Shown here: one piece after another, positions 1 to 39,704 of the stretch
Layout of the letters: each line of letters starts with the position of its first letter
Numbering within the stretch: the first letter of the stretch is position 1
Sequence record: ON528724
Reading direction: 5' to 3' (one strand)
Source: Shigella phage ESh12
Length of the DNA: 39,704 nucleotides
Program-made: the position numbers and the translations under genes
Notes under the pieces: model-generated
What the model was told of the DNA's origin: nothing
The model's database searches: none
What the model saw: the letters and a program-made list of their open reading frames with translations, nothing else

Positions 1-486
<486 letters not shown>

Positions 487-488
<2 letters not shown>

Positions 489-509
489 TTAACCCTCACT
501 AACGGGAAC
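487..509 (+). promoter_or_regulatory. T3-type phage RNAP promoter (variant AATTAACCCTCACTAACGGGAAC)
   Basis: 23-nt match to T3 promoter consensus with 2-3 substitutions in initiation region. Confidence 0.7.
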
Positions 510-535
510 AACCATTAAACCATAGGAGACACACC

Positions 536-748
536 ATGTTTAAATTCATTAACGCTTTAGGTAAGCTGGTAGTTAAACTGTACTTCATCGAAGCCAAGAA
601 GCTGGACAAGAAGGCCAAAGCTGATTCACAGCGAGCCATTGAGTTGGCGAAACAGTCCCGCGAGAAATCCGATGCGGCTGTTAGTGGCATCCACAAGTCG
701 GCAGCGATTGCAGCCAAAGCACAGTCCATGAGCAAATTCTTTGAGTAA
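536..748 (+). CDS. 4.3: gp4.3-like small protein
   Basis: 70 aa, MFKFINALGKLVVKLY...SKFFE resembles T7 gp4.3 ends; RBS AGGAGA upstream. Confidence 0.7.
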   Translation: MFKFINALGKLVVKLYFIEAKKLDKKAKADSQRAIELAKQSREKSDAAVSGIHKSAAIAAKAQSMSKFFE

Positions 749-760
749 GGAGCGAACACT

Positions 761-1045
761 ATGAGCAAGTCAATCACCCACGCAAACACCATCCGTCTGC
801 CAGACACCGCCGACCAGTTCTCCCGCCGAGTACACATCAATGTGCGTGGCGAGAAGGTCACGATGGTCTACCGCTGGAAAGACCACAAGTCTCCGAAAGC
901 ACACACTCAACGAATGACCTTGGATGACAAGCAGGTCGGTCGCTTGATGGGTGCCCTGACTATGGCTGCTGACAAGGTGGTCGGTGACAACCGTGAGCGT
1001 CTGGTAGAGTTCGGCGCTGGTATGCAAGAGATTATCGAGAAGTGA
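761..1045 (+). CDS. 4.5: gp4.5-like protein
   Basis: 94-aa ORF with RBS AAGGAG, syntenic position between 4.3 and gene 5. Confidence 0.55.
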   Translation: MSKSITHANTIRLPDTADQFSRRVHINVRGEKVTMVYRWKDHKSPKAHTQRMTLDDKQVGRLMGALTMAADKVVGDNRERLVEFGAGMQEIIEK

Positions 1046-1090
1046 TAAACTCAAGGTCGCCCAAGGGTGGCCTTTATGATTATCATTTAG
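1046..1090 (+). promoter_or_regulatory. RNase III-type processing hairpin (R4.7 position)
   Basis: Motif AAACTCAAGGTCGC...GGCCTTTATGATTATCA recurring at 9 sites in the window; matches T7 RNase III site family. Confidence 0.55.
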
Positions 1091-1112
1091 CACGAAACCA
1101 AAGGAGGGCATT

Positions 1113-3227
1113 ATGCTCGTAAGTGACATTGAGGCCAACAACCTCTTAGAGAAAGTCACCAAGTTTCACTGTGGCGTTATCTATGACTACCGTGATGGTG
1201 AGTATCATAGTTATCGTCCGGGCGACTTCGGGGCGTATCTGGATGCGCTGGAAGCCGAGGTGAAGCGAGGTGGGCTTATTGTTTTCCATAACGGTCACAA
1301 ATATGACGTTCCGGCTTTAGAGAAACTCGCAAAGCTGCAACTCAATCGTGACTTCAAGTTACCACGTGAGAATTGTATTGACACACTGGTACTCTCGCGT
1401 TTACTTCATGCGAACCTTAAAGACACAGACATGGGGCTTCTTCGTTCCGGGAAACTACCCGGTCGTCGCTTCGGGTCTCATGCTCTGGAGGCATGGGGTT
1501 ATCGCTTGGGCGAGATGAAAGGTGAATACAAGGACGACTTCAAGGCTATGCTAGAAGAGCAGGGCGAAGAATATGTTGATGGTGCTGAGTGGGTTTCGTT
1601 CAACGAGCCGATGATGGCGTATAACGTTCAAGACGTTGTGGTCACTGTCAAGCTCTTAGAGAAATTCCTTACAGACCTCCACTACTTCCCTGCGGGTATG
1701 GACTTCACGAAGTACGATGCGGATTTATTCTGGCGTGAAGCTGGCGAGTCTGTGGATATTGAGCATCGTGCAGCGTGGCTGTTAGCGAAGCAGGAGCGTA
1801 ACGGCTTCCCGTTCAACACACAGGCCATTGAGGAACTTTATGTAGAACTGGCAGCGAAACGCGCAGAACTTCTGCGAAAGTTAACCGAAACGTTTGGCTC
1901 GTGGTATCAACCGAAAGGTGGTAAGGAACTCTTCAAGCACCCACGTACAGGCAAGCCGCTGCCGAGTTATCCTCGCGTGGTCTATCCGAAACAGGGTGGC
2001 GTGTATAAGAAGCCTCGTAATAAGGCACAGCGCGAAGGTCTTGAACCTTGCGACTTGGACACGAGGGATTACATGGAGGGTGCTCCGTATACTCCGGTCG
2101 AGTTCGTTACGTTCAAGCCAAGTAGCCGTGACCACATTCAGAAGAAACTACAGGAGGCCGGATGGGTTCCTGAGAAGTTCACCGATAAGGGTGCGCCTGT
2201 GGTGGACGATGAGGTCTTGGAGCATGTACGAGTGGATGACCCTGAGAAGCAGGCGTGCATTGACTTGATTAAAGAGTACCTGATGATTCAGAAGCGAATC
2301 GGTCAGGCGGCAGAGGGTGACAAAGCGTGGTTACGTTATGTTCAAGATGATGGTAAGATTCATGGAGCCGTTAACCCTAACGGTGCAGTTACTGGTCGTG
2401 CTACTCATAGTTTCCCAAACCTTGCACAAATACCCGGTGTTCGTTCTCCTTACGGGGAGCAGTGTCGTAGTGCTTTTGGTGCCGAACATCATTTGGATGG
2501 GATTACTGGTAAGCCGTGGGTGCAAGCGGGGATAGACGCCAGTGGCTTAGAGTTGCGCTGTCTGGCACACTTCATGGCTCGCTTCGACAACGGAGAGTAT
2601 GCGAATGAGATTCTCAACGGTGACATTCACACCAAGAACCAGAACGCTGCGGAACTCCCAACGCGCGACAACGCCAAGACATTCATTTACGGGTTCCTTT
2701 ACGGAGCCGGAGATGAGAAGATTGGTCAGATTGTTGGGGCCGGGAAGGAGCGCGGGAAGGAACTCAAGAAGAAATTCTTAGAGAACACCCCGGCGATTGC
2801 AGCGCTACGAGAAGCTATCCAACAGTCCCTCGTTAAGTCTTCCGCTTGGATTGGTGGTGAGCAGAAAGTCCAGTGGAAACGCCGTTGGATTAAGGGTCTG
2901 GATGGTCGCAAGGTTCACGTCAGGTCTCCACACGCAGCGCTCAACACATTGTTGCAGTCTGCTGGTGCTCTGATTTGTAAGCTGTGGATTATCAAGACCG
3001 AAGAGATGCTCATTGAGAAAGGCTTGAAGCATGGCTGGGATGGTGACTTTGCGTACATGGCTTGGGTTCACGATGAGATTCAGGTGGCCTGCCGTACCGA
3101 GCACATCGCTCAGATTGTTATTGACACCGCGCAGGAAGCTATGCGTTGGGTCGGAGAGCATTGGGCTTTCCGTTGTCGTTTAGATACAGAAGGTAAGATG
3201 GGGCCGAATTGGGCTGTCTGCCACTAA
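1113..3227 (+). CDS. 5: DNA polymerase gp5
   Basis: 704 aa, same length as T7 gp5 (from memory); exonuclease motifs and polymerase motifs (DGITGKPWVQAGIDASGLELR, KTFIYGFLYGAG, HDEIQ); RBS AAAGGAGG. Confidence 0.96.
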   Translation: MLVSDIEANNLLEKVTKFHCGVIYDYRDGEYHSYRPGDFGAYLDALEAEVKRGGLIVFHNGHKYDVPALEKLAKLQLNRDFKLPRENCIDTLVLSRLLHANLKDTDMGLLRSGKLPGRRFGSHALEAWGYRLGEMKGEYKDDFKAMLEEQGEEYVDGAEWVSFNEPMMAYNVQDVVVTVKLLEKFLTDLHYFPAGMDFTKYDADLFWREAGESVDIEHRAAWLLAKQERNGFPFNTQAIEELYVELAAKRAELLRKLTETFGSWYQPKGGKELFKHPRTGKPLPSYPRVVYPKQGGVYKKPRNKAQREGLEPCDLDTRDYMEGAPYTPVEFVTFKPSSRDHIQKKLQEAGWVPEKFTDKGAPVVDDEVLEHVRVDDPEKQACIDLIKEYLMIQKRIGQAAEGDKAWLRYVQDDGKIHGAVNPNGAVTGRATHSFPNLAQIPGVRSPYGEQCRSAFGAEHHLDGITGKPWVQAGIDASGLELRCLAHFMARFDNGEYANEILNGDIHTKNQNAAELPTRDNAKTFIYGFLYGAGDEKIGQIVGAGKERGKELKKKFLENTPAIAALREAIQQSLVKSSAWIGGEQKVQWKRRWIKGLDGRKVHVRSPHAALNTLLQSAGALICKLWIIKTEEMLIEKGLKHGWDGDFAYMAWVHDEIQVACRTEHIAQIVIDTAQEAMRWVGEHWAFRCRLDTEGKMGPNWAVCH

Positions 3228-3246
3228 TTCTATAGGAGAAATTATT

Positions 3247-3546
3247 ATGGCTATGACCAAGAAATTTAAAGTGTCATTCGATGTTACCGCTAAGATGGCA
3301 TCTGACGTTCAGGCAATCTTGGAGAAAGACATTCTGCACCTGTGTAAGCAGGTTGGCTCAGGCGCTATTGTCCCCACTGGTAAACAGAAAGAGATGATTG
3401 TCCAGTTCCTGACGTATGGCATGGAGGGGCTGATGGCCTTCCTTGTGCGAACGTCTTTCCGTGAGGCAATCAAAGATATGCACGAAGAGTATGCCGATAA
3501 GGATAGCTTCAAGCTGTCTCCCGCTACTGTACGGGAGGTGTTCTAA
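3247..3546 (+). CDS. 5.5: gp5.5 (H-NS-binding protein family)
   Basis: 99 aa, synteny and similarity to T7 gp5.5; stop overlaps start of 5.7 (TAATGA). Confidence 0.8.
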   Translation: MAMTKKFKVSFDVTAKMASDVQAILEKDILHLCKQVGSGAIVPTGKQKEMIVQFLTYGMEGLMAFLVRTSFREAIKDMHEEYADKDSFKLSPATVREVF

Positions 3547-3755
3547 TGAGTGAATACCTGAAAGTGCTTGCAGCTATCAAAGGCTGCCCTAAGTCCTTTC
3601 AGTCGAACTATGTGCGAAACAATGCGGCTCTCGTAGCTGAGGCCGCTTCTCGTGGACACATTAGCTGTTTGACTGTGGGCGGTCGCAATGGTGGAGCATG
3701 GGAGGTCACAGCCTCTGGTGTGCGCTTCCTTAAACGAATGGGAGGTTGCGTATGA
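3546..3755 (+). CDS. 5.7: gp5.7
   Basis: 69 aa, same length and position as T7 gp5.7. Confidence 0.75.
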   Translation: MSEYLKVLAAIKGCPKSFQSNYVRNNAALVAEAASRGHISCLTVGGRNGGAWEVTASGVRFLKRMGGCV

Positions 3756-3934
3756 TTATGCCAAAGAGTGACACCGTAACGATGACCCGTGATGCGTGGA
3801 ACGATGTTAGCGCGTACATTGATAAGCTGGAGAAAGACCTAGAGTTCCTGAATGCGCTTAAGGCGTGTGGTGTGGATAATTGGGACGGATACTCTGATGC
3901 AGTCGAAATGGTTTACGGGGAGGATGACGAATGA
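3752..3934 (+). CDS. 5.9: gp5.9-like (RecBCD inhibitor family)
   Basis: ATG at 3752 after GGGAGG; acidic small protein with DAWNDVSAYIDKLEKD resembling T7 gp5.9. Confidence 0.6.
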   Translation: MIMPKSDTVTMTRDAWNDVSAYIDKLEKDLEFLNALKACGVDNWDGYSDAVEMVYGEDDE

Positions 3935-4845
3935 GCCTAATCACATTGAAAGACTTCGCGGAGATGCGTGAAGGTAAGCCTATGGAGAAGGGAGTGCTGG
4001 TCATGGATGGTGACTGGTTGGTGTATCAGTCAATGGCTGCTGCCGAAGTTGAGACGGATTGGGGAGACGACATTTGGACTCTTGAGTGTGACCACGCCAA
4101 GGCACGGAGCATTCTCGATTCTGCAATCGAATCGTACCGAACCCGTAAGAAGGCTTGGAGTGACGCTATGGTTGTTCTGGCGTTTACCGACGATGTGAAC
4201 TGGCGTAAGGTACTGGTTGATGAGACCTATAAGGAGAACCGTAAGGCGACCCGTAAGCCTGTAGGCTACCGCGACTTCCTGTCGAAGCTGTGGGAGCGCG
4301 ATGAGTTCATTCACATCAAAGAGGACATGCTTGAAGGTGATGACGTTATGGGCATCATTGGGTCTGGTCACGAGGTCTTCGGCTTCAAGAAAGCTGTGTT
4401 GGTCTCCTGTGACAAGGACTTCAAGACTATCCCGGACGTTGACTTCCTGTGGTGTACCACTGGTAACATCTTGACGCAGACCAAAGAGACCGCTGATTGG
4501 TGGCATCTCTTCCAGACCATCAAGGGTGATATGACCGATGGATACTCCGGGATTCCCGGCTGGGGTGATACGGCAGAAGCCTTCCTGAATGACCCGTTCA
4601 TTGTGGAGCCTGTAGAGTCCGTGTTGAAGTCTGGTAAGAACAAAGGGCAGACAGTAACCAAGTGGGTGAAGCGTGCTCCTGATGCGACTGAGACGCTGTG
4701 GGACTGCATTAAATCCATTGGTGCCAAAGCTGGGATGACCGAGCAGGAAATCATCAAGCAAGGCCAGATGGCTCGCATTCTTCGCTTCGAGGAATACAAT
4801 TACATTGACAAGGAGATTTACTTATGGACGCCGCAAAGTACATAA
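3931..4845 (+). CDS. 6: 5 prime-3 prime exonuclease gp6
   Basis: 304 aa; [42 protein letters not shown] match T7 gene 6 exonuclease (FEN family). Confidence 0.95.
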
Positions 4846-4937
4846 CCATCGCTGTGCTGGTAGGTATGCTGGCGCGAGGTCTCTGGATGTTCTCTCTCAT
4901 AGTCCGAGACGTGAAGCGAGACTCCGAGATTAAGTGA
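4824..4937 (+). CDS. 6.3: gp6.3-like small protein (below ORF-track size cutoff)
   Basis: 37-aa [40 protein letters not shown] overlapping end of gene 6; T7 has a 37-aa gp6.3 here. Confidence 0.5.
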
Positions 4938-4995
4938 TAAACTCAAGGCTCTCTACAATTAACCCTCACTAAAGGGAAGAGGGAGCCTTTATGAT
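4938..4995 (+). promoter_or_regulatory. RNase III-type hairpin (R6.5 position) enclosing a promoter
   Basis: AAACTCAAGGCTCTC ... GAGGGAGCCTTTATGATTATT arms flank the promoter at 4957..4979. Confidence 0.5.
4957..4979 (+). promoter_or_regulatory. T3-type phage RNAP promoter (phi6.5 position)
   Basis: AATTAACCCTCACTAAAGGGAAG. Confidence 0.85.
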
Positions 4996-5030
4996 TATTA
5001 CTTTAAGACTTAACCTTAAGAGGTGAAATT

Positions 5031-5276
5031 ATGTTACAACCAATTAATCATGTTTTAACTCATCCCGATGATATTCCTAGTATGCCTCGTGCAGCTAAAG
5101 AGTATCTACAGGTGCGCTTCAATCAGGCTTATGTGATGGAGTCTGGGGAGTACCGTGCGCTACGCGCTGCTGGATACTCTGAGTCTTTCATTGCGGGTGT
5201 GTTGCATGGTCTGTACCTTGCCTCTCGAACACTTGATGAGATTGAGGTGCGTAAAGAGCAACTGAGACAGGAGTAA
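5031..5276 (+). CDS. 6.5: gp6.5-like protein
   Basis: 81-aa ORF, RBS AAGAGGTG, syntenic. Confidence 0.6.
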   Translation: MLQPINHVLTHPDDIPSMPRAAKEYLQVRFNQAYVMESGEYRALRAAGYSESFIAGVLHGLYLASRTLDEIEVRKEQLRQE

Positions 5277-5280
5277 TTAT

Positions 5281-5532
5281 ATGTGCTGGAAACCGAAGGT
5301 GAAAGTCCCTAAGATGGACACTAACCAGATTCGCGCTGCCGAACCAGCACCTTTGACTGAACCACCGAAATCTGTGGTATGGGGAGGCGATGACGATGAG
5401 GACACCAGCGTGTCTTCCTCTGAGGTTCCAACCACACAGAGCAGCGGTAAAAGCAGTCTTAAGGTAAAGCTGGATGACAGCGCAGCCAAGAACAAGAGTA
5501 AATCCTCCATTCGCTCCAAAGCGTTTGGGTAA
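5281..5532 (+). CDS. 6.7: gp6.7-like virion protein
   Basis: 83-aa ORF, RBS AGGAG, syntenic with T7 gp6.7. Confidence 0.6.
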   Translation: MCWKPKVKVPKMDTNQIRAAEPAPLTEPPKSVVWGGDDDEDTSVSSSEVPTTQSSGKSSLKVKLDDSAAKNKSKSSIRSKAFG

Positions 5533-5558
5533 CTGTGGCATAACATAGGGGACACATT

Positions 5559-5879
5559 ATGGGATTCTTCAAGAAAATCAAGAAAGCTGTTAAGAAAGTA
5601 GTTAAGGAAGTTGGCAAACCGATCGAGAAGGCCGGTAAGGAAGTCGGTAAAGCCGTTGGGGGGGCGCTGGGTACTGGTAAGCAGGAGATTATCCAACAAG
5701 AGGCTCCAGCACCAGTAGTGGCTGCGCCGCCTCCAGCACAGATTGTAGATGTACCTGAACAGGATAAGGCTGAGGGTGAGGATGAGGCGCAAACCGAGAG
5801 CGCACGTAAGAAGGCCCGCGCTGGTGGTAAGAAGGCACTTAGCGTAGCTCGCAGTTCCGGCGGTGGAATCAATATCTGA
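5559..5879 (+). CDS. 7.3: gp7.3-like tail/adsorption protein
   Basis: 106 aa, lysine-rich N-terminus MGFFKKIKKAVKK and Ala/Pro-rich middle as in T7 gp7.3. Confidence 0.7.
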   Translation: MGFFKKIKKAVKKVVKEVGKPIEKAGKEVGKAVGGALGTGKQEIIQQEAPAPVVAAPPPAQIVDVPEQDKAEGEDEAQTESARKKARAGGKKALSVARSSGGGINI

Positions 5880-5889
5880 GGAGGACTGA

Positions 5890-7497
5890 ATGGCTGATTC
5901 TAAACGTACAGGATTGGGCGAAGACGGTGCTAAAGCTACCTATGACCGCCTAACGAACGACCGTAGAGCCTATGAGACTCGTGCGGAAAACTGTGCGCAA
6001 TACACCATTCCGTCCTTGTTCCCGAAGGAGTCCGATAACGAATCTACCGACTACACGACTCCGTGGCAGGCTGTAGGTGCTCGGGGTCTTAACAATCTGG
6101 CCTCTAAGTTAATGCTTGCGTTATTCCCGATGCAGTCGTGGATGAAGCTGACCATTAGCGAATATGAGGCGAAGCAGCTTGTTGGAGACCCTGCTGGACT
6201 CGCTAAGGTGGACGAAGGTCTGTCTATGGTTGAGCGTATTATCATGAATTATATCGAATCCAACAGTTACCGTGTAACACTCTTTGAGTGCCTCAAGCAG
6301 TTGATCGTGGCAGGTAATGCACTGCTTTACTTACCGGAACCCGAAGGTAGCTACAATCCGATGAAGCTGTACCGATTGTCTTCTTATGTTGTCCAAAGAG
6401 ACGCATACGGCAATGTGTTACAGATTGTCACTCGTGACCAGATAGCCTTTGGTGCTCTCCCGGAAGACGTTCGGTCTGCGGTAGAGAAAGCTGGTGGTGA
6501 GAAGAAGATGGACGAAATGGTCGATGTGTACACCCATGTGTATCTCGATGAAGAGTCCGGCGATTACCTCAAGTACGAGGAAGTAGAGGACGTTGAGATT
6601 GATGGCTCCGATGCCACCTATCCTACTGACGCTATGCCCTACATTCCGGTTCGCATGGTTCGCATTGATGGCGAGTCTTACGGTCGCTCCTACTGTGAAG
6701 AATACTTAGGTGACTTAAGGTCTCTTGAGAATCTCCAAGAGGCTATCGTTAAGATGAGCATGATTAGTGCGAAGGTCATCGGTCTGGTGAACCCGGCTGG
6801 CATCACGCAGCCCCGTAGATTAACCAAAGCTCAGACTGGTGACTTCGTTCCCGGTCGTCGAGAAGACATTGACTTCCTGCAACTGGAGAAGCAAGCTGAC
6901 TTTACCGTAGCGAAAGCTGTGAGTGACCAGATAGAAGCACGCTTATCGTATGCCTTTATGTTGAACTCTGCGGTACAGCGCACAGGTGAACGTGTGACCG
7001 CCGAAGAGATTCGATACGTTGCGTCAGAACTGGAAGATACGCTTGGTGGTGTCTATTCGATTCTGTCTCAAGAACTGCAATTGCCTCTGGTTCGTGTGCT
7101 CTTGAAGCAACTCCAAGCAACCTCGCAGATTCCTGAGCTACCGAAAGAAGCCGTTGAGCCGACTATCAGCACAGGTCTGGAAGCAATCGGGCGTGGTCAA
7201 GACCTCGATAAGCTGGAGCGCTGTATCTCCGCTTGGGCTGCTCTGGCTCCTATGCAGGGAGACCCGGACATTAACCTTGCTGTCATTAAGCTGCGCATTG
7301 CTAACGCCATTGGTATTGATACTTCTGGTATCCTACTGACGGACGAGCAGAAGCAAGCACTGATGATGCAGGATGCGGCCCAAACAGGCATCGAGAACGC
7401 TGCCGCCACTGGTGGGGCTGGTGTTGGTGCTCTAGCGACCTCAAGTCCAGAAGCCATGCAGGGTGCAGCAGCACAGGCTGGCCTAGACGCCACCTAA
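5890..7497 (+). CDS. 8: Portal (head-tail connector) protein gp8
   Basis: 535 aa, synteny and strong similarity to T7 gp8. Confidence 0.95.
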   Translation: MADSKRTGLGEDGAKATYDRLTNDRRAYETRAENCAQYTIPSLFPKESDNESTDYTTPWQAVGARGLNNLASKLMLALFPMQSWMKLTISEYEAKQLVGDPAGLAKVDEGLSMVERIIMNYIESNSYRVTLFECLKQLIVAGNALLYLPEPEGSYNPMKLYRLSSYVVQRDAYGNVLQIVTRDQIAFGALPEDVRSAVEKAGGEKKMDEMVDVYTHVYLDEESGDYLKYEEVEDVEIDGSDATYPTDAMPYIPVRMVRIDGESYGRSYCEEYLGDLRSLENLQEAIVKMSMISAKVIGLVNPAGITQPRRLTKAQTGDFVPGRREDIDFLQLEKQADFTVAKAVSDQIEARLSYAFMLNSAVQRTGERVTAEEIRYVASELEDTLGGVYSILSQELQLPLVRVLLKQLQATSQIPELPKEAVEPTISTGLEAIGRGQDLDKLERCISAWAALAPMQGDPDINLAVIKLRIANAIGIDTSGILLTDEQKQALMMQDAAQTGIENAAATGGAGVGALATSSPEAMQGAAAQAGLDAT

Positions 7498-7518
7498 TAA
7501 CCATCACTAAAGGGAGAC
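7496..7518 (+). promoter_or_regulatory. T3-type phage RNAP promoter (phi9 position)
   Basis: AATAACCATCACTAAAGGGAGAC, followed by leader stem-loop. Confidence 0.7.
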
Positions 7519-7598
7519 CTCATCTTTGAAATGAGCGATGACTAAAGGTTGGAGTCCTTTGGTTTCCCTTTATCTTTAACAACTTAGGAGATTTAACA

Positions 7599-8531
7599 AT
7601 GGCTGAATCTAATGCAGACGTTTATGCGTCCTTCGGTGTGAACAACGCGGTAATGACCGGAAGTACACCTACTGAACACGAACAGAATATGCTGAGTCTC
7701 GATGTTGCTGCCCGTGATGGCGATGATGCAATCGTACTTAGCGAGGAACCGAGTTCCCATAACGATGACCCTTATGCGGCTGGTGTAGACCCGTTCGCTG
7801 ATGGTGAAGACGATGAGGGCCGCATTCAGGTTCGTATCAGTGAAGATGGTAATGAAGCCGAGTTCGACACTGGTAGCGATAATGCTGAGGTGGAGACCGA
7901 AGGTGAAGCCGATGAGTTCGAGCCGCTGGGTGACACTCCAGAAGAACTGAGCCATGTGACTGAACAATTAGGACAGCACGAAGAAGGCTTTCAGGCGATG
8001 GTCGAGCAGGCCGTTGAGCGTGGACTGAGTGCAGAGTCTGTGACTCGCATCTACGAAGAGTACGAAGCCGATGGCATCTCTGAGAAATCCTATGCGGAAC
8101 TCGAAGCTGCTGGATATAGCCGTGCCTTTGTGGACTCCTACATCTCCGGTCAGGAAGCCCTTGTAGACCAGTACGTCAATCAGGTAGTTGCCTTTGCTGG
8201 CGGTAAGGAGCGCTTTAGCGCAATCCATACGCACCTTGAAGCAACCAACCCGGCTGCGGCTGAGTCCCTTGAGACTGCCATGATGAACCGAGACTTGGCG
8301 ACTGTCAAAGCAATTATCAATCTGGCTGGTGAGAGTTACACGAAGAAATTCGGTAAGCCTGCCAACCGTAGTGTTACCAAGCGTGCTACTCCGGTTAAAC
8401 CTGTAGCTCGTCAGAAAGAGGGCTTTACGAATCAGGCTGAGATGATTAAAGCTATGAGTGACCCGCGTTACCGTAGTGATGCTGCCTACCGTCAAATGGT
8501 AGAACAGAAGGTTATCGACTCCAGTTTCTAA
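7599..8531 (+). CDS. 9: Capsid scaffolding protein gp9
   Basis: 310 aa, very acidic, syntenic between portal and major capsid genes. Confidence 0.9.
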   Translation: MAESNADVYASFGVNNAVMTGSTPTEHEQNMLSLDVAARDGDDAIVLSEEPSSHNDDPYAAGVDPFADGEDDEGRIQVRISEDGNEAEFDTGSDNAEVETEGEADEFEPLGDTPEELSHVTEQLGQHEEGFQAMVEQAVERGLSAESVTRIYEEYEADGISEKSYAELEAAGYSRAFVDSYISGQEALVDQYVNQVVAFAGGKERFSAIHTHLEATNPAAAESLETAMMNRDLATVKAIINLAGESYTKKFGKPANRSVTKRATPVKPVARQKEGFTNQAEMIKAMSDPRYRSDAAYRQMVEQKVIDSSF

Positions 8532-8552
8532 TTAACCCTCACTAAAGGGAGA
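8530..8552 (+). promoter_or_regulatory. T3-type phage RNAP promoter (phi10)
   Basis: Exact consensus AATTAACCCTCACTAAAGGGAGA. Confidence 0.9.
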
Positions 8553-8687
8553 GACCATAGATGACTACAATGGTTGAATCACCTGAGCACAGAACTTTGT
8601 GGTCACTCCCGTAGGTGAAACATTGAGAACCAACTCGATTCAAGTAGTAACCAAACTTTTCTTTAAATTAACATAAGGAGATTCAAC

Positions 8688-9728
8688 ATGGCTAACAATC
8701 AAGGCGGACAGCAAATTGGTACTAATCAGGGTAAGGGTCAGTCCGCAGCGGACAAATTGGCGCTGTTCCTGAAAGTGTTCGGCGGTGAAGTCCTGACGGC
8801 TTTCGCTCGCACCTCCGTGACCATGCCTCGTCACATGCTGCGCTCTATTGCTTCTGGTAAGTCCGCACAGTTCCCTGTGATTGGTCGTACCAAAGCTGCT
8901 TACCTGAAACCGGGTGAGAACCTCGATGACAAACGTAAGGATATCAAACACACCGAGAAGGTAATCCACATTGATGGCCTGCTGACTGCGGACGTTCTGA
9001 TTTACGACATTGAGGACGCGATGAACCACTACGACGTTCGCGCTGAGTACACCGCACAGTTGGGTGAATCTCTGGCGATGGCGGCTGACGGCGCTGTACT
9101 AGCTGAACTGGCTGGTCTGGTTAACCTGCCTGACGCATCCAATGAGAACATCGAGGGTCTCGGTAAGCCTACCGTACTGACTCTGGTTAAGCCGAAAGCT
9201 GGCGACCTGACTGACCCGGTTGAGCTGGGTAAAGCAATTATTGCTCAGTTAACTATCGCGCGTGCGGCGCTGACCAAGAACTACGTTCCGGCTGCTGACC
9301 GTACTTTCTACACCACTCCTGATAACTACTCCGCGATTCTGGCTGCTCTGATGCCGAACGCTGCAAACTATCAGGCACTGCTTGACCCTGAGCGTGGTAC
9401 TATCCGTAACGTGATGGGCTTCGAAGTGGTTGAGGTTCCGCACCTGACCGCTGGTGGCGCTGGTGATACCCGTGAGGATGCCCCGGCTGACCAGAAGCAC
9501 GCTTTCCCGGCGACTTCCAGCGCTACCGTTAAGGTTGCTCTGGATAACGTTGTGGGCCTGTTCCAGCACCGCTCTGCGGTTGGTACGGTCAAGCTGAAAG
9601 ACTTGGCTCTGGAGCGCGCTCGTCGTGCGAACTATCAGGCTGACCAGATTATCGCTAAGTACGCGATGGGTCACGGCGGTCTGCGTCCAGAAGCTGCTGG
9701 TGCAATCGTGATGCCTGCCGCAAAGTAA
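8688..9728 (+). CDS. 10A: Major capsid protein gp10A
   Basis: 346 aa, RBS TAAGGAG, strong similarity to T7 gp10A; codon usage typical of highly expressed gene. Confidence 0.96.
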   Translation: MANNQGGQQIGTNQGKGQSAADKLALFLKVFGGEVLTAFARTSVTMPRHMLRSIASGKSAQFPVIGRTKAAYLKPGENLDDKRKDIKHTEKVIHIDGLLTADVLIYDIEDAMNHYDVRAEYTAQLGESLAMAADGAVLAELAGLVNLPDASNENIEGLGKPTVLTLVKPKAGDLTDPVELGKAIIAQLTIARAALTKNYVPAADRTFYTTPDNYSAILAALMPNAANYQALLDPERGTIRNVMGFEVVEVPHLTAGGAGDTREDAPADQKHAFPATSSATVKVALDNVVGLFQHRSAVGTVKLKDLALERARRANYQADQIIAKYAMGHGGLRPEAAGAIVMPAAK

Positions 9729-9844
9729 TCAGCGGTGCTGACGAAGTGGCAAGCTCTAACGATGAGTTAACGCCTGCACAGAAAGCCGCTATCACGAGGG
9801 CACGTAACAAGGCTCTCAAAGAGGCCACTGAGTAAAACCTAGCA

Positions 9845-9886
9845 AACCCCTTGGGTTCCCTCTTTGGGAGTCTGAGGGGTTTTTTG
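9845..9886 (+). terminator. Tphi-type late terminator
   Basis: AACCCCTTGGGTTCCCTCTTTGGGAGTCTGAGGGGTTTTTTG; GC stem plus T6 run, same place as T7 Tphi after gene 10. Confidence 0.85.
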
Positions 9887-9909
9887 CTTTAACCCTCACT
9901 AACAGGAGG
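9887..9909 (+). promoter_or_regulatory. T3-type promoter variant (phi11 position)
   Basis: CTTTAACCCTCACTAACAGGAGG; deviates at +1 region. Confidence 0.55.
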
Positions 9910-9916
9910 TAACATC

Positions 9917-10507
9917 ATGCGCTCTTATGAGATGAACATTGAGACCGCAGAAGAGCTATCAGCCGTCAACGACATTCTGGCTTCCATCGGTGAGCCACCA
10001 GTATCGACCCTTGAGGGTGATGCAAACGCTGATGTTGCGAATGCTCGACGTGTACTCAACAAGATTAACCGACAGATTCAGTCACGAGGATGGACATTCA
10101 ATATTGAGGAAGGTGTGACTCTTCTACCGGATGCGTTCTCTGGTATGATTCCATTTAGCTCTGACTATCTGTCCGTAATGGCAACCAGCGGTCAGACCCA
10201 ATATATCAACCGTGGTGGCTATCTCTATGACCGCTCTGCGAAGACCGACAGATTCCCTTCTGGTGTTCAGGTCAACCTTATTCGTCTGAGAGAGTTCGAT
10301 GAGATGCCTGAGTGCTTCCGAAACTATATCGTTACCAAGGCTTCCCGCCAGTTTAACAACCGCTTCTTCGGTGCGCCGGAGGTAGACGGAGTGTTGCAGG
10401 AAGAGGAACAGGAAGCGTGGCGTGCGTGCTTCGAGTACGAACTAGACTACGGCAACTACAACATGCTGGACGGTGACGCATTCACCTCTGGTCTACTTAA
10501 CCGCTAA
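9917..10507 (+). CDS. 11: Tail tubular protein A gp11
   Basis: 196 aa, same length as T7 gp11 (from memory), syntenic. Confidence 0.9.
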
Positions 10508-10522
10508 TCATAAGGAGGCTCT

Positions 10523-12928
10523 ATGGCTCTCATTAGTCAATCAATCAAGAACCTCAAGGGTGGTATAAGTCAACAGCCAGATATTCTCAGGTTCGCTGAA
10601 CAAGGTAGCGTACAGATTAATGGTTGGTCTTCTGAGTCAGAGGGTCTCCAGAAGCGCCCACCGATGATTCACCTTAAGACCCTTGGCCCTGCTGGGTATG
10701 TGGGTGCGCAACCTTACGTGCATCTTATCAACCGTGATGAGTTCGAGCAGTATTTCGTTGTGTTCACTGGTGAAGACATTAAGGTGTTCGACCTCGACGG
10801 TAAGGAGTATCAAGTCCGTGGAGACCGCGCATATGTTCGTACAGCTAACCCACGAGAAGACCTTCGGATGGTAACTGTGGCTGATTATACCTTTGTGACT
10901 AACCGCAAGGTGGTCGTGCAGAGTAACGACCAATCGGTCAACCTTCCGGGCTTTAAAGACCAAGGCGATGCACTGATTAATGTTCGTGGTGGGCAATATG
11001 GGCGTAGACTCTCAATCGAGTTCAACGGTGCTGAGCGTGCTGCTGTTCAACTACCAGACGGCTCACAACCAGCACACGTAAATGAGGTTGACGGTCAGGC
11101 CATCGCTGAGAAGCTGGCGGCTCAGTTGCGAAATAACCTAGGGAACCCGAGCAACGCACAAGACCCGAATAAGTGGCGCTTCAACGTTGGCCCCGGATTC
11201 ATCCATATCCTTGCGCCAAATAACGATAACGTTTGGGGACTACAGACTAAGGATGGTTACGCAGACCAGCTAATCAACCCTGTAACCCATTACACTCAGT
11301 CGTTCCAGAAGTTGCCTATTAACGCTCCAGATGGGTACATTGTGAAGATTGTAGGTGACACCTCCAAGACTGCCGACCAGTATTACGTTAGGTTCGACCT
11401 CAACCGTAAGGTATGGGTAGAAACAATTGGCTGGAACACAAGGACTCACCTACATTACCACACGATGCCTTGGGCGCTGGTACGTGCTTCTGACGGGAAC
11501 TTTGACTTCAAGTACCTTGAGTGGGGTGCTCGTACTGTGGGCGATGATACAACCAACCCATACCCATCGTTTACCGGACAGACAATCAACGATATTTTCT
11601 TCTTCCGTAACCGTTTGGGGTTCCTTAGTGGGGAGAACATCATCTTGTCTCGCACCTCGAAATACTTCAACTTCTTCCCGGCATCCGTGTCAAACTACTC
11701 CGACGATGACCCAATCGACGTTGCCGTTAGTCACAACCGGGTGTCAACCTTGAAGTATGCCGTTCCGTTCTCCGAAGAGTTACTCCTATGGTCTGACCAA
11801 GCGCAGTTCGTTCTGACAGCCTCTGGTATCCTTTCGAGTCGCTCCGTAGAGTTGAACCTTACGACTCAGTTCGACGTGCAAGATAGGGCACGCCCACATG
11901 GTGTAGGACGTAATGTATACTTTGCGTCACCTCGCGCTTCCTTCACATCCATTAACCGATACTATGCGGTACAGGATGTAAGCTCTGTGAAGAACGCAGA
12001 GGACATGACGGCTCACGTTCCGAACTACATACCGAATGGAGTATTCAGTATATCGGGGACAACCGCTGAGAACTTCGCGGCTATCCTTACGAGCGGGGCA
12101 CCTAACCGAGTGTATATCTACAAGTTCCTCTACATTGACGAGGAAATCAGGCAGCAGTCGTGGTCTCATTGGGACTTTGGGGACAACGTTACGGTGTTCG
12201 CAGCACAGGTCATAAACTCAACAATGACAGTATTGATGAGCAATGAACATGCTGTGTGGATGGGACGCTTACACTTCACGAAGAACTCCATAGACCTTCC
12301 GGGAGAGCCTTACAGATTATACATCGACGCTAAGAGGAAATACACCATCCCTGCCGGGACGTATAATGATGATACCTACCAGACGTCCATAAGCCTCGCA
12401 GCGATTTATGGGATGAACTTCACAAAGGGTAAGGTTTCGGTGGTCTTTCCTGATGGGAAGATTGTAGAGGTAGACCAGCCAATCAACGGTTGGAGCAGTG
12501 ACCCGGTGTTACGACTTGATGGGAACCAAGAGGGCCAAGTGGTTTACATTGGGTTCAACATCCCGTTCACTTATACGTTCTCGAAGTTCCTCATCAAGAA
12601 GACCGCTGAGGACGGCTCGACGGCTACCGAGGATATTGGTCGCTTACAGCTTCGGCGTGCGTGGGTAAACTATGAGGACTCTGGAGCGTTCACCATCCGT
12701 GTGAACAACCTGTCCCGTGAGTTCATCTACACAATGGCGGGTGCACGATTGGGGTCTGACAACCTCCGCGTTGGAGGCTCAAACATTGGTACAGGGCAAT
12801 ACCGCTTCCCGGTTGTTGGAAACGCTCAGACGAACATAGTAACTATCGAGTCAGACGCATCAACCCCATTGAACATCATTGGGTGCGGCTGGGAGGGGAA
12901 CTACCTTCGTCGTTCTTCTGGCATTTAA
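10523..12928 (+). CDS. 12: Tail tubular protein B gp12
   Basis: 801 aa, RBS TAAGGAGG, syntenic with T7 gp12. Confidence 0.9.
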   Translation: MALISQSIKNLKGGISQQPDILRFAEQGSVQINGWSSESEGLQKRPPMIHLKTLGPAGYVGAQPYVHLINRDEFEQYFVVFTGEDIKVFDLDGKEYQVRGDRAYVRTANPREDLRMVTVADYTFVTNRKVVVQSNDQSVNLPGFKDQGDALINVRGGQYGRRLSIEFNGAERAAVQLPDGSQPAHVNEVDGQAIAEKLAAQLRNNLGNPSNAQDPNKWRFNVGPGFIHILAPNNDNVWGLQTKDGYADQLINPVTHYTQSFQKLPINAPDGYIVKIVGDTSKTADQYYVRFDLNRKVWVETIGWNTRTHLHYHTMPWALVRASDGNFDFKYLEWGARTVGDDTTNPYPSFTGQTINDIFFFRNRLGFLSGENIILSRTSKYFNFFPASVSNYSDDDPIDVAVSHNRVSTLKYAVPFSEELLLWSDQAQFVLTASGILSSRSVELNLTTQFDVQDRARPHGVGRNVYFASPRASFTSINRYYAVQDVSSVKNAEDMTAHVPNYIPNGVFSISGTTAENFAAILTSGAPNRVYIYKFLYIDEEIRQQSWSHWDFGDNVTVFAAQVINSTMTVLMSNEHAVWMGRLHFTKNSIDLPGEPYRLYIDAKRKYTIPAGTYNDDTYQTSISLAAIYGMNFTKGKVSVVFPDGKIVEVDQPINGWSSDPVLRLDGNQEGQVVYIGFNIPFTYTFSKFLIKKTAEDGSTATEDIGRLQLRRAWVNYEDSGAFTIRVNNLSREFIYTMAGARLGSDNLRVGGSNIGTGQYRFPVVGNAQTNIVTIESDASTPLNIIGCGWEGNYLRRSSGI

Positions 12929-12948
12929 CTTAAAGTCTCCCTGTGGTG

Positions 12949-12971
12949 AATTAACCCTCACTAAAGGGAGA
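12949..12971 (+). promoter_or_regulatory. T3-type phage RNAP promoter (phi13)
   Basis: Exact consensus AATTAACCCTCACTAAAGGGAGA. Confidence 0.9.
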
Positions 12972-13000
12972 CACTAATAGATACGAGGGGTTAAAGCATT

Positions 13001-13411
13001 ATGTATATTACAAAGTGTTTACAAATCCATGCCGACAACTTTCAGCCGTCCAGAGAGGACATTCTGGAAGCTGAGGCACTAGGTGTTGAACCAAAGGTAA
13101 TTCCTGATGAGAACACTGTGGCAATGCTCAGCAATAACGCTGTGTTGGCAATCGGTGGCAATCAGGGAGACCGAGTGTGGTTCCTTACCTCTAAGTACGT
13201 CCCACTGTTTAACTTAAAGGAACGCTTAGAGTTTCGTAGACTTATCATTGAATATCGTGATATGATGCTAAGCCAGTACGAGTCCATTTGGAACTTCGTT
13301 TGGGTAGGTAATAAGTCACACATTCGTTTCCTAAAGACCATAGGTGCGGTATTCCATAATGAGTTTATCGCTGATGGTCAATTCCAATTATTCACTATCA
13401 GTAGGAGGTAA
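13001..13411 (+). CDS. 13: gp13 virion assembly protein
   Basis: 136 aa, syntenic. Confidence 0.75.
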   Translation: MYITKCLQIHADNFQPSREDILEAEALGVEPKVIPDENTVAMLSNNAVLAIGGNQGDRVWFLTSKYVPLFNLKERLEFRRLIIEYRDMMLSQYESIWNFVWVGNKSHIRFLKTIGAVFHNEFIADGQFQLFTISRR

Positions 13412-13413
13412 CT

Positions 13414-14007
13414 ATGTGCTGGATGGCAGCGATTCCTATTGCTATGGCTGGTGCCCAAGCTCTAAGTAGCCAGAACAGTGCTGACAAGGCGCGAGTGGCA
13501 CAGACCGAAGCTGGACGCCGACAGGCAATTGAGATGGTAAAAGAGATGAATATCCAAAATGCCAACGCCTCGCTGGAACAACGGGACGCCCTTGAAGCTG
13601 CATCCTCTGAGTTGACTTCACGTAACATGCGGAAGGTACAGGCTATGGGAACAATCCGTGCAGCTATCGGCGAGAGTATGCTAGAAGGCGAATCCATGAA
13701 GCGCATAAAGCGTATCGAAGAGGGCAACTACATTCGGGAGGCTAATAGTGTCACCGAGAATTACCGCCGAGACTACGCGAGTATCTTTGCGCAACAGTTG
13801 GGACGCACTCAGTCAACAGCAAGTCAAGTCGATGCAATGTACAAGAGCGAGGCCAAGGGTAAGTCTGGTCTGATGCGTGTACTAGACCCTCTGTCCATTA
13901 TGGGTCAGGAAGCTGCAAGTCAATATGCGGCTGGTGGATTTGACAAGAAAGGTGGAAACCAAGCAGCACCTATCAGTGCCGCCAAAGGAACCAAGACCGG
14001 GAGGTAA
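13414..14007 (+). CDS. 14: Internal virion protein A gp14
   Basis: 197 aa, RBS AGGAGG, syntenic. Confidence 0.85.
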   Translation: MCWMAAIPIAMAGAQALSSQNSADKARVAQTEAGRRQAIEMVKEMNIQNANASLEQRDALEAASSELTSRNMRKVQAMGTIRAAIGESMLEGESMKRIKRIEEGNYIREANSVTENYRRDYASIFAQQLGRTQSTASQVDAMYKSEAKGKSGLMRVLDPLSIMGQEAASQYAAGGFDKKGGNQAAPISAAKGTKTGR

Positions 14008-14009
14008 TA

Positions 14010-16253
14010 ATGGCTAGTAAACTAAATAGTGTTTTAGGCAACATGGCGACTCCCGGTATGGAACGACTCCGGGGCGTCAAAGGTATGGACTACCGGGCAG
14101 CAACCATTCAGGCTGAACAACCAAGAGCGAGTCTTCTGGACTCCATTGGTCGATTCGCTAAGGCTGGTGCCGATATGTACATGGCTAAAGATGAACGCGA
14201 TAAGCAACGAGCCGATGAGCGCTCCAACGAGATTATCCGTAAGCTGACCCCTGAGCAGCGCCGACAGGCTATCCAGAATGGTACACTGCTGTATCAGGAT
14301 GACCCATACGCAATGCAAGCCTTGAAGTTCAAGACCGGGCGTAACGCTGCGTTCCTCGTTGACGATGAGGTTCAACAGGCCATCAAAGAGGGTCGCTTCC
14401 GTACTCGTGAAGAGATGGAGCAGTATCGTCACTCACGCCTACAGGAAAACTCGAAGTCGTTCGCTGAGCAGTTCGGCATCAATGAGATGGACGAGGAATA
14501 CCAGAAGGGTTTCAATGCGAATATCACCGAGCGTAACATTGCTCTGTATGGCGCACATGATACCTTCCTGAGCGACCAAGCGCAGAAGGGTGCAATCCTG
14601 AACTCGAAGGTTGAACTCAATGGTGTCCTGTCTGACCCTGACCTACTGTCTCGTCCTGAGTCCGGTGAGTTCTTCCAGAACTACATTGACAACTCCTTGG
14701 TTACAGGGATGACCGACAATCAGGCTCAACAGGTTATCTCTTCGTCCCTGAATGACGTGCTACAGCGTCCGGGTGGTGCCGCCTTCTTGCAGAACATTGA
14801 GAACCGCAAGGTAACTCTAAATGGCGCTACGACTACCTATCGTGAACTGATGGGTGATGAGCAGTGGCAGGCAATGATGATTAAGGCACAGCACACTCAA
14901 TTCCAGAACAACGCAAAGTTAACCGAGAAGTTCCGATTGGACATTAATTCTGCGATTAACCAAGCGGACACTGGTAAAGGCTGGGAGATGCTTCAAGGTA
15001 TCAAGGCCGAACTCGATAAGATTCAGCCGGGTGAAGAGATGACTCCTGAGCGTGAGTGGTTGATTTCCGCACAGGAACAGATGCGCACACGCTTCAAGCA
15101 TGAACAGGCTGAGACAGCCAAGCTGATGGACAAGCAACAGAAGACCCTGAATAAATCTTTGGTCATCGACAAGCAGTTCCAGAAGCGCCTCAACGGTGAG
15201 TACGTCTCGACCGACTATAAGGACATGCCGACAAACGAGAACACTGGTGAGTTTACCCATAGCGATATGGTCAACTATGCGAACCAAAAGTTGGCGCAGA
15301 TTGACGCTATGGACCTTCCAGAGGCGCAGAAGGACCGCATGAAGTTGCAGTACCTCCAAGCTGACTCTAAAGATGGTGCCTTCCGAACCGCTGTAGGGCA
15401 GATGGTGTCGGATGCTCGTGGCGAGTGGAGGGCGGCTGTCATCAATGGCGAGATGCCTGATAGCACACCAGCCCTTGACTCCCTACGCAAGATGCGCAAC
15501 ATTGACCCAGGATTGTTCGCAGCACTGTATCCCGACGATGCCGAGCTGTTTCACACAATGGACCAATTGGATCGACAGGGGATAAAGCCGCAAGCCCTCA
15601 TTAACGCCACCAAATCCCGCCAAGGGAAAACGCGTGAAATGCAGATTGAGGATGAGCGTGCGTTCAGTGAGCTGATGAACAACTCTGCGCAGCCCGAACT
15701 GAAATACCTTCCGTCTTCCATGCGTGAGTACGCTCAGATTATTTATGACTCTGAGAAGTACCTAACAGGAAACCCTAAGGATGCCATATCAGCGGTTAGT
15801 TCGTTCCTAAAGGACACTACCTATACATTCTCTTCTGATAATGTAGATGGTGGAACTTATGGAGTTATTCCTCGCAACATGATGCAGGTAACAGATGACC
15901 CTAAATCTTGGGAGCAAGGTAAGGATATCATTGAGCAAGCTGTTAAGAAGTACCAAGAGCAAAACCCTTGGGTGACTAACAAGCAACTTAAGGTTAGCCA
16001 ACAGGGTAACTTAATCAAAATCTATGATACCACTACCAACTTGGGCATAAGTTACGATAACACACTGCTACGCAAGATGTACAAGAACTACGCTGAGCAA
16101 CAGGCGGCAGCGGCTGAGAAGAAAGCCTTAGCGGAAGCCAATAAGCGAGCACCTATCGTCGCGGCAACCAAGGCCCGTAAAGAAGCAGCTAAGCGTGTCC
16201 AAGAGAAACGGAACAAGGTTCCTAAGTTTATCTATGGACGTAAAGAAGACTAA
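14010..16253 (+). CDS. 15: Internal virion protein C gp15
   Basis: 747 aa, same length as T7 gp15 (from memory). Confidence 0.9.
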   Translation: MASKLNSVLGNMATPGMERLRGVKGMDYRAATIQAEQPRASLLDSIGRFAKAGADMYMAKDERDKQRADERSNEIIRKLTPEQRRQAIQNGTLLYQDDPYAMQALKFKTGRNAAFLVDDEVQQAIKEGRFRTREEMEQYRHSRLQENSKSFAEQFGINEMDEEYQKGFNANITERNIALYGAHDTFLSDQAQKGAILNSKVELNGVLSDPDLLSRPESGEFFQNYIDNSLVTGMTDNQAQQVISSSLNDVLQRPGGAAFLQNIENRKVTLNGATTTYRELMGDEQWQAMMIKAQHTQFQNNAKLTEKFRLDINSAINQADTGKGWEMLQGIKAELDKIQPGEEMTPEREWLISAQEQMRTRFKHEQAETAKLMDKQQKTLNKSLVIDKQFQKRLNGEYVSTDYKDMPTNENTGEFTHSDMVNYANQKLAQIDAMDLPEAQKDRMKLQYLQADSKDGAFRTAVGQMVSDARGEWRAAVINGEMPDSTPALDSLRKMRNIDPGLFAALYPDDAELFHTMDQLDRQGIKPQALINATKSRQGKTREMQIEDERAFSELMNNSAQPELKYLPSSMREYAQIIYDSEKYLTGNPKDAISAVSSFLKDTTYTFSSDNVDGGTYGVIPRNMMQVTDDPKSWEQGKDIIEQAVKKYQEQNPWVTNKQLKVSQQGNLIKIYDTTTNLGISYDNTLLRKMYKNYAEQQAAAAEKKALAEANKRAPIVAATKARKEAAKRVQEKRNKVPKFIYGRKED

Positions 16254-16275
16254 TAGTAAACTATAAGGAGGCTCC

Positions 16276-19200
16276 ATGAGCTACGACAAGACGAAACCAT
16301 CCGAGTATGATGGGTTATTTCAGAAAGCGGCAGATGAACATGGGGTCTCCTATGACCTGCTTCGTAAATTAGCATTCAACGAATCTGGCTTCAATCCGAA
16401 AGCCAAAAGCCCTACCGGGCCGTTGGGTCTCATGCAGTTCACTAAAGGTACGGCAGCGGGGCTTGGACTCAAGGTGACAGGGGGAGATGACGATGAGAGA
16501 TTCAACCCTGAGTTGGCTGTGGACGCAGCCGCTCGTCACCTGAGCGACCTAGTTAGGAAATACGACGGGGATGAACTCAAAGCGGCCCTAGCGTACAACC
16601 AAGGGGAGGGGCGTAATGGCGCTCCGCAAATGCAGGCTTATGACCGAGGCGATTGGGCCTCTATCAGCGAGGAGGGTCGCAACTACATGCGTAAACTTCT
16701 CGATGTGGCTAACAGCCCGCGCAAGGGAGACTTGGAGGCGTTCGGTGGGATAACCCCAAAGGCTAAAGGGATTCCTGCTGAGGACGCCTTTGCTGGAATC
16801 GGTAAGGCCGGGAAGGTAGGAACTGAGCTTCCACAATCAACTGGCTTTAAGCTGGATGGTGTGGAACAACAGGAACCTGCCGTACCGTTCACTAAGGATT
16901 TCTACGATAAACATGGAACTACCGTTGAGGAATATGAAAACCGTTCAACATTCTTCGGGATAAAGGACACCACAAGTGCCGAGCTTCATAACTCGCTATT
17001 GGGTGTTGCCTTCAATGCTGCGCGTTTTGATGATAGTTTTGACATCTTCAAGGACGCTATTACCCCAACTCGCTGGAACAGCACTACGTGGACGCCTGAG
17101 CAATTAGAGCGTATCCGTAACGAGGTAAAAGACCCAAACTACATCAACGTTGTTACTGGTGGAGACCCAGAGAATTTGGATGACCTGATTAAGCTGGCTA
17201 ATGAGAATGCGGCTATGGCTGCGAAGACTCGAGGTGCTGGTGTGGGAGCACAATTGGTAGGTGGAATCGTTGGGGCTGGTGTTGACCCCTTGAGCTATGT
17301 GCCGCTTGTTGGTGTTGCTGGAAAGGGTCTCAAGGTGGTAAACAAGGCGTTCGTTGTTGGTGCCCAAAGTGCAGCCTTGGGCGCAGTTTCAGAAGCTGTT
17401 CGCACATCCGTTGCTGGTGGTGAGGCGCACTATCAAGATGCAATCCTTGGGGGTCTTATGTTTGGGGCCGGGATGAGCGCAATAGCTGATGGTGTGAGTG
17501 CAGCCTTGGGCCGTGTTCGCGCTGGTCAAGTTAGTAACGACTTCGACCGCATGGCTACTCGGCTGGAGGCGCGTGAGGCTGCCTTTCAAGCTGGTGGCGA
17601 GGACTTAACACGTATGCCAACAGATGGTCGCTCCTTTGATGGGGAACATGCTGGGGTGAACTATTCTCCACTTGAAACTGAGCCGGGTGCTGTGGTGTTA
17701 CCACAAGGTCAAATCTTGAGTGACACCAACCCGATTAACCCTCAGACCCTTCAGGAATTTGAGCAGGTTAACCCTGAGCGAGCGGCTCGTGGTATCTCTT
17801 TGGGTGGATTCGCTGAGATTAGCCTCAAGACCCTTCGGTCGGAGAATGAGACTGTGCGCTCCATTGCGAGTGACCTTGTTCGTTCTCCAACAGGGATGGA
17901 ATCAGGCTCTAACGGTAAGTTCGGTTCGACTGCTTCTGACATTAAGGAGCGACTCCATTCGCTCAACCAGCGCACCTACAATCTGCTTTATGATGCTGTG
18001 CGCATAGCAATGAAAGACCCTGAGTTCTCTACAGGTGGTGTGAAGATGAGCCGTAAGGAAGTACGTCAGGAAATCTATAAGCGTGCTGCCTTAGCGATTG
18101 AGAGACCAGAGCTACAATCGGGACTCACAAAGGGAGAACGTAAGGTGATGGATATCCTGAAACAACACTTCGACCTCAAGCGCGAACTCATGGAAAACCC
18201 TGCTATCTTCGGGAACGTAAAAGCTCGTAGCATATTCCCCGGCTCACGCCATAACGGAACCTACGTGCCTAATGTGTATGACCGCGCTATAAAGTTGTAC
18301 ATGGTGAGTCGCTACGGTAACGAGGGACTACAACGGGCAATTGCAGAGTCGTGGCTTACATCTTACCGCGCTCGTCCAGAAGTCAAGGCGAGAGTCGATG
18401 AGTACCTGATGGAGCTTAACGGTCTCAAGACGGTACAGGAAGTAACACCAGATATGGTTCAGAAGCACGCTATGGACAAGGCGTATGGTATATCGCACAC
18501 TGACCAATTCACTTCCTCCTCTATCATTGATGAAAACCTTGAGGGTCTGGTTGGCATCGAGAACAATAACTTCTTGGAGGCCCGTAACATGTTCGACAGC
18601 GACATGGCTGTGACTCTCCCGGATGGTAGCACGTTCTCTGTGAACGACCTGCGTAACTACGATATGGCTGACATTCTTCCTGCTTATGACCGTCGAGTTG
18701 ATGGTGACGTGGCGATCATGGGTGGTTCTGGTAAGACGACGAAGGAACTGAAAGATGAAATCATGGCGCTGGACAAGCAGTCTGAGGGTAACGGCTCACT
18801 GAAAGGTGAAGTCGAAGCACTCAAGGACACCGTGAAGATTCTGACTGGTCGTGCCCGCATGAACCCAGAGGGAGCTTTCGGTACGATTCTTCGCTCCATG
18901 ACTGACTTGGCTTTCTTCGCTAAGAACTTCTACATGCCGTTCCAGAACTTCACAGAGGTTGCTGCTATGTTGAGTAAAGGAAACACATCTGCGGTACTTC
19001 ATGGAATCCCACTGCTTAACGATTGGGTTAGCCGGAGGAAGCCTATGAGCGGCTCTGAGATTAAGGAGATTCACGGTATGGTGTTCGGGAAGGAACTAGA
19101 CCAGCTTATGCGTCCGGGGCGTGAAGACCATATACGTCGCCTTCGGGAGTCTACTGACACTAACACAGTGGTGGCTAATGTGGTTGGGACTATTCGCTTC

Positions 19201-20244
19201 GGCACTCAGGAATTGTCTGCGCGTTCACCTTGGACGATGCTGCTTAATGGAACCTCTAACTACATCATCGATGCTGCCAGACAGGGTGTACTGGGTGATG
19301 TGGCTGGGGCAGCGCTCGCTGGGAAAGGCTCTAAGTTCGGTAAAGCGAATTACCTTAAGTCTGCCTCTGTGTCACCTGAGCAGTGGAAGGGAATAAAGCA
19401 GTTGTTCCGTGACCACGCTACTCGTGATGCTGACGGTAAGTTTACAATCCGGGACAAGCAGGCTTTCGCTAATGACCCACGGACTATGGACTTATGGCGT
19501 CTGGCTGATAAGGTTGCTGATGAGACTATCCTTAGGCCGCATAAGGTTTCCTCACAGGACACCAAGGCTTACGGAGCGGCTGTCAAGATGGTGATGCAGT
19601 TTAAGAACTTCGTAATCAAGTCTCTTAACTCGCGCTTCGTTAGGTTGTTCTATGACGCAACTAAGAACAACAGGGCTATCGATTCTGCGCTGACTGCAAT
19701 CATCTCTATGGGTCTGGCTGGTGGTTACTATGTTGCTCAGGCGCACTTGAAGGCTTACAGCCTACAGGAGCACAAGCGTAAGGAGTACCTCAAGAATGCT
19801 CTTGACCCTAAAATGATTGCCCACGCGTCATTATCCAGAAGTTCACACCTTGGTTCCCCACTGTCTGTCTATGATATGATTGGTGGCTTGTTCGGTAATG
19901 ATACCTACCAGTACACCCGCTCAACGGTGTTACCAAAGGAAAAGACCGAACGTGACCGCAACAAGGCTTGGACTGGTAAGGAGGTTGCGGGTAACATAGT
20001 AGGGGCGATATCCAACCAAGTACCAGCTGTAGGACTAGTTGGGAACATTGGGTCTACCGCCATGAATGCCTCTACGCTGCTTAGCTCTGATGGTAAGCAG
20101 AGTGAGGTAGAGTTCCGTACTGGTGTGTTCAACTCCATGCGTGAGCTTGTCCCCAATGACCCGCTGACACAACAGTTGATTATGCACATCTTCGAAGAGC
20201 AGGGCATCAAGATTAAGGATGATGCAACACGCCCTCGCCAATAA
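16276..20244 (+). CDS. 16: Internal virion protein D gp16 with N-terminal lytic transglycosylase domain
   Basis: 1322 aa; N-terminus LAFNESGFNPKAKSPTGPLGLMQFTKGTA is a soluble lytic transglycosylase motif with catalytic Glu. Confidence 0.92.
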   Translation: MSYDKTKPSEYDGLFQKAADEHGVSYDLLRKLAFNESGFNPKAKSPTGPLGLMQFTKGTAAGLGLKVTGGDDDERFNPELAVDAAARHLSDLVRKYDGDELKAALAYNQGEGRNGAPQMQAYDRGDWASISEEGRNYMRKLLDVANSPRKGDLEAFGGITPKAKGIPAEDAFAGIGKAGKVGTELPQSTGFKLDGVEQQEPAVPFTKDFYDKHGTTVEEYENRSTFFGIKDTTSAELHNSLLGVAFNAARFDDSFDIFKDAITPTRWNSTTWTPEQLERIRNEVKDPNYINVVTGGDPENLDDLIKLANENAAMAAKTRGAGVGAQLVGGIVGAGVDPLSYVPLVGVAGKGLKVVNKAFVVGAQSAALGAVSEAVRTSVAGGEAHYQDAILGGLMFGAGMSAIADGVSAALGRVRAGQVSNDFDRMATRLEAREAAFQAGGEDLTRMPTDGRSFDGEHAGVNYSPLETEPGAVVLPQGQILSDTNPINPQTLQEFEQVNPERAARGISLGGFAEISLKTLRSENETVRSIASDLVRSPTGMESGSNGKFGSTASDIKERLHSLNQRTYNLLYDAVRIAMKDPEFSTGGVKMSRKEVRQEIYKRAALAIERPELQSGLTKGERKVMDILKQHFDLKRELMENPAIFGNVKARSIFPGSRHNGTYVPNVYDRAIKLYMVSRYGNEGLQRAIAESWLTSYRARPEVKARVDEYLMELNGLKTVQEVTPDMVQKHAMDKAYGISHTDQFTSSSIIDENLEGLVGIENNNFLEARNMFDSDMAVTLPDGSTFSVNDLRNYDMADILPAYDRRVDGDVAIMGGSGKTTKELKDEIMALDKQSEGNGSLKGEVEALKDTVKILTGRARMNPEGAFGTILRSMTDLAFFAKNFYMPFQNFTEVAAMLSKGNTSAVLHGIPLLNDWVSRRKPMSGSEIKEIHGMVFGKELDQLMRPGREDHIRRLRESTDTNTVVANVVGTIRFGTQELSARSPWTMLLNGTSNYIIDAARQGVLGDVAGAALAGKGSKFGKANYLKSASVSPEQWKGIKQLFRDHATRDADGKFTIRDKQAFANDPRTMDLWRLADKVADETILRPHKVSSQDTKAYGAAVKMVMQFKNFVIKSLNSRFVRLFYDATKNNRAIDSALTAIISMGLAGGYYVAQAHLKAYSLQEHKRKEYLKNALDPKMIAHASLSRSSHLGSPLSVYDMIGGLFGNDTYQYTRSTVLPKEKTERDRNKAWTGKEVAGNIVGAISNQVPAVGLVGNIGSTAMNASTLLSSDGKQSEVEFRTGVFNSMRELVPNDPLTQQLIMHIFEEQGIKIKDDATRPRQ

Positions 20245-20262
20245 ACCCTCACTAAAGGGAGA
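20240..20262 (+). promoter_or_regulatory. T3-type phage RNAP promoter (phi17)
   Basis: AATAAACCCTCACTAAAGGGAGA followed by inverted repeat in leader. Confidence 0.8.
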
Positions 20263-20317
20263 GAGAGGTCACATTCTGGCCTCTTCTCTCTTAATGCTAA
20301 TTTACAAAGGAGGTCAC

Positions 20318-22279
20318 ATGGCTACAACTATTAAGACCGTGATGACTTACCCGCTGGATGGCTCCACTACGGACTTCAATATTCCGTTTGAGTATCTGGC
20401 TCGTAAGTTCGTCCGAGTGACACTTATCGGCGTTGACCGAAAGGAACTCATCTTGAATCAAGACTATCGTTTTGCGACTAAGACCACAATCTCCACAACG
20501 AGAGCATTGGGGCCAGCGGACGGTTATACTTTGATTGAAATCCGTCGATTCACCTCCACTACAGATCGTCTGGTTGACTTTACCGACGGCTCTATCCTGC
20601 GGGCATATGATTTGAACATATCTCAGGTTCAGACCCTTCACGTTGCTGAGGAAGCCCGTGACCTTACCGCTGATACAATTGGCGTTAACAATGATGGGAA
20701 CTTGGATGCTCGTGGTCGTCGTATCGTTAACGTTGCGGATGCGCAAGATGTAGGTGATGCAGTCAACTTAGGTCAAATCCAACGGTGGAACGACTCTGCG
20801 TTGAACTCTGCGAATCGAGCGAAACAGGAAGCTGACCGTGCGACCGCTCGTGCAAACGATGCGAACAACTCTGCGAACGCATCTGCAAGCTCTGCAAGCT
20901 CTTCTGCTGGGTCTGCTGAGGTGGCGAAACGATGGGCTACCAGTGATACAGTAGTTGAGAGTGACCTTGAGTCTTCTCGAACCTACGCGCTTCACTCCAT
21001 GTTATATCGGAATGAGGCTAAAGGTGCAGCCGACAGCGCAAAAACTTCTGAGGCCAATGCGAAGGCTTCCGAAAGTAACGCGAAGAACTCTGAGACCAAC
21101 GCTAAGTCCTCTGAGGTCAAAGCCAAGGCTTCTGAGGAACGAGCCATTGAGGAAGCCAGTAAGTTGGGCAATATGAATGACTTCGCGGCTGCGATTGATA
21201 GTGTGGATGGTAATCATGTGAATATGAAGGGAAACATTAAAACTCCCGGTAATATCACAGGTGGTGGCCTAATCGCTACCGGAGATGCCCGCGTTACCGG
21301 TACGATTGCTGCTGGTGAGTTCAGCACGCTAGGTAAGGAGGTCACTATAAATCAACGAACTAGTGACTGGCGTGTTCCACTGTATACATGGAAAGCCCTA
21401 AACTTACGTAACGACCTAGTTCAAGAGTTGCGCGATAATGGCGGCTCTGATCACTATAACCATTTATACCGCCTTCATATAGACAACCGACCTGTCCATG
21501 TAGGTAATAGGCAAGGATTACATATAGGGTGGAATGAGAATACCAACGGTGAATCTAACTTCATCAACAACCGTGGTGGCGGCGGTGGTGGTTTCATCTT
21601 CCGAACGGTGAACAATGAGAACACTGTAGAGACTGGAAGGGTGACTTTCACCGGAGGTGGTCAGGTTCACGCCAACCACTTCCAAGCCGCCAACGGTGCC
21701 CGAATTGAGGCGAACAACAACATCGTTGGTCAGAACCTCTACGCAGGAATGGGCAACGCGGCACTTGGCCCGGATGGGAACCTTAGCGGTGGCGTATGGA
21801 GTGGAGTAGGTGGCTCTTTATGGTCTTGCTTGAATGACCGATACCAGTTCGCCAAGCCTCCTGCTGGGGTTAGACTGTACACCGCCCGTGGTGGAGACTA
21901 CCTAGAGGGTAACGTTGATGGTAACTCAGTTGGTTTCCGCTGGTTCCTGTCTGACAGAAGGCTTAAAGAGAACCTCAAGGTTGTTCGCTCTGCTGATGAT
22001 ATGCTCAATATTATCCGCTCATATATTCCGGTTTCCTACAAATATAAGGACTCTGAGTACGTTGACAACCGTGGGAAGACTGTTACTATCACTGGTAAGA
22101 ACTCTCGTGCTGGTTTCATTACTCAGGACTTGATTCGAATCTGGCCAGAAGCGGTTGACGTAATGTCAGATGGGATGCAGTCTCCAGACCCTAACCAGAT
22201 TATTGGCGGACTGATGCTGCTTGTTAAGAACCTAGATGAACGTGTTCAGGCGCTTGAATCGAAGAGCACGACAGACTAA
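20318..22279 (+). CDS. 17: Tail fiber protein gp17 with C-terminal extension carrying a chaperone-like autoprocessing motif
   Basis: ATG at 20318 after AAGGAGG (the upstream start at 20219 in the ORF track runs over the promoter); conserved N-terminal tail-attachment domain MATTIKTVMTYPLDGS...; 653 aa; C-terminal SDRRLKENL motif. Confidence 0.9.
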   Translation: MATTIKTVMTYPLDGSTTDFNIPFEYLARKFVRVTLIGVDRKELILNQDYRFATKTTISTTRALGPADGYTLIEIRRFTSTTDRLVDFTDGSILRAYDLNISQVQTLHVAEEARDLTADTIGVNNDGNLDARGRRIVNVADAQDVGDAVNLGQIQRWNDSALNSANRAKQEADRATARANDANNSANASASSASSSAGSAEVAKRWATSDTVVESDLESSRTYALHSMLYRNEAKGAADSAKTSEANAKASESNAKNSETNAKSSEVKAKASEERAIEEASKLGNMNDFAAAIDSVDGNHVNMKGNIKTPGNITGGGLIATGDARVTGTIAAGEFSTLGKEVTINQRTSDWRVPLYTWKALNLRNDLVQELRDNGGSDHYNHLYRLHIDNRPVHVGNRQGLHIGWNENTNGESNFINNRGGGGGGFIFRTVNNENTVETGRVTFTGGGQVHANHFQAANGARIEANNNIVGQNLYAGMGNAALGPDGNLSGGVWSGVGGSLWSCLNDRYQFAKPPAGVRLYTARGGDYLEGNVDGNSVGFRWFLSDRRLKENLKVVRSADDMLNIIRSYIPVSYKYKDSEYVDNRGKTVTITGKNSRAGFITQDLIRIWPEAVDVMSDGMQSPDPNQIIGGLMLLVKNLDERVQALESKSTTD

Positions 22280-22290
22280 GGAGGTGTTAA

Positions 22291-22494
22291 ATGTTATCCT
22301 TCGACTTCAACAATGAGGTCGTTAAGGCTGCGCCTATTGTTGGCACAGGGGTCGCTGATGGGGCGGCCCGACTCTTTTGGGGACTATCGTTAAACGAATG
22401 GTTCTACGTTGCAGCTATCGCCTACACAGTGGTTCAGATTGGTGCCAAGGTAGTCGATAAGATGATTGACTGGAAACGTGCAAACAAGGAGTAA
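22291..22494 (+). CDS. 17.5: Holin gp17.5
   Basis: 67 aa, same length as T7 holin (from memory), one hydrophobic segment, charged C-terminus. Confidence 0.8.
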   Translation: MLSFDFNNEVVKAAPIVGTGVADGAARLFWGLSLNEWFYVAAIAYTVVQIGAKVVDKMIDWKRANKE

Positions 22495-22497
22495 CCT

Positions 22498-22764
22498 ATG
22501 AGCGACAAGACTTTAATCAAGCTGCTGGAGATGCTAGACACGGAGATGGCACAGCGTATGCTTGCTGACCTCCAGAGCGAGGAACGCCGAACGCCGCAGC
22601 TTTACAACGCAATCGGCAAACTGTTAGACCGCCATAAGTTCCAAATCAGTAAGCTGACCCCGGATGAGAACATCCTTGGCGGTCTCGCGGCTGGTCTGGA
22701 AGACTACAACAAAGTGGTCGGCCCTAATGGTCTGACTGATGATGAGACTATCACGCTACAGTAA
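22498..22764 (+). CDS. 18: Terminase small subunit gp18
   Basis: 88 aa, syntenic, similar to T7 gp18. Confidence 0.85.
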   Translation: MSDKTLIKLLEMLDTEMAQRMLADLQSEERRTPQLYNAIGKLLDRHKFQISKLTPDENILGGLAAGLEDYNKVVGPNGLTDDETITLQ

Positions 22765-22767
22765 GTG

Positions 22768-22810
22768 ACATACTCAAGGTTCTCCACGCGGGGAGCCTTT
22801 ATGGATGTTA
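22768..22810 (+). promoter_or_regulatory. RNase III-type hairpin (R18.5 position)
   Basis: ACTCAAGGTTCTCCACGCGGGGAGCCTTTATGGAT. Confidence 0.5.
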
Positions 22811-22853
22811 TTTGGTGCATCTACGTGAAATCTGAAAATTGATGGGAGGTGTT

Positions 22854-23306
22854 ATGCTAAAACTTTTACGCAGCGCACTCCCTTGGGTACTCGCCGGGAC
22901 ACTCTTTATGGGTGGCTGGCACTTAGGGTCAACCCATGAGAGAGCAAACTGGAAGGAGGTAATCCAAAATGAATACATTGCGAAAACAAAAGCAACCGCA
23001 GCAACTCAGGCAGAGGTCAGTCGGGTATCCCGTGAGTACCAAGAAGAGGTTGCAGCCATTGAGGGCAGCACTGATAGGATGCTTAATGACCTGCGTAGTA
23101 ATAATAAGCGGCTGTCAGTCCGCATCAAAACCCTTACCGGACTACCAGAAGATAACGGTAGATGCGAGTTTAATGGTCGAGCCGAACTACACGAGTCAGA
23201 TGCTAAGCGTATTATCGGAATAACCCAAGCTGCTGATGCTCACGTAAGAGCGCTCCAGCGTACTATTAAGGAGATGCAGAATGAGCGACACCCAAGCAAA
23301 CCGTAA
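22854..23306 (+). CDS. 18.5: i-spanin (Rz-like) gp18.5
   Basis: ATG at 22854 after GGGAGG; N-terminal TM segment [17 protein letters not shown], coiled-coil periplasmic domain; similar to T7 gp18.5. Confidence 0.8.
22969..23223 (+). CDS. 18.7: o-spanin (Rz1-like lipoprotein) gp18.7, nested in 18.5 in +1 frame
   Basis: RBS GGAAGGAGG; lipobox-like signal [15 protein letters not shown]; Pro-rich mature part. Confidence 0.75.
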   Translation: MNTLRKQKQPQQLRQRSVGYPVSTKKRLQPLRAALIGCLMTCVVIISGCQSASKPLPDYQKITVDASLMVEPNYTSQMLSVLSE

Positions 23307-25044
23307 TGCGCTAATCATCGCGCAGCTTAAGGGTGACTTCGTGGCCTTCCTGTTCGTATTGTGGAAGGCTTTGGCTCTCCCGCCGCCGACTAAGTGTCAG
23401 ATTGATATGGCCCGGTGTCTGGCTAACGGAGACAACAAGAAGTTTATCCTACAGGCTTTCCGTGGTATCGGTAAGTCATTCATCACCTGTGCGTTCGTTG
23501 TGTGGACGTTATGGCGTGACCCTCAGTTGAAGATACTAATTGTCTCTGCATCCAAAGAACGTGCGGACGCTAACTCCATCTTCATCAAGAACATCATTGA
23601 CCTGCTGCCCTTCTTGGCTGAGTTAAAGCCTCGCCCCGGTCAGCGTGACTCTGTGATTAGTTTCGATGTTGGCCCTGCCAAGCCTGACCACTCTCCGTCT
23701 GTGAAGTCGGTGGGTATCACTGGTCAGTTGACTGGTAGCCGTGCTGATATCATCATAGCGGATGACGTTGAGATTCCGTCTAACTCCGCAACTCAAGGTG
23801 CCCGTGAGAAGCTGTGGACTCTGGTGCAGGAATTTGCTGCGCTTCTGAAACCACTGCCAACTTCTCGCGTTATCTACCTTGGCACGCCTCAAACCGAAAT
23901 GACCTTGTACAAGGAACTCGAAGATAACCGTGGGTACACCACAATCATCTGGCCTGCGCTCTATCCGCGTAGTCGTGAGGAAGACTTGTACTATGGCGAC
24001 CGTCTGGCCCCGATGCTCCGCGAAGAGTTCAACGATGGGTTCGAGATGCTCCAAGGTCAACCGACTGACCCCGTGCGCTTCGATATGGAAGACCTCCGGG
24101 AGCGTGAGTTGGAATACGGTAAGGCTGGCTTCACTTTGCAGTTCATGCTCAACCCGAACCTTAGTGATGCCGAGAAGTACCCCTTACGCCTCCGTGACGC
24201 TATCGTGTGCGGTCTGGACTTCGAGAAAGCCCCAATGCATTACCAGTGGCTTCCGAACCGTCAGAATCGCAATGAAGAGCTTCCTAACGTGGGACTTAAG
24301 GGTGATGATATCCATAGCTATCATTCGTGCAGCCAGAACACTGGACAGTACCAGCAACGCATCCTCGTGATTGACCCAAGTGGTCGCGGTAAGGATGAGA
24401 CAGGTTACGCAGTGTTGTTCACCCTGAATGGCTACATCTATCTGATGGAAGCTGGCGGGTTCCGCGATGGTTACTCCGACAAGACCCTTGAGTCCCTCGC
24501 TAAGAAAGCGAAGCAGTGGAAGGTTCAGACAGTGGTCTTCGAGAGTAACTTCGGGGATGGTATGTTTGGTAAGGTATTCAGCCCGGTTCTCCTGAAACAC
24601 CATGCAGCGCAGCTTGAAGAGATTCGTGCTCGTGGTATGAAGGAACTACGCATTTGTGATACGCTGGAACCTGTACTCTCTACGCACCGCCTTGTGATTC
24701 GTGACGAGGTGATTCGTGAGGACTACCAGACTGCCCGTGACGCTGATGGCAAGCACGACGTTCGCTATTCGCTGTTCTACCAGTTGACCCGTATGGCTCG
24801 TGAGAAGGGCGCTGTGGCCCACGATGACCGACTTGATGCATTAGCATTGGGTGTGGAGTTCTTACGCTCTACGATGGAACTGGACGCCGTGAAGGTGGAG
24901 GCTGAGGTGCTTGAGGCGTTCTTAGAGGAACACATGGAGCACCCAATCCATTCGGCTGGTCATGTAGTTACCTCTGTGGTTGACGGTATGGAACTCTATT
25001 GGGAGGATGACGATGTGAATAGCAACAGGTTCATTGACTGGTAG
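23281..25044 (+). CDS. 19: Terminase large subunit gp19
   Basis: 587 aa; ATPase motifs ([16 protein letters not shown]) and nuclease domain; similar to T7 gp19. Confidence 0.95.
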
Positions 25045-25124
25045 TTATGCATATTGAGCGCATAAGGATTCAATTAGACCACGGATGGTCACTTTAAGAA
25101 ATTCCTTAAGAATCAATGAGTTTG

Positions 25125-25147
25125 AATTAACCCTCACTAAAGGGAGA
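25125..25147 (+). promoter_or_regulatory. T3-type phage RNAP promoter (phiOR, right-end replication promoter)
   Basis: Exact consensus AATTAACCCTCACTAAAGGGAGA. Confidence 0.85.
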
Positions 25148-25287
25148 GAGGGGACTTAAAGCTACTATATAGGTTAGTCATTCAGGTTATGCAATGACCC
25201 TTTATGCACTAAAAGTCTCCTCTGTGATTGGTGATATTATCATTGTATAATCACCCTACCTTAGAGCAACTGAAAGGAGGTGGCTCA

Positions 25288-25437
25288 ATGTTACGCTTGC
25301 TGATTGCCCTGCTGCGTCATAGAGTCACTTGGCGATTTCTTCTGGTACTTACTGCTGCCCTTGGGTACGCAGGTCTTACTGACCACCTCGGTCAACTGGA
25401 AGTGGCCTTTTGCTCTATACTCTCTTGTGGGGATTAA
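25288..25437 (+). CDS. 19.5: gp19.5 small membrane protein
   Basis: 49 aa MLRLLIALLRHRVTWRFLLVLTAALGYAGLTDHLGQLEVAFCSILSCGD closely matches T7 gp19.5 from memory; RBS GAAAGGAGGTG. Confidence 0.7.
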   Translation: MLRLLIALLRHRVTWRFLLVLTAALGYAGLTDHLGQLEVAFCSILSCGD

Positions 25438-25519
25438 ATTATTGTTGATGACCGACAAGCGGCTCTGAGGGATTCGTAGGTATAGTTTCACTACACCAAC
25501 TCATCCCTGTAGAGTCAAC

Positions 25520-25620
25520 CCTAAAGGTTATACCTAAAGATGCCCTGTAGTTCGTAATGGTCTTACAGGGTCTTCTGGTCTAACCTATGGTGTGGCCTTA
25601 CCTAAAGTGGTTGCCTAAAG
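25520..25620. repeat. Right-end heptamer array (CCTAAAG copies)
   Basis: CCTAAAG at 25520, 25533, 25601, 25614. Confidence 0.5.
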
Positions 25621-25659
25621 AGACCCTTTAAGAATTTACCACAAAAATCTGAATGGGTA

Positions 25660-25895
25660 TCTCACAGTTCAAGAACCCAAAGTACCCCCCCCATAGCCCT
25701 CTTAAAGCCACCTAAAGCCATCCCTACCCCTAGGGTTTAACCTTCGGTTAACCTTGGGTATCTCCTCAAGTGGCCTATAGGATAGCCTAAAGTGTTGCCT
25801 CAAGTCAATACCTAAAGTGTCGGATGGCTTAAAGAGGCCTTAAAGAGTGTCCTAGTGTACCAGTTCGATAGTACATCTCTATGTGTCCCTATCTG
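25660..25895. repeat. Terminal repeat of the mature genome (single copy here, as at a concatemer junction)
   Basis: Begins TCTCACAGTTCAAGAACCCAAAGTACCCCCCC, matching T7/T3 left-end sequence from memory; end boundary is approximate. Confidence 0.5.
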
Positions 25896-25897
25896 TT
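25891..25897 (+). promoter_or_regulatory. Concatemer-junction class II pause/termination signal for phage RNAP (ATCTGTT)
   Basis: CCCTATCTGTTA at end of terminal repeat, same context as T7 CJ signal. Confidence 0.45.
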
Positions 25898-25904
25898 AGC
25901 CATT

Positions 25905-25980
25905 CCTAAAGTAAACCCTAAAGCCACTACCTAAAGACCAGACCTAAAGCCATCACCTAAAGAGTGCCGCTATCTTAAAG
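25905..25980. repeat. Left-end heptamer array (CCTAAAG copies)
   Basis: CCTAAAG at 25905, 25917, 25930, 25943, 25956; CTTAAAG at 25974. Confidence 0.55.
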
Positions 25981-26052
25981 ACAACCAGACCGATAAGACC
26001 CATTGTTAACCTGTAGTGATGCCTTGTAGTTTCCTATAATATCCAACGTTGT

Positions 26053-26075
26053 CTGTTTACCCTCACTAAAGGGAA
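26053..26075 (+). promoter_or_regulatory. T3-type phage RNAP promoter (phiOL, left-end replication promoter)
   Basis: TGTTTACCCTCACTAAAGGGAAT followed by AT-rich tandem repeat. Confidence 0.65.
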
Positions 26076-26129
26076 TGAGGGATACCTAAAGAGGGAATAA
26101 AAGATTTAATAAAAGATTTAAATTAATGG

Positions 26130-26165
26130 TTGACTTTAAGTTACCTTTAAAGCTATTATTCATCA
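26130..26165 (+). promoter_or_regulatory. Host sigma70 early promoter (A1 position)
   Basis: -35 TTGACT at 26130, -10 TATTAT at 26154. Confidence 0.6.
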
Positions 26166-26258
26166 CGTCAACGGGACAACGGCCTTAAAGCCACTCCCTG
26201 AGATACCGGAGTCAACCGGATAAGTAGACAGCCTGATAAGTCATACGAAAAACAGGCA

Positions 26259-26294
26259 TTGACAACATGAAGTAAACGCAGTAAGATGCACAAC
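26259..26294 (+). promoter_or_regulatory. Host sigma70 early promoter A2
   Basis: TTGACAACATGAAGTAAACGCAGTAAGAT; -35 TTGACA, 17-nt spacer, -10 TAAGAT; near-identical to T7 A2 from memory. Confidence 0.85.
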
Positions 26295-26368
26295 ATAGCG
26301 TCAACCACCAAATCGGTGTCTTCTAGGTGACTTAAGCGCACCACGGCACATAAAGCGAAACAAAATGG

Positions 26369-26404
26369 TTGACAACATGAAGTAAACACGGTACGATGTA
26401 CCAC
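26369..26404 (+). promoter_or_regulatory. Host sigma70 early promoter A3
   Basis: TTGACAACATGAAGTAAACACGGTACGATGTACCACATG identical to T7 A3 from memory. Confidence 0.9.
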
Positions 26405-26599
26405 ATGAAAGACACCGAGTGTCGTAGGTGTAAAAACGCGACATAGTGGATAGATGGCGAAAGCACAAGCGACCACGATAATAAAGAGCTTGTCGCACTT
26501 ATAACGCAAGTGATGGCTAACACTGAAATAGCCTCGGCTCGACGAAACTGTAGCCTAAAGTTCTTTAACAATCTGGATAATAGCTCTTGAGTGTACCGA

Positions 26600-26660
26600 T
26601 GTATAAGCGAATAACTCAAGGTCGCACTGAAAGCGTGGCCTTTATGATATTCACTTAACA
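26600..26660 (+). promoter_or_regulatory. RNase III-type hairpin (R0.3 position)
   Basis: TAGCTCTTGAGTG...AACTCAAGGTCGCACTGAAAGCGTGGCCTTTATGATATTCACT. Confidence 0.6.
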
Positions 26661-26684
26661 CGAACTAACATGAGGTAATACCAA

Positions 26685-27143
26685 ATGATTTTCACTAAAG
26701 AGCCTGCTAACGTCTTCTATGTACTGGTGTCAGCTTTCCGTTCTAACCTTGATGATGAGGTGAACATGAGTCGCCACCGCCACATGGTGAGCGAATTACG
26801 TGCCGCACCGGGCATCTACGGCGAACTTGAGTCTACCGATTTGACCGGGTGCTATCGTGAGGCAATCGCAAGCGCACCGACTGAGGAAAAAACGGTTCGT
26901 GTACGCTGCAAGGACAAGGCGCAGGCACTCAATGTTGCACGCTTAGCTTGCAATGAGTATGAGCAAGATTGCGTACTGGTATACAAATCACAGACTCACA
27001 CAGCGGGATTGGTGTACGCTAAAGGTATCGACGGGTATAAGGCTGAACGTCTGCCGGGTAGCTTCCAAGAGGTGCCTAAAGGCGCACCACTGAAAGGGTG
27101 CTTTACGATTGACGAGTTCGGACGCCGCTGGCAAGTGCAGTAA
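26685..27143 (+). CDS. 0.3: gp0.3 S-adenosylmethionine-degrading enzyme (T3 SAMase, anti-restriction)
   Basis: 152 aa, first gene after A1-A3 and R0.3; recognised as the T3 0.3 protein from memory (MIFTKEPA...GRRWQVQ). Confidence 0.85.
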   Translation: MIFTKEPANVFYVLVSAFRSNLDDEVNMSRHRHMVSELRAAPGIYGELESTDLTGCYREAIASAPTEEKTVRVRCKDKAQALNVARLACNEYEQDCVLVYKSQTHTAGLVYAKGIDGYKAERLPGSFQEVPKGAPLKGCFTIDEFGRRWQVQ

Positions 27144-27145
27144 GT

Positions 27146-27195
27146 GTTAAACTCAAGGTCGCTCCATGCGAGTGGCCTTTATGATTATCACTTAA
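27146..27195 (+). promoter_or_regulatory. RNase III-type hairpin
   Basis: AAACTCAAGGTCGCTCCATGCGAGTGGCCTTTATGATTATCA. Confidence 0.55.
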
Positions 27196-27214
27196 CTATC
27201 AAAGGAAGTACACC

Positions 27215-27499
27215 ATGCGCTTAAGTAAAGATACAGCGGTAGCTCTGAGGTCAGCAATTGAATCCAGAGCCGCACACAACGATGGAGGTCTTGCGGATGT
27301 TGCACGGGCTTACAAGGAGAAAGGCCTAACATTCCGTAGATTCATGTGGGACTGTTATCACGCAGTGGGCTTTAAAGAGACCACCAGAATCATATCAGAG
27401 CACAACACGGTGACAGTGATTGGTGGGCATATAACAGACGTCAATGATTCGCACATCGAAACTATGCTCAAGGTTGCACTGAAAGACATGGCTTATTAG
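27215..27499 (+). CDS. Early hypothetical protein
   Basis: 94-aa ORF, ATG after AAAGGAAG; no recognisable motif. Confidence 0.5.
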   Translation: MRLSKDTAVALRSAIESRAAHNDGGLADVARAYKEKGLTFRRFMWDCYHAVGFKETTRIISEHNTVTVIGGHITDVNDSHIETMLKVALKDMAY

Positions 27500-27502
27500 T
27501 GA

Positions 27503-27550
27503 TTAACTACAGGTCGGTAGCTCGTAGCGGCCTGAATGATAATTACTAAA
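27503..27550 (+). promoter_or_regulatory. RNase III-type hairpin variant
   Basis: AACTACAGGTCGGTAGCTCGTAGCGGCCTGAATGATAATTAC. Confidence 0.4.
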
Positions 27551-27570
27551 CAACCTGAGAGGATATAACC

Positions 27571-27726
27571 ATGAAACGATACGCCATCCTTATTCCCGGC
27601 TGGTGCTACTCAATGACATGCTATGGGTACAACGAAAGGGACGCTCGTGCACGCTTTAGAGACCAACAAGGCTTTGGCAAGCGTTTACCTAATGGAACGG
27701 CTGTATGGGAGTTATGTAATGAGTAA
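27571..27726 (+). CDS. Early small hypothetical protein (51 aa)
   Basis: ATG after GAGAGGA; stop overlaps next ORF start; below ORF-track cutoff. Confidence 0.35.
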   Translation: MKRYAILIPGWCYSMTCYGYNERDARARFRDQQGFGKRLPNGTAVWELCNE

Positions 27727-27919
27727 ACTTCTGGCAACATCTAAAATAGAAGGCCAATGCACTGTAACACTGCGTGAGTATTACCACGGGTCAATGGGAA
27801 GCACCTACGTTGTGCGATACGGTAAACAGGTAACACATTGGGTAAACCCGATTTTAGCACAAGAGGATTATCAAGCCTGTGTGATACACCAAGCAACATG
27901 TGCGGGCTGGAATGATTGA
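27719..27919 (+). CDS. Early small hypothetical protein (66 aa)
   Basis: ATG at 27719 after GGGAG; 4 Cys; ORF track shows longer version from an upstream alternative start. Confidence 0.4.
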   Translation: MSKLLATSKIEGQCTVTLREYYHGSMGSTYVVRYGKQVTHWVNPILAQEDYQACVIHQATCAGWND

Positions 27920-27960
27920 TAACGCGATTTGCAATCACTGGGCAACAGACTTCAAGTCTA

Positions 27961-28010
27961 TCAAGTGTTAAACTCAAGGTCGCTCCATACGAGTGGCCTT
28001 TATGATTAAC
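27961..28010 (+). promoter_or_regulatory. RNase III-type hairpin
   Basis: TAAACTCAAGGTCGCTCCATACGAGTGGCCTTTATGATTAAC. Confidence 0.55.
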
Positions 28011-28105
28011 ATTACAGGAGAGCATGATATGTTCGAGAAGGTTGTGAACTGGTCTATCGGGCCGATTATCATCTTAATCATTATGAACAACTTAGGGTAT
28101 TTCTC

Positions 28106-28303
28106 ATGATGGCAGCACTAATCGCACTGGTCTATCTGTGCATCGCAATGTACTTTATGCGAGACTTTAAGCGCGGTCTGGCAATACACAAGGCAACACT
28201 GAGTTACTTTAAGTGGGGATTCATCCCACGGTTTACGGTTCGTGAACGCAACGGACGCTTTAAGGCCAACAAGGTGGGAGTATTCTACATTGCAACCCAT
28301 TAA
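28106..28303 (+). CDS. Early small membrane protein (65 aa)
   Basis: Hydrophobic N-terminus MMAALIALVYLCIAMYFM then basic tail; preceded by a 26-codon hydrophobic mini-ORF at 28029..28109. Confidence 0.35.
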   Translation: MMAALIALVYLCIAMYFMRDFKRGLAIHKATLSYFKWGFIPRFTVRERNGRFKANKVGVFYIATH

Positions 28304-28742
28304 GACCTGCGTAGCGTGTGGTGAGATAAAGCCGCTTGAGTTCTACACAAAGAATGCTGCGTCACCTGATGGACACATCGGCACATGCAAGGCGTGTAAA
28401 GCCAAACAGCAGCGCGAAAGGCGCTTAAAGGCGAAAGCCGCCTCTGTGCCTACCGATAAGGCGCTTAAGGATGCAAAGCGGAGACGCAACAACCACCTGA
28501 AAGTAAACTATGGTATTGATGAACTGACCTACCGTAAAATGTATGAGGAGCAGAACGGAGTGTGCGCCATATGCAAGCACCCGGAGAGTATAGCCGGTAG
28601 GCAGCTCTGTGTTGACCACTCCCACATCACCGGGGACGTTCGGGGTCTTTTATGTTCAAACTGCAACAGGGGAATAGGGCTACTAAAGGATTCACCTGAA
28701 TTGTTACGCAATGCCTTCCACTATTTAACGGGCAAACTTTAA
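28290..28742 (+). CDS. Endonuclease VII-like (His-Me finger / HNH) nuclease
   Basis: CAICKHPE...LCVDHSHITGDVRGLLCSNCNRGIGLL matches the T4 endonuclease VII zinc-binding/catalytic signature from memory; start uncertain (TTG 28290 after GGTGGGAG, or GTG 28242). Confidence 0.7.
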   Translation: MQPIKTCVACGEIKPLEFYTKNAASPDGHIGTCKACKAKQQRERRLKAKAASVPTDKALKDAKRRRNNHLKVNYGIDELTYRKMYEEQNGVCAICKHPESIAGRQLCVDHSHITGDVRGLLCSNCNRGIGLLKDSPELLRNAFHYLTGKL

Positions 28743-28800
28743 GACCAATAAGGTCGGTATCTTCTACAGCACATTAACTACTACCTAAGGACACATTGAA

Positions 28801-29910
28801 ATGACTTTCACCGAAGCACAAGCCGCACTCGAAGCTATCCGCAACCTACCGATTGAGCGCATGAACGAGCGCCAGCCAATGCTGGTGGCTCTTGTGGCTG
28901 CTATCGTGAACTCTGAGACTCAGGAGGGGCAACTGACAGCGGCTAAAGGAAACCGGAGTCTTGAGGACATGGACTACTGGCAGACGCTGGCAGAGCGCAT
29001 GAGGGATGTTGGTTTCATTAAGTTAGGAAATGGTCACTTTAGCGCAGCATATGAGCACGCGTTGTTACCGGGCAAGGTCATCAAGGTAGGCTTTAAGAAA
29101 GAGGACTCAGGCGCAGCCTATGCAGCCTTCTGCCGTATGAACCAAGGCCGGGAAGGTATCCCTACGGTGTACGACATTCAGCGCCACGCTGGTTGTTACA
29201 CGGTGGTTCTTGACTATCTGAACCCGCTTAACGACTGGTGCTACGGTGAGAGTGACAAGGTGCGTCACCACTTCAAAGCCGCACGGGAAATCATTGAGGA
29301 GGATTGCTTCGATACCGCCGAAGAGTACCCAATAAGTGACGGGTTCATTGAGACCTGCAAGGATATCCGCAAGTTCTTCTTAGGCATCGCATCGTTCGAT
29401 TGTCACAGCGGTAACATGATGAAAGACCAGATGGGACGCCTGATTATCACAGACCCGGTATCATTCAGCGCAGACGACAAGTTAAAGCCGGGTGAGTTCC
29501 ACTGTGACCCGGATGAACTCATCGCTGAGATTGAGGCGCTGAGAGCGCAGGAAGCGATTGACCGCTGTAAGGCACGCAAGGCACGCCGTGACCCTAAAGG
29601 AGACTTTCAGGTAGCACGAAAGGCCCGTGCCAAATGGCGCAGAAAGGCCTCTAAGCGTGCTAAACGTGACGCTAAGGTACTCGCTAAGATGCGCATGGAT
29701 GCCAACGAGCAACGCAGGGCCGAGCCTAGGGCACGTATGTTGTGGGGCGATAAGCACTGGCGCAACGCTTGGGTGCAGCACATGAATGTTGACTTCGCAC
29801 GGCTCGAACTGTTAGCAGCCGCACAGATGGCACAGATAGACCACAAGGCTATCGTATGGGGCAAGCCGTTACACATAGACGCATACCTTGACAAGAGACT
29901 GCAAGGCTGA
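28801..29910 (+). CDS. 0.7: gp0.7 serine/threonine protein kinase (host shut-off)
   Basis: 369 aa; GNGHFSAAYEH, VIKVGFKKEDSGAAY, HSGNMM, ITDPVSFS and basic C-terminal domain match T7 gp0.7. Confidence 0.9.
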   Translation: MTFTEAQAALEAIRNLPIERMNERQPMLVALVAAIVNSETQEGQLTAAKGNRSLEDMDYWQTLAERMRDVGFIKLGNGHFSAAYEHALLPGKVIKVGFKKEDSGAAYAAFCRMNQGREGIPTVYDIQRHAGCYTVVLDYLNPLNDWCYGESDKVRHHFKAAREIIEEDCFDTAEEYPISDGFIETCKDIRKFFLGIASFDCHSGNMMKDQMGRLIITDPVSFSADDKLKPGEFHCDPDELIAEIEALRAQEAIDRCKARKARRDPKGDFQVARKARAKWRRKASKRAKRDAKVLAKMRMDANEQRRAEPRARMLWGDKHWRNAWVQHMNVDFARLELLAAAQMAQIDHKAIVWGKPLHIDAYLDKRLQG

Positions 29911-29911
29911 T

Positions 29912-29965
29912 AGAGTCTTTTCTTACAGGTCATCACTAGGTGGCCTGAATAGGAACGATTTATTC
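29912..29965 (+). promoter_or_regulatory. RNase III-type hairpin (R1 position)
   Basis: CTTACAGGTCATCACTAGGTGGCCTGAATAGG upstream of gene 1. Confidence 0.45.
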
Positions 29966-29980
29966 ACAATGAGGCAAACA

Positions 29981-32635
29981 ATGAACATCATCGAAAACAT
30001 CGAAAAGAATGACTTCTCCGAAATCGAACTGGCTGCTATCCCGTTCAACACACTGGCAGACCACTACGGTAGCGCATTGGCTCGTGAACAACTGGCTTTA
30101 GAACATGAGTCTTATGAGCTAGGCGAGCGCCGCTTCCTCAAGATGCTTGAGCGTCAAGCGAAAGCTGGTGAGATTGCAGACAACGCAGCCGCTAAGCCAT
30201 TACTCGCTACGCTTCTCCCTAAGTTAACCGCACGCATCGTTGAGTGGCTCGAAGAGTACGCATCGAAGAAAGGCCGCAAGCCTAGCGCATACGCACCGCT
30301 CCAGTTACTCAAGCCGGAGGCCTCCGCGTTTATCACCCTGAAAGTTATCCTTGCATCACTGACCAGCACGAACATGACAACCATTCAGGCCGCTGCTGGT
30401 ATGCTGGGGAAGGCCATTGAGGATGAGGCACGTTTCGGGCGTATCCGTGACCTCGAAGCGAAGCACTTCAAGAAGCACGTTGAGGAACAGCTCAACAAGC
30501 GCCACGGGCAAGTCTACAAGAAGGCCTTTATGCAGGTGGTCGAGGCCGATATGATTGGTCGAGGCCTGCTTGGTGGCGAGGCGTGGTCTAGCTGGGATAA
30601 AGAAACCACGATGCACGTAGGGATTCGCCTGATTGAAATGCTGATTGAATCCACGGGTCTGGTGGAATTACAGCGACACAACGCAGGTAACGCAGGCTCT
30701 GACCATGAGGCACTGCAACTGGCCCAAGAGTACGTCGATGTGTTAGCGAAGCGTGCAGGCGCTCTGGCGGGCATCTCTCCGATGTTCCAGCCGTGTGTCG
30801 TACCGCCTAAACCTTGGGTAGCAATCACCGGAGGCGGCTATTGGGCTAACGGTCGCAGACCTTTGGCACTCGTTCGCACTCACTCTAAGAAGGGACTGAT
30901 GCGCTATGAGGATGTTTACATGCCAGAAGTTTACAAGGCGGTCAACATCGCACAGAACACCGCATGGAAAATCAACAAGAAAGTTCTTGCGGTTGTCAAT
31001 GAAATTGTTAACTGGAAGAATTGCCCGGTAGCAGACATTCCATCACTGGAGCGCCAAGAGTTACCGCCTAAGCCGGACGACATTGACACCAACGAGGCAG
31101 CACTCAAGGAGTGGAAGAAAGCCGCCGCTGGTATCTATCGCTTGGACAAGGCACGAGTGTCTCGCCGTATCAGCTTAGAGTTCATGCTGGAGCAGGCCAA
31201 CAAGTTTGCAAACAAGAAAGCAATCTGGTTCCCTTACAACATGGACTGGCGCGGTCGTGTGTACGCTGTGCCGATGTTCAACCCGCAAGGCAACGACATG
31301 ACGAAAGGTCTGCTGACCCTCGCTAAAGGCAAGCCAATCGGTGAGGAAGGGTTCTACTGGCTGAAAATCCACGGTGCGAACTGTGCGGGTGTCGATAAGG
31401 TGCCTTTCCCTGAGCGCATCGCGTTCATTGAGAAGCACGTAGACGACATTCTGGCTTGCGCCAAAGACCCAATCAATAACACTTGGTGGGCTGAGCAGGA
31501 CTCACCGTTCTGTTTCCTCGCGTTTTGCTTCGAGTATGCAGGCGTTGCGCACCACGGTCTGAGCTACAATTGCTCTCTGCCGCTGGCGTTCGATGGGTCT
31601 TGCTCCGGTATCCAGCACTTCTCCGCGATGCTCCGCGATGAGGTAGGCGGTCGCGCGGTTAACCTACTGCCAAGCGAAACCGTGCAGGACATTTACGGCA
31701 TCGTTGCACAGAAAGTAAACGAGATTCTCAAACAGGATGCAATCAACGGCACACCTAACGAGATGATTACCGTGACCGATAAGGACACCGGGGAAATCTC
31801 TGAGAAGCTCAAGCTGGGAACCTCAACGCTGGCGCAACAGTGGCTGGCGTATGGTGTAACCCGTAGCGTAACTAAACGTTCGGTCATGACGCTGGCTTAC
31901 GGTTCCAAGGAGTTCGGCTTTCGTCAACAGGTACTGGACGACACCATTCAGCCTGCGATCGACAGCGGTAAGGGCTTGATGTTCACCCAACCTAACCAAG
32001 CGGCTGGCTATATGGCTAAGCTGATTTGGGACGCGGTGAGCGTGACCGTAGTCGCAGCGGTTGAGGCGATGAACTGGCTCAAGTCTGCCGCTAAGCTGCT
32101 GGCTGCTGAGGTCAAGGACAAGAAGACCAAGGAGATTCTGCGCCACCGTTGCGCGGTTCACTGGACTACGCCGGACGGCTTCCCGGTCTGGCAGGAATAC
32201 CGCAAGCCACTCCAGAAGCGTCTCGATATGATTTTCTTAGGGCAATTCCGTCTGCAACCGACGATTAATACCCTCAAGGATTCAGGCATTGACGCACACA
32301 AGCAGGAATCTGGCATCGCTCCTAACTTTGTTCACTCACAGGATGGTAGCCACCTGCGCATGACAGTCGTTTATGCTCACGAGAAGTATGGTATTGAGTC
32401 CTTTGCGCTCATCCATGACAGCTTTGGGACTATTCCGGCAGACGCTGGTAAGCTCTTTAAGGCTGTGCGTGAAACGATGGTTCTCACCTACGAGAACAAC
32501 GATGTGCTGGCAGACTTCTATGACCAGTTTGCAGACCAGCTACACGAGACCCAACTTGACAAGATGCCTCCTCTTCCGAAGAAAGGGAACCTGAACCTGC
32601 AAGACATTCTCAAGTCTGACTTTGCCTTTGCATAA
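29981..32635 (+). CDS. 1: Single-subunit DNA-dependent RNA polymerase gp1, T3 specificity
   Basis: 884 aa from MNIIENIEKNDFSEIELAAIPF; near-identical to T3 RNAP from memory; consistent with T3-type promoters throughout. Confidence 0.97.
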   Translation: MNIIENIEKNDFSEIELAAIPFNTLADHYGSALAREQLALEHESYELGERRFLKMLERQAKAGEIADNAAAKPLLATLLPKLTARIVEWLEEYASKKGRKPSAYAPLQLLKPEASAFITLKVILASLTSTNMTTIQAAAGMLGKAIEDEARFGRIRDLEAKHFKKHVEEQLNKRHGQVYKKAFMQVVEADMIGRGLLGGEAWSSWDKETTMHVGIRLIEMLIESTGLVELQRHNAGNAGSDHEALQLAQEYVDVLAKRAGALAGISPMFQPCVVPPKPWVAITGGGYWANGRRPLALVRTHSKKGLMRYEDVYMPEVYKAVNIAQNTAWKINKKVLAVVNEIVNWKNCPVADIPSLERQELPPKPDDIDTNEAALKEWKKAAAGIYRLDKARVSRRISLEFMLEQANKFANKKAIWFPYNMDWRGRVYAVPMFNPQGNDMTKGLLTLAKGKPIGEEGFYWLKIHGANCAGVDKVPFPERIAFIEKHVDDILACAKDPINNTWWAEQDSPFCFLAFCFEYAGVAHHGLSYNCSLPLAFDGSCSGIQHFSAMLRDEVGGRAVNLLPSETVQDIYGIVAQKVNEILKQDAINGTPNEMITVTDKDTGEISEKLKLGTSTLAQQWLAYGVTRSVTKRSVMTLAYGSKEFGFRQQVLDDTIQPAIDSGKGLMFTQPNQAAGYMAKLIWDAVSVTVVAAVEAMNWLKSAAKLLAAEVKDKKTKEILRHRCAVHWTTPDGFPVWQEYRKPLQKRLDMIFLGQFRLQPTINTLKDSGIDAHKQESGIAPNFVHSQDGSHLRMTVVYAHEKYGIESFALIHDSFGTIPADAGKLFKAVRETMVLTYENNDVLADFYDQFADQLHETQLDKMPPLPKKGNLNLQDILKSDFAFA

Positions 32636-32646
32636 CAAGCACTTAG

Positions 32647-32669
32647 CATTAACCCTCACTAACGGGAGA
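32647..32669 (+). promoter_or_regulatory. T3-type phage RNAP promoter (phi1.05 position)
   Basis: CATTAACCCTCACTAACGGGAGA. Confidence 0.8.
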
Positions 32670-32721
32670 CTACTTAAGGTCTCCCACTTTAAGACACTTT
32701 AGGTACTAAGAGATTAAATTT

Positions 32722-32994
32722 ATGATTAACATTAAGACTTTCTTTAAGAACATCTTTAAGTTAAACCGCTTGACTTCCGTTAAGTTCTACGCTTGGATGC
32801 CAGGTAGTGATGACCTCCGCAAGACTGAATTTAAGTTAGGCTTAGGGCCGTGCGGTAAGGTGGTCACGAAGTTGGAATGTTACTCAACGGCCTCCGGGAT
32901 GGTCATCTTCCAGACCACTGAGGACAACGAAACGAAATCCTTCTACTACCCGAAAGGTTCAACGTGTGGTCGTATCGAACGGACATACAGTTAA
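32722..32994 (+). CDS. 1.05: gp1.05-like small protein
   Basis: 90-aa ORF, AT-rich, weak RBS, lies in the presumed primary origin region. Confidence 0.45.
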   Translation: MINIKTFFKNIFKLNRLTSVKFYAWMPGSDDLRKTEFKLGLGPCGKVVTKLECYSTASGMVIFQTTEDNETKSFYYPKGSTCGRIERTYS

Positions 32995-33011
32995 CCCTCA
33001 CTAACGGGAGA
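32989..33011 (+). promoter_or_regulatory. T3-type phage RNAP promoter (phi1.1 position)
   Basis: AGTTAACCCTCACTAACGGGAGA overlapping stop of 1.05. Confidence 0.8.
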
Positions 33012-33060
33012 GTTAAACTTAAGGTCATCAACAACGGTGGCCTTTGTGATTAACTTTCAA
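33012..33060 (+). promoter_or_regulatory. RNase III-type hairpin (R1.1 position)
   Basis: TAAACTTAAGGTCATCAACAACGGTGGCCTTTGTGATTAAC. Confidence 0.5.
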
Positions 33061-33086
33061 TACACATCAACATGAGGTAAGATACT

Positions 33087-33227
33087 ATGCGTACCAACTT
33101 TGAGAAATTTACCAAGCGCGATTCAGTGGTCAACGAGCATGGCGAACAGTGGCAAGAGCGCCGTGACCGCATGAAGAAACGCCACAAGCAACAGCGCGGT
33201 AACTCACAGAAACGGGAGTGGAACTAA
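33087..33227 (+). CDS. 1.1: gp1.1 small basic protein
   Basis: 46 aa MRTNFEKFTKR... resembles T7 gp1.1; below ORF-track cutoff. Confidence 0.6.
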   Translation: MRTNFEKFTKRDSVVNEHGEQWQERRDRMKKRHKQQRGNSQKREWN

Positions 33228-33232
33228 TGATG

Positions 33233-33505
33233 ATGGGACGTATCTATAGCGGCAACCTGAACGATTACAAAGATGCGGTAGCGCGTCTACAGGAAGACCA
33301 TGACGTGACCGTGAAGATGGAGTCATTCAGCTATGAAAACCCAGCGAAGATGTGCAGGTCATCAGGTGAGGTTCTCCGCGTGTTCACACGCTCAGGGCAT
33401 CCGGTGGCATCCAGAACCTTCGAGCATAGTGACAGCGATGTGCAAATCAACGCGCAGACTGCATGGCTCCGCAAGGTTCACAGCGATTTGAAACACTGGA
33501 AGTAA
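33233..33505 (+). CDS. 1.2: gp1.2 (host dGTPase inhibitor family)
   Basis: 90 aa from MGRIYSGNL, ends HWK; similar to T7 gp1.2; ATG choice among three adjacent Met is uncertain. Confidence 0.75.
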   Translation: MGRIYSGNLNDYKDAVARLQEDHDVTVKMESFSYENPAKMCRSSGEVLRVFTRSGHPVASRTFEHSDSDVQINAQTAWLRKVHSDLKHWK

Positions 33506-33525
33506 TAACCCTCACTAACAGGAGA
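33503..33525 (+). promoter_or_regulatory. T3-type phage RNAP promoter (phi1.3 position)
   Basis: TAATAACCCTCACTAACAGGAGA. Confidence 0.75.
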
Positions 33526-33531
33526 AACGAA

Positions 33532-33948
33532 ATGAGAAACATCGAACGGTTCAACGCAAAGACTGAACCTTGCGGTGACTGTCTACGTTGGACTGGTCGA
33601 ATCCAGCCTAACGGTTACGGACAGTTTCGCCTCGAAGGTAAAACACAATACGCACATCGAGCAGCTTACAAGCTGTTTATCGGTGAATTGGACAATAAAG
33701 ATACAGTCCTCCACTCGTGCGATAACAGGTGGTGTGTGAACCCTGAGCATTTGACCAAGGGAACGCAGGCCGATAACCTGAAAGACATGGCGATAAAGGG
33801 TAGGCACCACGCCATTAAGATTCCGAACGATGCCATTGAGGGCATCCGTAAAGACCCTCGCTCTGCCACTGTGATAGCGGCTGAGTGGGGCGTCCATCCA
33901 ACAACCATCCATAAGATTAAGCGAAACATCAACAGGAGATTCGTATGA
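33532..33948 (+). CDS. HNH endonuclease (free-standing, homing-endonuclease-like)
   Basis: 138 aa; HSCDNRWCVNPEHLTKGTQADN HNH core, Cys-containing N-terminal region, C-terminal helix-turn-helix-like tail; stop overlaps ligase ATG (ATGA). Confidence 0.8.
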   Translation: MRNIERFNAKTEPCGDCLRWTGRIQPNGYGQFRLEGKTQYAHRAAYKLFIGELDNKDTVLHSCDNRWCVNPEHLTKGTQADNLKDMAIKGRHHAIKIPNDAIEGIRKDPRSATVIAAEWGVHPTTIHKIKRNINRRFV

Positions 33949-34961
33949 ACATTTTCAAGACCGCGCCATATAAAGCCGTATCCTTTGTAGAGTCTGCCGT
34001 GAAGAAAGCACTTGACAATGCTGGTTATTTGATTTGCGATTGCAAATATGATGGTGTTCGTGGTAACATCGTGGTTGACAACGTGGCTGAGGCTGCATGG
34101 CTGTCCCGTGTAGGTAAGCTGATTCCGGCGCTGGAGCACCTGAACGGCTTCGATAAGCGCTGGCAGCAACTACTGAACGATGACCGCTGCATCTTCCCGG
34201 ACGGCTTCATGCTGGATGGTGAACTGATGGTCAAAGGCGTAGACTTCAACACAGGGTCTGGCCTGCTGCGTACCAAGTGGCTCAAGAAGAACAACTTCAT
34301 GTTTGACCGTGGTGGTGTTGAGCCGCTGAAAGGTTCCAAAGTAGCCTTTGAGTTAGACCCCAAGCTACTCAGCGTGCGCCTGTATGCTGTCATGCCGATT
34401 CACATTGCGGAGTCTGGCGAGGACTACGATGTACAGAACCTGCTGATGCCGTATCATGTGGAAGCCATGCGCTCTCTTCTGGTTGAATACTTCCCGGAAA
34501 TCGAGTGGCTTATCGCTGAGACCTACGAGGTCTACGATATGGATTCACTGACTGAACTGTACGAAGAGAAGCGTGCCGAAGGTCACGAGGGTCTCATTGT
34601 GAAAGACCCACAAGGCATCTACAAGCGAGGCAAGAAGTCTGGCTGGTGGAAGCTCAAGCCTGAGTGTGAAGCTGACGGTATCATTCAGGGTGTCAATTGG
34701 GGAACCGAAGGGTTAGCCAACGAGGGTAAAGTGATAGGCTTTAGTGTGCTTCTTGAGACTGGTCGTTTAGTAGACGCCAACAACATCTCTCGCGCACTGA
34801 TGGACGAGTTCACAGCCAACGTTAAAGCCCACGGTGAAGACTTCTACAACGGGTGGGCCTGTCAGGTCAACTATATGGAAGAGACCCCGGACGGCTCCCT
34901 GCGTCACCCTAGCTTCGAGAAGTTCCGAGGCACTGAGGACAACCCTCAAGAGAAAATGTAA
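33945..34961 (+). CDS. 1.3: ATP-dependent DNA ligase gp1.3
   Basis: 338 aa; active-site KYDGVRG, strong similarity to T7 ligase. Confidence 0.95.
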   Translation: MNIFKTAPYKAVSFVESAVKKALDNAGYLICDCKYDGVRGNIVVDNVAEAAWLSRVGKLIPALEHLNGFDKRWQQLLNDDRCIFPDGFMLDGELMVKGVDFNTGSGLLRTKWLKKNNFMFDRGGVEPLKGSKVAFELDPKLLSVRLYAVMPIHIAESGEDYDVQNLLMPYHVEAMRSLLVEYFPEIEWLIAETYEVYDMDSLTELYEEKRAEGHEGLIVKDPQGIYKRGKKSGWWKLKPECEADGIIQGVNWGTEGLANEGKVIGFSVLLETGRLVDANNISRALMDEFTANVKAHGEDFYNGWACQVNYMEETPDGSLRHPSFEKFRGTEDNPQEKM

Positions 34962-34969
34962 CCAACTCA

Positions 34970-35003
34970 CTGGCTCACCTTCACGGGTGGGCCTTTCTTC
35001 GTT
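34970..35003 (+). terminator. TE-type early (host RNAP) rho-independent terminator
   Basis: CTGGCTCACCTTCACGGGTGGGCCTTTCTTCGTT; near-identical to T7 TE from memory. Confidence 0.8.
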
Positions 35004-35008
35004 CAGCG

Positions 35009-35031
35009 GTATTAACCCTCACTAACAGGAG
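35009..35031 (+). promoter_or_regulatory. T3-type phage RNAP promoter (phi1.5 position)
   Basis: GTATTAACCCTCACTAACAGGAGA. Confidence 0.75.
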
Positions 35032-35040
35032 ACACACACC

Positions 35041-35118
35041 ATGTGGCTTATCCTATTCGCTATCGTCGCAACGCTGGGATTAATGGCTGCCGACGACAAC
35101 ATTTGGCCTGATTGTTAA
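35041..35118 (+). CDS. Tiny hydrophobic ORF (25 aa) downstream of phi1.5
   Basis: MWLILFAIVATLGLMAADDNIWPDC; ATG after AGGAGA; coding status unproven. Confidence 0.25.
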   Translation: MWLILFAIVATLGLMAADDNIWPDC

Positions 35119-35130
35119 GGAGACAACATC

Positions 35131-35388
35131 ATGCGTTTACACTTCAACACATCAAACGGTATCTTTTCGGTTCGCCGTGAAGACCGCTCTACAGCAGTGG
35201 CCTCTGAGCGCAACGCCAAGCTGCCGCTGATTGGTTCGGTCGTCCCATTATCGCCGCGTGTTCACCTACTGATCACTCGTGGAGAGTTCATTAAGGCGAT
35301 GAACAAAGAGCGCCCGCATCTGGAAGCCGTGGTCACTTACTGGCCTCGCATCCGTCTGTTCGTTAAGTGGATTAAGGAGGTGCTGTAA
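35131..35388 (+). CDS. 1.6: gp1.6-like protein
   Basis: 85 aa, RBS TAAGGAGA, syntenic. Confidence 0.6.
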   Translation: MRLHFNTSNGIFSVRREDRSTAVASERNAKLPLIGSVVPLSPRVHLLITRGEFIKAMNKERPHLEAVVTYWPRIRLFVKWIKEVL

Positions 35389-35879
35389 TGTTACAACATC
35401 ATTGGAACAAACCAGACTTAGAGGCCCGCTTCCCGGTTAACTCTGTTGTGCGATACTCCGGCGGTGGCCTCAAGCGCATCTTAGGGATGAGCGGAGTGGT
35501 CACTGGTCACTCGCACACAGGTCGCGTTAAGGTTCGCTTCGGTACTCAGCACGCTGAGGTTCTTCCTGACAACCTGATTCCGCTGCCTAAAGCTGACGTT
35601 AAGACTCCGAACGTGGAAGCACCGAAGACAGAAGTCAAGTCTGACGTGACCCATCCGAACCACTATATGCTGTTCGACAACGTGGAAGCCATTGAGGTTA
35701 TCGCCCGGTCAATGACCGTCGAGCAATTCAAAGGCTACGTGCTTGGGAACATCCTGAAATACCGTCTGCGTGCTGGTAAGAAATCCGAACTGGCAACGAT
35801 GGAGAAAGACCTTAAGAAAGCGGCTTTCTATCAGGAACTGTTTGACAAACATAAGGGGCTGTGTTATGACGCTTCGTGA
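35388..35879 (+). CDS. 1.7: gp1.7 nucleotide kinase-like protein
   Basis: 163 aa; C-terminal [29 protein letters not shown]...[10 protein letters not shown] matches T7 gp1.7. Confidence 0.8.
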
Positions 35880-36012
35880 ATGCTGCGATTGGTGTGCCGC
35901 TAAGTGGAACCAAGCTATTGAGGCTGGTGACGAGGCCGCAGCCAACGCCTATCAACAATTGTACGCGCTGTGGGAGCGGCGCTTTAAGGAGGCTCAAAGT
36001 GGAGCAACGTGA
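35866..36012 (+). CDS. 1.8: gp1.8-like small protein
   Basis: 48 aa from ATG 35866 after AAGGGG, overlaps end of 1.7. Confidence 0.45.
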
Positions 36013-36175
36013 ACAGAAATACCTTCTGACGATAGAAGGCAACACCGAGTCCTTTGAGGTTCCGGTATTCGCCCGGTCTCTCGAAGAGGCAACGCTACAG
36101 GCTGAACATTATGAGGACGCTGGGTTCGTAGTGACTCGCATCCGTCCAGAAGTTAAGCCTAATTACCCTCACTAA
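35999..36175 (+). CDS. 2: gp2 host RNA polymerase inhibitor (probable GTG start)
   Basis: [33 protein letters not shown] resembles T7 gp2; GTG 7 nt after AAGGAGG. Confidence 0.6.
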
Positions 36176-36182
36176 AGGGAAC
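36160..36182 (+). promoter_or_regulatory. T3-type phage RNAP promoter (phi2.5 position)
   Basis: TAATTACCCTCACTAAAGGGAAC, overlaps end of gene 2. Confidence 0.75.
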
Positions 36183-36214
36183 AACCCAATCATTAACCAC
36201 AAAGGAGAAACATT

Positions 36215-36913
36215 ATGGCTGGTTTCAAGAAGAAAATTTACACCTCTGGTCTTGGCACTGCTGAGCCTTATGCTTATCTGAGTAAGCCGGATTATGGCAA
36301 CGAAGAGCGTGGCTTCGGCAACCCTCGTGGTGTCTATAAGGTAGACCTGACTCTTTCCAATAAAGACCCGCGCTGTCAGGCAATGGTCGATGAAATCGTG
36401 AAGTGTCACGAAGAGGCTTATGCTGCTGCCGTGGAAGAGTTCGAAGCTAACCCGCCGCAGGTACAGCGTGGTAAGAAACCACTGAAACCTTACGAGGGCG
36501 ACATGCCGTTCTTCGATAATGGTGACGGTACGACTACCTTCAAGTTCAAATGCTATGCGTCTTTCCAAGATAAGAAGACCAAAGAGACCAAGCACATCAA
36601 TCTGGTCGTGGTCGATAGCAAGGGTAAGAAGATTCAGGAAGTGCCGATTATCGGTGGCGGCTCCAAGCTGAAAGTGAAATACTCTCTGGTGCCTTACAAG
36701 TGGAACACCGCTGTGGGCGCAAGCGTCAAGCTGCAACTGGAGTCCGTGATGTTGGTCGAACTGGCTACCTTCGGTGGTGGCGGTGAAGATGAGTGGGCCG
36801 ATGAAGTCGAAGATGGTGGTTACACTGCGAGTGAATCCCGTCAGTCCCGCGATGAGCAGGAGTGGCAGGAAGACGAGCACGAAGAAACCCCGGATGAGGA
36901 CGAGGATTTTTAA
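36215..36913 (+). CDS. 2.5: Single-stranded DNA-binding protein gp2.5
   Basis: 232 aa, same length as T7 gp2.5 (from memory); acidic C-terminal tail ...DEDEDF. Confidence 0.95.
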   Translation: MAGFKKKIYTSGLGTAEPYAYLSKPDYGNEERGFGNPRGVYKVDLTLSNKDPRCQAMVDEIVKCHEEAYAAAVEEFEANPPQVQRGKKPLKPYEGDMPFFDNGDGTTTFKFKCYASFQDKKTKETKHINLVVVDSKGKKIQEVPIIGGGSKLKVKYSLVPYKWNTAVGASVKLQLESVMLVELATFGGGGEDEWADEVEDGGYTASESRQSRDEQEWQEDEHEETPDEDEDF

Positions 36914-37390
36914 ATGGAACTTAGAGAGAAACTAAAGGCTTACAGCGAAGTTTCTCATAACGGGTGCTGGGAGTGGCAACGCTACCGGATGCCCTGTGGT
37001 TACGGTAGGATTAGACACGGAGGCCGAATGGAACTAACGCATCGTCTATCCTACCTAGCATTCAACGGGGATATACCTGATGGTCTTGTTGTTCGACATA
37101 AGTGTGACAACAAATGCTGCGTTAACCCTGAGCACCTTACGCTGGGTACTCAAAAGGACAACGTTAAGGATGCAATAGACCGTGGTCAATTCGTCTACAG
37201 GGAGAACCCGAAAGGTGCAAAGCACCACATGGCTAAACTTAATGAGAAACAGGTTATGGAGGTTTACAACTCGACACAGACCCAAAGCAGCCTAGCAGAG
37301 ACCTATGGTGTATCTCGACAATTAATCAGCGCGATTAAGAGAGGTAAACTATGGCAGCACGTTACGCAGCACGCGGAGTTAAACGAGTAG
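36914..37390 (+). CDS. HNH endonuclease (paralog of 33532..33948)
   Basis: 158 aa; HKCDNKCCVNPEHLTLGTQKDN HNH core; ATG immediately after gp2.5 stop; 3 prime end overlaps gene 3 by 40 nt. Confidence 0.8.
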   Translation: MELREKLKAYSEVSHNGCWEWQRYRMPCGYGRIRHGGRMELTHRLSYLAFNGDIPDGLVVRHKCDNKCCVNPEHLTLGTQKDNVKDAIDRGQFVYRENPKGAKHHMAKLNEKQVMEVYNSTQTQSSLAETYGVSRQLISAIKRGKLWQHVTQHAELNE

Positions 37391-37806
37391 GATCATATAG
37401 AAGCGGCTTAGAGCAGAAGAACATGGAGATGCTGGAACGCAAGGGAATCAAGGGACAGTATGAAATGTGGTCTATTCCATATGTTATCCCTGCATCGACC
37501 CACAAGTACACACCAGACATAATCCTACCCAATGGAATCATTATTGAGACCAAGGGTCTATGGGATAGTGAAGACCGTAAGAAACACTTACTGATTCGTG
37601 AGCAGATGCCTGAGTTGGATATTCGTTTGGTATTCTCTTCGAGCCGCTCTAAGTTATACAAAGGGTCTCCAACCAGTTACGGTGAGTGGGCCGAAAAGCA
37701 TGGTATTCTATTTGCTGACAAGCTGATTCCTGTGGAGTGGCTTAAAGAACCTAAGAAGGAGATACCGTGGGATAAACTAATTGCAAAGAAAGGAGTTAAG
37801 AAATAA
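37351..37806 (+). CDS. 3: Endonuclease I gp3 (Holliday-junction resolvase)
   Basis: 151 aa; PYVIPAS, YTPDIILPNGIIIETKGLW, KKHLLIREQ, VFSSSRSKLYKGSPTSYGEW match T7 gp3. Confidence 0.92.
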   Translation: MAARYAARGVKRVGSYRSGLEQKNMEMLERKGIKGQYEMWSIPYVIPASTHKYTPDIILPNGIIIETKGLWDSEDRKKHLLIREQMPELDIRLVFSSSRSKLYKGSPTSYGEWAEKHGILFADKLIPVEWLKEPKKEIPWDKLIAKKGVKK

Positions 37807-38261
37807 TGGCTAAGGTACAATTCAAAACGCGCGCTTCTACGGAAGCAATCTTTGTTCACTGTAGTGCAACCAAGCCAAGCCAGAACATTGGCGTTCGTGA
37901 GATTCGTCAGTGGCACAAAGAGCAGGGCTGGTTAGACGTAGGATATCACTTCATCATCAAGCGTGATGGCACTGTGGAAGCAGGCCGCGATGAACTGGCT
38001 GTAGGTTCCCACGTGAAAGGTTACAACCACAACTCCGTAGGCGTATGCCTCGTGGGTGGGATTGATGATAAAGGCAAGTTCGACGCCAACTTTACACCTG
38101 CGCAAATGCAAGCGCTGCGTAGTCTGCTGGTCACGCTGCTGGCGAAGTATGAGGGTTCAATCCTTCGCGCTCACCATGACGTTGCACCCAAAGCCTGCCC
38201 GTCCTTCGACTTGAAGCGCTGGTGGGAGAAGAACGAACTGGTTACATCTGACCGAGGGTGA
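37806..38261 (+). CDS. 3.5: Lysozyme gp3.5 (N-acetylmuramoyl-L-alanine amidase, RNAP inhibitor)
   Basis: 151 aa, same length as T7 lysozyme; zinc ligands and strong similarity. Confidence 0.95.
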   Translation: MAKVQFKTRASTEAIFVHCSATKPSQNIGVREIRQWHKEQGWLDVGYHFIIKRDGTVEAGRDELAVGSHVKGYNHNSVGVCLVGGIDDKGKFDANFTPAQMQALRSLLVTLLAKYEGSILRAHHDVAPKACPSFDLKRWWEKNELVTSDRG

Positions 38262-38265
38262 TACC

Positions 38266-38371
38266 ATGAGGATGATTTGTATTCGCTGTGATAAGCCGTT
38301 GAAGAGTCGTGTACCGTCACGTCAGTGTCAGTGCAAAGACCCAATCAAGGCGGAGGAACACACCGAGGAAT

Positions 38372-38373
<2 letters not shown>
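38266..38373 (+). CDS. gp3.7-like small Cys-rich protein (35 aa)
   Basis: MRMICIRCDKPLKSRVPSRQCQCKD...; below ORF-track cutoff; zinc-ribbon-like CxxC...CxC. Confidence 0.4.

Positions 38374-39704
<1,331 letters not shown>

What the first reader, a model, noticed from the sequence alone, without database searches (positions are those of the whole stretch)
21950..22279. Tail fiber has a C-terminal extension with a self-cleaving chaperone-type motif
gp17 here is 653 aa, versus roughly 550-560 aa for T7 and T3 gp17 as I recall them. The extra length sits at the C-terminus. Residue 545 onward reads FLS-DRRLKENLKVV, which fits the Ser/Lys catalytic dyad spacing (S then K five residues on) of the autoproteolytic C-terminal intramolecular chaperone domain of endosialidases and some phage fibers (peptidase S74 type), and the tail ends in a helical segment. 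If real, the mature fiber would be cut after Ser545 and the receptor-binding part upstream (about 180-544) would be a non-T7 module. That would mean host-range module exchange on a T3 backbone.
Basis: partly seen in the sequence, partly recalled or inferred. Interest (0 to 1): 0.7.

Follow-up and report, generated by a model that had tools for sequence, protein, structure and literature searches.

The report
Self-cleaving chaperone on tail fibre
The tail fibre of this T3-like phage ends in a 109-residue folding-helper domain that very probably cuts itself off once the fibre has assembled; this is real but ordinary, because the same domain was already shown to self-cleave in the closely related Yersinia phage phiYeO3-12.

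Summary

- By analogy with T5 pb1, and from published fragment masses for phiYeO3-12 gp17, the cut is most likely before Ser545 (Leu544|Ser545), not after it.
- Similarity to T7/T3 gp17 runs to about residue 310, so the foreign module starts there, not at 180.

The finding is not new. An exact-sequence look-up identifies the window as Shigella phage ESh12, genus Teetrevirus. The same 645-653 aa fibre architecture occurs in phiYeO3-12, AP5, 2050H2, E-2, KNP3 and others (PHROG 9502). Autoproteolysis of phiYeO3-12 gp17, whose chaperone domain is 85% identical, was shown by SDS-PAGE and mass spectrometry in 2020-2022.

Module exchange is real. The distal fibre is almost entirely DNA-identical to Serratia phage 2050H2, while part of the proximal fibre is phiYe-F10-like.

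Interest is low.

The parts
20240..20262 (+). T3-class phage promoter (phi17) in front of gene 17, overlapping the end of gene 16
   Evidence: One mismatch to AATTAACCCTCACTAAAGGGAGA. There are 11 such sites in the window against 0 in shuffles. phiYeO3-12 has an annotated phi17 promoter at the equivalent place.
20318..22279 (+). Gene 17, tail fibre protein, 653 aa plus stop
   Evidence: ORF and translation. End-to-end match to PHROG 9502 'tail fiber protein', 1213 bits. Exact match to URY11118.1 of Shigella phage ESh12.
20318..20782 (+). N-terminal tail-attachment domain (aa 1-155), T7/T3 gp17 type
   Evidence: Pfam Phage_T7_tail E 3.3e-59. PDB T7 gp17 chains E 6e-87.
20783..21247 (+). Ala/Ser/Asn-rich shaft (aa ~156-310), presumably coiled coil, still alignable with T7/T3 gp17
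   Evidence: The HMMER alignment to T7 gp17 runs over query 1-313. BLASTP to T3 gp17 is good to about aa 310. The coiled-coil conformation is inferred from composition and the weak YadA_stalk match, not tested.
20512..21011 (+). Recombinant patch relative to the nearest genome, 2050H2: here the window is phiYe-F10/phiYeO3-12-like
   Evidence: In 100-nt windows, four of five are 70-90% identical to 2050H2 (one is 100%), against 95-100% to phiYe-F10. The flanks are 95-100% identical to 2050H2.
21269..21502 (+). Variable patch (aa ~318-395), shared in the phage collection only with Serratia phage 2050H2
   Evidence: Alignment A1 shows the window and 2050H2 differing from all eight other relatives here. 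Sensitive blastn of the overlapping stretch 21260-21520 finds only 2050H2, at 100%.
21473..21727 (+). Widespread unnamed fibre module (aa ~386-470; QG.H.GWNE..G.GE..F.NN.G.G.GGF.FRTVN)
   Evidence: Matched in 107 of the 150 listed representative proteins. Two of those scanned end in Gp53-like_C instead of S74. No Pfam model covers it.
21728..21868 (+). Optional insert (aa ~471-517) with the 'GPDGNLSGGVW' motif, weakly similar to the T7/T3 gp17 tip entry
   Evidence: Absent from 9 of the 17 sequences in alignment A4. Weak T7/T3 alignment 'DGNIQGTKWGG'.
21869..21949 (+). Last ~27 residues of the mature fibre (aa 518-544); conserved together with the chaperone domain and ending at Leu544
   Evidence: The consensus 'RVRxFTxxGxxYLxxxVDGxxxGxNxFxSD' travels with S74 domains in A4. 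Any role in the cleavage site is inferred from T5 pb1.
21947..21952 (+). Predicted scissile bond Leu544|Ser545 (codons 544 and 545)
   Evidence: Ser545 aligns with position 1 of the Pfam model and is invariant in 122/122 domains. The side of the cut is taken from T5 pb1 and from the phiYeO3-12 fragment mass. It is inferred for this protein.
21965..21967 (+). Lys550 codon, the general-base partner of Ser545
   Evidence: Invariant in 122/122 domains. Same S+5 spacing as Ser1264/Lys1269 of T5 pb1.
21950..22276 (+). C-terminal intramolecular chaperone domain, peptidase S74 (aa 545-653, 12.33 kDa), ending in a long helix (aa 625-652)

Best explanation
Gene 17 encodes a modular T3-type tail fibre whose last 109 residues (Ser545-Asp653) are a peptidase-S74 C-terminal intramolecular chaperone domain.

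Proposed mechanism, by analogy with K1F endosialidase and T5 pb1:
- Three chains associate through the chaperone domains, including the long C-terminal helix.
- This templates trimeric folding of the distal fibre.
- Once the tip is correctly folded, Ser545, activated by Lys550, attacks the preceding peptide bond (Leu544|Ser545).
- A fragment of about 12.3 kDa is released, leaving a mature fibre of about 58.5 kDa (residues 1-544) on the virion.

The receptor-binding part is therefore roughly residues 315-544. Residues 1-310 are the conserved T7/T3-type adaptor and shaft.

What is shown here: domain identity, invariance of the catalytic residues, the predicted fold and the mosaic ancestry. What is inferred from homologues: cleavage itself, its exact bond, and the chaperone role.
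For: - Pfam Peptidase_S74 matches residues 545-613, model positions 1-57 of 58, E 3.9e-11, 43.5 bits against a cut-off of 22.
- Ser545, Asp546, Lys550, Gly599 and Gln603 are invariant in 37 diverse domains of 24-84% identity. Ser, Asp and Lys are invariant in 122/122.
- A family profile finds solved chaperone-bearing proteins: 8jov, 6f45, MyRF 7dc3, GA-1 3gud and the L-shaped fibre 8hqz.
- The AlphaFold model of residues 520-653 has pLDDT 82.8.
- The top nine Foldseek hits are MyRF ICA, 3gud and 3gw6 chains.
- In the 85%-identical domain of phiYeO3-12 gp17, recombinant protein of 69.4 kDa runs at about 58 kDa with an 11 kDa fragment (PMC7582827). Mass spectrometry gives 57.423 + 12.242 kDa (PMC8739404).
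- A review reports that the AP5 receptor-binding protein contains an intramolecular chaperone domain that excises itself by auto-proteolysis (PMC6950378).
- The domain and dyad are conserved in all nine close relatives aligned.
Against: - No experiment exists on this phage's virions or protein.
- The exact scissile bond is extrapolated. The published 12.242 kDa is 17 Da lighter than the calculated Ser539-Thr645 fragment. The summed masses also do not match a simple tag model, so the mass data favour a cut before the serine but do not prove it.
- The upstream residues that sense folding in T5 and K1F (Arg and Asp of the triple beta-helix) could not be mapped, because the model of residues 300-653 failed with pLDDT 30.
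- The predicted structure is a monomer of a domain that works as an intertwined trimer, so TM-scores to phage chaperone domains are modest (0.40-0.48).
Confidence: 0.9

Rival explanations
1. The S74-type domain is present but is not cleaved in this phage. It stays on the virion as the distal tip and takes part in receptor binding.
For: No virion data exist for this phage. The residue before the serine varies among close relatives (L, Q, N, K, S), so the local context of the scissile bond is not fixed. In T5, an uncleaved mutant folds stably.
Against: The catalytic Ser, Asp and Lys are intact and invariant. phiYeO3-12 gp17, which has Gln before the serine, cleaves itself in E. coli, so variation at that position is tolerated. 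In T5 only the processed fibre competes for the receptor.
Confidence: 0.06
2. The S-x4-K match is a chance motif, and the C-terminal 109 residues are an unrelated helical extension.
For: S-x4-K occurs seven times in gp17, six of them in the low-complexity shaft, so the motif itself carries no information.
Confidence: 0.01
3. The domain is cleaved off, but the released 12 kDa trimer has a further role after release, for example in assembly control or in the infected cell, beyond folding the fibre.
For: The chaperone domain is unusually well conserved among relatives compared with the fibre part just upstream: 92-98% nucleotide identity to IME305, KNP3, ESh7 and vB_Yep_15 against 40-70% upstream. 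The eukaryotic homologue MyRF uses the same domain to release a transcription factor.
Against: No evidence for a second role was found here or in the three papers read on these fibres. Strong conservation is expected for a catalytic folding template.
Confidence: 0.03

Closest known systems
Tail fibre Gp17 of Yersinia phage phiYeO3-12 (645 aa; S74 domain 539-645) and its family in Teetrevirus (AP5, phiYe-F10, 2050H2, E-2/E-3/E-4, KNP3, IME305, ESh7; PHROG 9502)
   Same: Same architecture from end to end: T7-type N-terminal domain, shaft, 'GWNE...GGF.FRTVN' module, tip, then SDRRLK and the S74 domain. Overall protein identity is 76-96%. The chaperone domain is 85% identical to that of phiYeO3-12. 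The gene sits at the same genome position, between gene 16 and the holin gene 17.5. Autoproteolysis was demonstrated for phiYeO3-12.
   Different: Residues ~318-395 are a different sequence, shared only with 2050H2. The protein is 8 residues longer than phiYeO3-12 gp17. It has a hexaglycine run at 420-425, where phiYeO3-12 and five other relatives have GAGSGG. The isolation host is Shigella rather than Yersinia O:3.
C-terminal intramolecular chaperone domain of K1F endosialidase (endoNF, PDB 3GW6), the founding member of peptidase family S74
   Different: Only 14% identical in the structural alignment. The passenger is a sialidase tailspike with a triple beta-helix stalk, whereas here it is a thin fibre tip with no enzymatic domain detected.
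[quoted passage not shown]
   Different: It comes from a siphovirus. Its chaperone is longer (133 residues) with long beta-hairpin 'tentacles'. Its bullet-shaped receptor domain showed no sequence similarity to residues 315-544 here: no match to that region.
T3 and T7 gp17 (558 and 553 aa)
   Same: N-terminal domain and shaft are homologous to about residue 310. The genome backbone is T3-type: genus Teetrevirus, with T3-class promoters.
   Different: T3 gp17 ends in gp37_trimer plus gp37_C tip domains and has no S74 domain. Those fibres fold without a cleavable C-terminal chaperone.
MyRF ICA domain (eukaryotic myelin regulatory factor, PDB 7DC3)
   Different: It is an internal domain of a eukaryotic membrane-bound transcription factor. 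The relationship is one of shared domain ancestry only.

Membership tests
Peptidase S74 / C-terminal intramolecular chaperone domain (Pfam PF13884) | Sequence match to the family profile above the curated threshold | tested here: met
   Residues 545-613, E 3.9e-11, 43.5 bits against a gathering score of 22. A self-built family profile hits solved members at E 1.6e-22 to 3e-8.
Peptidase S74 / C-terminal intramolecular chaperone domain (Pfam PF13884) | Catalytic serine at the first position of the domain and lysine five residues downstream | tested here: met
   Ser545 aligns to model position 1. Ser545, Asp546 and Lys550 are invariant in 37/37 and 122/122 homologous domains. The spacing is the same as T5 pb1 Ser1264/Lys1269.
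Peptidase S74 / C-terminal intramolecular chaperone domain (Pfam PF13884) | Position at the extreme C-terminus of a trimeric phage fibre or spike | tested here: met
   The domain spans residue 545 to the last residue, 653, of gp17, whose N-terminus is the T7-type tail-attachment domain.
Peptidase S74 / C-terminal intramolecular chaperone domain (Pfam PF13884) | Characteristic fold: mixed alpha/beta body followed by a long C-terminal helix that forms the trimeric coiled coil | tested here: met
Peptidase S74 / C-terminal intramolecular chaperone domain (Pfam PF13884) | Autoproteolytic release of the domain after folding | not testable with these tools
   Shown for phiYeO3-12 gp17, which is 85% identical in the domain, by SDS-PAGE (about 58 + 11 kDa) and mass spectrometry (57.423 + 12.242 kDa). 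Not shown for this protein.
Peptidase S74 / C-terminal intramolecular chaperone domain (Pfam PF13884) | The domain is required for trimerisation and folding of the upstream part (chaperone activity) | not testable with these tools
   Known for endoNF and inferred for other members.
Peptidase S74 / C-terminal intramolecular chaperone domain (Pfam PF13884) | Upstream folding-sensor residues (Arg from a neighbouring chain, Asp) that complete the active site | tested here: inconclusive
   A conserved 'RVRxFT...VDG' stretch precedes the serine (R519, D534), but the model of residues 300-653 failed with pLDDT 30. Equivalence to T5 Arg1250/Asp1239 could not be established.
T7/T3-type gp17 tail fibre | N-terminal tail-attachment domain (Pfam Phage_T7_tail) | tested here: met
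   E 3.3e-59 over residues 1-155. T7 gp17 PDB chains E 6e-87.
T7/T3-type gp17 tail fibre | C-terminal pyramid and tip domains (Pfam gp37_trimer, gp37_C) | tested here: not met
   Present in T3 gp17 (E 3.8e-37 and 1.2e-7). Absent from the window protein even at E up to 1. Only a short 'DGN.SGG.W' remnant aligns.

The most novel reading that the evidence does not exclude
The distal fibre module (aa ~232-653, including the private patch 318-395) is almost entirely DNA-identical in a phage isolated on Shigella (ESh12, this window) and one isolated on Serratia marcescens (2050H2). It may therefore recognise a receptor shared across enterobacterial genera. If so, this chaperone-capped module would be a cross-genus host-range cassette, and patch 318-395 its specificity determinant.
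Probability: 0.25. Interest if true: 0.3.

Novelty: already known. Interest (0 to 1): 0.12.

Why it matters
For basic biology the finding adds little. Self-cleaving C-terminal chaperones on phage fibres have been known since 2003-2010, and this exact fibre type was characterised in phiYeO3-12.

It has practical value for anyone working with this phage, ESh12, which is a candidate in an anti-Shigella cocktail:
- Recombinant gp17 should be expected to appear as about 58.5 + 12.3 kDa.
- C-terminal tags will be lost on cleavage.
- Fibre-swap engineering must carry the chaperone domain and the roughly 27 conserved residues in front of it together with the tip.
- The receptor-binding determinants should be sought in residues ~315-544, not in the last 109 residues.

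Tried and rejected
- Structure prediction of residues 300-653 with a five-sequence alignment gave pLDDT 30 and was discarded. The fold of the receptor-binding part therefore remains unknown.
- A word-indexed homologue search with the 123-residue C-terminus returned nothing, and the 334-residue query returned only four hits. Depth was obtained instead from the exhaustive representative search and a profile query.
- A single-sequence search of the C-terminus against PDB gave only a weak hit to 8jov (E 0.038) among spurious designed helical repeats. The profile search was needed.
- I tried to pin the scissile bond from published masses. The C-terminal fragment favours a start at the serine but is 17 Da off. 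The N-terminal fragment could not be reconciled with a simple tag model, so this counts only as supporting evidence.
- A literature search for PDB 8JOV found nothing relevant.
- I considered and rejected the idea that the extension is a chance motif, or a retained T7-like tip.

Full report
**What is there**

The ORF covering the finding runs to the stop at 22277-22279. The biologically sensible start is ATG 20318, preceded by AAAGGAGG and by a T3-class promoter at 20240-20262 that overlaps the end of gene 16. This gives a protein of 653 aa. 'FLSDRRLKENLKVV' begins at residue 543, so Ser545 is codon 21950-21952 and Lys550 is codon 21965-21967.

T3 gp17 is 558 aa and the deposited T7 gp17 chain is 553 aa, so the recalled lengths are right.

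**Is it more than chance?**

The S-x4-K spacing by itself is not. It occurs seven times in this protein, six of them in the Ala/Ser/Asn-rich shaft, against about two expected from composition.

The profile evidence is decisive:
- Pfam Peptidase_S74 ('chaperone of endosialidase') matches residues 545-613 to model positions 1-57 of 58, with E 3.9e-11 and 43.5 bits against a curated cut-off of 22.
- An exhaustive HMMER scan of 1.84 billion representative proteins with residues 300-653 found 173 relatives.
- In an alignment of 37 diverse C-terminal domains from that scan (24-84% identity), the only invariant columns are Ser545, Asp546, Lys550, Gly599 and Gln603.
- In 122 domains, Ser, Asp and Lys are 122/122.
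- A profile of that alignment finds solved structures that carry this domain: tail fibre 8jov (E 1.6e-22), the long tail fibre distal subunit 6f45 (1.3e-15), the MyRF ICA domain 7dc3 (8.6e-15), the GA-1 neck appendage chaperone 3gud (3.4e-10) and the L-shaped tail fibre 8hqz (3e-8).

**Fold**

With a 123-sequence alignment, AlphaFold2 models residues 520-653 at mean pLDDT 82.8. The model has a small alpha/beta body and a long terminal helix at residues 625-652.
- The nine best Foldseek matches in the PDB are all MyRF ICA, GA-1 or endoNF chaperone chains.
- The model is a monomer of a domain that works as an intertwined trimer. That explains the modest TM-scores to the phage members.

**How it most likely works**

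This follows the K1F endosialidase and T5 pb1 precedents:
- The three C-terminal domains trimerise and template folding of the distal fibre.
- Correct folding completes the active site.
- Ser545, activated by Lys550, cleaves the chain, and the chaperone trimer leaves.

For this protein the expected products are 58.48 kDa (residues 1-544) and 12.33 kDa (residues 545-653).

Cleavage is inferred, not shown, for this phage. It has been shown for the closest characterised homologue:
- phiYeO3-12 gp17 (645 aa, S74 domain 539-645, 85% identical to the window's domain) has a predicted mass of 69.4 kDa. It purifies as about 58 kDa plus a fragment of about 11 kDa (PMC7582827).
- Mass spectrometry gave 57.423 and 12.242 kDa (PMC8739404).
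- A review of Yersinia phages reports that the AP5 fibre contains an intramolecular chaperone domain that excises itself by auto-proteolysis (PMC6950378).

**Which side of the serine?**

In T5 pb1 the cleaved bond is Thr1263-Ser1264 and the serine leaves with the chaperone. The same paper reports this for K1F, while phi29 was modelled the other way with weaker density.

I calculated the possible C-terminal fragments of phiYeO3-12 gp17:
- Starting at Ser539: 12,258.8 Da.
- Starting at Asp540: 12,171.8 Da.
- Starting at Gln538: 12,387.0 Da.

The measured 12,242 Da is nearest the serine start, with a residual of -17 Da that I cannot explain. The most likely bond here is therefore Leu544|Ser545. 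I hold this at roughly 75%.

**Anatomy of the rest of the fibre**

- Residues 1-155 are the T7-type tail-attachment domain (Pfam E 3.3e-59).
- The alignment with T7 and T3 gp17 continues through the shaft to about residue 310. The non-T7 part therefore starts near 310-315, not 180.
- T3 gp17 then has gp37_trimer and gp37_C tip domains, which are absent here.
- The window has instead a variable patch at about 318-395.
- Next comes a widespread but unnamed module at about 386-470 ('QG.H.GWNE..G.GE..F.NN.G.G.GGF.FRTVN'). It is found in 107 of the 150 listed representatives. Two of those scanned end in Gp53-like_C rather than S74.
- An optional insert follows at about 471-517, with a 'GPDGNLSGGVW' motif faintly like the T7/T3 tip entry.
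- A conserved stretch of about 27 residues ('RVRxFT...YL...VDG...G.N.F') travels with the S74 domain and would form the extreme C-terminus of the mature fibre.
- The fold of residues 300-544 could not be obtained: pLDDT was 30 with a five-sequence alignment.

**Module exchange**

The backbone is T3-type. Bases 1-20000 of the window are 98.2% identical to Serratia phage 2050H2 (genus Teetrevirus), and the window carries eleven T3-class promoters.

Within gene 17 the ancestry is mosaic:
- Window 20512-21011 is only 70-90% identical to 2050H2 in four of five 100-nt windows, but 95-100% identical to phiYe-F10 and phiYeO3-12.
- Gene 16 upstream and everything from about 21012 to 22911 are 95-100% identical to 2050H2, and mostly 100% from 21212.
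- The 21260-21520 stretch, which covers most of the variable patch, has no other match in 50,697 phage records, even with sensitive blastn.
- The chaperone domain is better conserved across relatives than the tip it folds: 92-98% nucleotide identity to IME305, KNP3, ESh7 and vB_Yep_15, against 40-70% just upstream.

So 'host-range module exchange on a T3 backbone' is correct. It is also the well-known pattern for this group.

**Identity and novelty**

An exact-sequence look-up identifies the protein as URY11118.1 of Shigella phage ESh12, on a contig of 39,704 bp, the length of the window. ESh12 (ON528724) is a Teetrevirus used in an experimental anti-Shigella cocktail. That paper does not discuss tail fibres (PMC9686686).

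The architecture is not new:
- PHROG 9502 matches the protein end to end at 1213 bits.
- Nine relatives share it at 76-96% protein identity, with the SDRRLK site invariant.
- UniProt already annotates the S74 domain in phiYeO3-12 gp17.
- K1F endosialidase, the founding member of family S74, is itself carried on a T7-type N-terminal adaptor.

I therefore rate this 'already known' with low interest.

**What remains open**

- Direct proof of cleavage in ESh12.
- The exact scissile bond.
- The fold and receptor of residues ~315-544.
- Why a distal fibre that is almost entirely DNA-identical occurs in phages isolated on Shigella and on Serratia.

Noticed in passing
window 21012-22279: The distal two-thirds of gene 17 is 95-100% (mostly 100%) identical in DNA to Serratia phage 2050H2. 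The window is Shigella phage ESh12, isolated on a different genus. Either the receptor is shared or this module is not the sole determinant of host range.
   Followed up: partly
window 20512-21011: Relative to its nearest genome (2050H2), the window carries a patch of about 500 bp in the N-terminal domain and shaft of gene 17. Four of its five 100-nt windows are 70-90% identical to 2050H2, and the patch is 95-100% identical to Yersinia phages phiYe-F10 and phiYeO3-12. This marks a recombination tract inside the conserved part of the fibre.
   Followed up: yes
window 21473-21727 (gp17 aa ~386-470): A conserved fibre module ('QG.H.GWNE..G.GE..F.NN.G.G.GGF.FRTVN') occurs in over 100 representative proteins, with various C-terminal ends (S74 or Gp53-like_C). 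No Pfam model covers it, and its fold was not obtained.
   Followed up: partly
window ~22990 onward versus L001 (2050H2 record 35933-36870): The 2050H2 record diverges from the window inside gene 18.5. It is followed there by a CDS annotated 'Gp13.5' instead of gene 19. This probably reflects how that record was assembled or permuted.
   Followed up: no
window 25000-27000: GC content drops to 0.44 just after gene 19 (which ends at 25044) and a perfect T3 promoter at 25125-25147. The window looks like a whole genome of about 39.7 kb, written in circularly permuted form, with the genome ends and early region lying here.
   Followed up: no
window 22969-23223 inside 22839-23306: An 84-aa ORF is embedded in another frame of gene 18.5. 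It sits at the position of the Rz1-like gene 18.7 (o-spanin) annotated in phiYeO3-12 and T3.
   Followed up: no
phiYeO3-12 gp17 (L002:1501-3435), published mass spectrometry: The published 12.242 kDa C-terminal fragment is 17 Da lighter than the calculated Ser539-Thr645 peptide (12,258.8 Da). The cause could be measurement error or a chemical change at the new N-terminal serine. It remains unexplained.
   Followed up: partly

Follow-up and report, generated by a model that had tools for sequence, protein, structure and literature searches.

A T7/T3-type concatemer junction with a single terminal repeat in the genome record of Shigella phage ESh12

Concatemer junctions of related phages

Concatemer junctions of T7/T3-type phages contain the terminal repeat once, and the second copy is synthesised (PMC10438801, PMC5557969). 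Shortly after the repeat, the phage RNA polymerase pauses together with lysozyme and interacts with the terminase; T7 lysozyme is the partner that strengthens the pausing of the RNA polymerase (PMC3276506). The ends of T3 have been mapped from read starts, with a repeat of 231 bp (PMC5557969), and those of SH1 and SH2 by run-off sequencing (PMC4925675). Assemblers often place the repeats of such phages mid-contig (PMC10438801, PMC5557969).

T7 (NC_001604) has a 160-bp repeat with short-repeat arrays on both sides and a class II pause site. This architecture and the heptamer unit of its arrays are the same in Shigella phage ESh12. A direct repeat of 174-216 bp, which extends from an initial TCTC to a (T)ATCTGT motif, is present in K11, K1F, gh-1 and SP6. 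It is annotated in K11 and gh-1 and was measured in K1F (178 bp). SP6 carries ATCTGTT at 174, where its 174-bp repeat presumably ends. K11 annotates a 'concatemeric junction' at the repeat boundary, where ATCTGTT also sits. The last base of the motif varies: T-ATCTGTA follows the repeat in K1F, and ATCTGTC/ATCTGTA lies at the boundary in gh-1. Unlike ESh12, these four phages have no CCTAAAG arrays.

The window analysed here is the whole ESh12 record (ON528724) of 39,704 nt. A first-pass annotation, made from the letters of the DNA, had proposed a concatemer junction with a terminal repeat downstream of gene 19.5. The proposal is borne out by a full-length match to annotated repeats, coinciding boundaries and collinearity with T3-type ends. 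As far as it can be checked in sequence, homology, location, the terminase and polymerase genes and the arrays all agree with a T7/T3-type junction (Studiervirinae). The ESh12 junction is a known T7/T3 structure in a new isolate, already annotated in relatives.

Genome record and its rotation

The open reading frame map of the ESh12 record shows the gene order of T7/T3 in a rotated form. The last 600 and the first 600 bases of the record join in one open frame inside gene 4 (primase/helicase). A 421-nt probe over the end-to-start join aligned in one piece, at 99.8%, with the primase/helicase gene of Serratia phage 2050H2. This phage is the closest relative, and positions 1-25000 match it with 97.8% identity over 99% of their length. 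The record was searched for a second repeat copy and for overlapping ends, and neither was found in the 39,704 nt. The single repeat copy and the lack of an end overlap rule out a linear, virion-style record. In all probability, the record represents a complete T3-like podophage genome (Teetrevirus), circularly permuted, with the two 231-bp virion repeats collapsed into one. That the junction order shows up mid-record is due to the assembly, a rotated circle with collapsed virion repeats; it does not imply sequencing of a concatemer. Even so, the collapsed form is identical in sequence to the biological concatemer junction, which consists of right-end unique DNA, one repeat and left-end unique DNA.

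The predicted virion DNA has a length of 39704 + 231 = 39935 bp. The value for annotation lies in re-orienting the record to start at 25660 and adding the 231-bp repeat at the right end, yielding these 39935 bp. The intergenic region 25438-26684 calls for an annotation as regulatory and packaging DNA, in place of the 'hypothetical proteins' of several related records.

Terminal repeat and its boundaries

The terminal repeat is located in single copy at 25660-25890 (231 bp, plus strand) and reads TCTCACAG...TGTGTCCCT; both of these end sequences occur once in the whole record. The sequence TCTCACAGTTCAAGAACCCAAAGTACCCCCCC, which had been recognised as a T7/T3-type genome left end, starts at 25660 and does align from position 1 of relatives. 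The outcome that had been named as speaking against a junction was an alignment with internal, non-terminal DNA of related genomes, and the opposite was found. All 231 of the 231 bp align from position 1 of records with annotated terminal repeats. Matched repeats are those of phiSG-JL2 (1-230, 'left terminal repeat'), phiYeO3-12 (1-232, 'redundant repeat'), Citrobacter phage SH1 (1-230), Kpn-11mx (1-227) and phiYe-F10 (1-227), all end-mapped or annotated relatives matched over the full length. The 35 extra 'places' in that comparison are the second repeat copies at the opposite end of those records. T3 (NC_003298), phiSG-JL2, phiYeO3-12 and SH1 share the same 230-232-bp repeat at 91-96% identity. 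In this T3 group, the repeat has the same boundaries (TCTCAYAG ... TGTGTCCCT), and ATCTGTT follows directly. CCTAAAG arrays, promoter phiOR, gene 19.5, promoter phiOL and the A1-A3 promoters stand in the same order. The differences to the T3 group are small indels only, besides the rotation of the ESh12 record and its one repeat copy.

The single copy and the lack of a physical end in the record are the sole support for another reading, in which the region is normal intergenic DNA inside a circular or headful-packaged genome, with an incidental likeness to phage ends. The probability of this reading is close to nil. It is already contradicted by the data: the identity of 91-96% extends over the full length of annotated, experimentally mapped terminal repeats, the complete T7/T3 gene order is accompanied by a T7-type terminase, and assemblies of the group into rotated contigs with collapsed repeats have been documented (PMC10438801).

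For the placement of the boundaries, the right and left ends of T3, phiSG-JL2, phiYeO3-12 and T7 were joined into junctions and aligned with ESh12. Within each of these four phages, the two repeat copies are identical (both ends compared). The built junctions are collinear with 25045-26700, from the end of gene 19 to gene 0.3, and both repeat boundaries of ESh12 coincide with those of the four phages. The comparison with the T3 terminal repeat that had been proposed as a check thus yielded coinciding boundaries and a collinear junction. By homology, the virion ends of ESh12 would lie at 25659/25660 and 25890/25891. The putative left end falls into a conserved cut context (25636-25667, plus strand), in which AAAAATCTGA and TATCTCACAGT are identical in T7. 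The left-boundary context as a whole is near-identical to that of T7, and 17 identical bases extend over the right boundary (TGTGTCCCTATCTGTTA). A low identity at 25860-25899 was an artefact of the five-way alignment, which misplaced the right boundary of the shorter T7 repeat; that boundary was taken from a separate alignment and the exact 17-mer match.

True virion ends displaced by a few bases or more from 25660-25890 are very improbable. The flanks of each boundary are identical to those of end-mapped T3-like phages or differ from them by one substitution. Repeat lengths do range from 227 to 242 bp in close relatives, but they differ by internal indels and not by moved boundaries. Further points in favour of a displacement are one-base differences of the boundary relative to the motif in K11 (180 vs ATCTGTT at 182) and K1F, and the C tract, which has 5 to 8 C among relatives and could hold a homopolymer sequencing error.

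This C tract is located inside the repeat (25685-25692, plus strand). It had been described as seven C and actually comprises eight, whereas phiSG-JL2 and phiYeO3-12 have C6. At the place of the T7 palindrome CCCCCATAGGGGG, ESh12 has C8-ATAG-CCC, which is not palindromic. The T7 repeat is 71 bp shorter than that of ESh12. At the left end, ESh12 has TCTCACAG where T3 has TCTCATAG. A leftward sigma-70-like site inside the repeat (25808-25779), found in a promoter scan, is the counterpart of promoter A0 in the T3 annotation.

Surrounding genes and promoters

The repeat sits between gene 19.5/phiOR on one side and phiOL, early host promoters and gene 0.3 on the other, collinear with T3, phiSG-JL2 and phiYeO3-12. 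The phage RNA polymerase promoter phiOR (AATTAACCCTCACTAAAGGGAGA, 25125-25147, plus strand) is directed towards the junction and aligns with phiOR as annotated in these three phages. It is the reference copy of a 13-member promoter family in the record, which is T3-type and not T7-type. Gene 19.5 (25288-25437, plus strand, 49 aa) is the last gene before the junction. It aligns with the 150-nt gene 19.5 of T3, phiSG-JL2, phiYeO3-12 and T7 and had no Pfam match. No convincing terminator was found between phiOR and the junction, where one weak five-pair site in gene 19.5 occurs at shuffle-level frequency. After the junction, phiOL (26054-26076, plus strand) was assigned by the promoter family and by the annotated phiOL of T3, phiSG-JL2 and phiYeO3-12. 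Host promoter-like sites follow at 26130-26159, 26259-26287 and 26369-26397. The segment 26395-26600 appeared unique in the comparison with T3; this was rejected, as at least 99% identity is common to many relatives. Gene 0.3 encodes an S-adenosylmethionine lyase.

The trans-acting proteins are encoded elsewhere on the plus strand. Gene 18 (22498-22764) encodes the small terminase subunit (Pfam DNA_Packaging_2, E = 1.2e-16), and gene 19 (23281-25044) the large subunit with nuclease/ATPase function (Pfam Terminase-T7_RNaseH-like, E = 3.3e-40; Terminase_6N). The single-subunit RNA polymerase is encoded by gene 1 (29888-32635; Pfam RNA_pol, E = 8e-111; RPOL_N). Its listed open reading frame starts at TTG; the true start probably lies further inside. 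Gene 3.5 (37806-38261) encodes the amidase/lysozyme (Pfam Amidase_2, E = 1e-16). Endonuclease I is also encoded.

The ATCTGTT signal

A class II signal consists of ATCTGTT preceded by A, C or T (10.64898/2026.02.12.705533). The stop comes 6-8 nt downstream of the signal (10.1101/2021.01.11.426313, PMC11617373, 10.64898/2026.02.12.705533). Class II termination needs a downstream T-run; without it, the signal causes a pause (PMC11617373). Any base change in the signal abolishes its function in T7 (10.1101/2021.01.11.426313). Genetic work on T7, summarised in PMC3276506, ties concatemer processing to the recognition of the pause signal.

ESh12 carries the motif at 25891-25897 (plus strand) within CCCTATCTGTTA (25887-25898), directly after the repeat. 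The predicted pause of the phage RNA polymerase would fall at about 25903-25905. A class II-type signal at the junction had been postulated by the first-pass annotation, and the motif indeed abuts the repeat; phiSG-JL2 annotates the same 7 bp, directly after its own repeat, as 'CJ terminator'. It is the sole plus-strand copy in the whole record. By itself, ATCTGTT is not enriched, with 4 copies on both strands vs 5.3 expected, so its significance rests on its position and on conservation there. The preceding base is T (T-ATCTGTT, 25890-25897), in agreement with the rule of A, C or T. A T-run after the motif is absent, and the sequence runs on as AGCCATTCC. The preceding T and the lack of a T-run point to a pause-type signal, as at the T7 junction. 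By this context, the motif is grouped as a putative pause-type junction signal and not with terminators like that of the preproparathyroid hormone (PTH) gene.

Conservation of the motif was studied in IMG/VR contigs. A first scan was keyed on the pause motif and hence is uninformative on its conservation. The second scan was keyed on the left boundary only (pattern AAAAATCTGARTGRSTATCTCAYAG) and recovered 33 contigs. Fifteen of these had enough downstream DNA. ATCTGTT was located 144-240 nt after TCTCAYAG in 10 of the 15, the remaining contigs showing ATCTGTA or ATCTGTC (4/15) and ACCTGTT (1/15). Since variants are kept although base changes are reported to abolish the T7 signal, the lineages with ATCTGTA or ATCTGTC may use the conserved motif for another purpose, in addition to class II pausing or in its place.

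The same variants bear on a broader alternative, which is unlikely. TATCTGT at the right boundary could mainly be a terminase recognition or cutting element, or a host sigma-70 extended -10 (TGnTA) promoter, with pausing secondary or lineage-specific. The putative cuts, marked here by a slash, fall at GGGTA/TCTCACAG (left) and CCCT/ATCTGTTA (right), and their TATCT contexts resemble each other. ATCTGTA or ATCTGTC is retained at the boundary of K1F, gh-1 and four IMG/VR contigs, though with the T7 polymerase a single change reportedly suffices to abolish class II function; other polymerases, however, may use a slightly different signal. The T7 junction has been reported as a TGnTA promoter for the E. 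coli polymerase (10.64898/2026.02.12.705533), and ESh12 keeps TGTTA. Against this alternative, the 7-mer is conserved without change in T7-like, T3-like, K11 and SP6 lineages despite otherwise divergent flanks, and the published T7 genetics connects pause-signal recognition with concatemer processing (PMC3276506). A pause signal is the preferred reading of the motif.

Short-repeat arrays

The heptamer CYTAAAG occurs in 49 copies on both strands of the whole record, compared to 8.5 +/- 3.0 in dinucleotide shuffles, and none of 100 shuffles reached 49. On the plus strand, 16 of the 31 copies of CCTAAAG/CTTAAAG fall within 25520-25980, where the rate elsewhere predicts 0.21 in 561 bp. Arrays of these heptamers had been described as flanking the repeat. 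Four copies are located upstream (starts at 25520, 25533, 25601 and 25614) and six downstream (25905, 25917, 25930, 25943, 25956 and 25974), but the heptamers are not confined to the flanks, as six more lie inside the repeat (25701, 25711, 25786, 25811, 25828 and 25839). The right-end array (25520-25632, plus strand) consists of four CCTAAAG in two pairs 13 nt apart and includes an inverted CTTAAAG at 25626-25632, identified by the heptamer count and an inverted-repeat search. Relative to T3, phiSG-JL2 and phiYeO3-12, it has a 12-nt deletion. The left-end array (25905-25980, plus strand) comprises the six downstream CCTAAAG/CTTAAAG units with a spacing of about 13 nt (12, 13, 13, 13 and 18), and TRF calls a period of 13 at 25917-25962.

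Among close relatives, the heptamer copy number differs by unit-sized indels. The T3-like and T7-like sequences compared have four to seven downstream heptamers, with six in ESh12 against four in T3, and phiYeO3-12 has two extra upstream copies. The CCTAAAG unit is limited to the T7 and T3 groups; K11, gh-1 and SP6 are without it. At the same places, K1F carries CCATAAG/CCTACAG, and other contigs carry CCTTATG or GGATAACT. The junction architecture is conserved, with an imperfect hairpin about 170-190 nt upstream, an array, the repeat, the TATCTGT motif and a second array, and with a lineage-specific unit in the arrays.

A function for the CCTAAAG repeats was not found in the literature searched. 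The T7 genome paper of 1983 reportedly described such repeats without assigning a function. T3 and T7, which share the unit, are packaging-specific. As packaging recognition maps within 5% of the genome termini (PMC3276506) and packaging-specific phages have the same unit there, the CCTAAAG arrays are unlikely to set T3/T7 packaging specificity. A proposal to be regarded as quite unlikely is that a co-evolving phage protein binds to the arrays and organises the junction for cutting and for the duplication of the repeat. If it were true, the short repeats would gain a function; ESh12 is not unusual in this respect.

Upstream inverted repeat

An inverted-repeat search identified an imperfect inverted repeat with 19-nt arms and a 3-nt loop at 25468-25508, a candidate hairpin or cruciform processing site. 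It is centred 172 nt left of the terminal-repeat start and folds as DNA with -7.2 kcal/mol (z = -2.3). T7 has the same imperfect 19-nt inverted repeat upstream. This counterpart (39568-39608, 190 nt left of the T7 repeat, z = -3.5) shows an identical dot-bracket structure including the mismatch positions. By its position, the ESh12 element may correspond to the published T7 'hairpin end'. In five distinct sequences, changes on both sides were observed in 7 of 15 pairs, and 96% of the cells are paired, compared to 34-44% with the partners slid. The comparison with T7 and another lineage, about three independent lineages in total, is suggestive of covariation. The apparent covariation of this element across lineages and a lineage-specific short-repeat unit within a conserved architecture are mildly useful by-products of the analysis.

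Proposed processing of the junction

A mechanism for the ESh12 junction can be proposed by analogy from the T7 and T3 literature. Late transcription by the phage RNA polymerase would start at phiOR (25125-25147) or further upstream and cross gene 19.5, the inverted repeat, the right-end array and the terminal repeat. A few nucleotides past ATCTGTT (25891-25897), the polymerase would pause and not terminate, because no T-run follows the motif. The paused polymerase-lysozyme complex would help to recruit the gp18/gp19 terminase and the prohead. The terminase would cut the right boundary at 25890/25891 and the left boundary at 25659/25660. The single repeat would be duplicated by nicking and strand-displacement synthesis, possibly via a hairpin intermediate at 25468-25508, so that every packaged genome would have the repeat at both ends.

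Minor inverted repeats

A 7-bp inverted repeat, CCCTGTA/TACAGGG (25543-25570), is enclosed by the right-end array; its fold has -5.4 kcal/mol and z = -3.2. Two longer inverted repeats, with arms at 25513-25540 and 25571-25598 and at 25561-25573 and 25621-25633, had no significant fold, with z = -0.9 for the latter.

A GTTAACC/GGTTAA hairpin had been noted inside the terminal repeat. The inverted repeat is present at 25737-25751 (plus strand) and consists of TTAACC (25737-25742), TTC and GGTTAA (25746-25751), but its 5' arm reads GTTTAACC and its fold is weak. A strong structure was rejected, as the DNA fold of only -3.6 kcal/mol (z = -1.2) is no better than that of shuffles. At the corresponding place, T7 also has a small inverted repeat. 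The position is conserved, and one compensatory pair is found against T7 (TTAACC/GGTTAA vs GTCAACC/GGTTGAC). The loop is flipped from TTC to GAA in two T7-like contigs. The positional conservation, the compensatory pair and the flipped loop provide limited support for a putative small hairpin. TRF reads 25737-25759 as an 11-nt tandem repeat.

Junction region

The reading frame of gene 4 (primase/helicase) is continuous across the join of the record's ends (39704 to 1). Since the ends are joined in frame within this gene, the ESh12 record is the entire genome, rotated by the assembler, with its terminal repeats collapsed to one copy. Heptamers of the type CCTAAAG/CTTAAAG surround this copy. Different short repeats occupy the same positions around the terminal repeats of other Autographiviridae, namely K1F (junction loci L027/L030) and two further junction loci (L039 and L045), with the units CCATAAG/CCTACAG, GGATAACT and CCTTATG. 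By sequence comparison, the architecture is conserved and the unit is lineage-specific.

A small inverted repeat lies within the terminal repeat (TTAACC-TTC-GGTTAA, 25737-25751). Two T7-like IMG/VR contigs (L018 and L031) keep its stem but have the loop in flipped orientation, with GAA in place of TTC. A flipped loop on a kept stem is as would be expected if the palindrome itself were under maintenance. The pause motif ATCTGTT directly follows the terminal repeat (25891-25897); at the junction of L031, ACCTGTT stands in its place. The three other ATCTGTT copies in the ESh12 genome are all located on the minus, non-transcribed strand (15076-15082, 15890-15896 and 17619-17625). The plus strand holds the junction copy only, against approximately 2.7 expected by chance over the whole genome, a deficit that gives a weak hint of avoidance.

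Downstream of gene 19.5, a conserved, imperfect 19-nt inverted repeat is located at 25468-25508. Its T7 counterpart (39568-39608) has an identical fold and identical mismatch positions, and compensatory changes are seen between lineages. This element was absent from the first-pass annotation.

Other repeats

Immediately downstream of the promoter phiOL, an AT-rich stretch contains a perfect tandem repeat (26096-26121; 2.2 copies of the 12-nt unit AATAAAAGATTT). We take the arrangement to be reminiscent of the secondary replication origins of T7, which combine a promoter with AT-rich sequence. Repeat families sharing AAGGTCGC...GTGGCCTTTATGAT occur at 26595-26653, 27132-27190, 27487-27545, 27953-28011, 1063-1107 and 33033-33077. 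Their counterparts in the records of T3-like phages, e.g. R0.3, are annotated as sites of RNase III processing.

Tail fibre and homing-endonuclease-like ORFs

The product of the tail-fibre ORF (20219-22279) has a domain of the T7 type at its N-terminus and an intramolecular chaperone domain, Peptidase_S74, at its C-terminus. The T3 fibre has a length of roughly 558 aa and is presumably unlike this combination. The 5' end of this ORF contains a phage promoter copy (20229-20262), and residue 34 is the first to be covered by the Pfam domain; the actual start is therefore probably near 20315. Three homing-endonuclease-like ORFs (28242-28742, 33463-33948 and 36914-37390) are located between conserved genes, one of the Endonuclease VII type (E = 5e-24) and two of the HNH_3 type (E = 6e-9 and 5e-15).

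Follow-up and report, generated by a model that had tools for sequence, protein, structure and literature searches.

The 0.3–0.7 early region of Shigella phage ESh12 as a new combination of known parts

The stretch between genes 0.3 and 0.7 of Shigella phage ESh12 is the variable early part of a T3-like genome, newly combined from known parts. With a probability of roughly 0.8, we read it as the variable portion of the class I operon of a T3-like phage, in which gene cassettes lie between processing hairpins and are accompanied by a selfish nuclease. The region is ordinary in kind, and its pieces are all present in other sequenced phages. The analysis concerned the 39,704 nucleotides of record ON528724, hereafter the window.

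An expanded interval on a Teetrevirus backbone

The ESh12 window is that of a Teetrevirus with a 2050H2-type backbone, which was 97.8% identical to that of Serratia phage 2050H2 (over 25 kb compared). The interval is anchored by the SAM lyase gene 0.3, whose product was 94.7% identical to T3 gp0.3, and the kinase gene 0.7, with the RNA polymerase gene downstream of both (Table 1). It measures exactly 1657 bp, in agreement with the ∼1.66 kb given in a preliminary description, versus 436 bp in T3 and a median of 572 bp among 84 related loci with both anchors, a non-random sample in which the next longest was 1572 bp; the earlier term 'expanded' is thus justified. Three strong sigma-70 promoters, at 26130, 26259 and 26369, each with a −35 box TTGACT/TTGACA and 10/12 matches, lie upstream in the operon holding the interval, and their spacing of 129 + 110 nt equals that of A1–A3 in the T3 record, which supports the class I setting, i.e. 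transcription by host RNA polymerase, that had been proposed. Where at least six short ORFs had been counted previously, six ORFs of 94, 51, 66, 26, 65 and 150 codons (A–F) were found, all on the plus strand.

The promoters, SAM lyase, kinase and hairpins are common to ESh12 and the T3/phiYeO3-12-type early region, which comprises genes 0.3, 0.45, 0.6, 0.65 and 0.7 and the sites R0.3, R0.5 and R1. Compared with T3, ESh12 has, besides the longer interval, two extra hairpins, the added ORFs A, B and D, and an HNH gene in place of 0.65.

Table 1. Features in and around the 0.3–0.7 interval of ESh12 (window coordinates)
Feature	Position	Strand	Evidence or remark
Three sigma-70 early promoters, A1–A3 equivalents	26130..26397	+	promoter scan
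R0.3, predicted RNase III site	26602..26660	+	covariance model 72.9 bits
Gene 0.3, SAM lyase, left anchor	26685..27143	+	Pfam S-AdoMet_lyase PF23780, 1.1e-42
Hairpin 1, R0.5 type	27139..27197	+	−20.7 kcal/mol, z −4.0; 73.7 bits
ORF A, 94 aa, phrog_9817	27215..27499	+	pN/pS 0.18
Hairpin 2, diverged copy	27494..27552	+	−20.9 kcal/mol, z −4.2; 67.6 bits
ORF B, 51 aa, phrog_13225	27571..27726	+	pN/pS 0.087
ORF C, 66 aa, 'gene 0.45' of phiYeO3-12-type phages, phrog_6500 (4.7e-45)	27719..27919	+	
Hairpin 3, orthologue of T3 R0.5	27960..28018	+	69.8 bits
ORF D, 26 aa (MFEKVV...), hydrophobic, phrog_17444, candidate gene	28029..28109	+	AGGAG 8 nt upstream
ORF E, 65 aa, T3 gene 0.6 family, phrog_2385 (8.2e-30)	28106..28303	+	93.8% identical to T3 gp0.6
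ORF F, TTG start, 150 aa, zinc finger + endonuclease VII/HNH	28290..28742	+	Pfam Endonuclease_7 PF02945, 4.7e-24
58-bp spacer carried with ORF F, includes gene 0.7 ribosome-binding site	28743..28800	+	no stable hairpin, z 0.15
Gene 0.7, protein kinase, right anchor	28801..29910	+	phrog_2828 serine-threonine kinase, 6.7e-176
R1, predicted RNase III site	29910..29965	+	covariance model 62.5 bits

Predicted RNase III processing sites divide the interval

Hairpins 1–3 and the R0.3 site are copies of one 59-nt repeat family, and the three hairpins align to the R0.3, R0.5 and R1 stem_loop features of the T3 record NC_003298. The R0.3 site was identical to the annotated T3 R0.3 across aligned positions and the R1 site near-identical to T3 R1, while hairpin 3 lies in register with the annotated T3 R0.5 and shows compensatory changes in its upper stem. 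Three of the four early hairpins share the TTTATGAT motif, and hairpin 2 has TGAATGAT. The consensus comprises 20 pairs in two helices split by an internal loop, and hairpins 1–3 fold at −19.8 to −20.9 kcal/mol, with z-scores of −3.6 to −4.2 against shuffles. Since an Rfam search of 26000–30500 at E up to 1 returned no family, a covariance model was built from the ESh12 hairpins themselves; it scored them at E ∼1e-12 and found nine plus-strand sites in the window, the minus-strand matches being four weak ones (E 0.016–0.56) that are reverse complements of plus-strand sites. Among 89 related loci, all 221 of 221 matches were on the plus strand. Across 110 distinct sequences, 14 of the 20 pairs change on both sides, 94% of the alignment cells are paired (27–50% in slid controls), and the covariation score is 0.489 versus ≤0.10 in slid controls, with none of 500 shuffles as high, in an alignment that was fitted to the covariance model and is thereby biased toward structure. 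By their homology to T3 sites, fold z-scores and covariation, the three RNase III-type hairpins noticed earlier stand as predicted processing sites of the T7/T3 type, cleavage itself being inferred.

The promoter scan gave a weak promoter-like site (9/12 matches) at 28006–28033, over the 3′ arm of hairpin 3, and no match at hairpins 1 and 2; no terminator-type T-run was found 3′ of any hairpin. A further candidate hairpin at 28735–28800 was rejected with a folding z of 0.15.

By analogy with T7 and T3, the host RNA polymerase would transcribe the region from A1–A3 as one long RNA, which host RNase III would cut at the hairpins into messages carrying 0.3, A, B–C and D–E–F–0.7, each ending in a protective stem, and translation of the small ORFs would start at individual Shine-Dalgarno sites or through ATGA coupling.

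Five of the six ORFs evolve as genes

The pN/pS values were lowest in F (0.03) and B (0.087), followed by C (0.145), A (0.18) and E (0.25), versus 0.14 and 0.19 for the control genes 0.3 and 0.7, which places A, B, C, E and F, as judged from their substitutions, under purifying selection like these two genes. In ORF B, the variable columns at codon positions 1/2/3 number 4/2/21. Each of the five has a Shine-Dalgarno site or start-stop coupling, ORF C starting at the end of B via an ATGA overlap, and A, B and E persist in other genera at 40–60% identity with their lengths kept.

These data bear on another reading, namely that the small ORFs are mostly not genes and that the interval is spacer RNA serving RNase III processing and the timing of gene 1 entry or expression. 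The ORFs are short, ORF D has no coding signal, and the 0.3–0.7 genes of phiYeO3-12 are seemingly dispensable in the laboratory, since phage with these deletions reportedly plated with undiminished efficiency. Coding is favoured instead by purifying selection that matches 0.3 and 0.7 in strength, the 21:4:2 excess of variable third positions in ORF B, the translation signals, the length-conserved distant homologues and the confident AlphaFold2 (AF2) folds of A and C, and we consider the spacer reading very unlikely.

ORF D is the exception. Its DNA is the same in five relatives, and the sole variant has two non-synonymous and no synonymous changes; for want of informative substitutions, it may be no more than a leader to ORF E, whose start its stop overlaps (ATGA). 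Of its start candidates, the ATG at 28029 alone is preceded by an AGGAG of its own. A 38-aa version starting with GTG at 27993 was rejected, as this GTG sits in the upper stem of hairpin 3, and the in-frame ATG at 28002 of the longer version belongs to the hairpin motif. A tblastn search of ORF D against phages gave no match, which reflects the short, low-complexity query.

The small ORFs belong to named families without an assigned function

Each of A–E falls into an existing PHROG family of unknown function, and each ORF recurs at 78–100% amino-acid identity in sequenced Teetrevirus-type phages, with distant copies in other genera. Searches of Pfam, NCBIfam and PADLOC returned sub-threshold noise only for A–E (for B, DUF7316 at 0.041; for C, Root_cap at 0.11), PDB sequence searches with A, C and the E profile returned nothing, and literature searches for the PHROG identifiers and for T3-type 0.45, 0.6 and 0.65 uncovered no study of function. 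The preliminary description, which had called the ORFs unassigned and proposed profile and structure-based searches, was therefore right in that those searches, now run, gave no function for A–E, and it overstated their novelty: a PHROG family exists for every one of the six ORFs, ORF C is the named gene 0.45 and ORF E the named T3 gene 0.6.

Might the small ORFs nevertheless be T3-type counterparts of T7 0.4, 0.5 and 0.6, with functions thereby known? T7 gp0.4 is an FtsZ inhibitor and T7 gp0.6A an MreB binder. The two sets share operon position and very small early proteins, and the order is the same, with an RNase III site followed by a hydrophobic peptide that is ATGA-coupled to a small basic protein, as in T7 0.5–0.6A; the T3 record names ORF E 'gene 0.6', and its C-terminus weakly resembles T7 gp0.6A (45% over 20 aa, E 0.011 in a four-sequence database). 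However, BLASTP of A–F against T7 0.3, 0.4, 0.5 and 0.6A gave nothing besides this hint, with no match to gp0.4 better than E 1.3 and ORF D matching gp0.5 at E 2.9, and hhalign, comparing the E and gp0.6A families profile to profile, did not sustain the hint (probability 0.2–0.8%), so that ORF E was rejected as a gp0.6A homologue. The PHROGs differ as well (7202, 16572 and 8393 in T7 versus 9817, 13225, 6500, 17444 and 2385 here; for D and gp0.5, 17444 versus 16572), and some genomes carry A, C or E alongside true 0.4 and 0.6A homologues, the genuine 0.4 homologues being separate genes that adjoin A in phiYe-F10, AP10 and metagenomic contigs. The likeness of ORF D to gp0.5 appears to be positional and physicochemical only. 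The T7 functions are not transferable to A–E, and we give the counterpart reading hardly any credence. The outcomes that the preliminary description had set against itself, ordinary 0.4/0.5/0.6-type homologues throughout or untranslated frames, were not borne out: no ORF is homologous to T7 0.4, 0.5 or 0.6A, and coding-type selection is seen in five of the six.

Candidate roles of ORFs A, B, C and E

ORF A adjoins ocr or the SAM lyase gene in Kayfunavirus and Przondovirus genomes, occurs in the early region of Ermolevavirus PGT2 as well, and in contigs that lack both of these genes lies directly upstream of a 0.4-like gene, i.e. it always sits beside the anti-restriction genes or in their stead as the first early gene. 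In a short operon all genes are adjacent, and the adjacency could just reflect this. The family comprises 36 clusters, with 24 representatives among 1.84e9 proteins, and consists of helical proteins with an invariant GLTxxRFMWD motif; the AF2 model had a pLDDT of 89, and a PDB fold search with it found no analogue. ORF A is tentatively a candidate anti-defence or host-takeover protein that may act by protein binding.

ORF B occurs in 88 phage records, among them Vequintavirinae and one Pseudomonas phage, and could be a mobile accessory gene common to unrelated phages, an assignment we hold with little confidence. ORF C was 90.9% identical to phage AP10 1847–2044, inside a CDS annotated '0.45', and a 66-aa gp0.45 is listed in PMC4925675 with a ribosome-binding-site context equal to that of ORF C, which identifies it by sequence as a member of the gene 0.45 family (phiYeO3-12/phiSG-JL2). 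Its confident AF2 model has an AP2/integrase-arm-like fold, from which a small nucleic-acid binder of that type is predicted with low confidence. A zinc-binding role was rejected, as the cysteines are not conserved.

ORF E matches T3 1430–1627 over 65 aa and lies, likewise, upstream of 0.65/0.7, so its sequence and position make it a T3 gene 0.6 family member. The family forms 117 clusters and was present in 66 of 85 sampled loci (non-T7 Studiervirinae), with a median pairwise dN/dS of 0.11; a Pfam scan of 20 members gave noise only. Both hydrophobic peptides noticed earlier are borne out, ORF D with a maximum 17-residue Kyte-Doolittle score of 1.64 and ORF E with an N-terminal transmembrane helix scoring 2.36, followed by a basic tail (pI 10.5); a transmembrane domain in gene 0.6 has been reported (PMC4283147). 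The invariant basic tail reads PRFTVRxxNGRFKANKVGxFYxATH, and across genera 26 columns are invariant, 19 of them in the 24-residue C-terminal tail (positions 41–64). ORF E, perhaps with D, may tentatively be an early protein anchored in the inner membrane, with its invariant basic tail in the cytoplasm, where it would bind a conserved host target. A bolder joint proposal, that ORF A is a third anti-restriction occupant of the 'first early gene' position besides Ocr and SAM lyase, a counter-defence protein with a non-PDB fold, and that ORF E targets a conserved host envelope or division component hit by no known phage protein, seems to us doubtful.

A hypervariable block of small genes beside an anti-restriction gene (SAM lyase/Ocr) likewise characterizes the counter-defence accessory regions of Silas et al. 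(bioRxiv 10.1101/2023.04.06.535777), from which A–E differ in that a peptide search of the supplementary files found none of them.

ORF F is probably a selfish nuclease in the 0.65 slot

The endonuclease VII-like gene of the preliminary description was confirmed in ORF F, which matched PF02945 with 84.5 bits (cut-off 23.6) over profile positions 3–81 of 82, and also matched Hpy99I and T4 endonuclease VII in the PDB (1e7d, 3fc3). It retains the zinc ligands CxxC...CxxC and the catalytic D-H...N, and the wider family spans 1961 phage records. Its C91/C94, D108-H109, H111 and C124/C127-N128 align with the zinc and catalytic residues of T4 endonuclease VII, which we take to be C23/C26, D40-H41, H43 and C58/C61-N62, a match that the two PDB entries support independently; it carries an added zinc finger at its N-terminus and is missing the C-terminal dimerisation region of this enzyme.

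The annotators' name endonuclease VII, the alignment of the catalytic core with the T4 enzyme and the strong purifying selection (pN/pS 0.03) would suit a working enzyme of DNA metabolism, i.e. a Holliday-junction resolvase or a packaging-associated HNH protein. We regard this as improbable, considering that ORF F occurs in only five of 85 related loci and is absent from the closest backbone relative, 2050H2, that it sits in the early operon with an extra N-terminal CxxC...CxxC finger, and that it exactly replaces another gene, filling the T3 gene 0.65 slot between identical flanks. T7-group phages resolve junctions by gene 3 endonuclease I, which also counts against a resolvase. Elsewhere, the ESh12 genome carries another HNH insertion, unrelated to F, and multiple HNH insertions in one genome are typical of homing elements. 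With the free-standing phage HNH/endonuclease VII-type homing endonucleases, ORF F shares the beta-beta-alpha-metal core and a sporadic distribution, polymorphic for presence at one locus, homing and cleavage specificity being predicted only. A selfish homing-type endonuclease is thus the better reading of ORF F than a host-takeover gene; of the earlier view of the region as one of host-takeover and anti-defence genes, the class I setting stands and ORF F drops out.

The first 300–400 bp of gene 0.7 appear to travel with ORF F. Similarity to genomes without F resumes at 28788, and 28900–29299, the 5′ part of 0.7, is 82–91% identical to 2050H2, whereas 28700–29099 is 98–99% identical to the F-carrying KpnP_VR4605, dropping to 85% in 29100–29299. 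This pattern is compatible with co-conversion and also with ordinary patch recombination. In our proposal, a free-standing homing endonuclease would have replaced 0.65 and carried adjoining 0.7 sequence along.

Known cassettes are stacked between hairpins

The cassette order is ocr-0.4-A-B-C-D-E-0.65 in phiYe-F10, SAM lyase-B-C-D-E-F in KpnP_VR4605, SAM lyase-C-D-E-F in phage 31 and SAM lyase-E-0.65 in T3. Phage 2050H2 is without exactly 27517–27963 (B–C), the flanking alignments overlapping by 19 nt in the hairpin 2/3 arm, and with KpnP_VR4605 the junction falls at 27529, within hairpin 2. Against close relatives, all breakpoints were at hairpins or gene borders. In a test limited to HSPs of at least 150 bp, as short hairpin-to-hairpin HSPs inflate the unfiltered one, raw HSP endpoints at hairpins numbered 27 of 184 versus 13.5% expected (p 0.36), and only the distinct breakpoint positions were enriched (14 of 51, p 0.007), a weak enrichment. 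These comparisons show that the expansion consists of stacked known cassettes, found separately in relatives, with no new sequence, and that recombination adds, removes and exchanges cassettes at the ∼59-nt hairpin repeats and at gene borders.

We also considered that the unusual length is an assembly artefact, in which the 59-nt hairpin repeats joined cassettes of two co-occurring phages in silico. No INPHARED record covers at least 80% of the 1657 bp in one place, three near-identical repeats could mislead an assembler, and the patch 27529–29100 resembles KpnP_VR4605 while the remainder resembles 2050H2. Yet every junction is present in some independent genome, with continuous alignments to F5M1C over 26562–28303, phiYe-F10 over 27143–28303 and KpnP_VR4605 over 27529–33526 that overlap by hundreds of bases; such mosaicism is the norm among these genomes, and a typical sequencing read is longer than the repeats. 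An artefact is accordingly highly improbable, and stacking of cassettes remains our reading.

A similar organization is known from the PeSLs, mobile regulatory cassettes of T4-type phages (PMC2839356, PMC4122927), in which short repeated stem-loops likewise border small ORFs without an assigned function within a hyperplastic region, and insertion, deletion and replacement junctions between close relatives likewise fall inside the repeats. The PeSL motif, however, joins an early promoter to a stem-loop terminator in another phage family, whereas the ESh12 hairpins are predicted processing sites without a promoter, and their preference as crossover points is modestly supported statistically. The region thus appears to work like a PeSL array without being a member of the PeSLs.

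Implications for T3-like phages

The ESh12 region leaves the current understanding of T7-group biology unchanged, and displays in one genome how a T3-like early 'toolbox' is assembled from interchangeable cassettes between RNase III hairpins. As 2050H2 differs in the 0.3–0.7 region only by the B–C cassette and the swap of 0.65 to F, the two phages offer a near-isogenic natural comparison for testing the roles of B–C and of F versus 0.65. The region is still a reasonable place to search for new host-takeover or anti-defence proteins, and it yields a ranked list of uncharacterised early proteins for such screens: A, with its orphan fold; E, which is common and predicted to be membrane-anchored with an invariant tail; C, with its AP2-like fold; and B, held in common with Vequintavirinae.

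The 0.3–0.7 interval in its genome setting

The window was found to be a T3-like phage genome in permuted order; over its bases 1-25000 it shares 97.8% identity with the Teetrevirus 2050H2, a Serratia phage. Three strong sigma-70 promoters are followed on their 3′ side by an RNase III site and then gene 0.3, and the phage RNA polymerase gene lies downstream of the kinase gene 0.7. The intervening 1657 bp are ∼92% taken up by six plus-strand ORFs (A–F) and three hairpins, and the coordinates, ORF lengths and peptide sequences of the preliminary description were all correct. By hmmscan, no Pfam family was assigned to the gene 0.7 of the window. Precomputed Pfam labels of three metagenomic T7-like contigs (L100, L102, L103) include PF26807 (Phage_T7_GP04) and PF27024 (Phage_T7_kinase); since a kinase label thus exists, the Pfam release scanned appears older than the contig annotations.

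Features of the interval, its surroundings and related loci (L numbers). Locus counts refer to 85 loci carrying gene 0.7; pN/pS values pool the homologues of each ORF in related genomes; genes 0.3 and 0.7 served as controls.
Feature	Position	Strand	Remark	Loci	pN/pS
sigma-70 promoters, strong	26130, 26259, 26369		spaced as T3 A1-A3
R0.3 hairpin	26602-26660
Gene 0.3, SAM lyase	26685-27143		Pfam S-AdoMet_lyase 1.1e-42; 94.7% identity to T3		0.14
Hairpin 1	27139-27197
ORF A	27215-27499	+	94 aa; PHROG 9817	4/85	0.18
Hairpin 2	27494-27552
ORF B	27571-27726	+	51 aa; PHROG 13225	4/85	0.087
ORF C	27719-27919	+	66 aa; PHROG 6500	18/85	0.145
Hairpin 3	27960-28018
Slot ahead of gene 0.6	28019-28109		holds D
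ORF D	28029-28109	+	26 aa, hydrophobic; PHROG 17444	3/85
ORF E	28106-28303	+	65 aa; PHROG 2385	66/85	0.25 (median pairwise dN/dS 0.11)
ORF F	28290-28742	+	150 aa, TTG start	5/85	0.03
Gene 0.7, kinase	28801-29910		phrog_2828 at 6.7e-176		0.19
R1 hairpin	29910-29965
Later hairpin-model sites	1037-1092, 4929-5007, 22760-22817, 33005-33062	+	outside early operon; covariance model
Second HNH endonuclease ORF	33463-33948	+	161 aa, free-standing, motif HSCDNRWCVNPEHL; between gene 1.2 and gene 1.3
Gene 1.3, ligase	33945-34961
Alternative slot peptides	L086 2081-2239; L087 2074-2196; L093 1620-1778
B homologue and second 50-aa ORF, phage SSBI34	L099 2001-2153, 4043-4138
Unannotated gene 0.65, phage 2050H2	L091 1881-2051		TTG start, 56 aa, LLRTNSKHVKIALYAMAYGASKRK...

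Most of the six ORFs are genuine genes

The pN/pS ratios of A, B, C, E and F are listed beside those of the two control genes, and in B the third codon positions account for 21 of the 27 variable columns. Every ORF either has its own Shine-Dalgarno sequence or starts in an ATGA overlap with the stop codon of the ORF before it, the latter at B/C and D/E. By this coding evidence most ORFs of the interval are real genes, with D standing as a candidate only, and the preliminary account of the interval proved accurate.

ORFs A to E belong to PHROG families of unknown function and had no match in Pfam, NCBIfam or PADLOC. C is the 'gene 0.45' of phiYeO3-12-type phages, and E is the 'gene 0.6' of T3 (93.8% identity). 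BLASTP, PHROG assignment and hhalign (probability <1%) agreed in finding no relationship of T7 0.4, 0.5 or 0.6A to any of the ORFs, which are thus not the ordinary homologues of this type that the preliminary description had considered. Judged by sequence, the name '0.6' for E is positional only, and T7 functions are not transferable.

The families differ in their spread. A occurs in 61 phage records, all Autographiviridae, and has no more than 24 representatives in a set of 1.84 billion proteins; B occurs in 88 records, among which are Vequintavirinae myoviruses and one Pseudomonas phage; and E in 117 clusters, all of ∼65 aa, on ∼40-kb contigs and from several genera. Salmonella phage SSBI34, which is a Vequintavirinae myovirus, carries its B homologue within a run of small hypothetical ORFs, and a second 50-aa ORF of similar annotation 2 kb downstream suggests paralogues of this small gene family.

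Functional leads for A and E

With a pI of 7.9, A is not acidic, which makes DNA mimicry unlikely; its GLTxxRFMWD motif is invariant. As gene 1 of Kayfunavirus Vec13 it is found upstream of ocr; in Przondovirus Oda it immediately precedes the SAM lyase gene, and in Ermolevavirus PGT2 it is one of the early genes. Metagenomic T7-like contigs with neither ocr nor SAM lyase have it directly ahead of a 0.4-like gene. We regard A as a candidate for an anti-defence or host-takeover role. In E, a transmembrane helix at the N-terminus precedes RDFKR and an invariant tail, PRFTVRxxNGRFKANKVGxFYxATH; a transmembrane domain has been described for gene 0.6 of phage AP5 (PMC4283147). The positive-inside rule predicts a cytoplasmic location for the tail, which should bind a conserved target there.

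ORF D occupies a variable slot ahead of E

The DNA of D is 100% identical in five genomes, with a single variant carrying two non-synonymous changes, and tblastn gave zero matches in phage records. This identity could reflect a recent spread of a D-E cassette or a constraint at the RNA level. The related genomes sharing it, among them L001, L003, L090 and L091, have overall identities of 88.5-97.8% in their matches to the interval. Among candidate starts only ATG 28029 has its own AGGAG. The longer, 35-38-codon versions of annotators were rejected, as they start inside hairpin 3, at GTG 27993 in the upper stem or at ATG 28002, which belongs to a TTTATGAT motif common to most hairpins.

What lies between the R0.5-type hairpin and gene 0.6 differs among Teetreviruses: at least three small hydrophobic peptides, unrelated to one another, occupy this slot. 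One is D; phages E-4 and Kpn-11mx encode a 52-aa MVIFIAVALFAVAGW... protein there, and phage F5M1C has a ...LIILCIAIPAAINFVY... protein of 40 aa. A hydrophobic peptide ahead of E is reminiscent of T7, in which gene 0.5 precedes 0.6A.

Hairpins of the RNase III type

The three RNase III-type hairpins proposed for the interval were borne out by repeat family, folding, T3 alignment and covariance model. Together with the R0.3 site they constitute one 59-nt direct-repeat family, each folds 3.6-4.2 standard deviations better than shuffled sequence, and they can be aligned with R0.3, R0.5 and R1, which the T3 record annotates as stem_loop features; the stretch ahead of gene 0.7 (28735-28800) folds no better than shuffled sequence. 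Their RNAalifold consensus shows the expected architecture, in which an internal loop separates a lower from an upper stem. As Rfam holds no model for these hairpins, we built our own covariance model, which yielded nine plus-strand sites within the window and, on the minus strand, four weak matches only (E 0.016-0.56), on reverse complements of plus-strand sites. In 89 related loci, all 221 sites found lie on the transcribed strand. Among 110 distinct hairpin sequences, 94% of cells are paired versus 27-50% in slid controls, and 14 of 20 pairs exhibit compensatory changes. On this evidence the hairpins are judged real RNase III-type sites, at which cleavage by RNase III is predicted from established knowledge of T7 and T3. 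The four sites beyond the early operon presumably correspond to such later T7-group sites as R1.1, R3.8, R4.7, R6.5, R13 or R18.5.

A mosaic of stacked cassettes

Among 84 loci the interval of the window is the longest (1657 bp versus a median of 572 bp), because cassettes found separately elsewhere are stacked in it. From promoters to 0.7, the gene orders are SAM lyase-A-B-C-D-E-F in the window, SAM lyase-B-C-D-E-F in KpnP_VR4605, SAM lyase-C-D-E-F in Phage 31, SAM lyase-A-D-E-0.65 in 2050H2, SAM lyase-E-0.65 in T3 and ocr-0.4-A-B-C-D-E-0.65 in phiYe-F10. No INPHARED record spans 80% of the interval as one piece; every junction is tiled by overlapping relatives, which makes an assembly chimera unlikely.

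Breakpoints versus close relatives all fall at hairpins or gene borders. Compared with 2050H2, the window has B-C (27517-27963) in addition, and the alignments on either side of it have 19 nt of a hairpin arm in common; the KpnP_VR4605 junction, 27529, is inside hairpin 2. Distinct endpoint positions lie at hairpins in 14 of 51 cases versus 13.5% expected (p 0.007), and raw endpoint counts give p 0.36, so that statistical support for hairpins specifically as breakpoint sites is modest. The repeat-flanked cassettes are like the PeSL cassettes of T4-type phages, but unlike in those, the repeats have no convincing promoter.

ORF F and a second HNH gene

F carries an endonuclease VII domain (4.7e-24), has Hpy99I and T4 endonuclease VII as PDB matches, and retains both the zinc ligands and the catalytic Asp-His...Asn; its wider nuclease family comprises 1961 phage records. 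It starts at the same TTG as T3 0.65, overlapping the end of 0.6, and exactly replaces 0.65, with similarity to F-less genomes resuming at 28788. In the 2050H2 record (L091/L094), an apparently intact gene 0.65 was left unannotated. Identity to the F-carrying KpnP_VR4605 is 98-99% over 28700-29099, while that to 2050H2 is 82-91% over the 5′ end of 0.7 (28900-29299) and returns to 97-99% from 29300 on, a pattern that fits co-conversion without proving it. F looks like a homing element. The second HNH ORF is an insertion relative to 2050H2 and KpnP_VR4605, since neither aligns at 33527-33943.

Taken together, the interval combines already-sequenced cassettes in a new way at a well-understood type of locus; no discovery in itself, it provides a sensible list of targets for experiments.

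Follow-up and report, generated by a model that had tools for sequence, protein, structure and literature searches.

The window analysed here, the whole 39,704-nucleotide stretch of Shigella phage ESh12 (sequence record ON528724), is the complete, circularly permuted genome of a T3-like phage of the genus Teetrevirus. Between a 0.6A-type ORF and gene 0.7 in its early region lies a free-standing gene for a nuclease with an endonuclease VII motif (Table 1). Around this locus the closest database relatives are Klebsiella phages, at ~94–98% identity. The genome is strongly mosaic: its early region is nearest to Klebsiella phage vB8388 (97.7%), and no record in the phage collection is close to ESh12 over the whole genome. 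The kinase gene 0.7 of vB8388 (2786–3896), just 3' of the nuclease, is annotated as two ORFs of 147 nt and 942 nt, which points to a frameshift or stop mutation in this gene or to an error in sequencing.

We place the nuclease gene in the class I early operon because of synteny with T7 and T3. The three sigma-70-type sites upstream match 10 of 12 positions each, and their placement agrees with the A1–A3 promoters annotated in phiSG-JL2, whose equivalents would drive the early operon. The T3-type phage promoter consensus is matched at 26055 and then at 32648; the consensus scan found no T3-type phage promoter between these two positions. An earlier reading of the DNA, made from the letters alone (the sequence-only reading), had assigned the gene to an operon served by host RNA polymerase, and these promoter patterns bear it out. 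A strong terminator-like hairpin is located at 34972, 3' of the ligase-position ORF.

An element of ~59 nt occurs in four copies (26595–26653, 27132–27190, 27487–27545 and 27953–28011) that share a conserved 10-bp hairpin (AAGGTCGCTC...GAGTGGCCTT). The copies coincide in position with RNase III sites annotated in phiSG-JL2 and flank small early-gene cassettes. Because homology with related phages repeatedly ends at these elements, we suggest that they mark boundaries of cassette exchange. No RNase III-like element separates the fourth copy from the nuclease, so the nuclease and 0.6A are predicted to share one processed early mRNA.

The genome holds two more free-standing nuclease genes, both on the plus strand and of the HNH_3 family (PF13392), at 33463–33948 (161 aa) and 36914–37390 (158 aa). 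The second of these terminates within the start of the gene for gp3 endonuclease I. Counted with the endonuclease VII-type gene, they bring the number of putative homing-type nuclease genes to at least three, drawn from two families.

Table 1 Features of the nuclease locus and of related genes in the ESh12 genome
Feature	Position	Strand	Basis or remark
Three sigma-70-type promoter-like sites, A1–A3 equivalents	26130, 26259, 26369 (span 26130–26397)	+	
SAM hydrolase, gene 0.3	26685–27143		
Small early ORFs	gap from 0.3 to 0.6A		
RNase III-site-like hairpin element, opens the 0.6 cassette	27953–28011	+	four-copy repeat family; fold z-score -3.6
Gene 0.6A-type ORF, 65 aa, hydrophobic N-terminus	28106–28303	+	PHROG 2385, E = 8e-30
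In-frame upstream extension, probably outside the nuclease	28242–28289	+	3' end of 0.6A in another frame
Direct repeat, left copy: functional 0.6A 3' end	28258–28303	+	
Endonuclease VII-motif (DHHRN-family) free-standing nuclease gene	28290–28742	+	150 aa plus stop
N-terminal Cys4 zinc-ribbon-like module (C7, C10, C33, C36)	28302–28403	+	
Lys/Arg-rich helical linker (KAKQQRERRLKAKAAS...KDAKRRRNNHLK)	28404–28493	+	helices predicted at residues 34–51 and 56–74
Endonuclease VII-type beta-beta-alpha-metal catalytic domain	28494–28730	+	Pfam match
Direct repeat, right copy: decayed, non-coding duplicate of the 0.6A 3' end	28737–28787	+	
Gene 0.7, protein kinase / host shut-off	28801–29910	+	annotations of relatives
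Gene 1, RNA polymerase	end at 32635		
gp3 endonuclease I	37351–37806		PF05367, E = 1.6e-77

Extent and family of the nuclease

The ORF described by the sequence-only reading, 28242–28742 on the plus strand and 166 aa counted from its GTG, is present and contains the quoted GVCAICKHPESIAGRQLCVDHSHITGDVRGLLCSNCNRGIGLL motif. Its end at 28742 holds, but its start probably lies 48 nt upstream of the true one: the most likely start codon is TTG 28290 rather than GTG 28242. We prefer TTG 28290 because of its Shine–Dalgarno spacing (GGGAG at 28276–28280 on the plus strand, 9 nt 5' of the TTG), the annotations of relatives, the N-termini of orthologues and the 0.6A coding content of the 48 nt upstream. 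Three of four annotated relatives have a near-identical gene whose annotation (453 nt) starts at this codon; the annotation in Klebsiella phage 31 begins one codon farther 5' (456 nt). The N-termini of orthologues fall a few residues from the TTG, with an ATG at that place in one of them. The frame is open back to 28242 only because a change from GGTAGGAG to GGTGGGAG took away a TAG that is kept in 0.65-type phages. In the nuclease-bearing phages this loss amounts to one A-to-G change at 28275; in 0.65-type phages the TAG ends the +1 frame.

Counted from the TTG, the nuclease overlaps 0.6A by 14 nt, and the 0.6A stop is overlapped with either start, as had been reported for the stop of the small membrane ORF that precedes the gene. 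In phiSG-JL2 and other T3-like records a 0.6B product is annotated, a frameshift fusion of 0.6A to 0.65. A less likely possibility for ESh12 is that a +1 shift at 28203–28303 would join the membrane-anchored N-terminus of 0.6A to the nuclease. The nuclease gene is single-copy in the window, and its GC content equals that of the genome (50.3% each), so there is no compositional hint of recent foreign origin.

Membership of the endonuclease VII family, which had been proposed from a Cys4 and His-Me motif, was upheld by profile searches. The protein matches PF02945 (Endonuclease_7) at 84.5 bits against a curated cut-off of 23.6 bits (E = 4.7e-24, profile positions 3–81 of 82), much better than chance would give, and PHROG 2633 'endonuclease VII' with E = 6.3e-39. 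Homologues were found in 2,418 matching phage records. The Pfam match spans residues 69–147 of the 150-aa protein (85–163 of the 166-aa ORF), and its core follows the pattern C92-x2-C95, D109-H110-S-H112, R118, C122-x2-C125-N126, with zinc ligands C92, C95, C122 and C125 and DHHRN residues D109, H110, H112, R118 and N126. These residues align to C23, C26, D40, H41, H43, R54, C58, C61 and N62 of the T4 enzyme.

The Cys4 module that precedes the linker and core is presumed to be the DNA-recognition domain. Six homologues were taken into the alignment: orthologues from three further T7-like lineages, gp13.5 of phiYeO3-12, F-CphI and a more distant homologue from Kayfunavirus IMM-002, which adjoins gene 0.6. 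The zinc ligands of the core, the DHHRN residues and the four N-terminal cysteines are all invariant across seven homologues, F-CphI included. A single-sequence AF2 model, confident for the N-terminal ~50 residues only (nuclease domain pLDDT <50), has block-mean pLDDT values of 75–90 for residues 1–50, which it folds into four short strands followed by a helix.

Comparison with characterised nucleases

The 'DHHRN' motif family was named by Fang et al. 2018 (PMC6083498), and its first member is F-CphI (ORF177), a free-standing homing endonuclease of Synechococcus phage S-PM2 (Zeng et al. 2009; PMC6083498). Mutagenesis established that F-CphI needs its DHHRN residues for activity (Fang et al. 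2018, PMC6083498). The published phylogeny separates a resolvase clade, in which the motif is N-terminal and likeness to T4 gp49 is full-length, from an endonuclease clade, in which the motif is C-terminal and full-length likeness is to F-CphI (PMC6083498). Podoviruses of the endonuclease clade all encode endonuclease I, and their endonuclease VII-motif proteins were inferred to be probably not resolvases (PMC6083498).

Aligned over 95% of its length, the ESh12 nuclease shares 42% identity with F-CphI (E = 2e-22). The two proteins are alike in size (142 versus 150 aa) and in domain order, with an N-terminal CxxC...CxxC followed by a CxxC-DHxH-R-CxxCN core, and both are free-standing and adjoin a conserved gene. 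With its motif at residues 92–126 of 150 and a whole-length alignment with F-CphI, the nuclease would, on these alignments, fit the published 'endonuclease clade' and not the resolvase clade. It belongs to a described family and is no new kind of system. What differs from F-CphI is the carrier, a T3-like podovirus, and the locus, an early operon. F-CphI itself lies beside psbA, targets an intron-insertion site and, together with a group I intron, engages in 'collaborative homing'. A scan of the entire window against Rfam returned 0 hits and detected no group I intron, so we see no sign of collaborative homing of this kind in ESh12.

Other homologues have the architecture of the early nuclease and, as it does, occur sporadically within the same phage subfamily. 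Examples are gene 13.5 of phiYeO3-12 and intron-encoded copies within the DNA polymerase genes carried by Yersinia phage Berlin/YpP-G, which are ~40% identical over their full length. They sit elsewhere, between genes 13 and 14 or inside introns of gene 5, and therefore presumably have another target specificity. ESh12 has no copy of 13.5, because its ORFs 13001–13411 and 13414–14007 abut.

The top match among solved structures is the type II restriction endonuclease Hpy99I (PDB 3fc3/3gox; E = 6.5e-7). Its residues 139–195, in a C-terminal nuclease domain of the endonuclease VII type, align to the end of the ESh12 protein, including the GxG..KDsPe.L tail. Hpy99I is a bacterial, sequence-specific duplex cutter that has a partner methyltransferase and differs in its N-terminal domain. 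The ORFs scanned yielded no methyltransferase domain, and the neighbours of the nuclease are 0.6A and the 0.7 kinase. A restriction-modification nuclease of the Hpy99I type was rejected on the lack of an adjacent cognate DNA methyltransferase. We also rejected a packaging-associated HNH nuclease, as in cos phages that carry an HNH gene beside terminase: the Pfam family is another one and terminase is not near. T7-like phages package via terminal repeats, which counts against such a role as well.

Alleles and insertion scar at the 0.6A–0.7 junction

The interval between 0.6A and 0.7 (28304–28800) is a three-allele polymorphism in T3-like phages, filled by a spacer, gene 0.65 or the nuclease. 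Among 144 phage records that were DNA-matched at the locus, five carry the nuclease (Klebsiella phages vB8388, KpnP_VR4605, Keithsmous, 31 and mtp8), leaving ~96% of relatives without it. Uniform presence in T3-like phages, which the sequence-only reading had named as contrary to its proposal, is thus not the case. The commonest allele is gene 0.65 (56 aa), with ~70 records at ≥95% identity and 100 matches overall; its Shine–Dalgarno sequence and TTG start, which lie within the final codons of 0.6A, are those of the nuclease as well. In the third, 'empty' allele, 0.6A is followed by ~21 nt of spacer and then gene 0.7.

Three further T7-like lineages, represented by Yersinia phage WX1, Escherichia phage HZ2R8 (Teseptimavirus) and a minority of KP32-like Klebsiella phages, have orthologues with 64–88% amino-acid identity less than ~200 bp upstream of gene 0.7. 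Gene 0.7 is the downstream neighbour in these contexts, with a T7-type 0.6 ORF in between in HZ2R8. For the KP32-like group, 9 of 416 locus matches span at least 80% of the orthologue-containing query. Presence at a collinear site is therefore sporadic in T3-like and KP32-like phages alike, the distribution looked for in a homing gene. Distant homologues (~40–45% identity) occupy other loci of T7-like phages, gene 13.5 for example.

Comparison with nuclease-free phages exposes the edges of the insertion. Homology ends exactly at 28303, the 0.6A stop codon; it restarts at 28737/28738 when the phage compared has the 'empty' allele and at 28788 when it is of the 0.65 type. The nuclease gene is bracketed by two copies of the 0.6A 3' end, found by a repeat search (28258–28289 versus 28737–28768, 81% identity) and lengthened by eye. 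The counterpart of the right copy in 'empty' phages is the true end of 0.6A, leading into the ribosome-binding site of 0.7. A CTTTAAG microhomology opens the right copy and overlaps the nuclease stop codon; it is common to the last codons and stop of the nuclease (AAA-CTT-TAA-G) and to the 0.6A codons for R-F-K. The AAA-CTT-TAA-G ending recurs in the KP32-like orthologue. All six nuclease-bearing phages have this scar, which has since diverged through substitutions and one 3-nt indel. No RNA structure signal was obtained for 28735–28805, the 0.6A remnant and spacer (z = +0.35), and on this value a regulatory hairpin was rejected.

The simplest history suggested by these comparisons would be one acquisition by an 'empty' T3-like phage, with duplication of ~45 nt of the 0.6A 3' end. 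Because the six T3-like carriers share one scar, there is evidence for only one acquisition in the genus. Variable codons in the six carriers comprise 20 synonymous and 3 non-synonymous ones (pN/pS 0.02–0.06), and the nuclease protein is therefore under strong purifying selection.

We looked at how the remainder of the genome relates to carriers and non-carriers. The nearest matches to the DNA polymerase gene (1113–3227) are the nuclease-free Serratia phage 2050H2 (99.9%) and phiYe-F10 (99.1%), and gp15 (14010–16253) is nearest to the nuclease-free Citrobacter phage phiCFP-1 (96.3%), with carriers at ~92–93%. These rankings indicate that the carriers do not form a clonal group. In the downstream flank (0.7 and gene 1) carriers rank 1st, 2nd, 5th and 7th, with no such enrichment elsewhere in the genome. 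This pattern would fit transfer of the nuclease together with some flank; ordinary mosaic recombination could also explain it.

A homing target might be visible as an 'immunity' polymorphism. A scan for fixed nucleotide differences between six nuclease-bearing and seven nuclease-free T3-like phages, reaching over the first 1.5 kb downstream of the nuclease, found none in 0.7 or in the first ~400 bp of gene 1, so no such polymorphism marks the target there. The only two fixed differences, at 28297 and 28300, encode residues 3 and 4 of the nuclease. It may be that the insertion splits the target. DNA-level conservation across lineages is lacking at the 5' end of gene 0.7, and hence no single shared target is evident. 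Our literature searches found no experimental study of this early-region nuclease lineage.

Probable homing and its alternatives

We consider it probable, from architecture and distribution, that the gene product is a free-standing homing endonuclease belonging to the endonuclease VII-motif ('DHHRN') family typified by F-CphI. The sequence-only reading had listed a homing-type mobile nuclease as one option, and the F-CphI architecture and sporadic occurrence would make it the best supported. It had called the enzyme 'structure-specific', which we find unlikely because the catalytic motif is C-terminal, an extra N-terminal zinc ribbon is present and the C-terminal domain of T4 endonuclease VII is missing; the architecture is that of F-CphI and Hpy99I.

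The first and last of these features also bear on a second Holliday-junction or branched-DNA resolvase of the T4 endonuclease VII type. With T4 gp49 the nuclease does share a Pfam family and a catalytic core, including the zinc ligands and the catalytic D-H-x-H...R...N residues. However, the T4 protein aligns over its residues 13–70 of 157 only (53 residues, E = 1.4e-4), and its N-terminal catalytic motif is followed by a C-terminal domain of ~85 residues for which there is no room in the ESh12 protein, which stops 24 residues past N126. In the published phylogeny, podovirus proteins built in this way belong to the endonuclease clade (PMC6083498). Neither full-length likeness to gp49 nor the standing of a sole resolvase conserved in relatives was found: gp49 is a core gene of T4, the ESh12 genome already encodes endonuclease I, and a core recombination enzyme is not expected in just 5 of 144 relatives. 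A resolvase is thus scarcely credible. The coexistence with gp3 endonuclease I that the sequence-only reading pointed out is real; it had been thought unexpected, yet such coexistence in podoviruses was already on record (Fang et al. 2018, PMC6083498).

Homing endonuclease genes often decay once fixed, and the adjoining 0.6A duplicate is clearly decaying, both of which would suit an inactive remnant of a mobile nuclease that is passively carried. We hold this to be very improbable, given that the ORF is intact in six of six carriers, that catalytic and zinc-binding residues are all conserved and that pN/pS is so low. The same purifying selection speaks for a domesticated early nuclease, one that aids the phage by cutting competitor genomes that co-infect or superinfect (exclusion), host DNA or a host or satellite element and is maintained by phage-level selection. 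Orthologues have been kept at the early locus in several lineages, and the gene, placed among the host-takeover genes 0.3, 0.6 and 0.7, would be expressed from the DNA that enters the cell first. Against domestication, the gene is dispensable (~96% of close relatives lack it, and KP32-like phages likewise), no partner immunity gene or methyltransferase lies nearby, and the closest characterised relative is a homing enzyme. The act of cutting would be mechanistically identical to that of a homing nuclease, the difference being who benefits. On balance we regard domestication as unlikely, and for the early anti-host nuclease that the sequence-only reading had also offered we found no positive evidence.

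As a homing endonuclease, the enzyme could work as follows. Judging from gene position, host RNA polymerase would transcribe it from the A1–A3-type promoters within the 0.6–0.7 early mRNA, and translation would begin at TTG 28290, coupled to that of 0.6A through the 14-nt overlap, on the initiation region that 0.65 uses in other T3-like phages. By homology, recognition of a specific duplex sequence would fall to the Cys4 zinc ribbon at the N-terminus together with the basic helices, and the C-terminal zinc-stabilised beta-beta-alpha-metal site (D109, H110, H112, R118 and N126) would cut the duplex. During mixed infection an allele without the nuclease would be cut near the 0.6A/0.7 junction, and recombinational repair off a nuclease-bearing genome would copy the nuclease gene with its flanks into the genome that was cut. 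Sequence comparison further suggests that the nuclease entered an 'empty' 0.6A–0.7 allele once, with a left crossover that was probably homologous and lay in or upstream of 0.6A, and a right crossover that would have been an illegitimate join of the nuclease stop region to 0.6A at the 7-nt CTTTAAG.

The gene might also be an early competition weapon and not merely selfish, cutting the leading end (0.6–0.7) of co-infecting T3-like genomes that lack the nuclease; we think this distinctly unlikely. Such a weapon would be made from the first-entering DNA, would suit the stepwise, transcription-coupled entry of T7/T3-type genomes and would exclude or convert rivals.

The GenBank label 'endonuclease VII' implies a junction resolvase, whereas the comparisons presented here favour a probable mobile, sequence-specific homing nuclease of the F-CphI family. 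Its legible scar and three alleles offer a convenient natural system for following how free-standing nuclease genes invade and reshuffle the mosaic early region of T7-like therapeutic phages. Such genes can bias recombination among phages that are applied together, which is relevant to the design of Klebsiella phage cocktails.

Follow-up and report, generated by a model that had tools for sequence, protein, structure and literature searches.

The region directly downstream of the RNA polymerase gene (gene 1) of Shigella phage ESh12 quite probably contains, at positions 32647-32763, this phage's copy of the primary replication origin of the T3/T7 group. Its parts would be the promoter phi1.05 and, 3' of it, a short 5' hairpin and easily melted AT-rich DNA over about 80-100 bp; initiation at this site in ESh12 itself we infer by homology. 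A previous sequence-only reading had proposed a primary origin spanning 32647-33060, in which two phage promoters and an RNase III hairpin took part. Identity to T3, the T3 annotation and likeness to T7 support a primary origin in this region, but the origin-like core appears to be restricted to phi1.05 and the ~100 nt downstream of it (~32647-32763). The feature is already known, as it is annotated in T3-like phages in records dating from 1987, and the sequence-only reading correctly rediscovered a textbook feature. Apart from narrowing the core, our analysis adds a module-level homology map to T7, in which the order of the modules is swapped, and the observation that exact loss of a promoter-bounded 342-bp unit recurs among sequenced teetreviruses.

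The region matches the annotated origin of T3 and phiYeO3-12

The window, that is, the whole stretch of 39,704 nt that was analysed, comprises the complete genome of a T3-like phage (Teetrevirus) in circularly permuted form. The terminal repeat of phiYeO3-12 (232 bp) matches it once, at 25660-25890, and left-end and right-end fragments of phiYeO3-12 both converge on this interval, which places the physical left end near 25660. The window thus reads as a circular permutation of the linear genome in which the second copy of the terminal repeat is collapsed. Measured from this left end, which is inferred via the terminal repeat of phiYeO3-12, the transcription start of phi1.05 lies ~7005 nt (~17.5%) into the genome. 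The site is located just 3' of gene 1; a distance of ~15-17% from the genetic left end is expected for the primary origin. Over 14.7 kb around the site, the window is 94-96% identical, piecewise, to Shigella phage CT02, Klebsiella phage Keithsmous and others; compared with its nearest relatives, the genome is otherwise mosaic and ~95% identical.

The features of the region are listed in Table 1. Positions 32640-33070 (431 nt) are 98.6% identical to T3 and 98.8% identical to Serratia phage 2050H2, and the wider interval 32400-33300 is 98.8% identical to phiYeO3-12, in each case without indels. Among the window, T3 and phiYeO3-12, positions 32600-32768 are invariant. The few point differences from T3 and phiYeO3-12 affect neither the promoter nor the hairpin nor the leader, and two of them fall in the loop region of R1.1. 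Coordinate transfer from GenBank placed the feature "primary origin of (DNA) replication" at 32687-32763 (T3 AJ318471 and X05031; T7M JX421753) and a wider rep_origin at 32663-32804 (phiYeO3-12 AJ251805; T3 X17255); the origin annotations at these positions were counted as four independent records. Schmitt et al. (1987, J Mol Biol 193:479) is the reference behind the source record X05031, whose title reads "gene region 1-2.5 with primary origin of replication".

The remaining elements agree as well. In T3 and phiYeO3-12, phi1.05, the inverted repeat A/A', the origin, the primase site, gene 1.05, phi1.1 and R1.1 occupy the same relative places as in the window, and phi1.05, gene 1.05, phi1.1 and R1.1 are annotated in the T3 and phiYeO3-12 records at the same positions. 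The homologue of gene 1 is annotated as "RNA polymerase" in both phages, position 3313 of phiYeO3-12 corresponding to position 29981 of the window. This degree of identity, together with the matching annotations, supports the reading as an origin and at the same time makes it a known one.

Table 1. Features in and around the putative replication origin (window coordinates; +1, transcription start)
Feature	Position	Strand	Evidence and remarks
Gene 1, single-subunit RNA polymerase, 884 aa	29981-32635	+	ORF; TAA at 32633-32635
Promoter phi1.05, CATTAACCCTCACTAACGGGAGA	32647-32669	+	+1 = 32664; T3-type, C at -1; 0 mismatches to the 20-mer
5' hairpin of the phi1.05 transcript, GGGAGAC / GTCTCCC	32664-32685	+	Annotated in X05031 as inverted repeat A/A'; first helix of the RNA fold
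AT-rich core	32687-32763	.	GC 0.234; coordinate transfer, GC and stability ranks, likeness to T7
GACAC on + (GTGTC on -)	32693-32697	-	"Primase binding site" annotated in T3 X05031; role uncertain
Gene 1.05, 90 aa	32722-32994	+	ORF; PHROG 6379, E = 1.3e-36; CDS annotated in T3 and phiYeO3-12
Promoter phi1.1, AGTTAACCCTCACTAACGGGAGA	32989-33011	+	+1 = 33006; second copy of the 21-nt repeat
Predicted RNase III hairpin R1.1 in the phi1.1 transcript	33008-33058	+	Fold, consensus structure and annotation
Gene 1.1, 46 aa	33087-33227	+	ORF; PHROG 2490, E = 1.1e-22; annotated in relatives

Phi1.05 borders one of the least stable segments of the genome

Phi1.05 is identical to the annotated phi1.05 of T3 and phiYeO3-12, and a spacer of 11 nt separates it from the stop codon of gene 1. 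Both phi1.05 and phi1.1 match the 20-mer TAACCCTCACTAAMGGGAGA without mismatch. At up to three mismatches, this 20-mer has 15 matches in the window, all on the + strand, and none in 100 shuffled sequences. As the sequence-only reading had stated, two T3-type promoters thus directly follow gene 1 at a distance of 342 nt; they form an exact 21-nt direct repeat with copies starting at 32649 and 32991. The claim that they share an initiation variant also held, and among the promoters of the window only these two carry exactly ACGGGAGA, with C at -1. Other start variants are ACGGGAAC in the promoter at 490 and ACAGGAG in three others. Scans of positions 32000-34000 for sigma-70 promoters and intrinsic terminators revealed nothing beyond the expectation from shuffled sequences. 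Inside gene 1, at 31316-31326, we observed an 11-nt match resembling the promoter core (ACCCTCACTAA with at most one mismatch), which is below the threshold of the 20-mer search. A match at the same relative position occurs in Leclercia phage 10164-302 (4630). It is probably a chance match within coding sequence.

Phi1.05, a rightward promoter for the phage's own RNA polymerase, lies at the upstream edge of an AT-rich segment. The 80 bp at 32686-32765 have a GC content of 0.225, compared to a genome mean of 0.503 (sd 0.056), and tie for the lowest-GC 80-bp window of the genome (listed second). According to nearest-neighbour free energy, this is also the second least stable 80-bp window, and 32706-32765 is the least stable 60-bp window in the genome. 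Directly 3' of the promoter, there is hence an easily melted segment of ~60-80 bp. The AT-rich stretch that had been described between the two promoters exists, but it is narrower than proposed: the remainder of gene 1.05 (32764-32988) has a GC content of 0.502, and the whole interval between the promoters one of 0.436.

The AT-rich core overlaps the ribosome binding site (RBS) and codons 1-14 of gene 1.05, the small ORF that had been predicted between the promoters and that we confirmed. The conserved domain of its product comprises residues 15-89, and the match to PHROG 6379 starts at residue 15. Moreover, the AT-rich leader resembles an ordinary translation leader of the T7 group, with TTAAG and ACTTTAAGA motifs and an RBS. 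Because the AT-rich DNA doubles as leader and codons 1-14 of gene 1.05, its composition alone cannot separate an origin from a leader. The 5' hairpin, with its arms at 32664-32670 and 32679-32685, is invariant in 10 relatives. In the same number of relatives, 2 of the 52 columns of the non-coding leader (32670-32721) are variable, compared to ~9-10% in the flanking coding DNA. With 10 close sequences, this lower variability is suggestive only. The comparison was based on phage records from GenBank; a search of IMG/VR for gp1.05 loci gave only two.

The motif TTAAG occurs seven times in 32664-32850, compared to 1.8 copies per kb in the genome as a whole. Within the first codons of gene 1.05 (32729-32764), three of them recur at intervals of exactly 12 nt (32732, 32744 and 32756). 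The leader of the T7 origin is likewise rich in TTAAG, and in the window the motif may belong either to an origin or to a translation leader. Two TTTAAG copies at a distance of 12 nt (32743 and 32755; a 15-nt repeat family) were considered as a repeat array and rejected as too short and too few, and Tandem Repeats Finder detected no array in 32600-33100. A switch in the strand bias of (G/T)2GTC primase sites at 32700 was not seen, in a test of low power: the counts on the + and - strands were 23 and 43 to the left of this position and 132 and 176 to the right (Fisher p = 0.27).

The modules are homologous to those of T7 but in swapped order

In T7 as in the window, the primary origin lies just 3' of gene 1, and a phage promoter is followed by an AT-rich segment (5929-6006 in T7, GC 0.269). 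We compared the individual modules of both phages. Phi1.05 with its leader is identical to phi1.1B and the following AT-rich region of T7 at 65 of 88 positions. The leader alone reached a score of 43 against T7, while 2000 shuffled sequences gave 14.8 +/- 2.6 with a maximum of 28. The T7 sequence downstream of phi1.1B is what we take to be the experimentally mapped AT-rich origin of that phage. Both leaders contain ACTTTAAGAC(A/C)C and AGAGATT(T)AAATT. Correspondingly, phi1.1 together with R1.1 matches phi1.1A and R1.1 of T7 at 47 of 63 positions, and cross-comparisons of non-matching modules scored only 18-20. The site thus shows homology to the T7 origin in addition to that annotated in T3. 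The pentamer annotated as a primase site is GTGTC on the - strand of the window, and at the aligned position of T7 it is GGGTC (GACCC on the + strand). According to a review cited in PMC12839067, the GGGTC within the AT-rich cluster of T7 is not used for priming.

The order of the modules differs. Downstream of gene 1, T7 has phi1.1A, R1.1, phi1.1B, AT-rich DNA and gene 1.1, whereas the window has phi1.05, AT-rich DNA, gene 1.05, phi1.1, R1.1 and gene 1.1. Gene 1.05 is without counterpart in T7, and the AT-rich DNA of the window overlaps its start. Both promoters of T7 lie 5' of the AT-rich segment, but in the window only phi1.05 does, so that only transcripts from phi1.05 can run through the AT-rich DNA. 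The analogy to the paired promoters of T7, on which the sequence-only reading had drawn, consequently does not carry over directly. Two tandem promoters 5' of the AT-rich segment were not found in the window; since T3 itself is without this arrangement, the trait marks the T7 version of the origin and not the family.

In T7, replication of the genome begins at the phi1.1A/phi1.1B origin, every origin holds a phage promoter, and initiation depends on transcription and needs T7 RNA polymerase and DNA polymerase (PMC8373140). The T7 helicase assists the transfer of the RNA primer from RNA polymerase to DNA polymerase (PMC5997990), and opening of the transcription bubble promotes loading of the helicase-primase (bioRxiv 10.1101/2024.07.25.605042). 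By analogy to T7, the RNA polymerase encoded by the adjacent gene 1 would start at 32664 and transcribe rightward. Within 32687-32763, the DNA polymerase would take over the transcript, or use the opened duplex, as primer, and this handover would give rise to rightward leading-strand synthesis. The helicase-primase might then load onto the displaced strand and establish a leftward fork. This DNA would at the same time provide gene 1.05 with its promoter, leader, RBS and codons 1-14. Phi1.1 and R1.1 would belong, with genes 1.1 and 1.2, to the following expression unit and would not be required by the origin, and the two identical promoter copies would delimit a 342-bp unit that could be lost by recombination.

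Exact loss of the promoter-bounded module in related phages

We queried the database for a junction that links gene 1, via one promoter only, directly to R1.1. This junction was present in eight records from seven phages, so that at least seven teetreviruses are without exactly one 342-bp unit: Leclercia phages 10164-302 and 10164RH, Erwinia phage ZCEA1, and Klebsiella phages mtp14, mtp1, KLB7 and KLB12. An assembly artefact is unlikely, as seven phages from several laboratories have the same exact junction and as the 21-nt repeat is below the typical k-mer length of assemblies. Relative to mtp15, mtp14 is missing exactly 342 bp; upstream, the surroundings of its promoter are those of phi1.05, and downstream those of phi1.1. 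Judging from these sequences, the mtp14 junction would be the product expected of recombination between the two 21-nt promoter copies. The two phages differ by 0.0% over 1 kb of the left flank and by 0.4% over 480 bp of the right flank. Phages in the one-promoter state are scattered over the neighbour-joining trees of the left and of the right flank, which points to repeated recent loss or gain of the module, or to its transfer by recombination. A third architecture was found in Salmonella phage RPN15 and Klebsiella phage Koku, which have phi1.05, an AT-rich 66-nt leader with a GC content of 0.303 and then a longer gene 1.05. By eye, this leader seems even closer to that of T7 than the leader of the window.

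The relatives without the 342-bp module are viable, so the module is not essential, and it appears to be dispensable in nature. In T7, secondary origins, for example phiOR and phi6.5, are used if the primary origin is deleted (PMC8373140). Given that the module is dispensable and that secondary origins can compensate in T7, a deletion of the AT-rich segment without a replication phenotype, which had been proposed as a refutation, would not be decisive against an origin.

These variants also allow a further, rather tentative idea, which we consider possible but would not bet on: T3-like phages may carry their "primary origin" as a facultative cassette that excises itself, composed of one copy of the promoter, the AT-rich DNA of the origin and gene 1.05, and bounded by the 21-nt repeats. 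If so, natural populations would be polymorphic for having a primary origin at all, and phiOL or phi6.5 would be used as origins instead, at no obvious cost. Near-isogenic pairs from nature, such as mtp14 and mtp15, would then allow the value of a "primary" origin to be measured.

Other promoter-proximal AT-rich sites

The design of a promoter followed by AT-rich DNA is not restricted to phi1.05. The three 80-bp windows of lowest GC content in the genome are all located directly 3' of phage promoters, namely phiOL (26057), phi1.05 (32650) and phi6.5 (4960). The phiOL-proximal segment (26086-26165, GC 0.225) is listed lowest and is at least as AT-rich as the phi1.05 segment. The AT-rich DNA that follows the phi6.5-like promoter (4984-5063, GC 0.263) is third, and low-GC DNA also follows the phiOR-like promoter at 25128 (25128-25253). 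Against the leader of the T7 primary origin, the phiOL leader scored 32 and the phi6.5 leader 26, compared to a maximum of 28 for shuffled sequences. The secondary origins phiOR and phi6.5 of T7 have the same design at other genome positions, and phiOL is presumably a secondary origin of T7 as well. By this analogy, the phiOL-, phi6.5- and phiOR-like sites of the window are likely secondary origins, and the phiOL-proximal segment could be used as much as the phi1.05 site, or more. A Leclercia phage without the 342-bp module keeps the pairs of promoter and AT-rich DNA at phiOL, phi6.5 and phiOR.

These observations bear on the main alternative, according to which the module is an expression cassette only and the phage replicates mainly from other promoter-proximal AT-rich sites, for example phiOL or phi6.5. 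Such a cassette would be in line with the exact absence of the module from viable relatives, among them mtp14, which is otherwise nearly identical to mtp15, and with the retention of promoter and AT-rich pairs at phiOL and phi6.5 in relatives without it. It would also agree with the phiOL-proximal segment of the window being equally AT-rich, and with the role of the AT-rich DNA at phi1.05 as RBS and codons 1-14 of gene 1.05. However, the likeness of the phi1.05 leader to the T7 sequence 3' of phi1.1B is significant beyond composition, the region includes the second-lowest duplex stability in the genome, and the T3 counterpart has long been annotated as an origin. Dispensability does not weigh heavily either, since the proven primary origin of T7 is equally dispensable (PMC8373140). 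We thus regard a function in expression alone as improbable and prefer a primary origin that coincides with the leader of gene 1.05.

Phi1.1 and R1.1 probably belong to a separate expression unit

The RNase III-type hairpin that had been noticed after gene 1.05 was borne out as a predicted structure corresponding to the annotated R1.1. It is an irregular hairpin of ~50 nt, homologous to R1.1 of T7, in which an internal loop separates two helices (-20.7 kcal/mol, z = -4.6, none of 200 shuffled sequences as stable). The consensus structure comprises 18 pairs across 11 sequences including R1.1 of T7, and three of these pairs show compensatory changes. At E <= 1, no Rfam family matched within 32000-34000, so that neither R1.1 nor the leader is covered by a curated family.

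Phi1.1 sits 3' of the AT-rich segment and is directed away from it, and the stop codon of gene 1.05 falls inside the promoter. The first gene served by phi1.1 and R1.1 is gene 1.1. The annotated origin features of T3 and phiYeO3-12 end at 32763 or 32804 and exclude both elements, which speaks against the previously suggested participation of phi1.1 and the hairpin in the origin. In the phages without the AT-rich module, R1.1 and the single promoter are unchanged. The conservation of the R1.1 structure up to T7, together with its retention where the AT-rich module is missing, fits mRNA processing rather than replication. Most simply, phi1.1 and R1.1 would direct the expression of genes 1.1 and 1.2 and the processing of their mRNA and would not be parts of the origin. 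That the whole 414-bp block forms one origin, with paired promoters equivalent to phi1.1A/B of T7 and with the RNase III hairpin included, is therefore very unlikely: phi1.05 and phi1.1 are the same in sequence and alone share ACGGGAGA, the T7 origin has two promoters, and phi1.1 with R1.1 is homologous to phi1.1A with R1.1, but transcripts from the downstream, outward-facing phi1.1 cannot cross the AT-rich DNA, positions 32764-32988 are coding DNA of ordinary composition, the published origins stop short of phi1.1 and R1.1, and the persistence of a single promoter with R1.1 in phages without the AT-rich module fits expression of genes 1.1 and 1.2.

Further differences from T3 and phiYeO3-12

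Two further regions of the window differ from the reference phages. The early region from phiOL to gene 0.7 is ~1 kb longer than in phiYeO3-12, and ~27194-27719 and 28303-28788 are without a match in that phage, with extra or different early genes located there. In addition, a gene for an HNH endonuclease of 138 aa (33532-33948, + strand; PHROG 59, E = 1.2e-31), which T3 does not have, lies between phi1.3 (33503-33525) and the DNA ligase gene, whose start at 33945 it overlaps. In T3 and phiYeO3-12, the R1.3 hairpin alone occupies this place. The insert is found in 18 database phages, including E-2, ECA2, CT02, Patroon and mtp1/14/15, and looks like an insertion polymorphism of a homing endonuclease.

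Follow-up and report, generated by a model that had tools for sequence, protein, structure and literature searches.

In Shigella phage ESh12, the gene that separates promoter phi1.3 from the DNA ligase gene is probably a free-standing homing endonuclease gene that is spreading, or has spread, by intronless homing. It encodes an intact HNH protein, is absent with sharp boundaries from many close relatives, and is accompanied by linked variants in the adjoining 5' end of the ligase gene; on the evidence of its sequence, ESh12 would thus carry a predicted, probably active mobile nuclease beside a gene of an essential pathway. Phages commonly carry free-standing HNH endonucleases, which are well understood, and we therefore regard the gene as an ordinary, previously uncharacterized member of the homing-endonuclease class that is conceptually nothing new. 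Of interest are the three states of its slot, the displacement of an RNase III site, and the initially transcribed bases of a promoter as a putative ribosome-binding site (RBS).

Organization of the phi1.3-ligase junction

The window that we analyzed, the whole stretch of 39,704 nt in record ON528724, is the circularly permuted genome of a T3-like podovirus of the genus Teetrevirus. The features around the HNH gene are the following, with the strand where it was assigned.

29888-32635: RNA polymerase gene (expected Pfam family matched)
32722-32994: gene 1.05 (expected Pfam family matched)
33087-33227: gene 1.1 (expected Pfam family matched)
3' end at 33505: gene 1.2 (expected Pfam family matched)
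33503-33525, + strand: promoter phi1.3, T3-type class II, from -17 to +6 (23-mer TAATAACCCTCACTAACAGGAGA)
33520-33525, + strand: AGGAGA, promoter positions +1 to +6, candidate Shine-Dalgarno element of the HNH gene (read from the sequence)
33527-33944, + strand: segment specific to the HNH allele, about 415-418 bp (alignment with T3, phiYeO3-12, phiYe-F10, KLB4 and others)
33532-33948, + strand: HNH ORF, 138 aa plus stop
33934-33939, + strand: ligase Shine-Dalgarno element AGGAGA, within the last HNH codons (sequence; junction conserved in homologs)
33945-33948, + strand: ATGA overlap of the ligase ATG (33945-33947) and the HNH TGA (33946-33948)
33945-34961, + strand: gene 1.3, ATP-dependent DNA ligase, 338 aa (Pfam DNA_ligase_A_M and DNA_ligase_C; annotations in relatives)
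33953-34064, core 33953-33986, + strand: HNH-linked variant tract at the ligase 5' end (alignments, allele-frequency differences)

Exact or near matches to the T3-type promoter occur at 12 sites in the 39,704 nt, against 0.01 expected by chance. The one at issue here overlaps the stop codon of gene 1.2 and has the position of the annotated phi1.3 of T3 and phiYeO3-12; transcription from it starts at or next to 33520. Between the 23-mer and the HNH start codon at 33532 we measure 6 nt, AACGAA, and not the 7 nt after the promoter leader given in a first-pass annotation of this DNA. The AGGAGA at 33520-33525 is the sole Shine-Dalgarno-like element before this ATG, at a spacing of 6 nt, and the bases +1 to +6 of the promoter would therefore seem, to judge from the sequence, to double as the Shine-Dalgarno element of the HNH gene. 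The HNH alleles of T7-like phages have a matching layout, GGGAGA-ACCA-ATG. At the other end of the gene, 33934-33939 is read in frame as AGG AGA, which encodes the two arginines of the conserved C-terminal tail NRRFV; the HNH homologs keep a tail of the form RR(F/Y)(V/I)-stop as well as the AGGAGAT..ATGA junction.

Much of what the first-pass annotation had proposed for this arrangement is borne out. The ORF of 138 aa between phi1.3 and the ligase gene, with a stop codon overlapping the ligase ATG, is seen in the sequence. The use of the resident promoter agrees with a phi1.3 that is identical in aligned HNH-carrying and empty alleles and stands directly before the ORF, and the recreation of coupling to the downstream gene agrees with an HNH 3' end that holds the ligase RBS and overlaps the ligase start codon. 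The gene is also free-standing, as had been claimed: it has its own ATG and stop codon between genes 1.2 and 1.3, the ligase ORF of ESh12 is uninterrupted, and no group I or group II intron or other Rfam family was found in 32600-35200 at E-values up to 1.

The HNH protein

The ORF matches the Pfam family HNH_3 (PF13392) with 36.2 bits against a cut-off of 24.8 (E = 4.5e-9) and PHROG 59, 'HNH endonuclease' (E = 1.2e-31), and its match to the 'zinc-binding loop of homing endonuclease' family lies just at threshold. It contains the motif HSCDNRWCVNPEHLTKGTQADN. In an alignment of 37 homologs, C17, G28-Y29-G30, H42, H61, C63, C68, H73, G77, N82, D85 and R91 are invariant and N70 is nearly so; conserved among them are the catalytic histidine, which acts as general base, and the Asn/His that bind the metal in the beta-beta-alpha-metal motif. 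An AlphaFold2 model of the protein is confident (mean pLDDT 88.5) and consists of an N-terminal beta-sheet, a beta-beta-alpha-metal unit and three C-terminal helices. The sheet and the HNH core with its zinc-binding loop take up residues 1 to about 90, with a catalytic unit of strand 58-61, strand 74-77 and helix 79-88 that houses H61, H73, N82, D85 and N70, and residues from about 99 to 130 are predicted to form a three-helix HTH. The modelled fold matches I-HmuI and I-PpoI. I-HmuI of Bacillus phage SPO1 (PDB 1u3e), whose architecture the model shares, is an intron-encoded HNH homing endonuclease, whereas the ESh12 gene is free-standing.

All copies of the gene that were examined are full length, with no decayed copy among them, and dN/dS is 0.03-0.14 for most pairs, for near-identical copies and for homologs of 72-73% identity alike; the exception, a pair with L027 at 0.46, derives from only eight differences. 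From full-length copies and low dN/dS it follows that the protein is maintained by selection. By family, the ORF is thus predicted to be an intact, selectively maintained nuclease of the His-Me/HNH type with a C-terminal HTH.

Occupied and empty alleles

How widely is the gene distributed? A megablast search with 32600-35000 returned 273 phage records, 12 of which, from ten distinct phages, covered 98-100% of the query. The HNH gene is also present in mtp1 and mtp14, where part of the left flank is absent, and many other records covered 80-83% of the query in two or three pieces and lacked the part that corresponds to the HNH ORF. A tblastn search with the HNH protein found 14 phage records with at least 95.7% aa identity, all at the pre-ligase position. 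In GenBank, the homologs are labelled 'HNH endonuclease', 'endonuclease' or 'hypothetical protein'. Empty-site alleles, on which the insertion proposed in the first-pass annotation depends, clearly exist: with the empty junction of phiYe-F10 as a probe, a contiguous empty junction was found in roughly 75-85 T3-like records, and the same probe detected the empty arrangement at about 70% identity in many T7-like records. The slot is empty in T3, phiYeO3-12 and Serratia phage 2050H2, and the same isolation campaigns have yielded carriers as well as non-carriers (mtp1, mtp14 and mtp15 versus mtp8; 6998 and 69101 versus 6996).

Alignment of the junction with T3 and other T3-like genomes bears out presence and absence with precise boundaries, the nearest relative, 2050H2, being among the empty ones. 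The two alleles share their sequence through ...AGGAGAA (33526) and are identical once more where the ligase gene starts, giving the slot sharp edges just after the promoter on the left and at the ligase ATG on the right. Between these edges, empty alleles hold about 70-73 bp, on which an RNase III site, R1.3, and the native RBS of the ligase gene, TGAGGAACAACCGTATG, are located. R1.3 is annotated in T3 and phiYeO3-12; folding recovers its hairpin in empty alleles, as expected, whereas ESh12 lacks it. Since carriers hold the HNH gene where empty alleles hold the R1.3 spacer, the gene (about 415-418 bp) has replaced this spacer (about 70-73 bp) and was not added to a bare gap. The insertion that the first-pass annotation had envisaged therefore stands as to its sharp-edged empty alleles and has to be amended as to the intergenic gap. 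Nor do the promoter and an RBS-bearing leader normally drive gene 1.3 directly, as had been assumed, for about 73 nt with R1.3 and a separate ligase RBS intervene. The loss of the R1.3 processing site apparently came at no serious cost.

Two further comparisons of the spacer and the HNH gene were rejected. The identity of about 50% that MAFFT gives between the empty spacer and the start of the HNH gene is gap-optimized noise and not homology. A hairpin at the HNH 5' end (33542-33600; -25.1 kcal/mol, z -2.7) has no covariation support as a stand-in for R1.3, the covariation term in an alignment with six homologs being +0.33, with compensatory changes in 2 of 17 pairs.

Variants linked to the HNH gene

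Over 25 kb of the remaining genome, the closest record is that of the HNH-less Serratia phage 2050H2, with 97.8% identity. Up to 33472, the two genomes differ by 1-4 mismatches per 100 nt; a divergent patch with 9-30 mismatches per 100 nt then extends from 33527 to about 34385 and takes in the HNH gene and about 440 nt of the ligase gene, and beyond it the difference is back to about 1 mismatch per 100 nt. A one-sided patch that starts exactly at the slot would resemble a co-conversion tract, but it is only suggestive, because the region is generally a mosaic of haplotype blocks, for example at 34280-34385 and 35400-35600.

Ten carriers were compared with ten T3-like empty alleles in a 5.4-kb alignment, where sites differing by at least 0.6 in allele frequency were taken as linked; the sequences in this sample are phylogenetically non-independent. 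The linked sites cluster in 33527-34064, that is, in the insert and the first 120 nt or so of the ligase gene, with none in about 1.2 kb before the slot and three isolated ones elsewhere in the 5.4 kb. Within nucleotides 1-45 of the ligase gene, all ten T3-like carriers have the pattern ATT..GCG CCA TAT..GTA TCC TTT (Ala7, Tyr9), with the qualification that Poynor reads GTT ACC where the other carriers read GTA TCC, and nine of the ten T3-like empty alleles have ATC..AAC CCA TTC..GTG TCA TTC (Asn7, Phe9). The core changes in carriers are accordingly Asn to Ala at ligase codon 7 and Phe to Tyr at codon 9. In two metagenomic carriers, L027 and L028, the same HNH gene (98% nt identity) is joined to a third form of the ligase 5' end, AAT CCG TTT AAG GCA GTA GCA, whose differences are mostly synonymous, and the canonical empty-type sequence occurs in none of the carriers compared. 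The carrier phiA020 retains Asn7, and variant ligase codons are found in the HNH-less phages 2050H2 (Glu7, Tyr9) and L034 and L046 (Ser).

The linked tract would fit target-site immunity, with a cleavage site in the 5' end of the ligase gene, or co-conversion. It falls short of proof of immunity because phiA020 has kept Asn7, empty phages can have variant codons, the genomes are not independent, and donor sequence that hitch-hiked with the HNH gene, rather than immunity changes, could account for the ligase 5' variants. A T7-like HNH locus as donor of the ligase segment 33990-34104 was rejected on its nucleotide identity to T7-like loci of only 72-81%; the segment is one of at least three T3-like haplotypes. 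A scan of IMG/VR with the ligase gave 25 loci, too few for a proper association test.

Homologs in other genera and a second occupant of the slot

Homologs with 57-80% identity are found in Teseptimavirus (64795_ec1, Yanou), in Minipunavirus (phiA020) and in metagenomic contigs, and further ones in PDP351P2 (named as a Teseptimavirus), Bas104, vB_YenP_WW2 and ESh1/ESh3, whose records give no genus. All homologs of at least 57% identity that were examined lie directly upstream of the ligase gene, and all of them have the ATGA overlap except that of phiA020, in which the HNH stop codon abuts the ligase ATG (TAATG). At the junction, the homologs have the motif AGGAGAT..TATGA, which in Bas104 and WW2 reads GAGGAAAT..TATGA. 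Most homologs sit behind a promoter of the kind that their genus uses, as with TAATACGACTCAGTATAGGGAGA-ACCA-ATG in T7-like phages; immediately upstream of those in phiA020 and L055, no such promoter is evident. A more distant homolog in P0019, with 49% identity, does not adjoin a ligase gene.

Paired identities of the HNH protein and the ligase to those of ESh12 are 98/97, 96/95, 73/79, 72/78, 71/75, 67/77, 65/71, 64/57 and 57/57%. HNH divergence tracks ligase divergence, and the arrangement recurs in several genera of the Studiervirinae, which argues for an old, co-inherited association of the two genes and against a recent arrival of the HNH gene in ESh12; nor do the pairs point to any recent transfer between genera. 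The T3-like and the T7-like group each include alleles of both kinds, R1.3 and HNH; T7-like empty alleles have phi1.3, R1.3 and an RBS at this slot, and R1.3 is homologous between the T3-like and T7-like genera.

The same slot has a second occupant, which we call type B to distinguish it from the ESh12 lineage, type A. It is an HNH_3 protein of 151 aa found in Klebsiella phage ChM-G5, Escherichia phage Sekstaphage-1, VSG32 and vB_Yep_9 (78% identity). In ChM-G5 and Sekstaphage-1, its gene, like that of ESh12, lies between phi1.3 and the ligase ATG, with R1.3 displaced. The two proteins, however, are 29% identical over 73 core residues and unrelated beyond the HNH core, and the C-terminus of type B is weakly AP2-like where that of ESh12 is a predicted HTH. 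Type B also has an RBS of its own, AGGAGG, and an annotated ligase overlap of 29 nt as opposed to 4 in ESh12. Ligase codons 7 and 9 are altered in type B carriers, too, to Val7 and Tyr9. The slot can thus be empty, with an RNase III site, or occupied by an HNH gene of type A or of type B, which makes three states.

Discussion

How would such a gene spread? If intronless homing is at work, as we think probable, the HNH gene would be expressed together with the class II (DNA-metabolism) genes, from phi1.3 transcripts and by read-through from upstream promoters, with AGGAGA at promoter positions +1 to +6 acting as its Shine-Dalgarno element. In a mixed infection, the enzyme would nick or cut the HNH-less allele of a co-infecting relative, most likely within the first 40-120 nt or so of the ligase gene, and recombinational repair off the carrier genome would copy the HNH gene along with the adjoining ligase 5' end into the recipient. 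The carrier genome itself would owe its protection to substitutions that cluster at ligase codons 3-15, and the embedded RBS and the ATGA coupling would preserve ligase expression. We infer the endonuclease activity of the protein, its target site, the immunity and the biased inheritance from these comparisons.

Precedents are provided by T4-like phages, whose free-standing endonucleases (SegA-G, MobE, Hef/SegH), like the ESh12 protein, are encoded by stand-alone genes between conserved genes and occur sporadically among relatives. They cleave in the neighboring conserved gene, with co-conversion of flanking markers (PMC2988022, PMC2790892), and intronless homing has been described with both co-conversion and marker exclusion (PMC2988022). 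Instances of one endonuclease gene replacing another at the same slot are also on record, namely mobE/hef and mobC/segH (cited in PMC2988022), and an unrelated type B gene at the position of the ESh12 gene is what would be expected of homing-endonuclease slots such as mobE/hef. Nevertheless, the systems differ in several respects. The T4-like enzymes are mostly of the GIY-YIG type (Seg) or belong to a different HNH subgroup (Mob) and come from myoviruses, whereas the ESh12 protein is an HNH_3 member from a podovirus; and for the T4-like enzymes activity and marker exclusion are experimentally established, whereas for the ESh12 protein they are predicted. Our literature search returned no account of this gene or slot, nor of cleavage, a target site or preferential inheritance for the protein or a close homolog.

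Could the nuclease be a settled resident rather than a mobile gene? It might be a domesticated accessory enzyme, which degrades host or competitor DNA or serves as a nickase paired with the ligase, and which owes its patchy distribution to ordinary recombination. The strong purifying selection and the lack of decayed copies would agree with such a role, as would the co-divergence with the ligase and the strict ligase adjacency and near-universal ATGA coupling of homologs with at least 57% identity across several genera. However, the majority of close relatives thrive without the gene, T3 and the near-isogenic 2050H2 among them, and the unrelated HNH in the same slot argues for a favored site and not for a partnership with the ligase. 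With a modelled architecture that is that of the site-specific homing enzyme I-HmuI, and with HNH-linked variants restricted to the adjoining ligase 5' end, we consider domestication distinctly unlikely. A role in packaging, with the HNH protein working alongside the terminase as in HK97-like cos phages, has hardly any probability at all. A shared HNH motif is all that speaks for it, although a packaging role of HNH proteins has been discussed for other phages (PMC8861465). The ESh12 gene lies in the early/class II region by the ligase gene, far from the terminase genes, and is dispensable in most relatives; its position between gene 1.2 and the ligase gene contradicts a terminase-associated HNH protein of the HK97 gp74 kind, which would be expected beside the terminase/portal genes of a cos-type phage. 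The large terminase is presumably, by size and position, the 587-aa ORF at 23281-25044, about 10 kb from the HNH gene in this permuted record, and T7-like phages, which package from concatemers with direct terminal repeats, are not known to have an HNH packaging factor.

The comparative pattern would also fit an old linked polymorphism that ordinary recombination has reshuffled. In that case, two old cassettes, the R1.3 spacer and the HNH gene, would be swapped passively by homologous recombination, the endonuclease being inactive or of some other specificity. Both states occur in T3-like and T7-like genera, between which R1.3 is homologous, HNH divergence equals ligase divergence, and the region as a whole is a mosaic of haplotype blocks, all of which is compatible with passive exchange. 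A dN/dS of about 0.1 and invariant catalytic residues, however, are not expected of an inactive gene, and the one-sided linkage, with zero sites on the left and about 120 nt on the right, is a prediction of a nearby cleavage site; we therefore hold passive exchange to be very unlikely, and homing to be the preferred explanation.

A more far-reaching version of homing, which we regard as unlikely although worth stating, would make the phi1.3-ligase junction a long-lived landing pad that is contested by at least two unrelated HNH lineages, with ligase codons 7 and 9 caught in an arms race of cleavage and immunity. One of these lineages would have remained fixed to the ligase start codon across several genera whose RNA polymerases differ in promoter specificity, borrowing the +1 to +6 bases of each genus's promoter as its RBS and donating an RBS to the ligase gene in return. 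If so, the carrier may gain competitively, by marker exclusion or by killing HNH-less co-infecting phages, and the gene would be more than a passenger.

Whichever form it takes, homing at this junction would offer a compact natural system for the study of intronless homing in the experimentally easy T7/T3 group, with a near-isogenic pair of carrier and non-carrier at hand in ESh12 and Serratia phage 2050H2 and a candidate target confined to a short stretch at the 5' end of the ligase gene. As homing genes bias the inheritance of markers in mixed infection, the gene may also be relevant to phage cocktails and to engineering on T3/T7 scaffolds. A further practical consequence of the HNH allele is that R1.3, an mRNA-processing site, is lost.

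T7-like phages commonly carry free-standing HNH genes, examples being T7 2.8, 3.8, 5.3 and 7.7 and phiYeO3-12 1.45 and 5.3. Like the pre-ligase gene, these HNH_3 ORFs are optional inserts between conserved class II genes, but they represent different lineages in different slots, whereas the ESh12 lineage, at 57% identity and above, is found only directly upstream of the ligase gene. T7 gp2.8 belongs to the same Pfam family, HNH_3, is of similar size and is 38% identical to the ESh12 protein. ESh12 itself has a 2.8-like paralog at 36914-37390, with 34% identity to its pre-ligase HNH protein.

Further HNH genes in ESh12 and its relatives

The 138-aa HNH gene upstream of the ligase is not the only one of its kind in ESh12, as a second HNH_3 open reading frame is found between genes 2.5 and 3:

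36215-36913, gene 2.5 (SSB), 5' neighbour
36914-37390, + strand, second HNH_3 ORF, 158 aa (Pfam HNH_3, E 4.7e-15)
37351-37806, gene 3 (endonuclease I), 3' neighbour

Its start immediately follows the SSB stop, it overlaps gene 3 by 40 nt, and its product is 34% identical to the first HNH protein. Gene 2.5 directly adjoins gene 3 in T3; the same position is occupied by gene 2.8 in T7. The second ORF is probably a further optional homing endonuclease gene.

Around the ligase, relatives carry HNH genes at two positions:

Klebsiella phage ChM-G5, 1235-1690 of the locus, HNH_3 gene, 151 aa, unrelated to the first HNH gene, in the phi1.3-ligase slot
Klebsiella phage Patroon, 3963-4262 of the locus, HNH gene 3' of the ligase
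phiYeO3-12, from 2272 of the locus onward, HNH gene 1.45, 3' of the ligase

The ChM-G5-type gene, whose product has a weak AP2-like C-terminus, occupies the slot also in Sekstaphage-1, VSG32 and vB_Yep_9; it likewise displaces the RNase III site R1.3, and the ligase of these phages is Val7/Tyr9. Gene 1.45 is a further HNH gene in some T3-like phages and, as it lies directly downstream of the ligase, optional HNH genes are possible on both ligase sides. Directly downstream of the ligase in the ESh12 window, no HNH gene is present.

Possible origin of the cassette and mosaicism of the region

Two elements lie within the first HNH gene itself:

33542-33600, + strand, stable RNA hairpin (-25.1 kcal/mol, z -2.7) predicted in the 5' part of the coding sequence
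33934-33944, ligase RBS embedded in the 3' end, AACAGGAGATTCGTATG

The hairpin is probably incidental, since covariation across homologues gives it no support. The embedded RBS, compared with T3-like and T7-like empty alleles, is closer to the T7-type ligase RBS (AATAGGAGATAAACATTATG) than to the T3-type (AATGAGGAACAACCGTATG), a hint that the right end of the cassette may have been shaped in a T7-like context. P0013, a metagenomic homologue, is identical to the ESh12 protein over its C-terminal 44 residues and divergent in its N-terminal nuclease half, and looks like a within-gene recombinant of two HNH lineages.

Short hypervariable haplotype blocks lie in the class II region:

33990-34104, first block in the ligase gene
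34280-34385, second block in the ligase gene
35400-35600, block in the gene 1.7 region

In the first block, only mtp14/mtp15 and three metagenomic contigs match ESh12 at 97-100%, KLB4 is intermediate (90%) and all remaining loci reach ~72-83%. Relatives split into discrete classes at 34250-34400 (72-79% versus 93-98%) and at 35450-35600 (62-66% versus 94-99%). Such sequence blocks indicate frequent mosaic recombination.

In Serratia phage 2050H2, the closest overall relative of ESh12, the slot is empty and R1.3 is present, while the ligase 5' end (locus 2503-2547; ACA GAG CCA TAT AAA GCA GTA TCG) is similar to that of carriers of the first HNH gene, with residues Glu7/Tyr9. Such a locus may represent an empty site with natural resistance, or else the footprint of an earlier HNH loss.

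Follow-up and report, generated by a model that had tools for sequence, protein, structure and literature searches.

An HNH endonuclease gene of the T7 gene 2.8 lineage and its linkage to a divergent gene 3 allele in the T3-like Shigella phage ESh12

Shigella phage ESh12 carries a gene for an HNH (His-Me finger) endonuclease between gene 2.5, which codes for the single-stranded DNA-binding protein, and gene 3, which codes for the Holliday-junction resolvase endonuclease I. The sequence analysed (the window) is the whole 39,704 nt of record ON528724. Gene order and megablast matches place it in the Teetrevirus (T3-like phages), T3-type promoters are scattered repeatedly along it, and its size (39.7 kb) is comparable to that of its relatives. 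Positions 1–39704 appear to constitute a complete T3-like genome that is circularly permuted, since the window opens just upstream of the DNA polymerase gene and closes inside the primase/helicase gene; the last ~1.3 kb aligns to the primase/helicase gene of relatives. The nearest sequenced backbone over the first 25 kb is that of Serratia phage 2050H2 (97.8%). The features of the locus are as follows.

36160..36180, + strand: T3-type phage RNA polymerase promoter phi2.5, found as a sequence pattern; an equivalent phi2.5 is annotated in phiYeO3-12 and T3.
36215..36913, + strand: gene 2.5, single-stranded DNA-binding protein (Pfam SBB_T7, E 8.9e-89), the conserved left flank of the mosaic block.
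36902..36906, + strand: GAGGA Shine-Dalgarno sequence, read from the sequence, 7 nt ahead of the HNH ATG.
36914..37390, + strand: HNH (His-Me finger) endonuclease gene, 158 aa, homologue of T7 gene 2.8.
37034..37165, + strand: HNH_3 catalytic core, residues 41–84 (Pfam envelope), containing H62, N83 and the invariant C64, C69 and H74.
37244..37339, + strand: C-terminal three-helix bundle, residues 111–142, from a predicted model; a probable helix-turn-helix DNA-binding module.
37339..37344, + strand: GAGAGG Shine-Dalgarno sequence for gene 3, read from the sequence, 6 nt ahead of the gene 3 ATG.
37351..37806, + strand: gene 3, endonuclease I, Holliday-junction resolvase (Pfam Phage_endo_I, E 1.6e-77).
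37351..37390, + strand: overlap of the HNH gene and gene 3, 40 nt in different frames (HNH residues 146–158 against the first 13 gene 3 codons).
36914..37868 (right edge approximate, ~37868), + strand: mosaic block of the HNH gene, all of gene 3 and the first ~63 nt of gene 3.5, delimited by sliding identity and SNP tables.

The HNH gene is packed tightly between its neighbors. The gene 2.5 stop codon is TAA (36911–36913), the HNH ATG at 36914 is the first base past it, and the reading frame runs 40 nt into gene 3, just as a sequence-only reading of this DNA had described and as the list of open reading frames and the sequence bear out. The HNH tail within the overlap is poorly conserved and the family consensus stops at ~W147, almost exactly at the gene 3 start, so that the overlap is a non-conserved read-through tail; the conserved part of the protein fills the span from the gene 2.5 stop to the gene 3 start. 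Gene 3 should be annotated from its full-length start within the end of the HNH gene; read from there, it fits the Phage_endo_I profile from position 2. In the GenBank records of phages VSG32 and CT02 (both 2925–3308) gene 3 begins at a downstream ATG, losing 24 codons, a truncation apparently made to avoid the HNH overlap.

The HNH gene is probably co-transcribed with genes 2.5 and 3, since phi2.5 is the sole phage promoter detected upstream of the run of three genes. The promoter pattern was derived from the phi2.5 site itself and its exact match there is uninformative alone, but it has seven further sites in the window at three or fewer mismatches (0.01 expected); from 36181 to the window end it has none. 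Scans for sigma-70 promoters and terminators across 35800–38700 yielded no more than shuffled sequence, and with no signal from these scans a promoter or terminator belonging to the HNH gene was rejected. The GAGGA ahead of the HNH gene is embedded in codons for the acidic C-terminus of gp2.5, a ribosome-binding site is annotated at about this position in Escherichia phage LL2, and the corresponding segment of phiYeO3-12, where there is no HNH gene, is also GAGGA and lies immediately before gene 3. This GAGGA probably serves gene 3 in phages with an empty site, and the HNH gene would appear to have taken over a Shine-Dalgarno sequence otherwise used by gene 3. Gene 3 nonetheless retains a ribosome-binding site, because a GAGAGG occurs near the end of the HNH reading frame, within its codons K-R-G; LL2 is annotated with a ribosome-binding site at the equivalent place.

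The assignment of the open reading frame as an HNH endonuclease gene, made from sequence features in the sequence-only reading, is borne out by profile searches. Residues 41–84 match Pfam HNH_3 (PF13392) at E 4.7e-15 (55.4 bits, cut-off 24.8), and PHROG HNH endonuclease families match at E 2e-37 to 6e-09. It is not a chance open reading frame, given that 221 database proteins match it at E <= 1e-10 and that dN/dS against same-site homologues is about 0.09–0.15, a value to be read with dS saturated in the informative comparisons and with too few differences among the close carriers. The motif HKCDNKCCVNPEHLTLGTQKDN occupies residues 62–83, and an alignment of 77 sequences has invariant columns at C18, H62, C64, C69, N71, P72, H74, L75, G78 and N83, in which C18, C64, C69 and H74 suggest a structural zinc site. 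The gene thus seems to be under purifying selection with its catalytic residues intact, which argues against a dead remnant.

An AlphaFold model of the protein, built on 77 homologues, has a pLDDT of 92.4. An N-terminal beta region precedes a beta-beta-alpha metal finger (strands 59–62 and 75–78, helix 80–89; pLDDT 95–98), which in the model and the alignment carries the catalytic His and the metal-binding Asn. The linker is less confident, with a minimum at residues 91–100 (mean pLDDT 67), and is followed by the C-terminal bundle (helices 111–119, 124–131 and 135–142) and one last helix; block-mean pLDDT is 97–98 for residues 111–140 and 94 for 141–150, and the mean over residues 151–158 is 76. 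The C-terminal tail is a probable helix-turn-helix DNA-binding module, a call that rests on the structure model because helix-turn-helix matches at the sequence level are below threshold (Pfam on isolated C-terminal tails: Sigma70_r4, E 0.0098; HTH_3, E 0.013).

Phage T7 has a gene in exactly the same slot. T7 gene 2.8 lies between genes 2.5 and 3, its first base directly follows the 2.5 stop, and its last 20 nt are shared with gene 3, in keeping with the earlier remark that T7 has small open reading frames at comparable positions. The ESh12 protein and T7 gp2.8 (NP_041971.1) are 39% identical over 147 aa by BLASTP (E 5e-32, 101 bits) and 42% identical in a global alignment, and they have in common a MELREK N-terminus, the HNH_3 core and the C-terminal helical tail; an extended linker at residues ~90–105 accounts for the 19 aa by which the ESh12 protein exceeds T7 gp2.8. 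T7 gp7.7 scores almost as well (90 bits), so the orthology to gp2.8 leans on position more than on sequence. With both the slot and significant similarity in common, it is nearly certain that the ESh12 gene is the positional homologue of T7 gene 2.8 and the T3-group representative of its lineage. Of the four T7 genes suggested earlier as relatives, 2.8 and 7.7 are homologous, while gp3.8 has a marginal, motif-level match (E 0.007) and gp5.3 has no similarity; neither of the latter two is a useful comparator.

Closer relatives are found at the same site in other phages. LL2_017 of phage LL2 is 99.4% identical and is already annotated as an HNH endonuclease, and proteins of the same allele (96–99% identical) are present in Klebsiella phages VSG32 and mtp4, Shigella phage CT02 and Serratia phage HMGUsm2. 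The mtp4 copy (2405–2878) has six amino-acid changes in 145 codons (dN/dS about 0.5); one of them, E73G, falls in the nearly invariant NPEH motif and may mark the beginning of nuclease decay. Metagenomic relatives with 72–73% identity (243 bits) all lie between SBB_T7 and Phage_endo_I genes, a second type of protein represented by Citrobacter phage SH1 gp17 is 50–51% identical (152 bits), and homologues with 46–54% identity are flanked by ssDNA-binding protein and endonuclease I genes in many Studiervirinae. The overlap with gene 3 differs in length, at 20 nt in T7, 37 nt in SH1 and 40 nt in ESh12. Judged from these flanking genes, the 2.5/3 slot is old and widely used across the Studiervirinae. 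The HNH gene is of an already-known and already-annotated kind in a well-known slot; it should be labelled a gene 2.8-type HNH homing endonuclease, and taken by itself has little significance beyond correct annotation.

Occupancy of the slot is variable among T3-like phages. T3 and phiYeO3-12 have an empty site, in which the 2.5 stop overlaps the gene 3 start by one base (TAATG); SH1, 2050H2, ESh8 and others carry the other HNH allele, 50–51% identical to that of ESh12; and the ESh12 allele is carried by five sequenced phages, LL2, VSG32, mtp4, CT02 and HMGUsm2. From these comparisons there are three states at one precise junction among near-identical genomes: the ESh12 allele, the SH1 type and the empty site. 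The suggestion that the gene is ancestral to the group therefore stands in part, in that the slot is old within the Studiervirinae, but among the T3-like phages some sites are empty, and the occupied ones carry at least two deeply diverged alleles. The five carriers of the ESh12 allele differ from ESh12 and from each other in adjacent mosaic patches, and 2050H2, the nearest backbone relative of ESh12, holds the other allele, so that the allele moves between backbones.

The polymorphism is not restricted to the HNH gene. In sliding comparisons with phiYeO3-12, SH1 and 2050H2, nucleotide identity is 98–100% through to the 2.5 stop codon, falls to 38–84% across the HNH gene (where present) and gene 3 to 37800, with one bin at 90%, is 0.76–0.94 over 37800–37899, and is about 100% again from 37900; the last linked difference in the SNP table is at about 37868. 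The G+C content is about 0.44–0.49 in the block and 0.50–0.54 in its flanks, and by these measures the block is foreign to an otherwise ~98–100% identical T3-like backbone. The earlier proposal of insertion into a very short intergenic gap fails on both counts, as genes 2.5 and 3 overlap at the empty site and the HNH gene comes with replacement of all of gene 3 rather than as a simple insertion. The same step is seen in the encoded proteins, as follows.

Protein identity across the three HNH states: gp2.5, 96–99%; gp3, 71–80%; gp3.5, 95–99%.
Protein identity between T3 and phiYeO3-12 (both empty-site): gp2.5, 98%; gp3, 93%; gp3.5, 97%.

The gp2.5 of ESh12 is 98–99% identical to those of T3, phiYeO3-12, SH1 and 2050H2, and its gp3 is 71–80% identical to those of the same four phages and T7. 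The ESh12 gene 3 allele (>95% nucleotide identity) is present in exactly six records (five phages), all with the ESh12 HNH allele, and is absent from all of the many HNH-less relatives among 50,697 phage records; the linkage of HNH gene and gene 3 was compared across just the three HNH states. The block of the SH1 type extends to about the stop codon of gene 3, and each of the two HNH alleles stands at the left edge of the gene 3 replacement that it accompanies. Both edges of the ESh12 block fall on highly conserved stretches, on the left the codons of the acidic gp2.5 tail and on the right the beginning of gene 3.5. Gene 3 divergence is about 25–30% at the nucleotide level, and is old, the result of import from a distant lineage and not of recent mutations conferring immunity at a target site. 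The metagenomic relatives noted above were rejected as block donors, with gp3 75–76% and gp2.5 62–86% identical to those of ESh12.

Other parts of the genome are mosaic as well. Further sharp patches, with 50–80% identity against ~98–100% around them, are found at 35400–35650 (gene 1.7 region), 38400–38600 (where the primase/helicase gene begins) and 34500–35000 (ligase 3' end and gene 1.45 slot); these patches assort independently among the eight T3-like phages compared, and no nuclease gene is evident at 35400–35650 or 38400–38600. A 440-nt gene 3/3.5 segment of the window matches Serratia phage SALSA (MT419366.1, 14954–15824) as two pieces over 871 nt, which suggests that SALSA has an extra insert of ~430 nt within its stretch of gene 3 and the gene 3.5 start, perhaps another small nuclease gene.

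We regard it as likely, taking the statement as a whole, that the ESh12 HNH protein is a homing endonuclease of the gene 2.8 lineage that is active in homing and co-converts gene 3; active homing with co-conversion is the uncertain part of this explanation, and membership of the lineage the firm one. The HNH gene would be expressed with genes 2.5 and 3 from phi2.5 as part of a class II (DNA-metabolism) message. The C-terminal helix-turn-helix and the N-terminal beta region would together read a long asymmetric site, and the His-Me finger, with H62 as general base, N83 as metal ligand and a probable structural zinc on C18/C64/C69/H74, would nick or cut the DNA of a co-infecting relative that does not have the ESh12 allele. 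Recombinational repair from the HNH-bearing genome would then copy the HNH gene together with the adjacent gene 3 allele, and the two would act as one exchangeable cassette, flanked by the highly conserved 3' end of gene 2.5 and 5' end of gene 3.5. A recent preprint considers T7 2.8 a homing endonuclease (bioRxiv 10.1101/2025.09.07.674715). In the literature we found no cleavage activity, target site or homing event for either the ESh12 HNH protein or T7 gp2.8, and comparison of the sequences alone yielded no target site.

A stronger version, which we put forward tentatively and consider more doubtful than not, is that the HNH gene and the divergent gene 3 allele are a co-adapted two-gene cassette, in which the nuclease targets rival gene 3 alleles or empty 2.5/3 junctions and each allele protects and spreads its own gene 3. 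If so, homing would cause the Holliday-junction resolvase gene to be exchanged whole among T3-like phages, and the 2.5–3 junction would offer a natural and tractable system in which to follow how a nuclease drives the allelic replacement of a core phage gene, possibly with an anti-defence benefit in addition.

That benefit to the phage, for example in anti-defence, is the main reason for which the gene is kept, with DNA binding rather than cleavage blunting host systems that sense breaks, seems unlikely to us, although there is relevant evidence from T7. T7 without 2.8, 3.8 and 7.7 is outcompeted by wild type only under GAPS4, and catalytically dead T7 gp3.8 and another HNH protein attenuate GAPS4 (10.1101/2025.09.07.674715); strong purifying selection and long persistence of the slot across the Studiervirinae also fit a useful gene. 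However, gp2.8 is covered in that preprint only within the triple deletion, many close relatives (T3, phiYeO3-12 and others) manage without the HNH gene, and invariant catalytic residues are superfluous for a role in binding alone. Anti-defence and homing roles are not mutually exclusive, and by analogy with the T7 proteins an added anti-defence benefit of the ESh12 gene is possible.

The HNH gene could also be a passive passenger, its endonuclease inactive or targetless, in a block moved by ordinary homologous recombination. The HNH gene, gene 3 and ~63 nt of gene 3.5 form one block, a pattern that ordinary recombination could yield; T3-like genomes are mosaic in many places with blocks that assort independently, the edges of this block fall on very conserved sequence, and the mtp4 substitution in NPEH may indicate decay. 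We nevertheless think this improbable, as the catalytic and zinc-type residues are intact in ESh12 and the 77 homologues, dN/dS is well below 1, and the position of the two HNH alleles, each at the left edge of its own gene 3 block, is the pattern reported for active nucleases (PMC10448857).

The window contains one other HNH gene, and tblastn searches of the window with several HNH proteins identified none beyond these two.

33532..33948, + strand: other HNH_3 gene, 138 aa, between gene 1.2 and the ligase gene (Pfam HNH_3, E 4.5e-09).

A phi1.3-like promoter, TAATAACCCTCACTAACAGGA (33503–33523), ends 8 nt ahead of this upstream HNH gene, and its AGGAG doubles as the Shine-Dalgarno sequence of the gene; the stop codon overlaps the ligase start (ATGA at 33945). 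T3 has no gene at this position, only a promoter and an RNase III site. The two HNH proteins of the window are 34% identical (E 4e-26, 84 bits, 139 residues aligned including the C-terminal tail), and the sequence-only reading was correct in relating them. It had also called them paralogs, which holds for their kinship but not for a duplication: their mutual score of 84 bits compares with 101–243 bits for same-site genes elsewhere. The 1.2/1.3 region with the upstream HNH allele is found in 14 other records at 93–97% nucleotide identity, and among the records listed for both searches only CT02 has both HNH alleles together, so far as these records go an independent distribution of the two genes. 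With 34% identity, closer same-site relatives and independent distributions, the two are separately acquired members of one family. Their origin by duplication within the genome is hardly credible, since the common family, length, domain order and motif on which it would draw are outweighed by the higher scores of the metagenomic relatives (243), SH1 gp17 (152) and T7 2.8 (101) and by the separate occurrence of the upstream gene in those 14 records. A further HNH gene, of the 1.45 type and a different HNH subfamily, is present after the ligase gene in LL2 (65–538), phiYeO3-12 (gene 1.45) and VSG32 (1–526); the ESh12 window is without it. The class II region of T3-like genomes thus offers no fewer than three HNH slots, each occupied independently of the others.

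Among proteins of solved structure, the ESh12 HNH protein most resembles I-HmuI, the intron-encoded HNH nicking homing endonuclease of Bacillus phage SPO1. I-HmuI (1u3e) is the first match in a Foldseek search with the model (E 2e-4, probability 1.00, 150 aligned columns), with a low TM-score of 0.37 that is presumably due to a different arrangement of the domains, and it is the sole match in a sequence search of the PDB (E 0.008). H62 aligns to I-HmuI H75 and N83 to I-HmuI N96, the catalytic residue and a metal ligand of that enzyme, respectively. Both proteins have a His-Me finger nuclease followed by a C-terminal helix-turn-helix, a two-module order that for ESh12 comes from the model and the Foldseek alignment at TM 0.37. 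They differ in that I-HmuI is intron-encoded whereas the ESh12 gene is free-standing, sequence identity is about 20%, the I-HmuI metal ligand D74 is replaced by R61 in ESh12, and the putative zinc site at the invariant C18, C64, C69 and H74 of the ESh12 subfamily is not evident in the I-HmuI sequence. The ESh12 protein is a free-standing, I-HmuI-like member of the HNH_3 family, the family membership being nearly certain.

The position of the gene is reminiscent of other phage nucleases. Nuclease genes sit at the boundaries of exchanged phage blocks (PMC10448857), and in that pattern, as with T4 SegG and MobE, a nuclease likewise lies at the edge of a block that differs sharply between near-identical genomes. 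At the 2.5/3 junction each of the three HNH states comes with its own deeply diverged form of endonuclease I, in genomes that are otherwise ~98% identical; this provides a simple natural setting in which to study nuclease-driven exchange and marker exclusion among T7-like phages, and mosaic boundaries in T7-like genomes may be set by such nuclease genes. That the HNH gene is linked to a divergent gene 3 allele adds modestly to this picture and fits existing models. The T4 and ICP1 examples involve other nuclease families or other phage groups, and the ESh12 case is known from comparison of sequences; T4 SegG and MobE co-convert flanking genes, and in ESh12 it is gene 3, with an essential function, that travels with the HNH gene.
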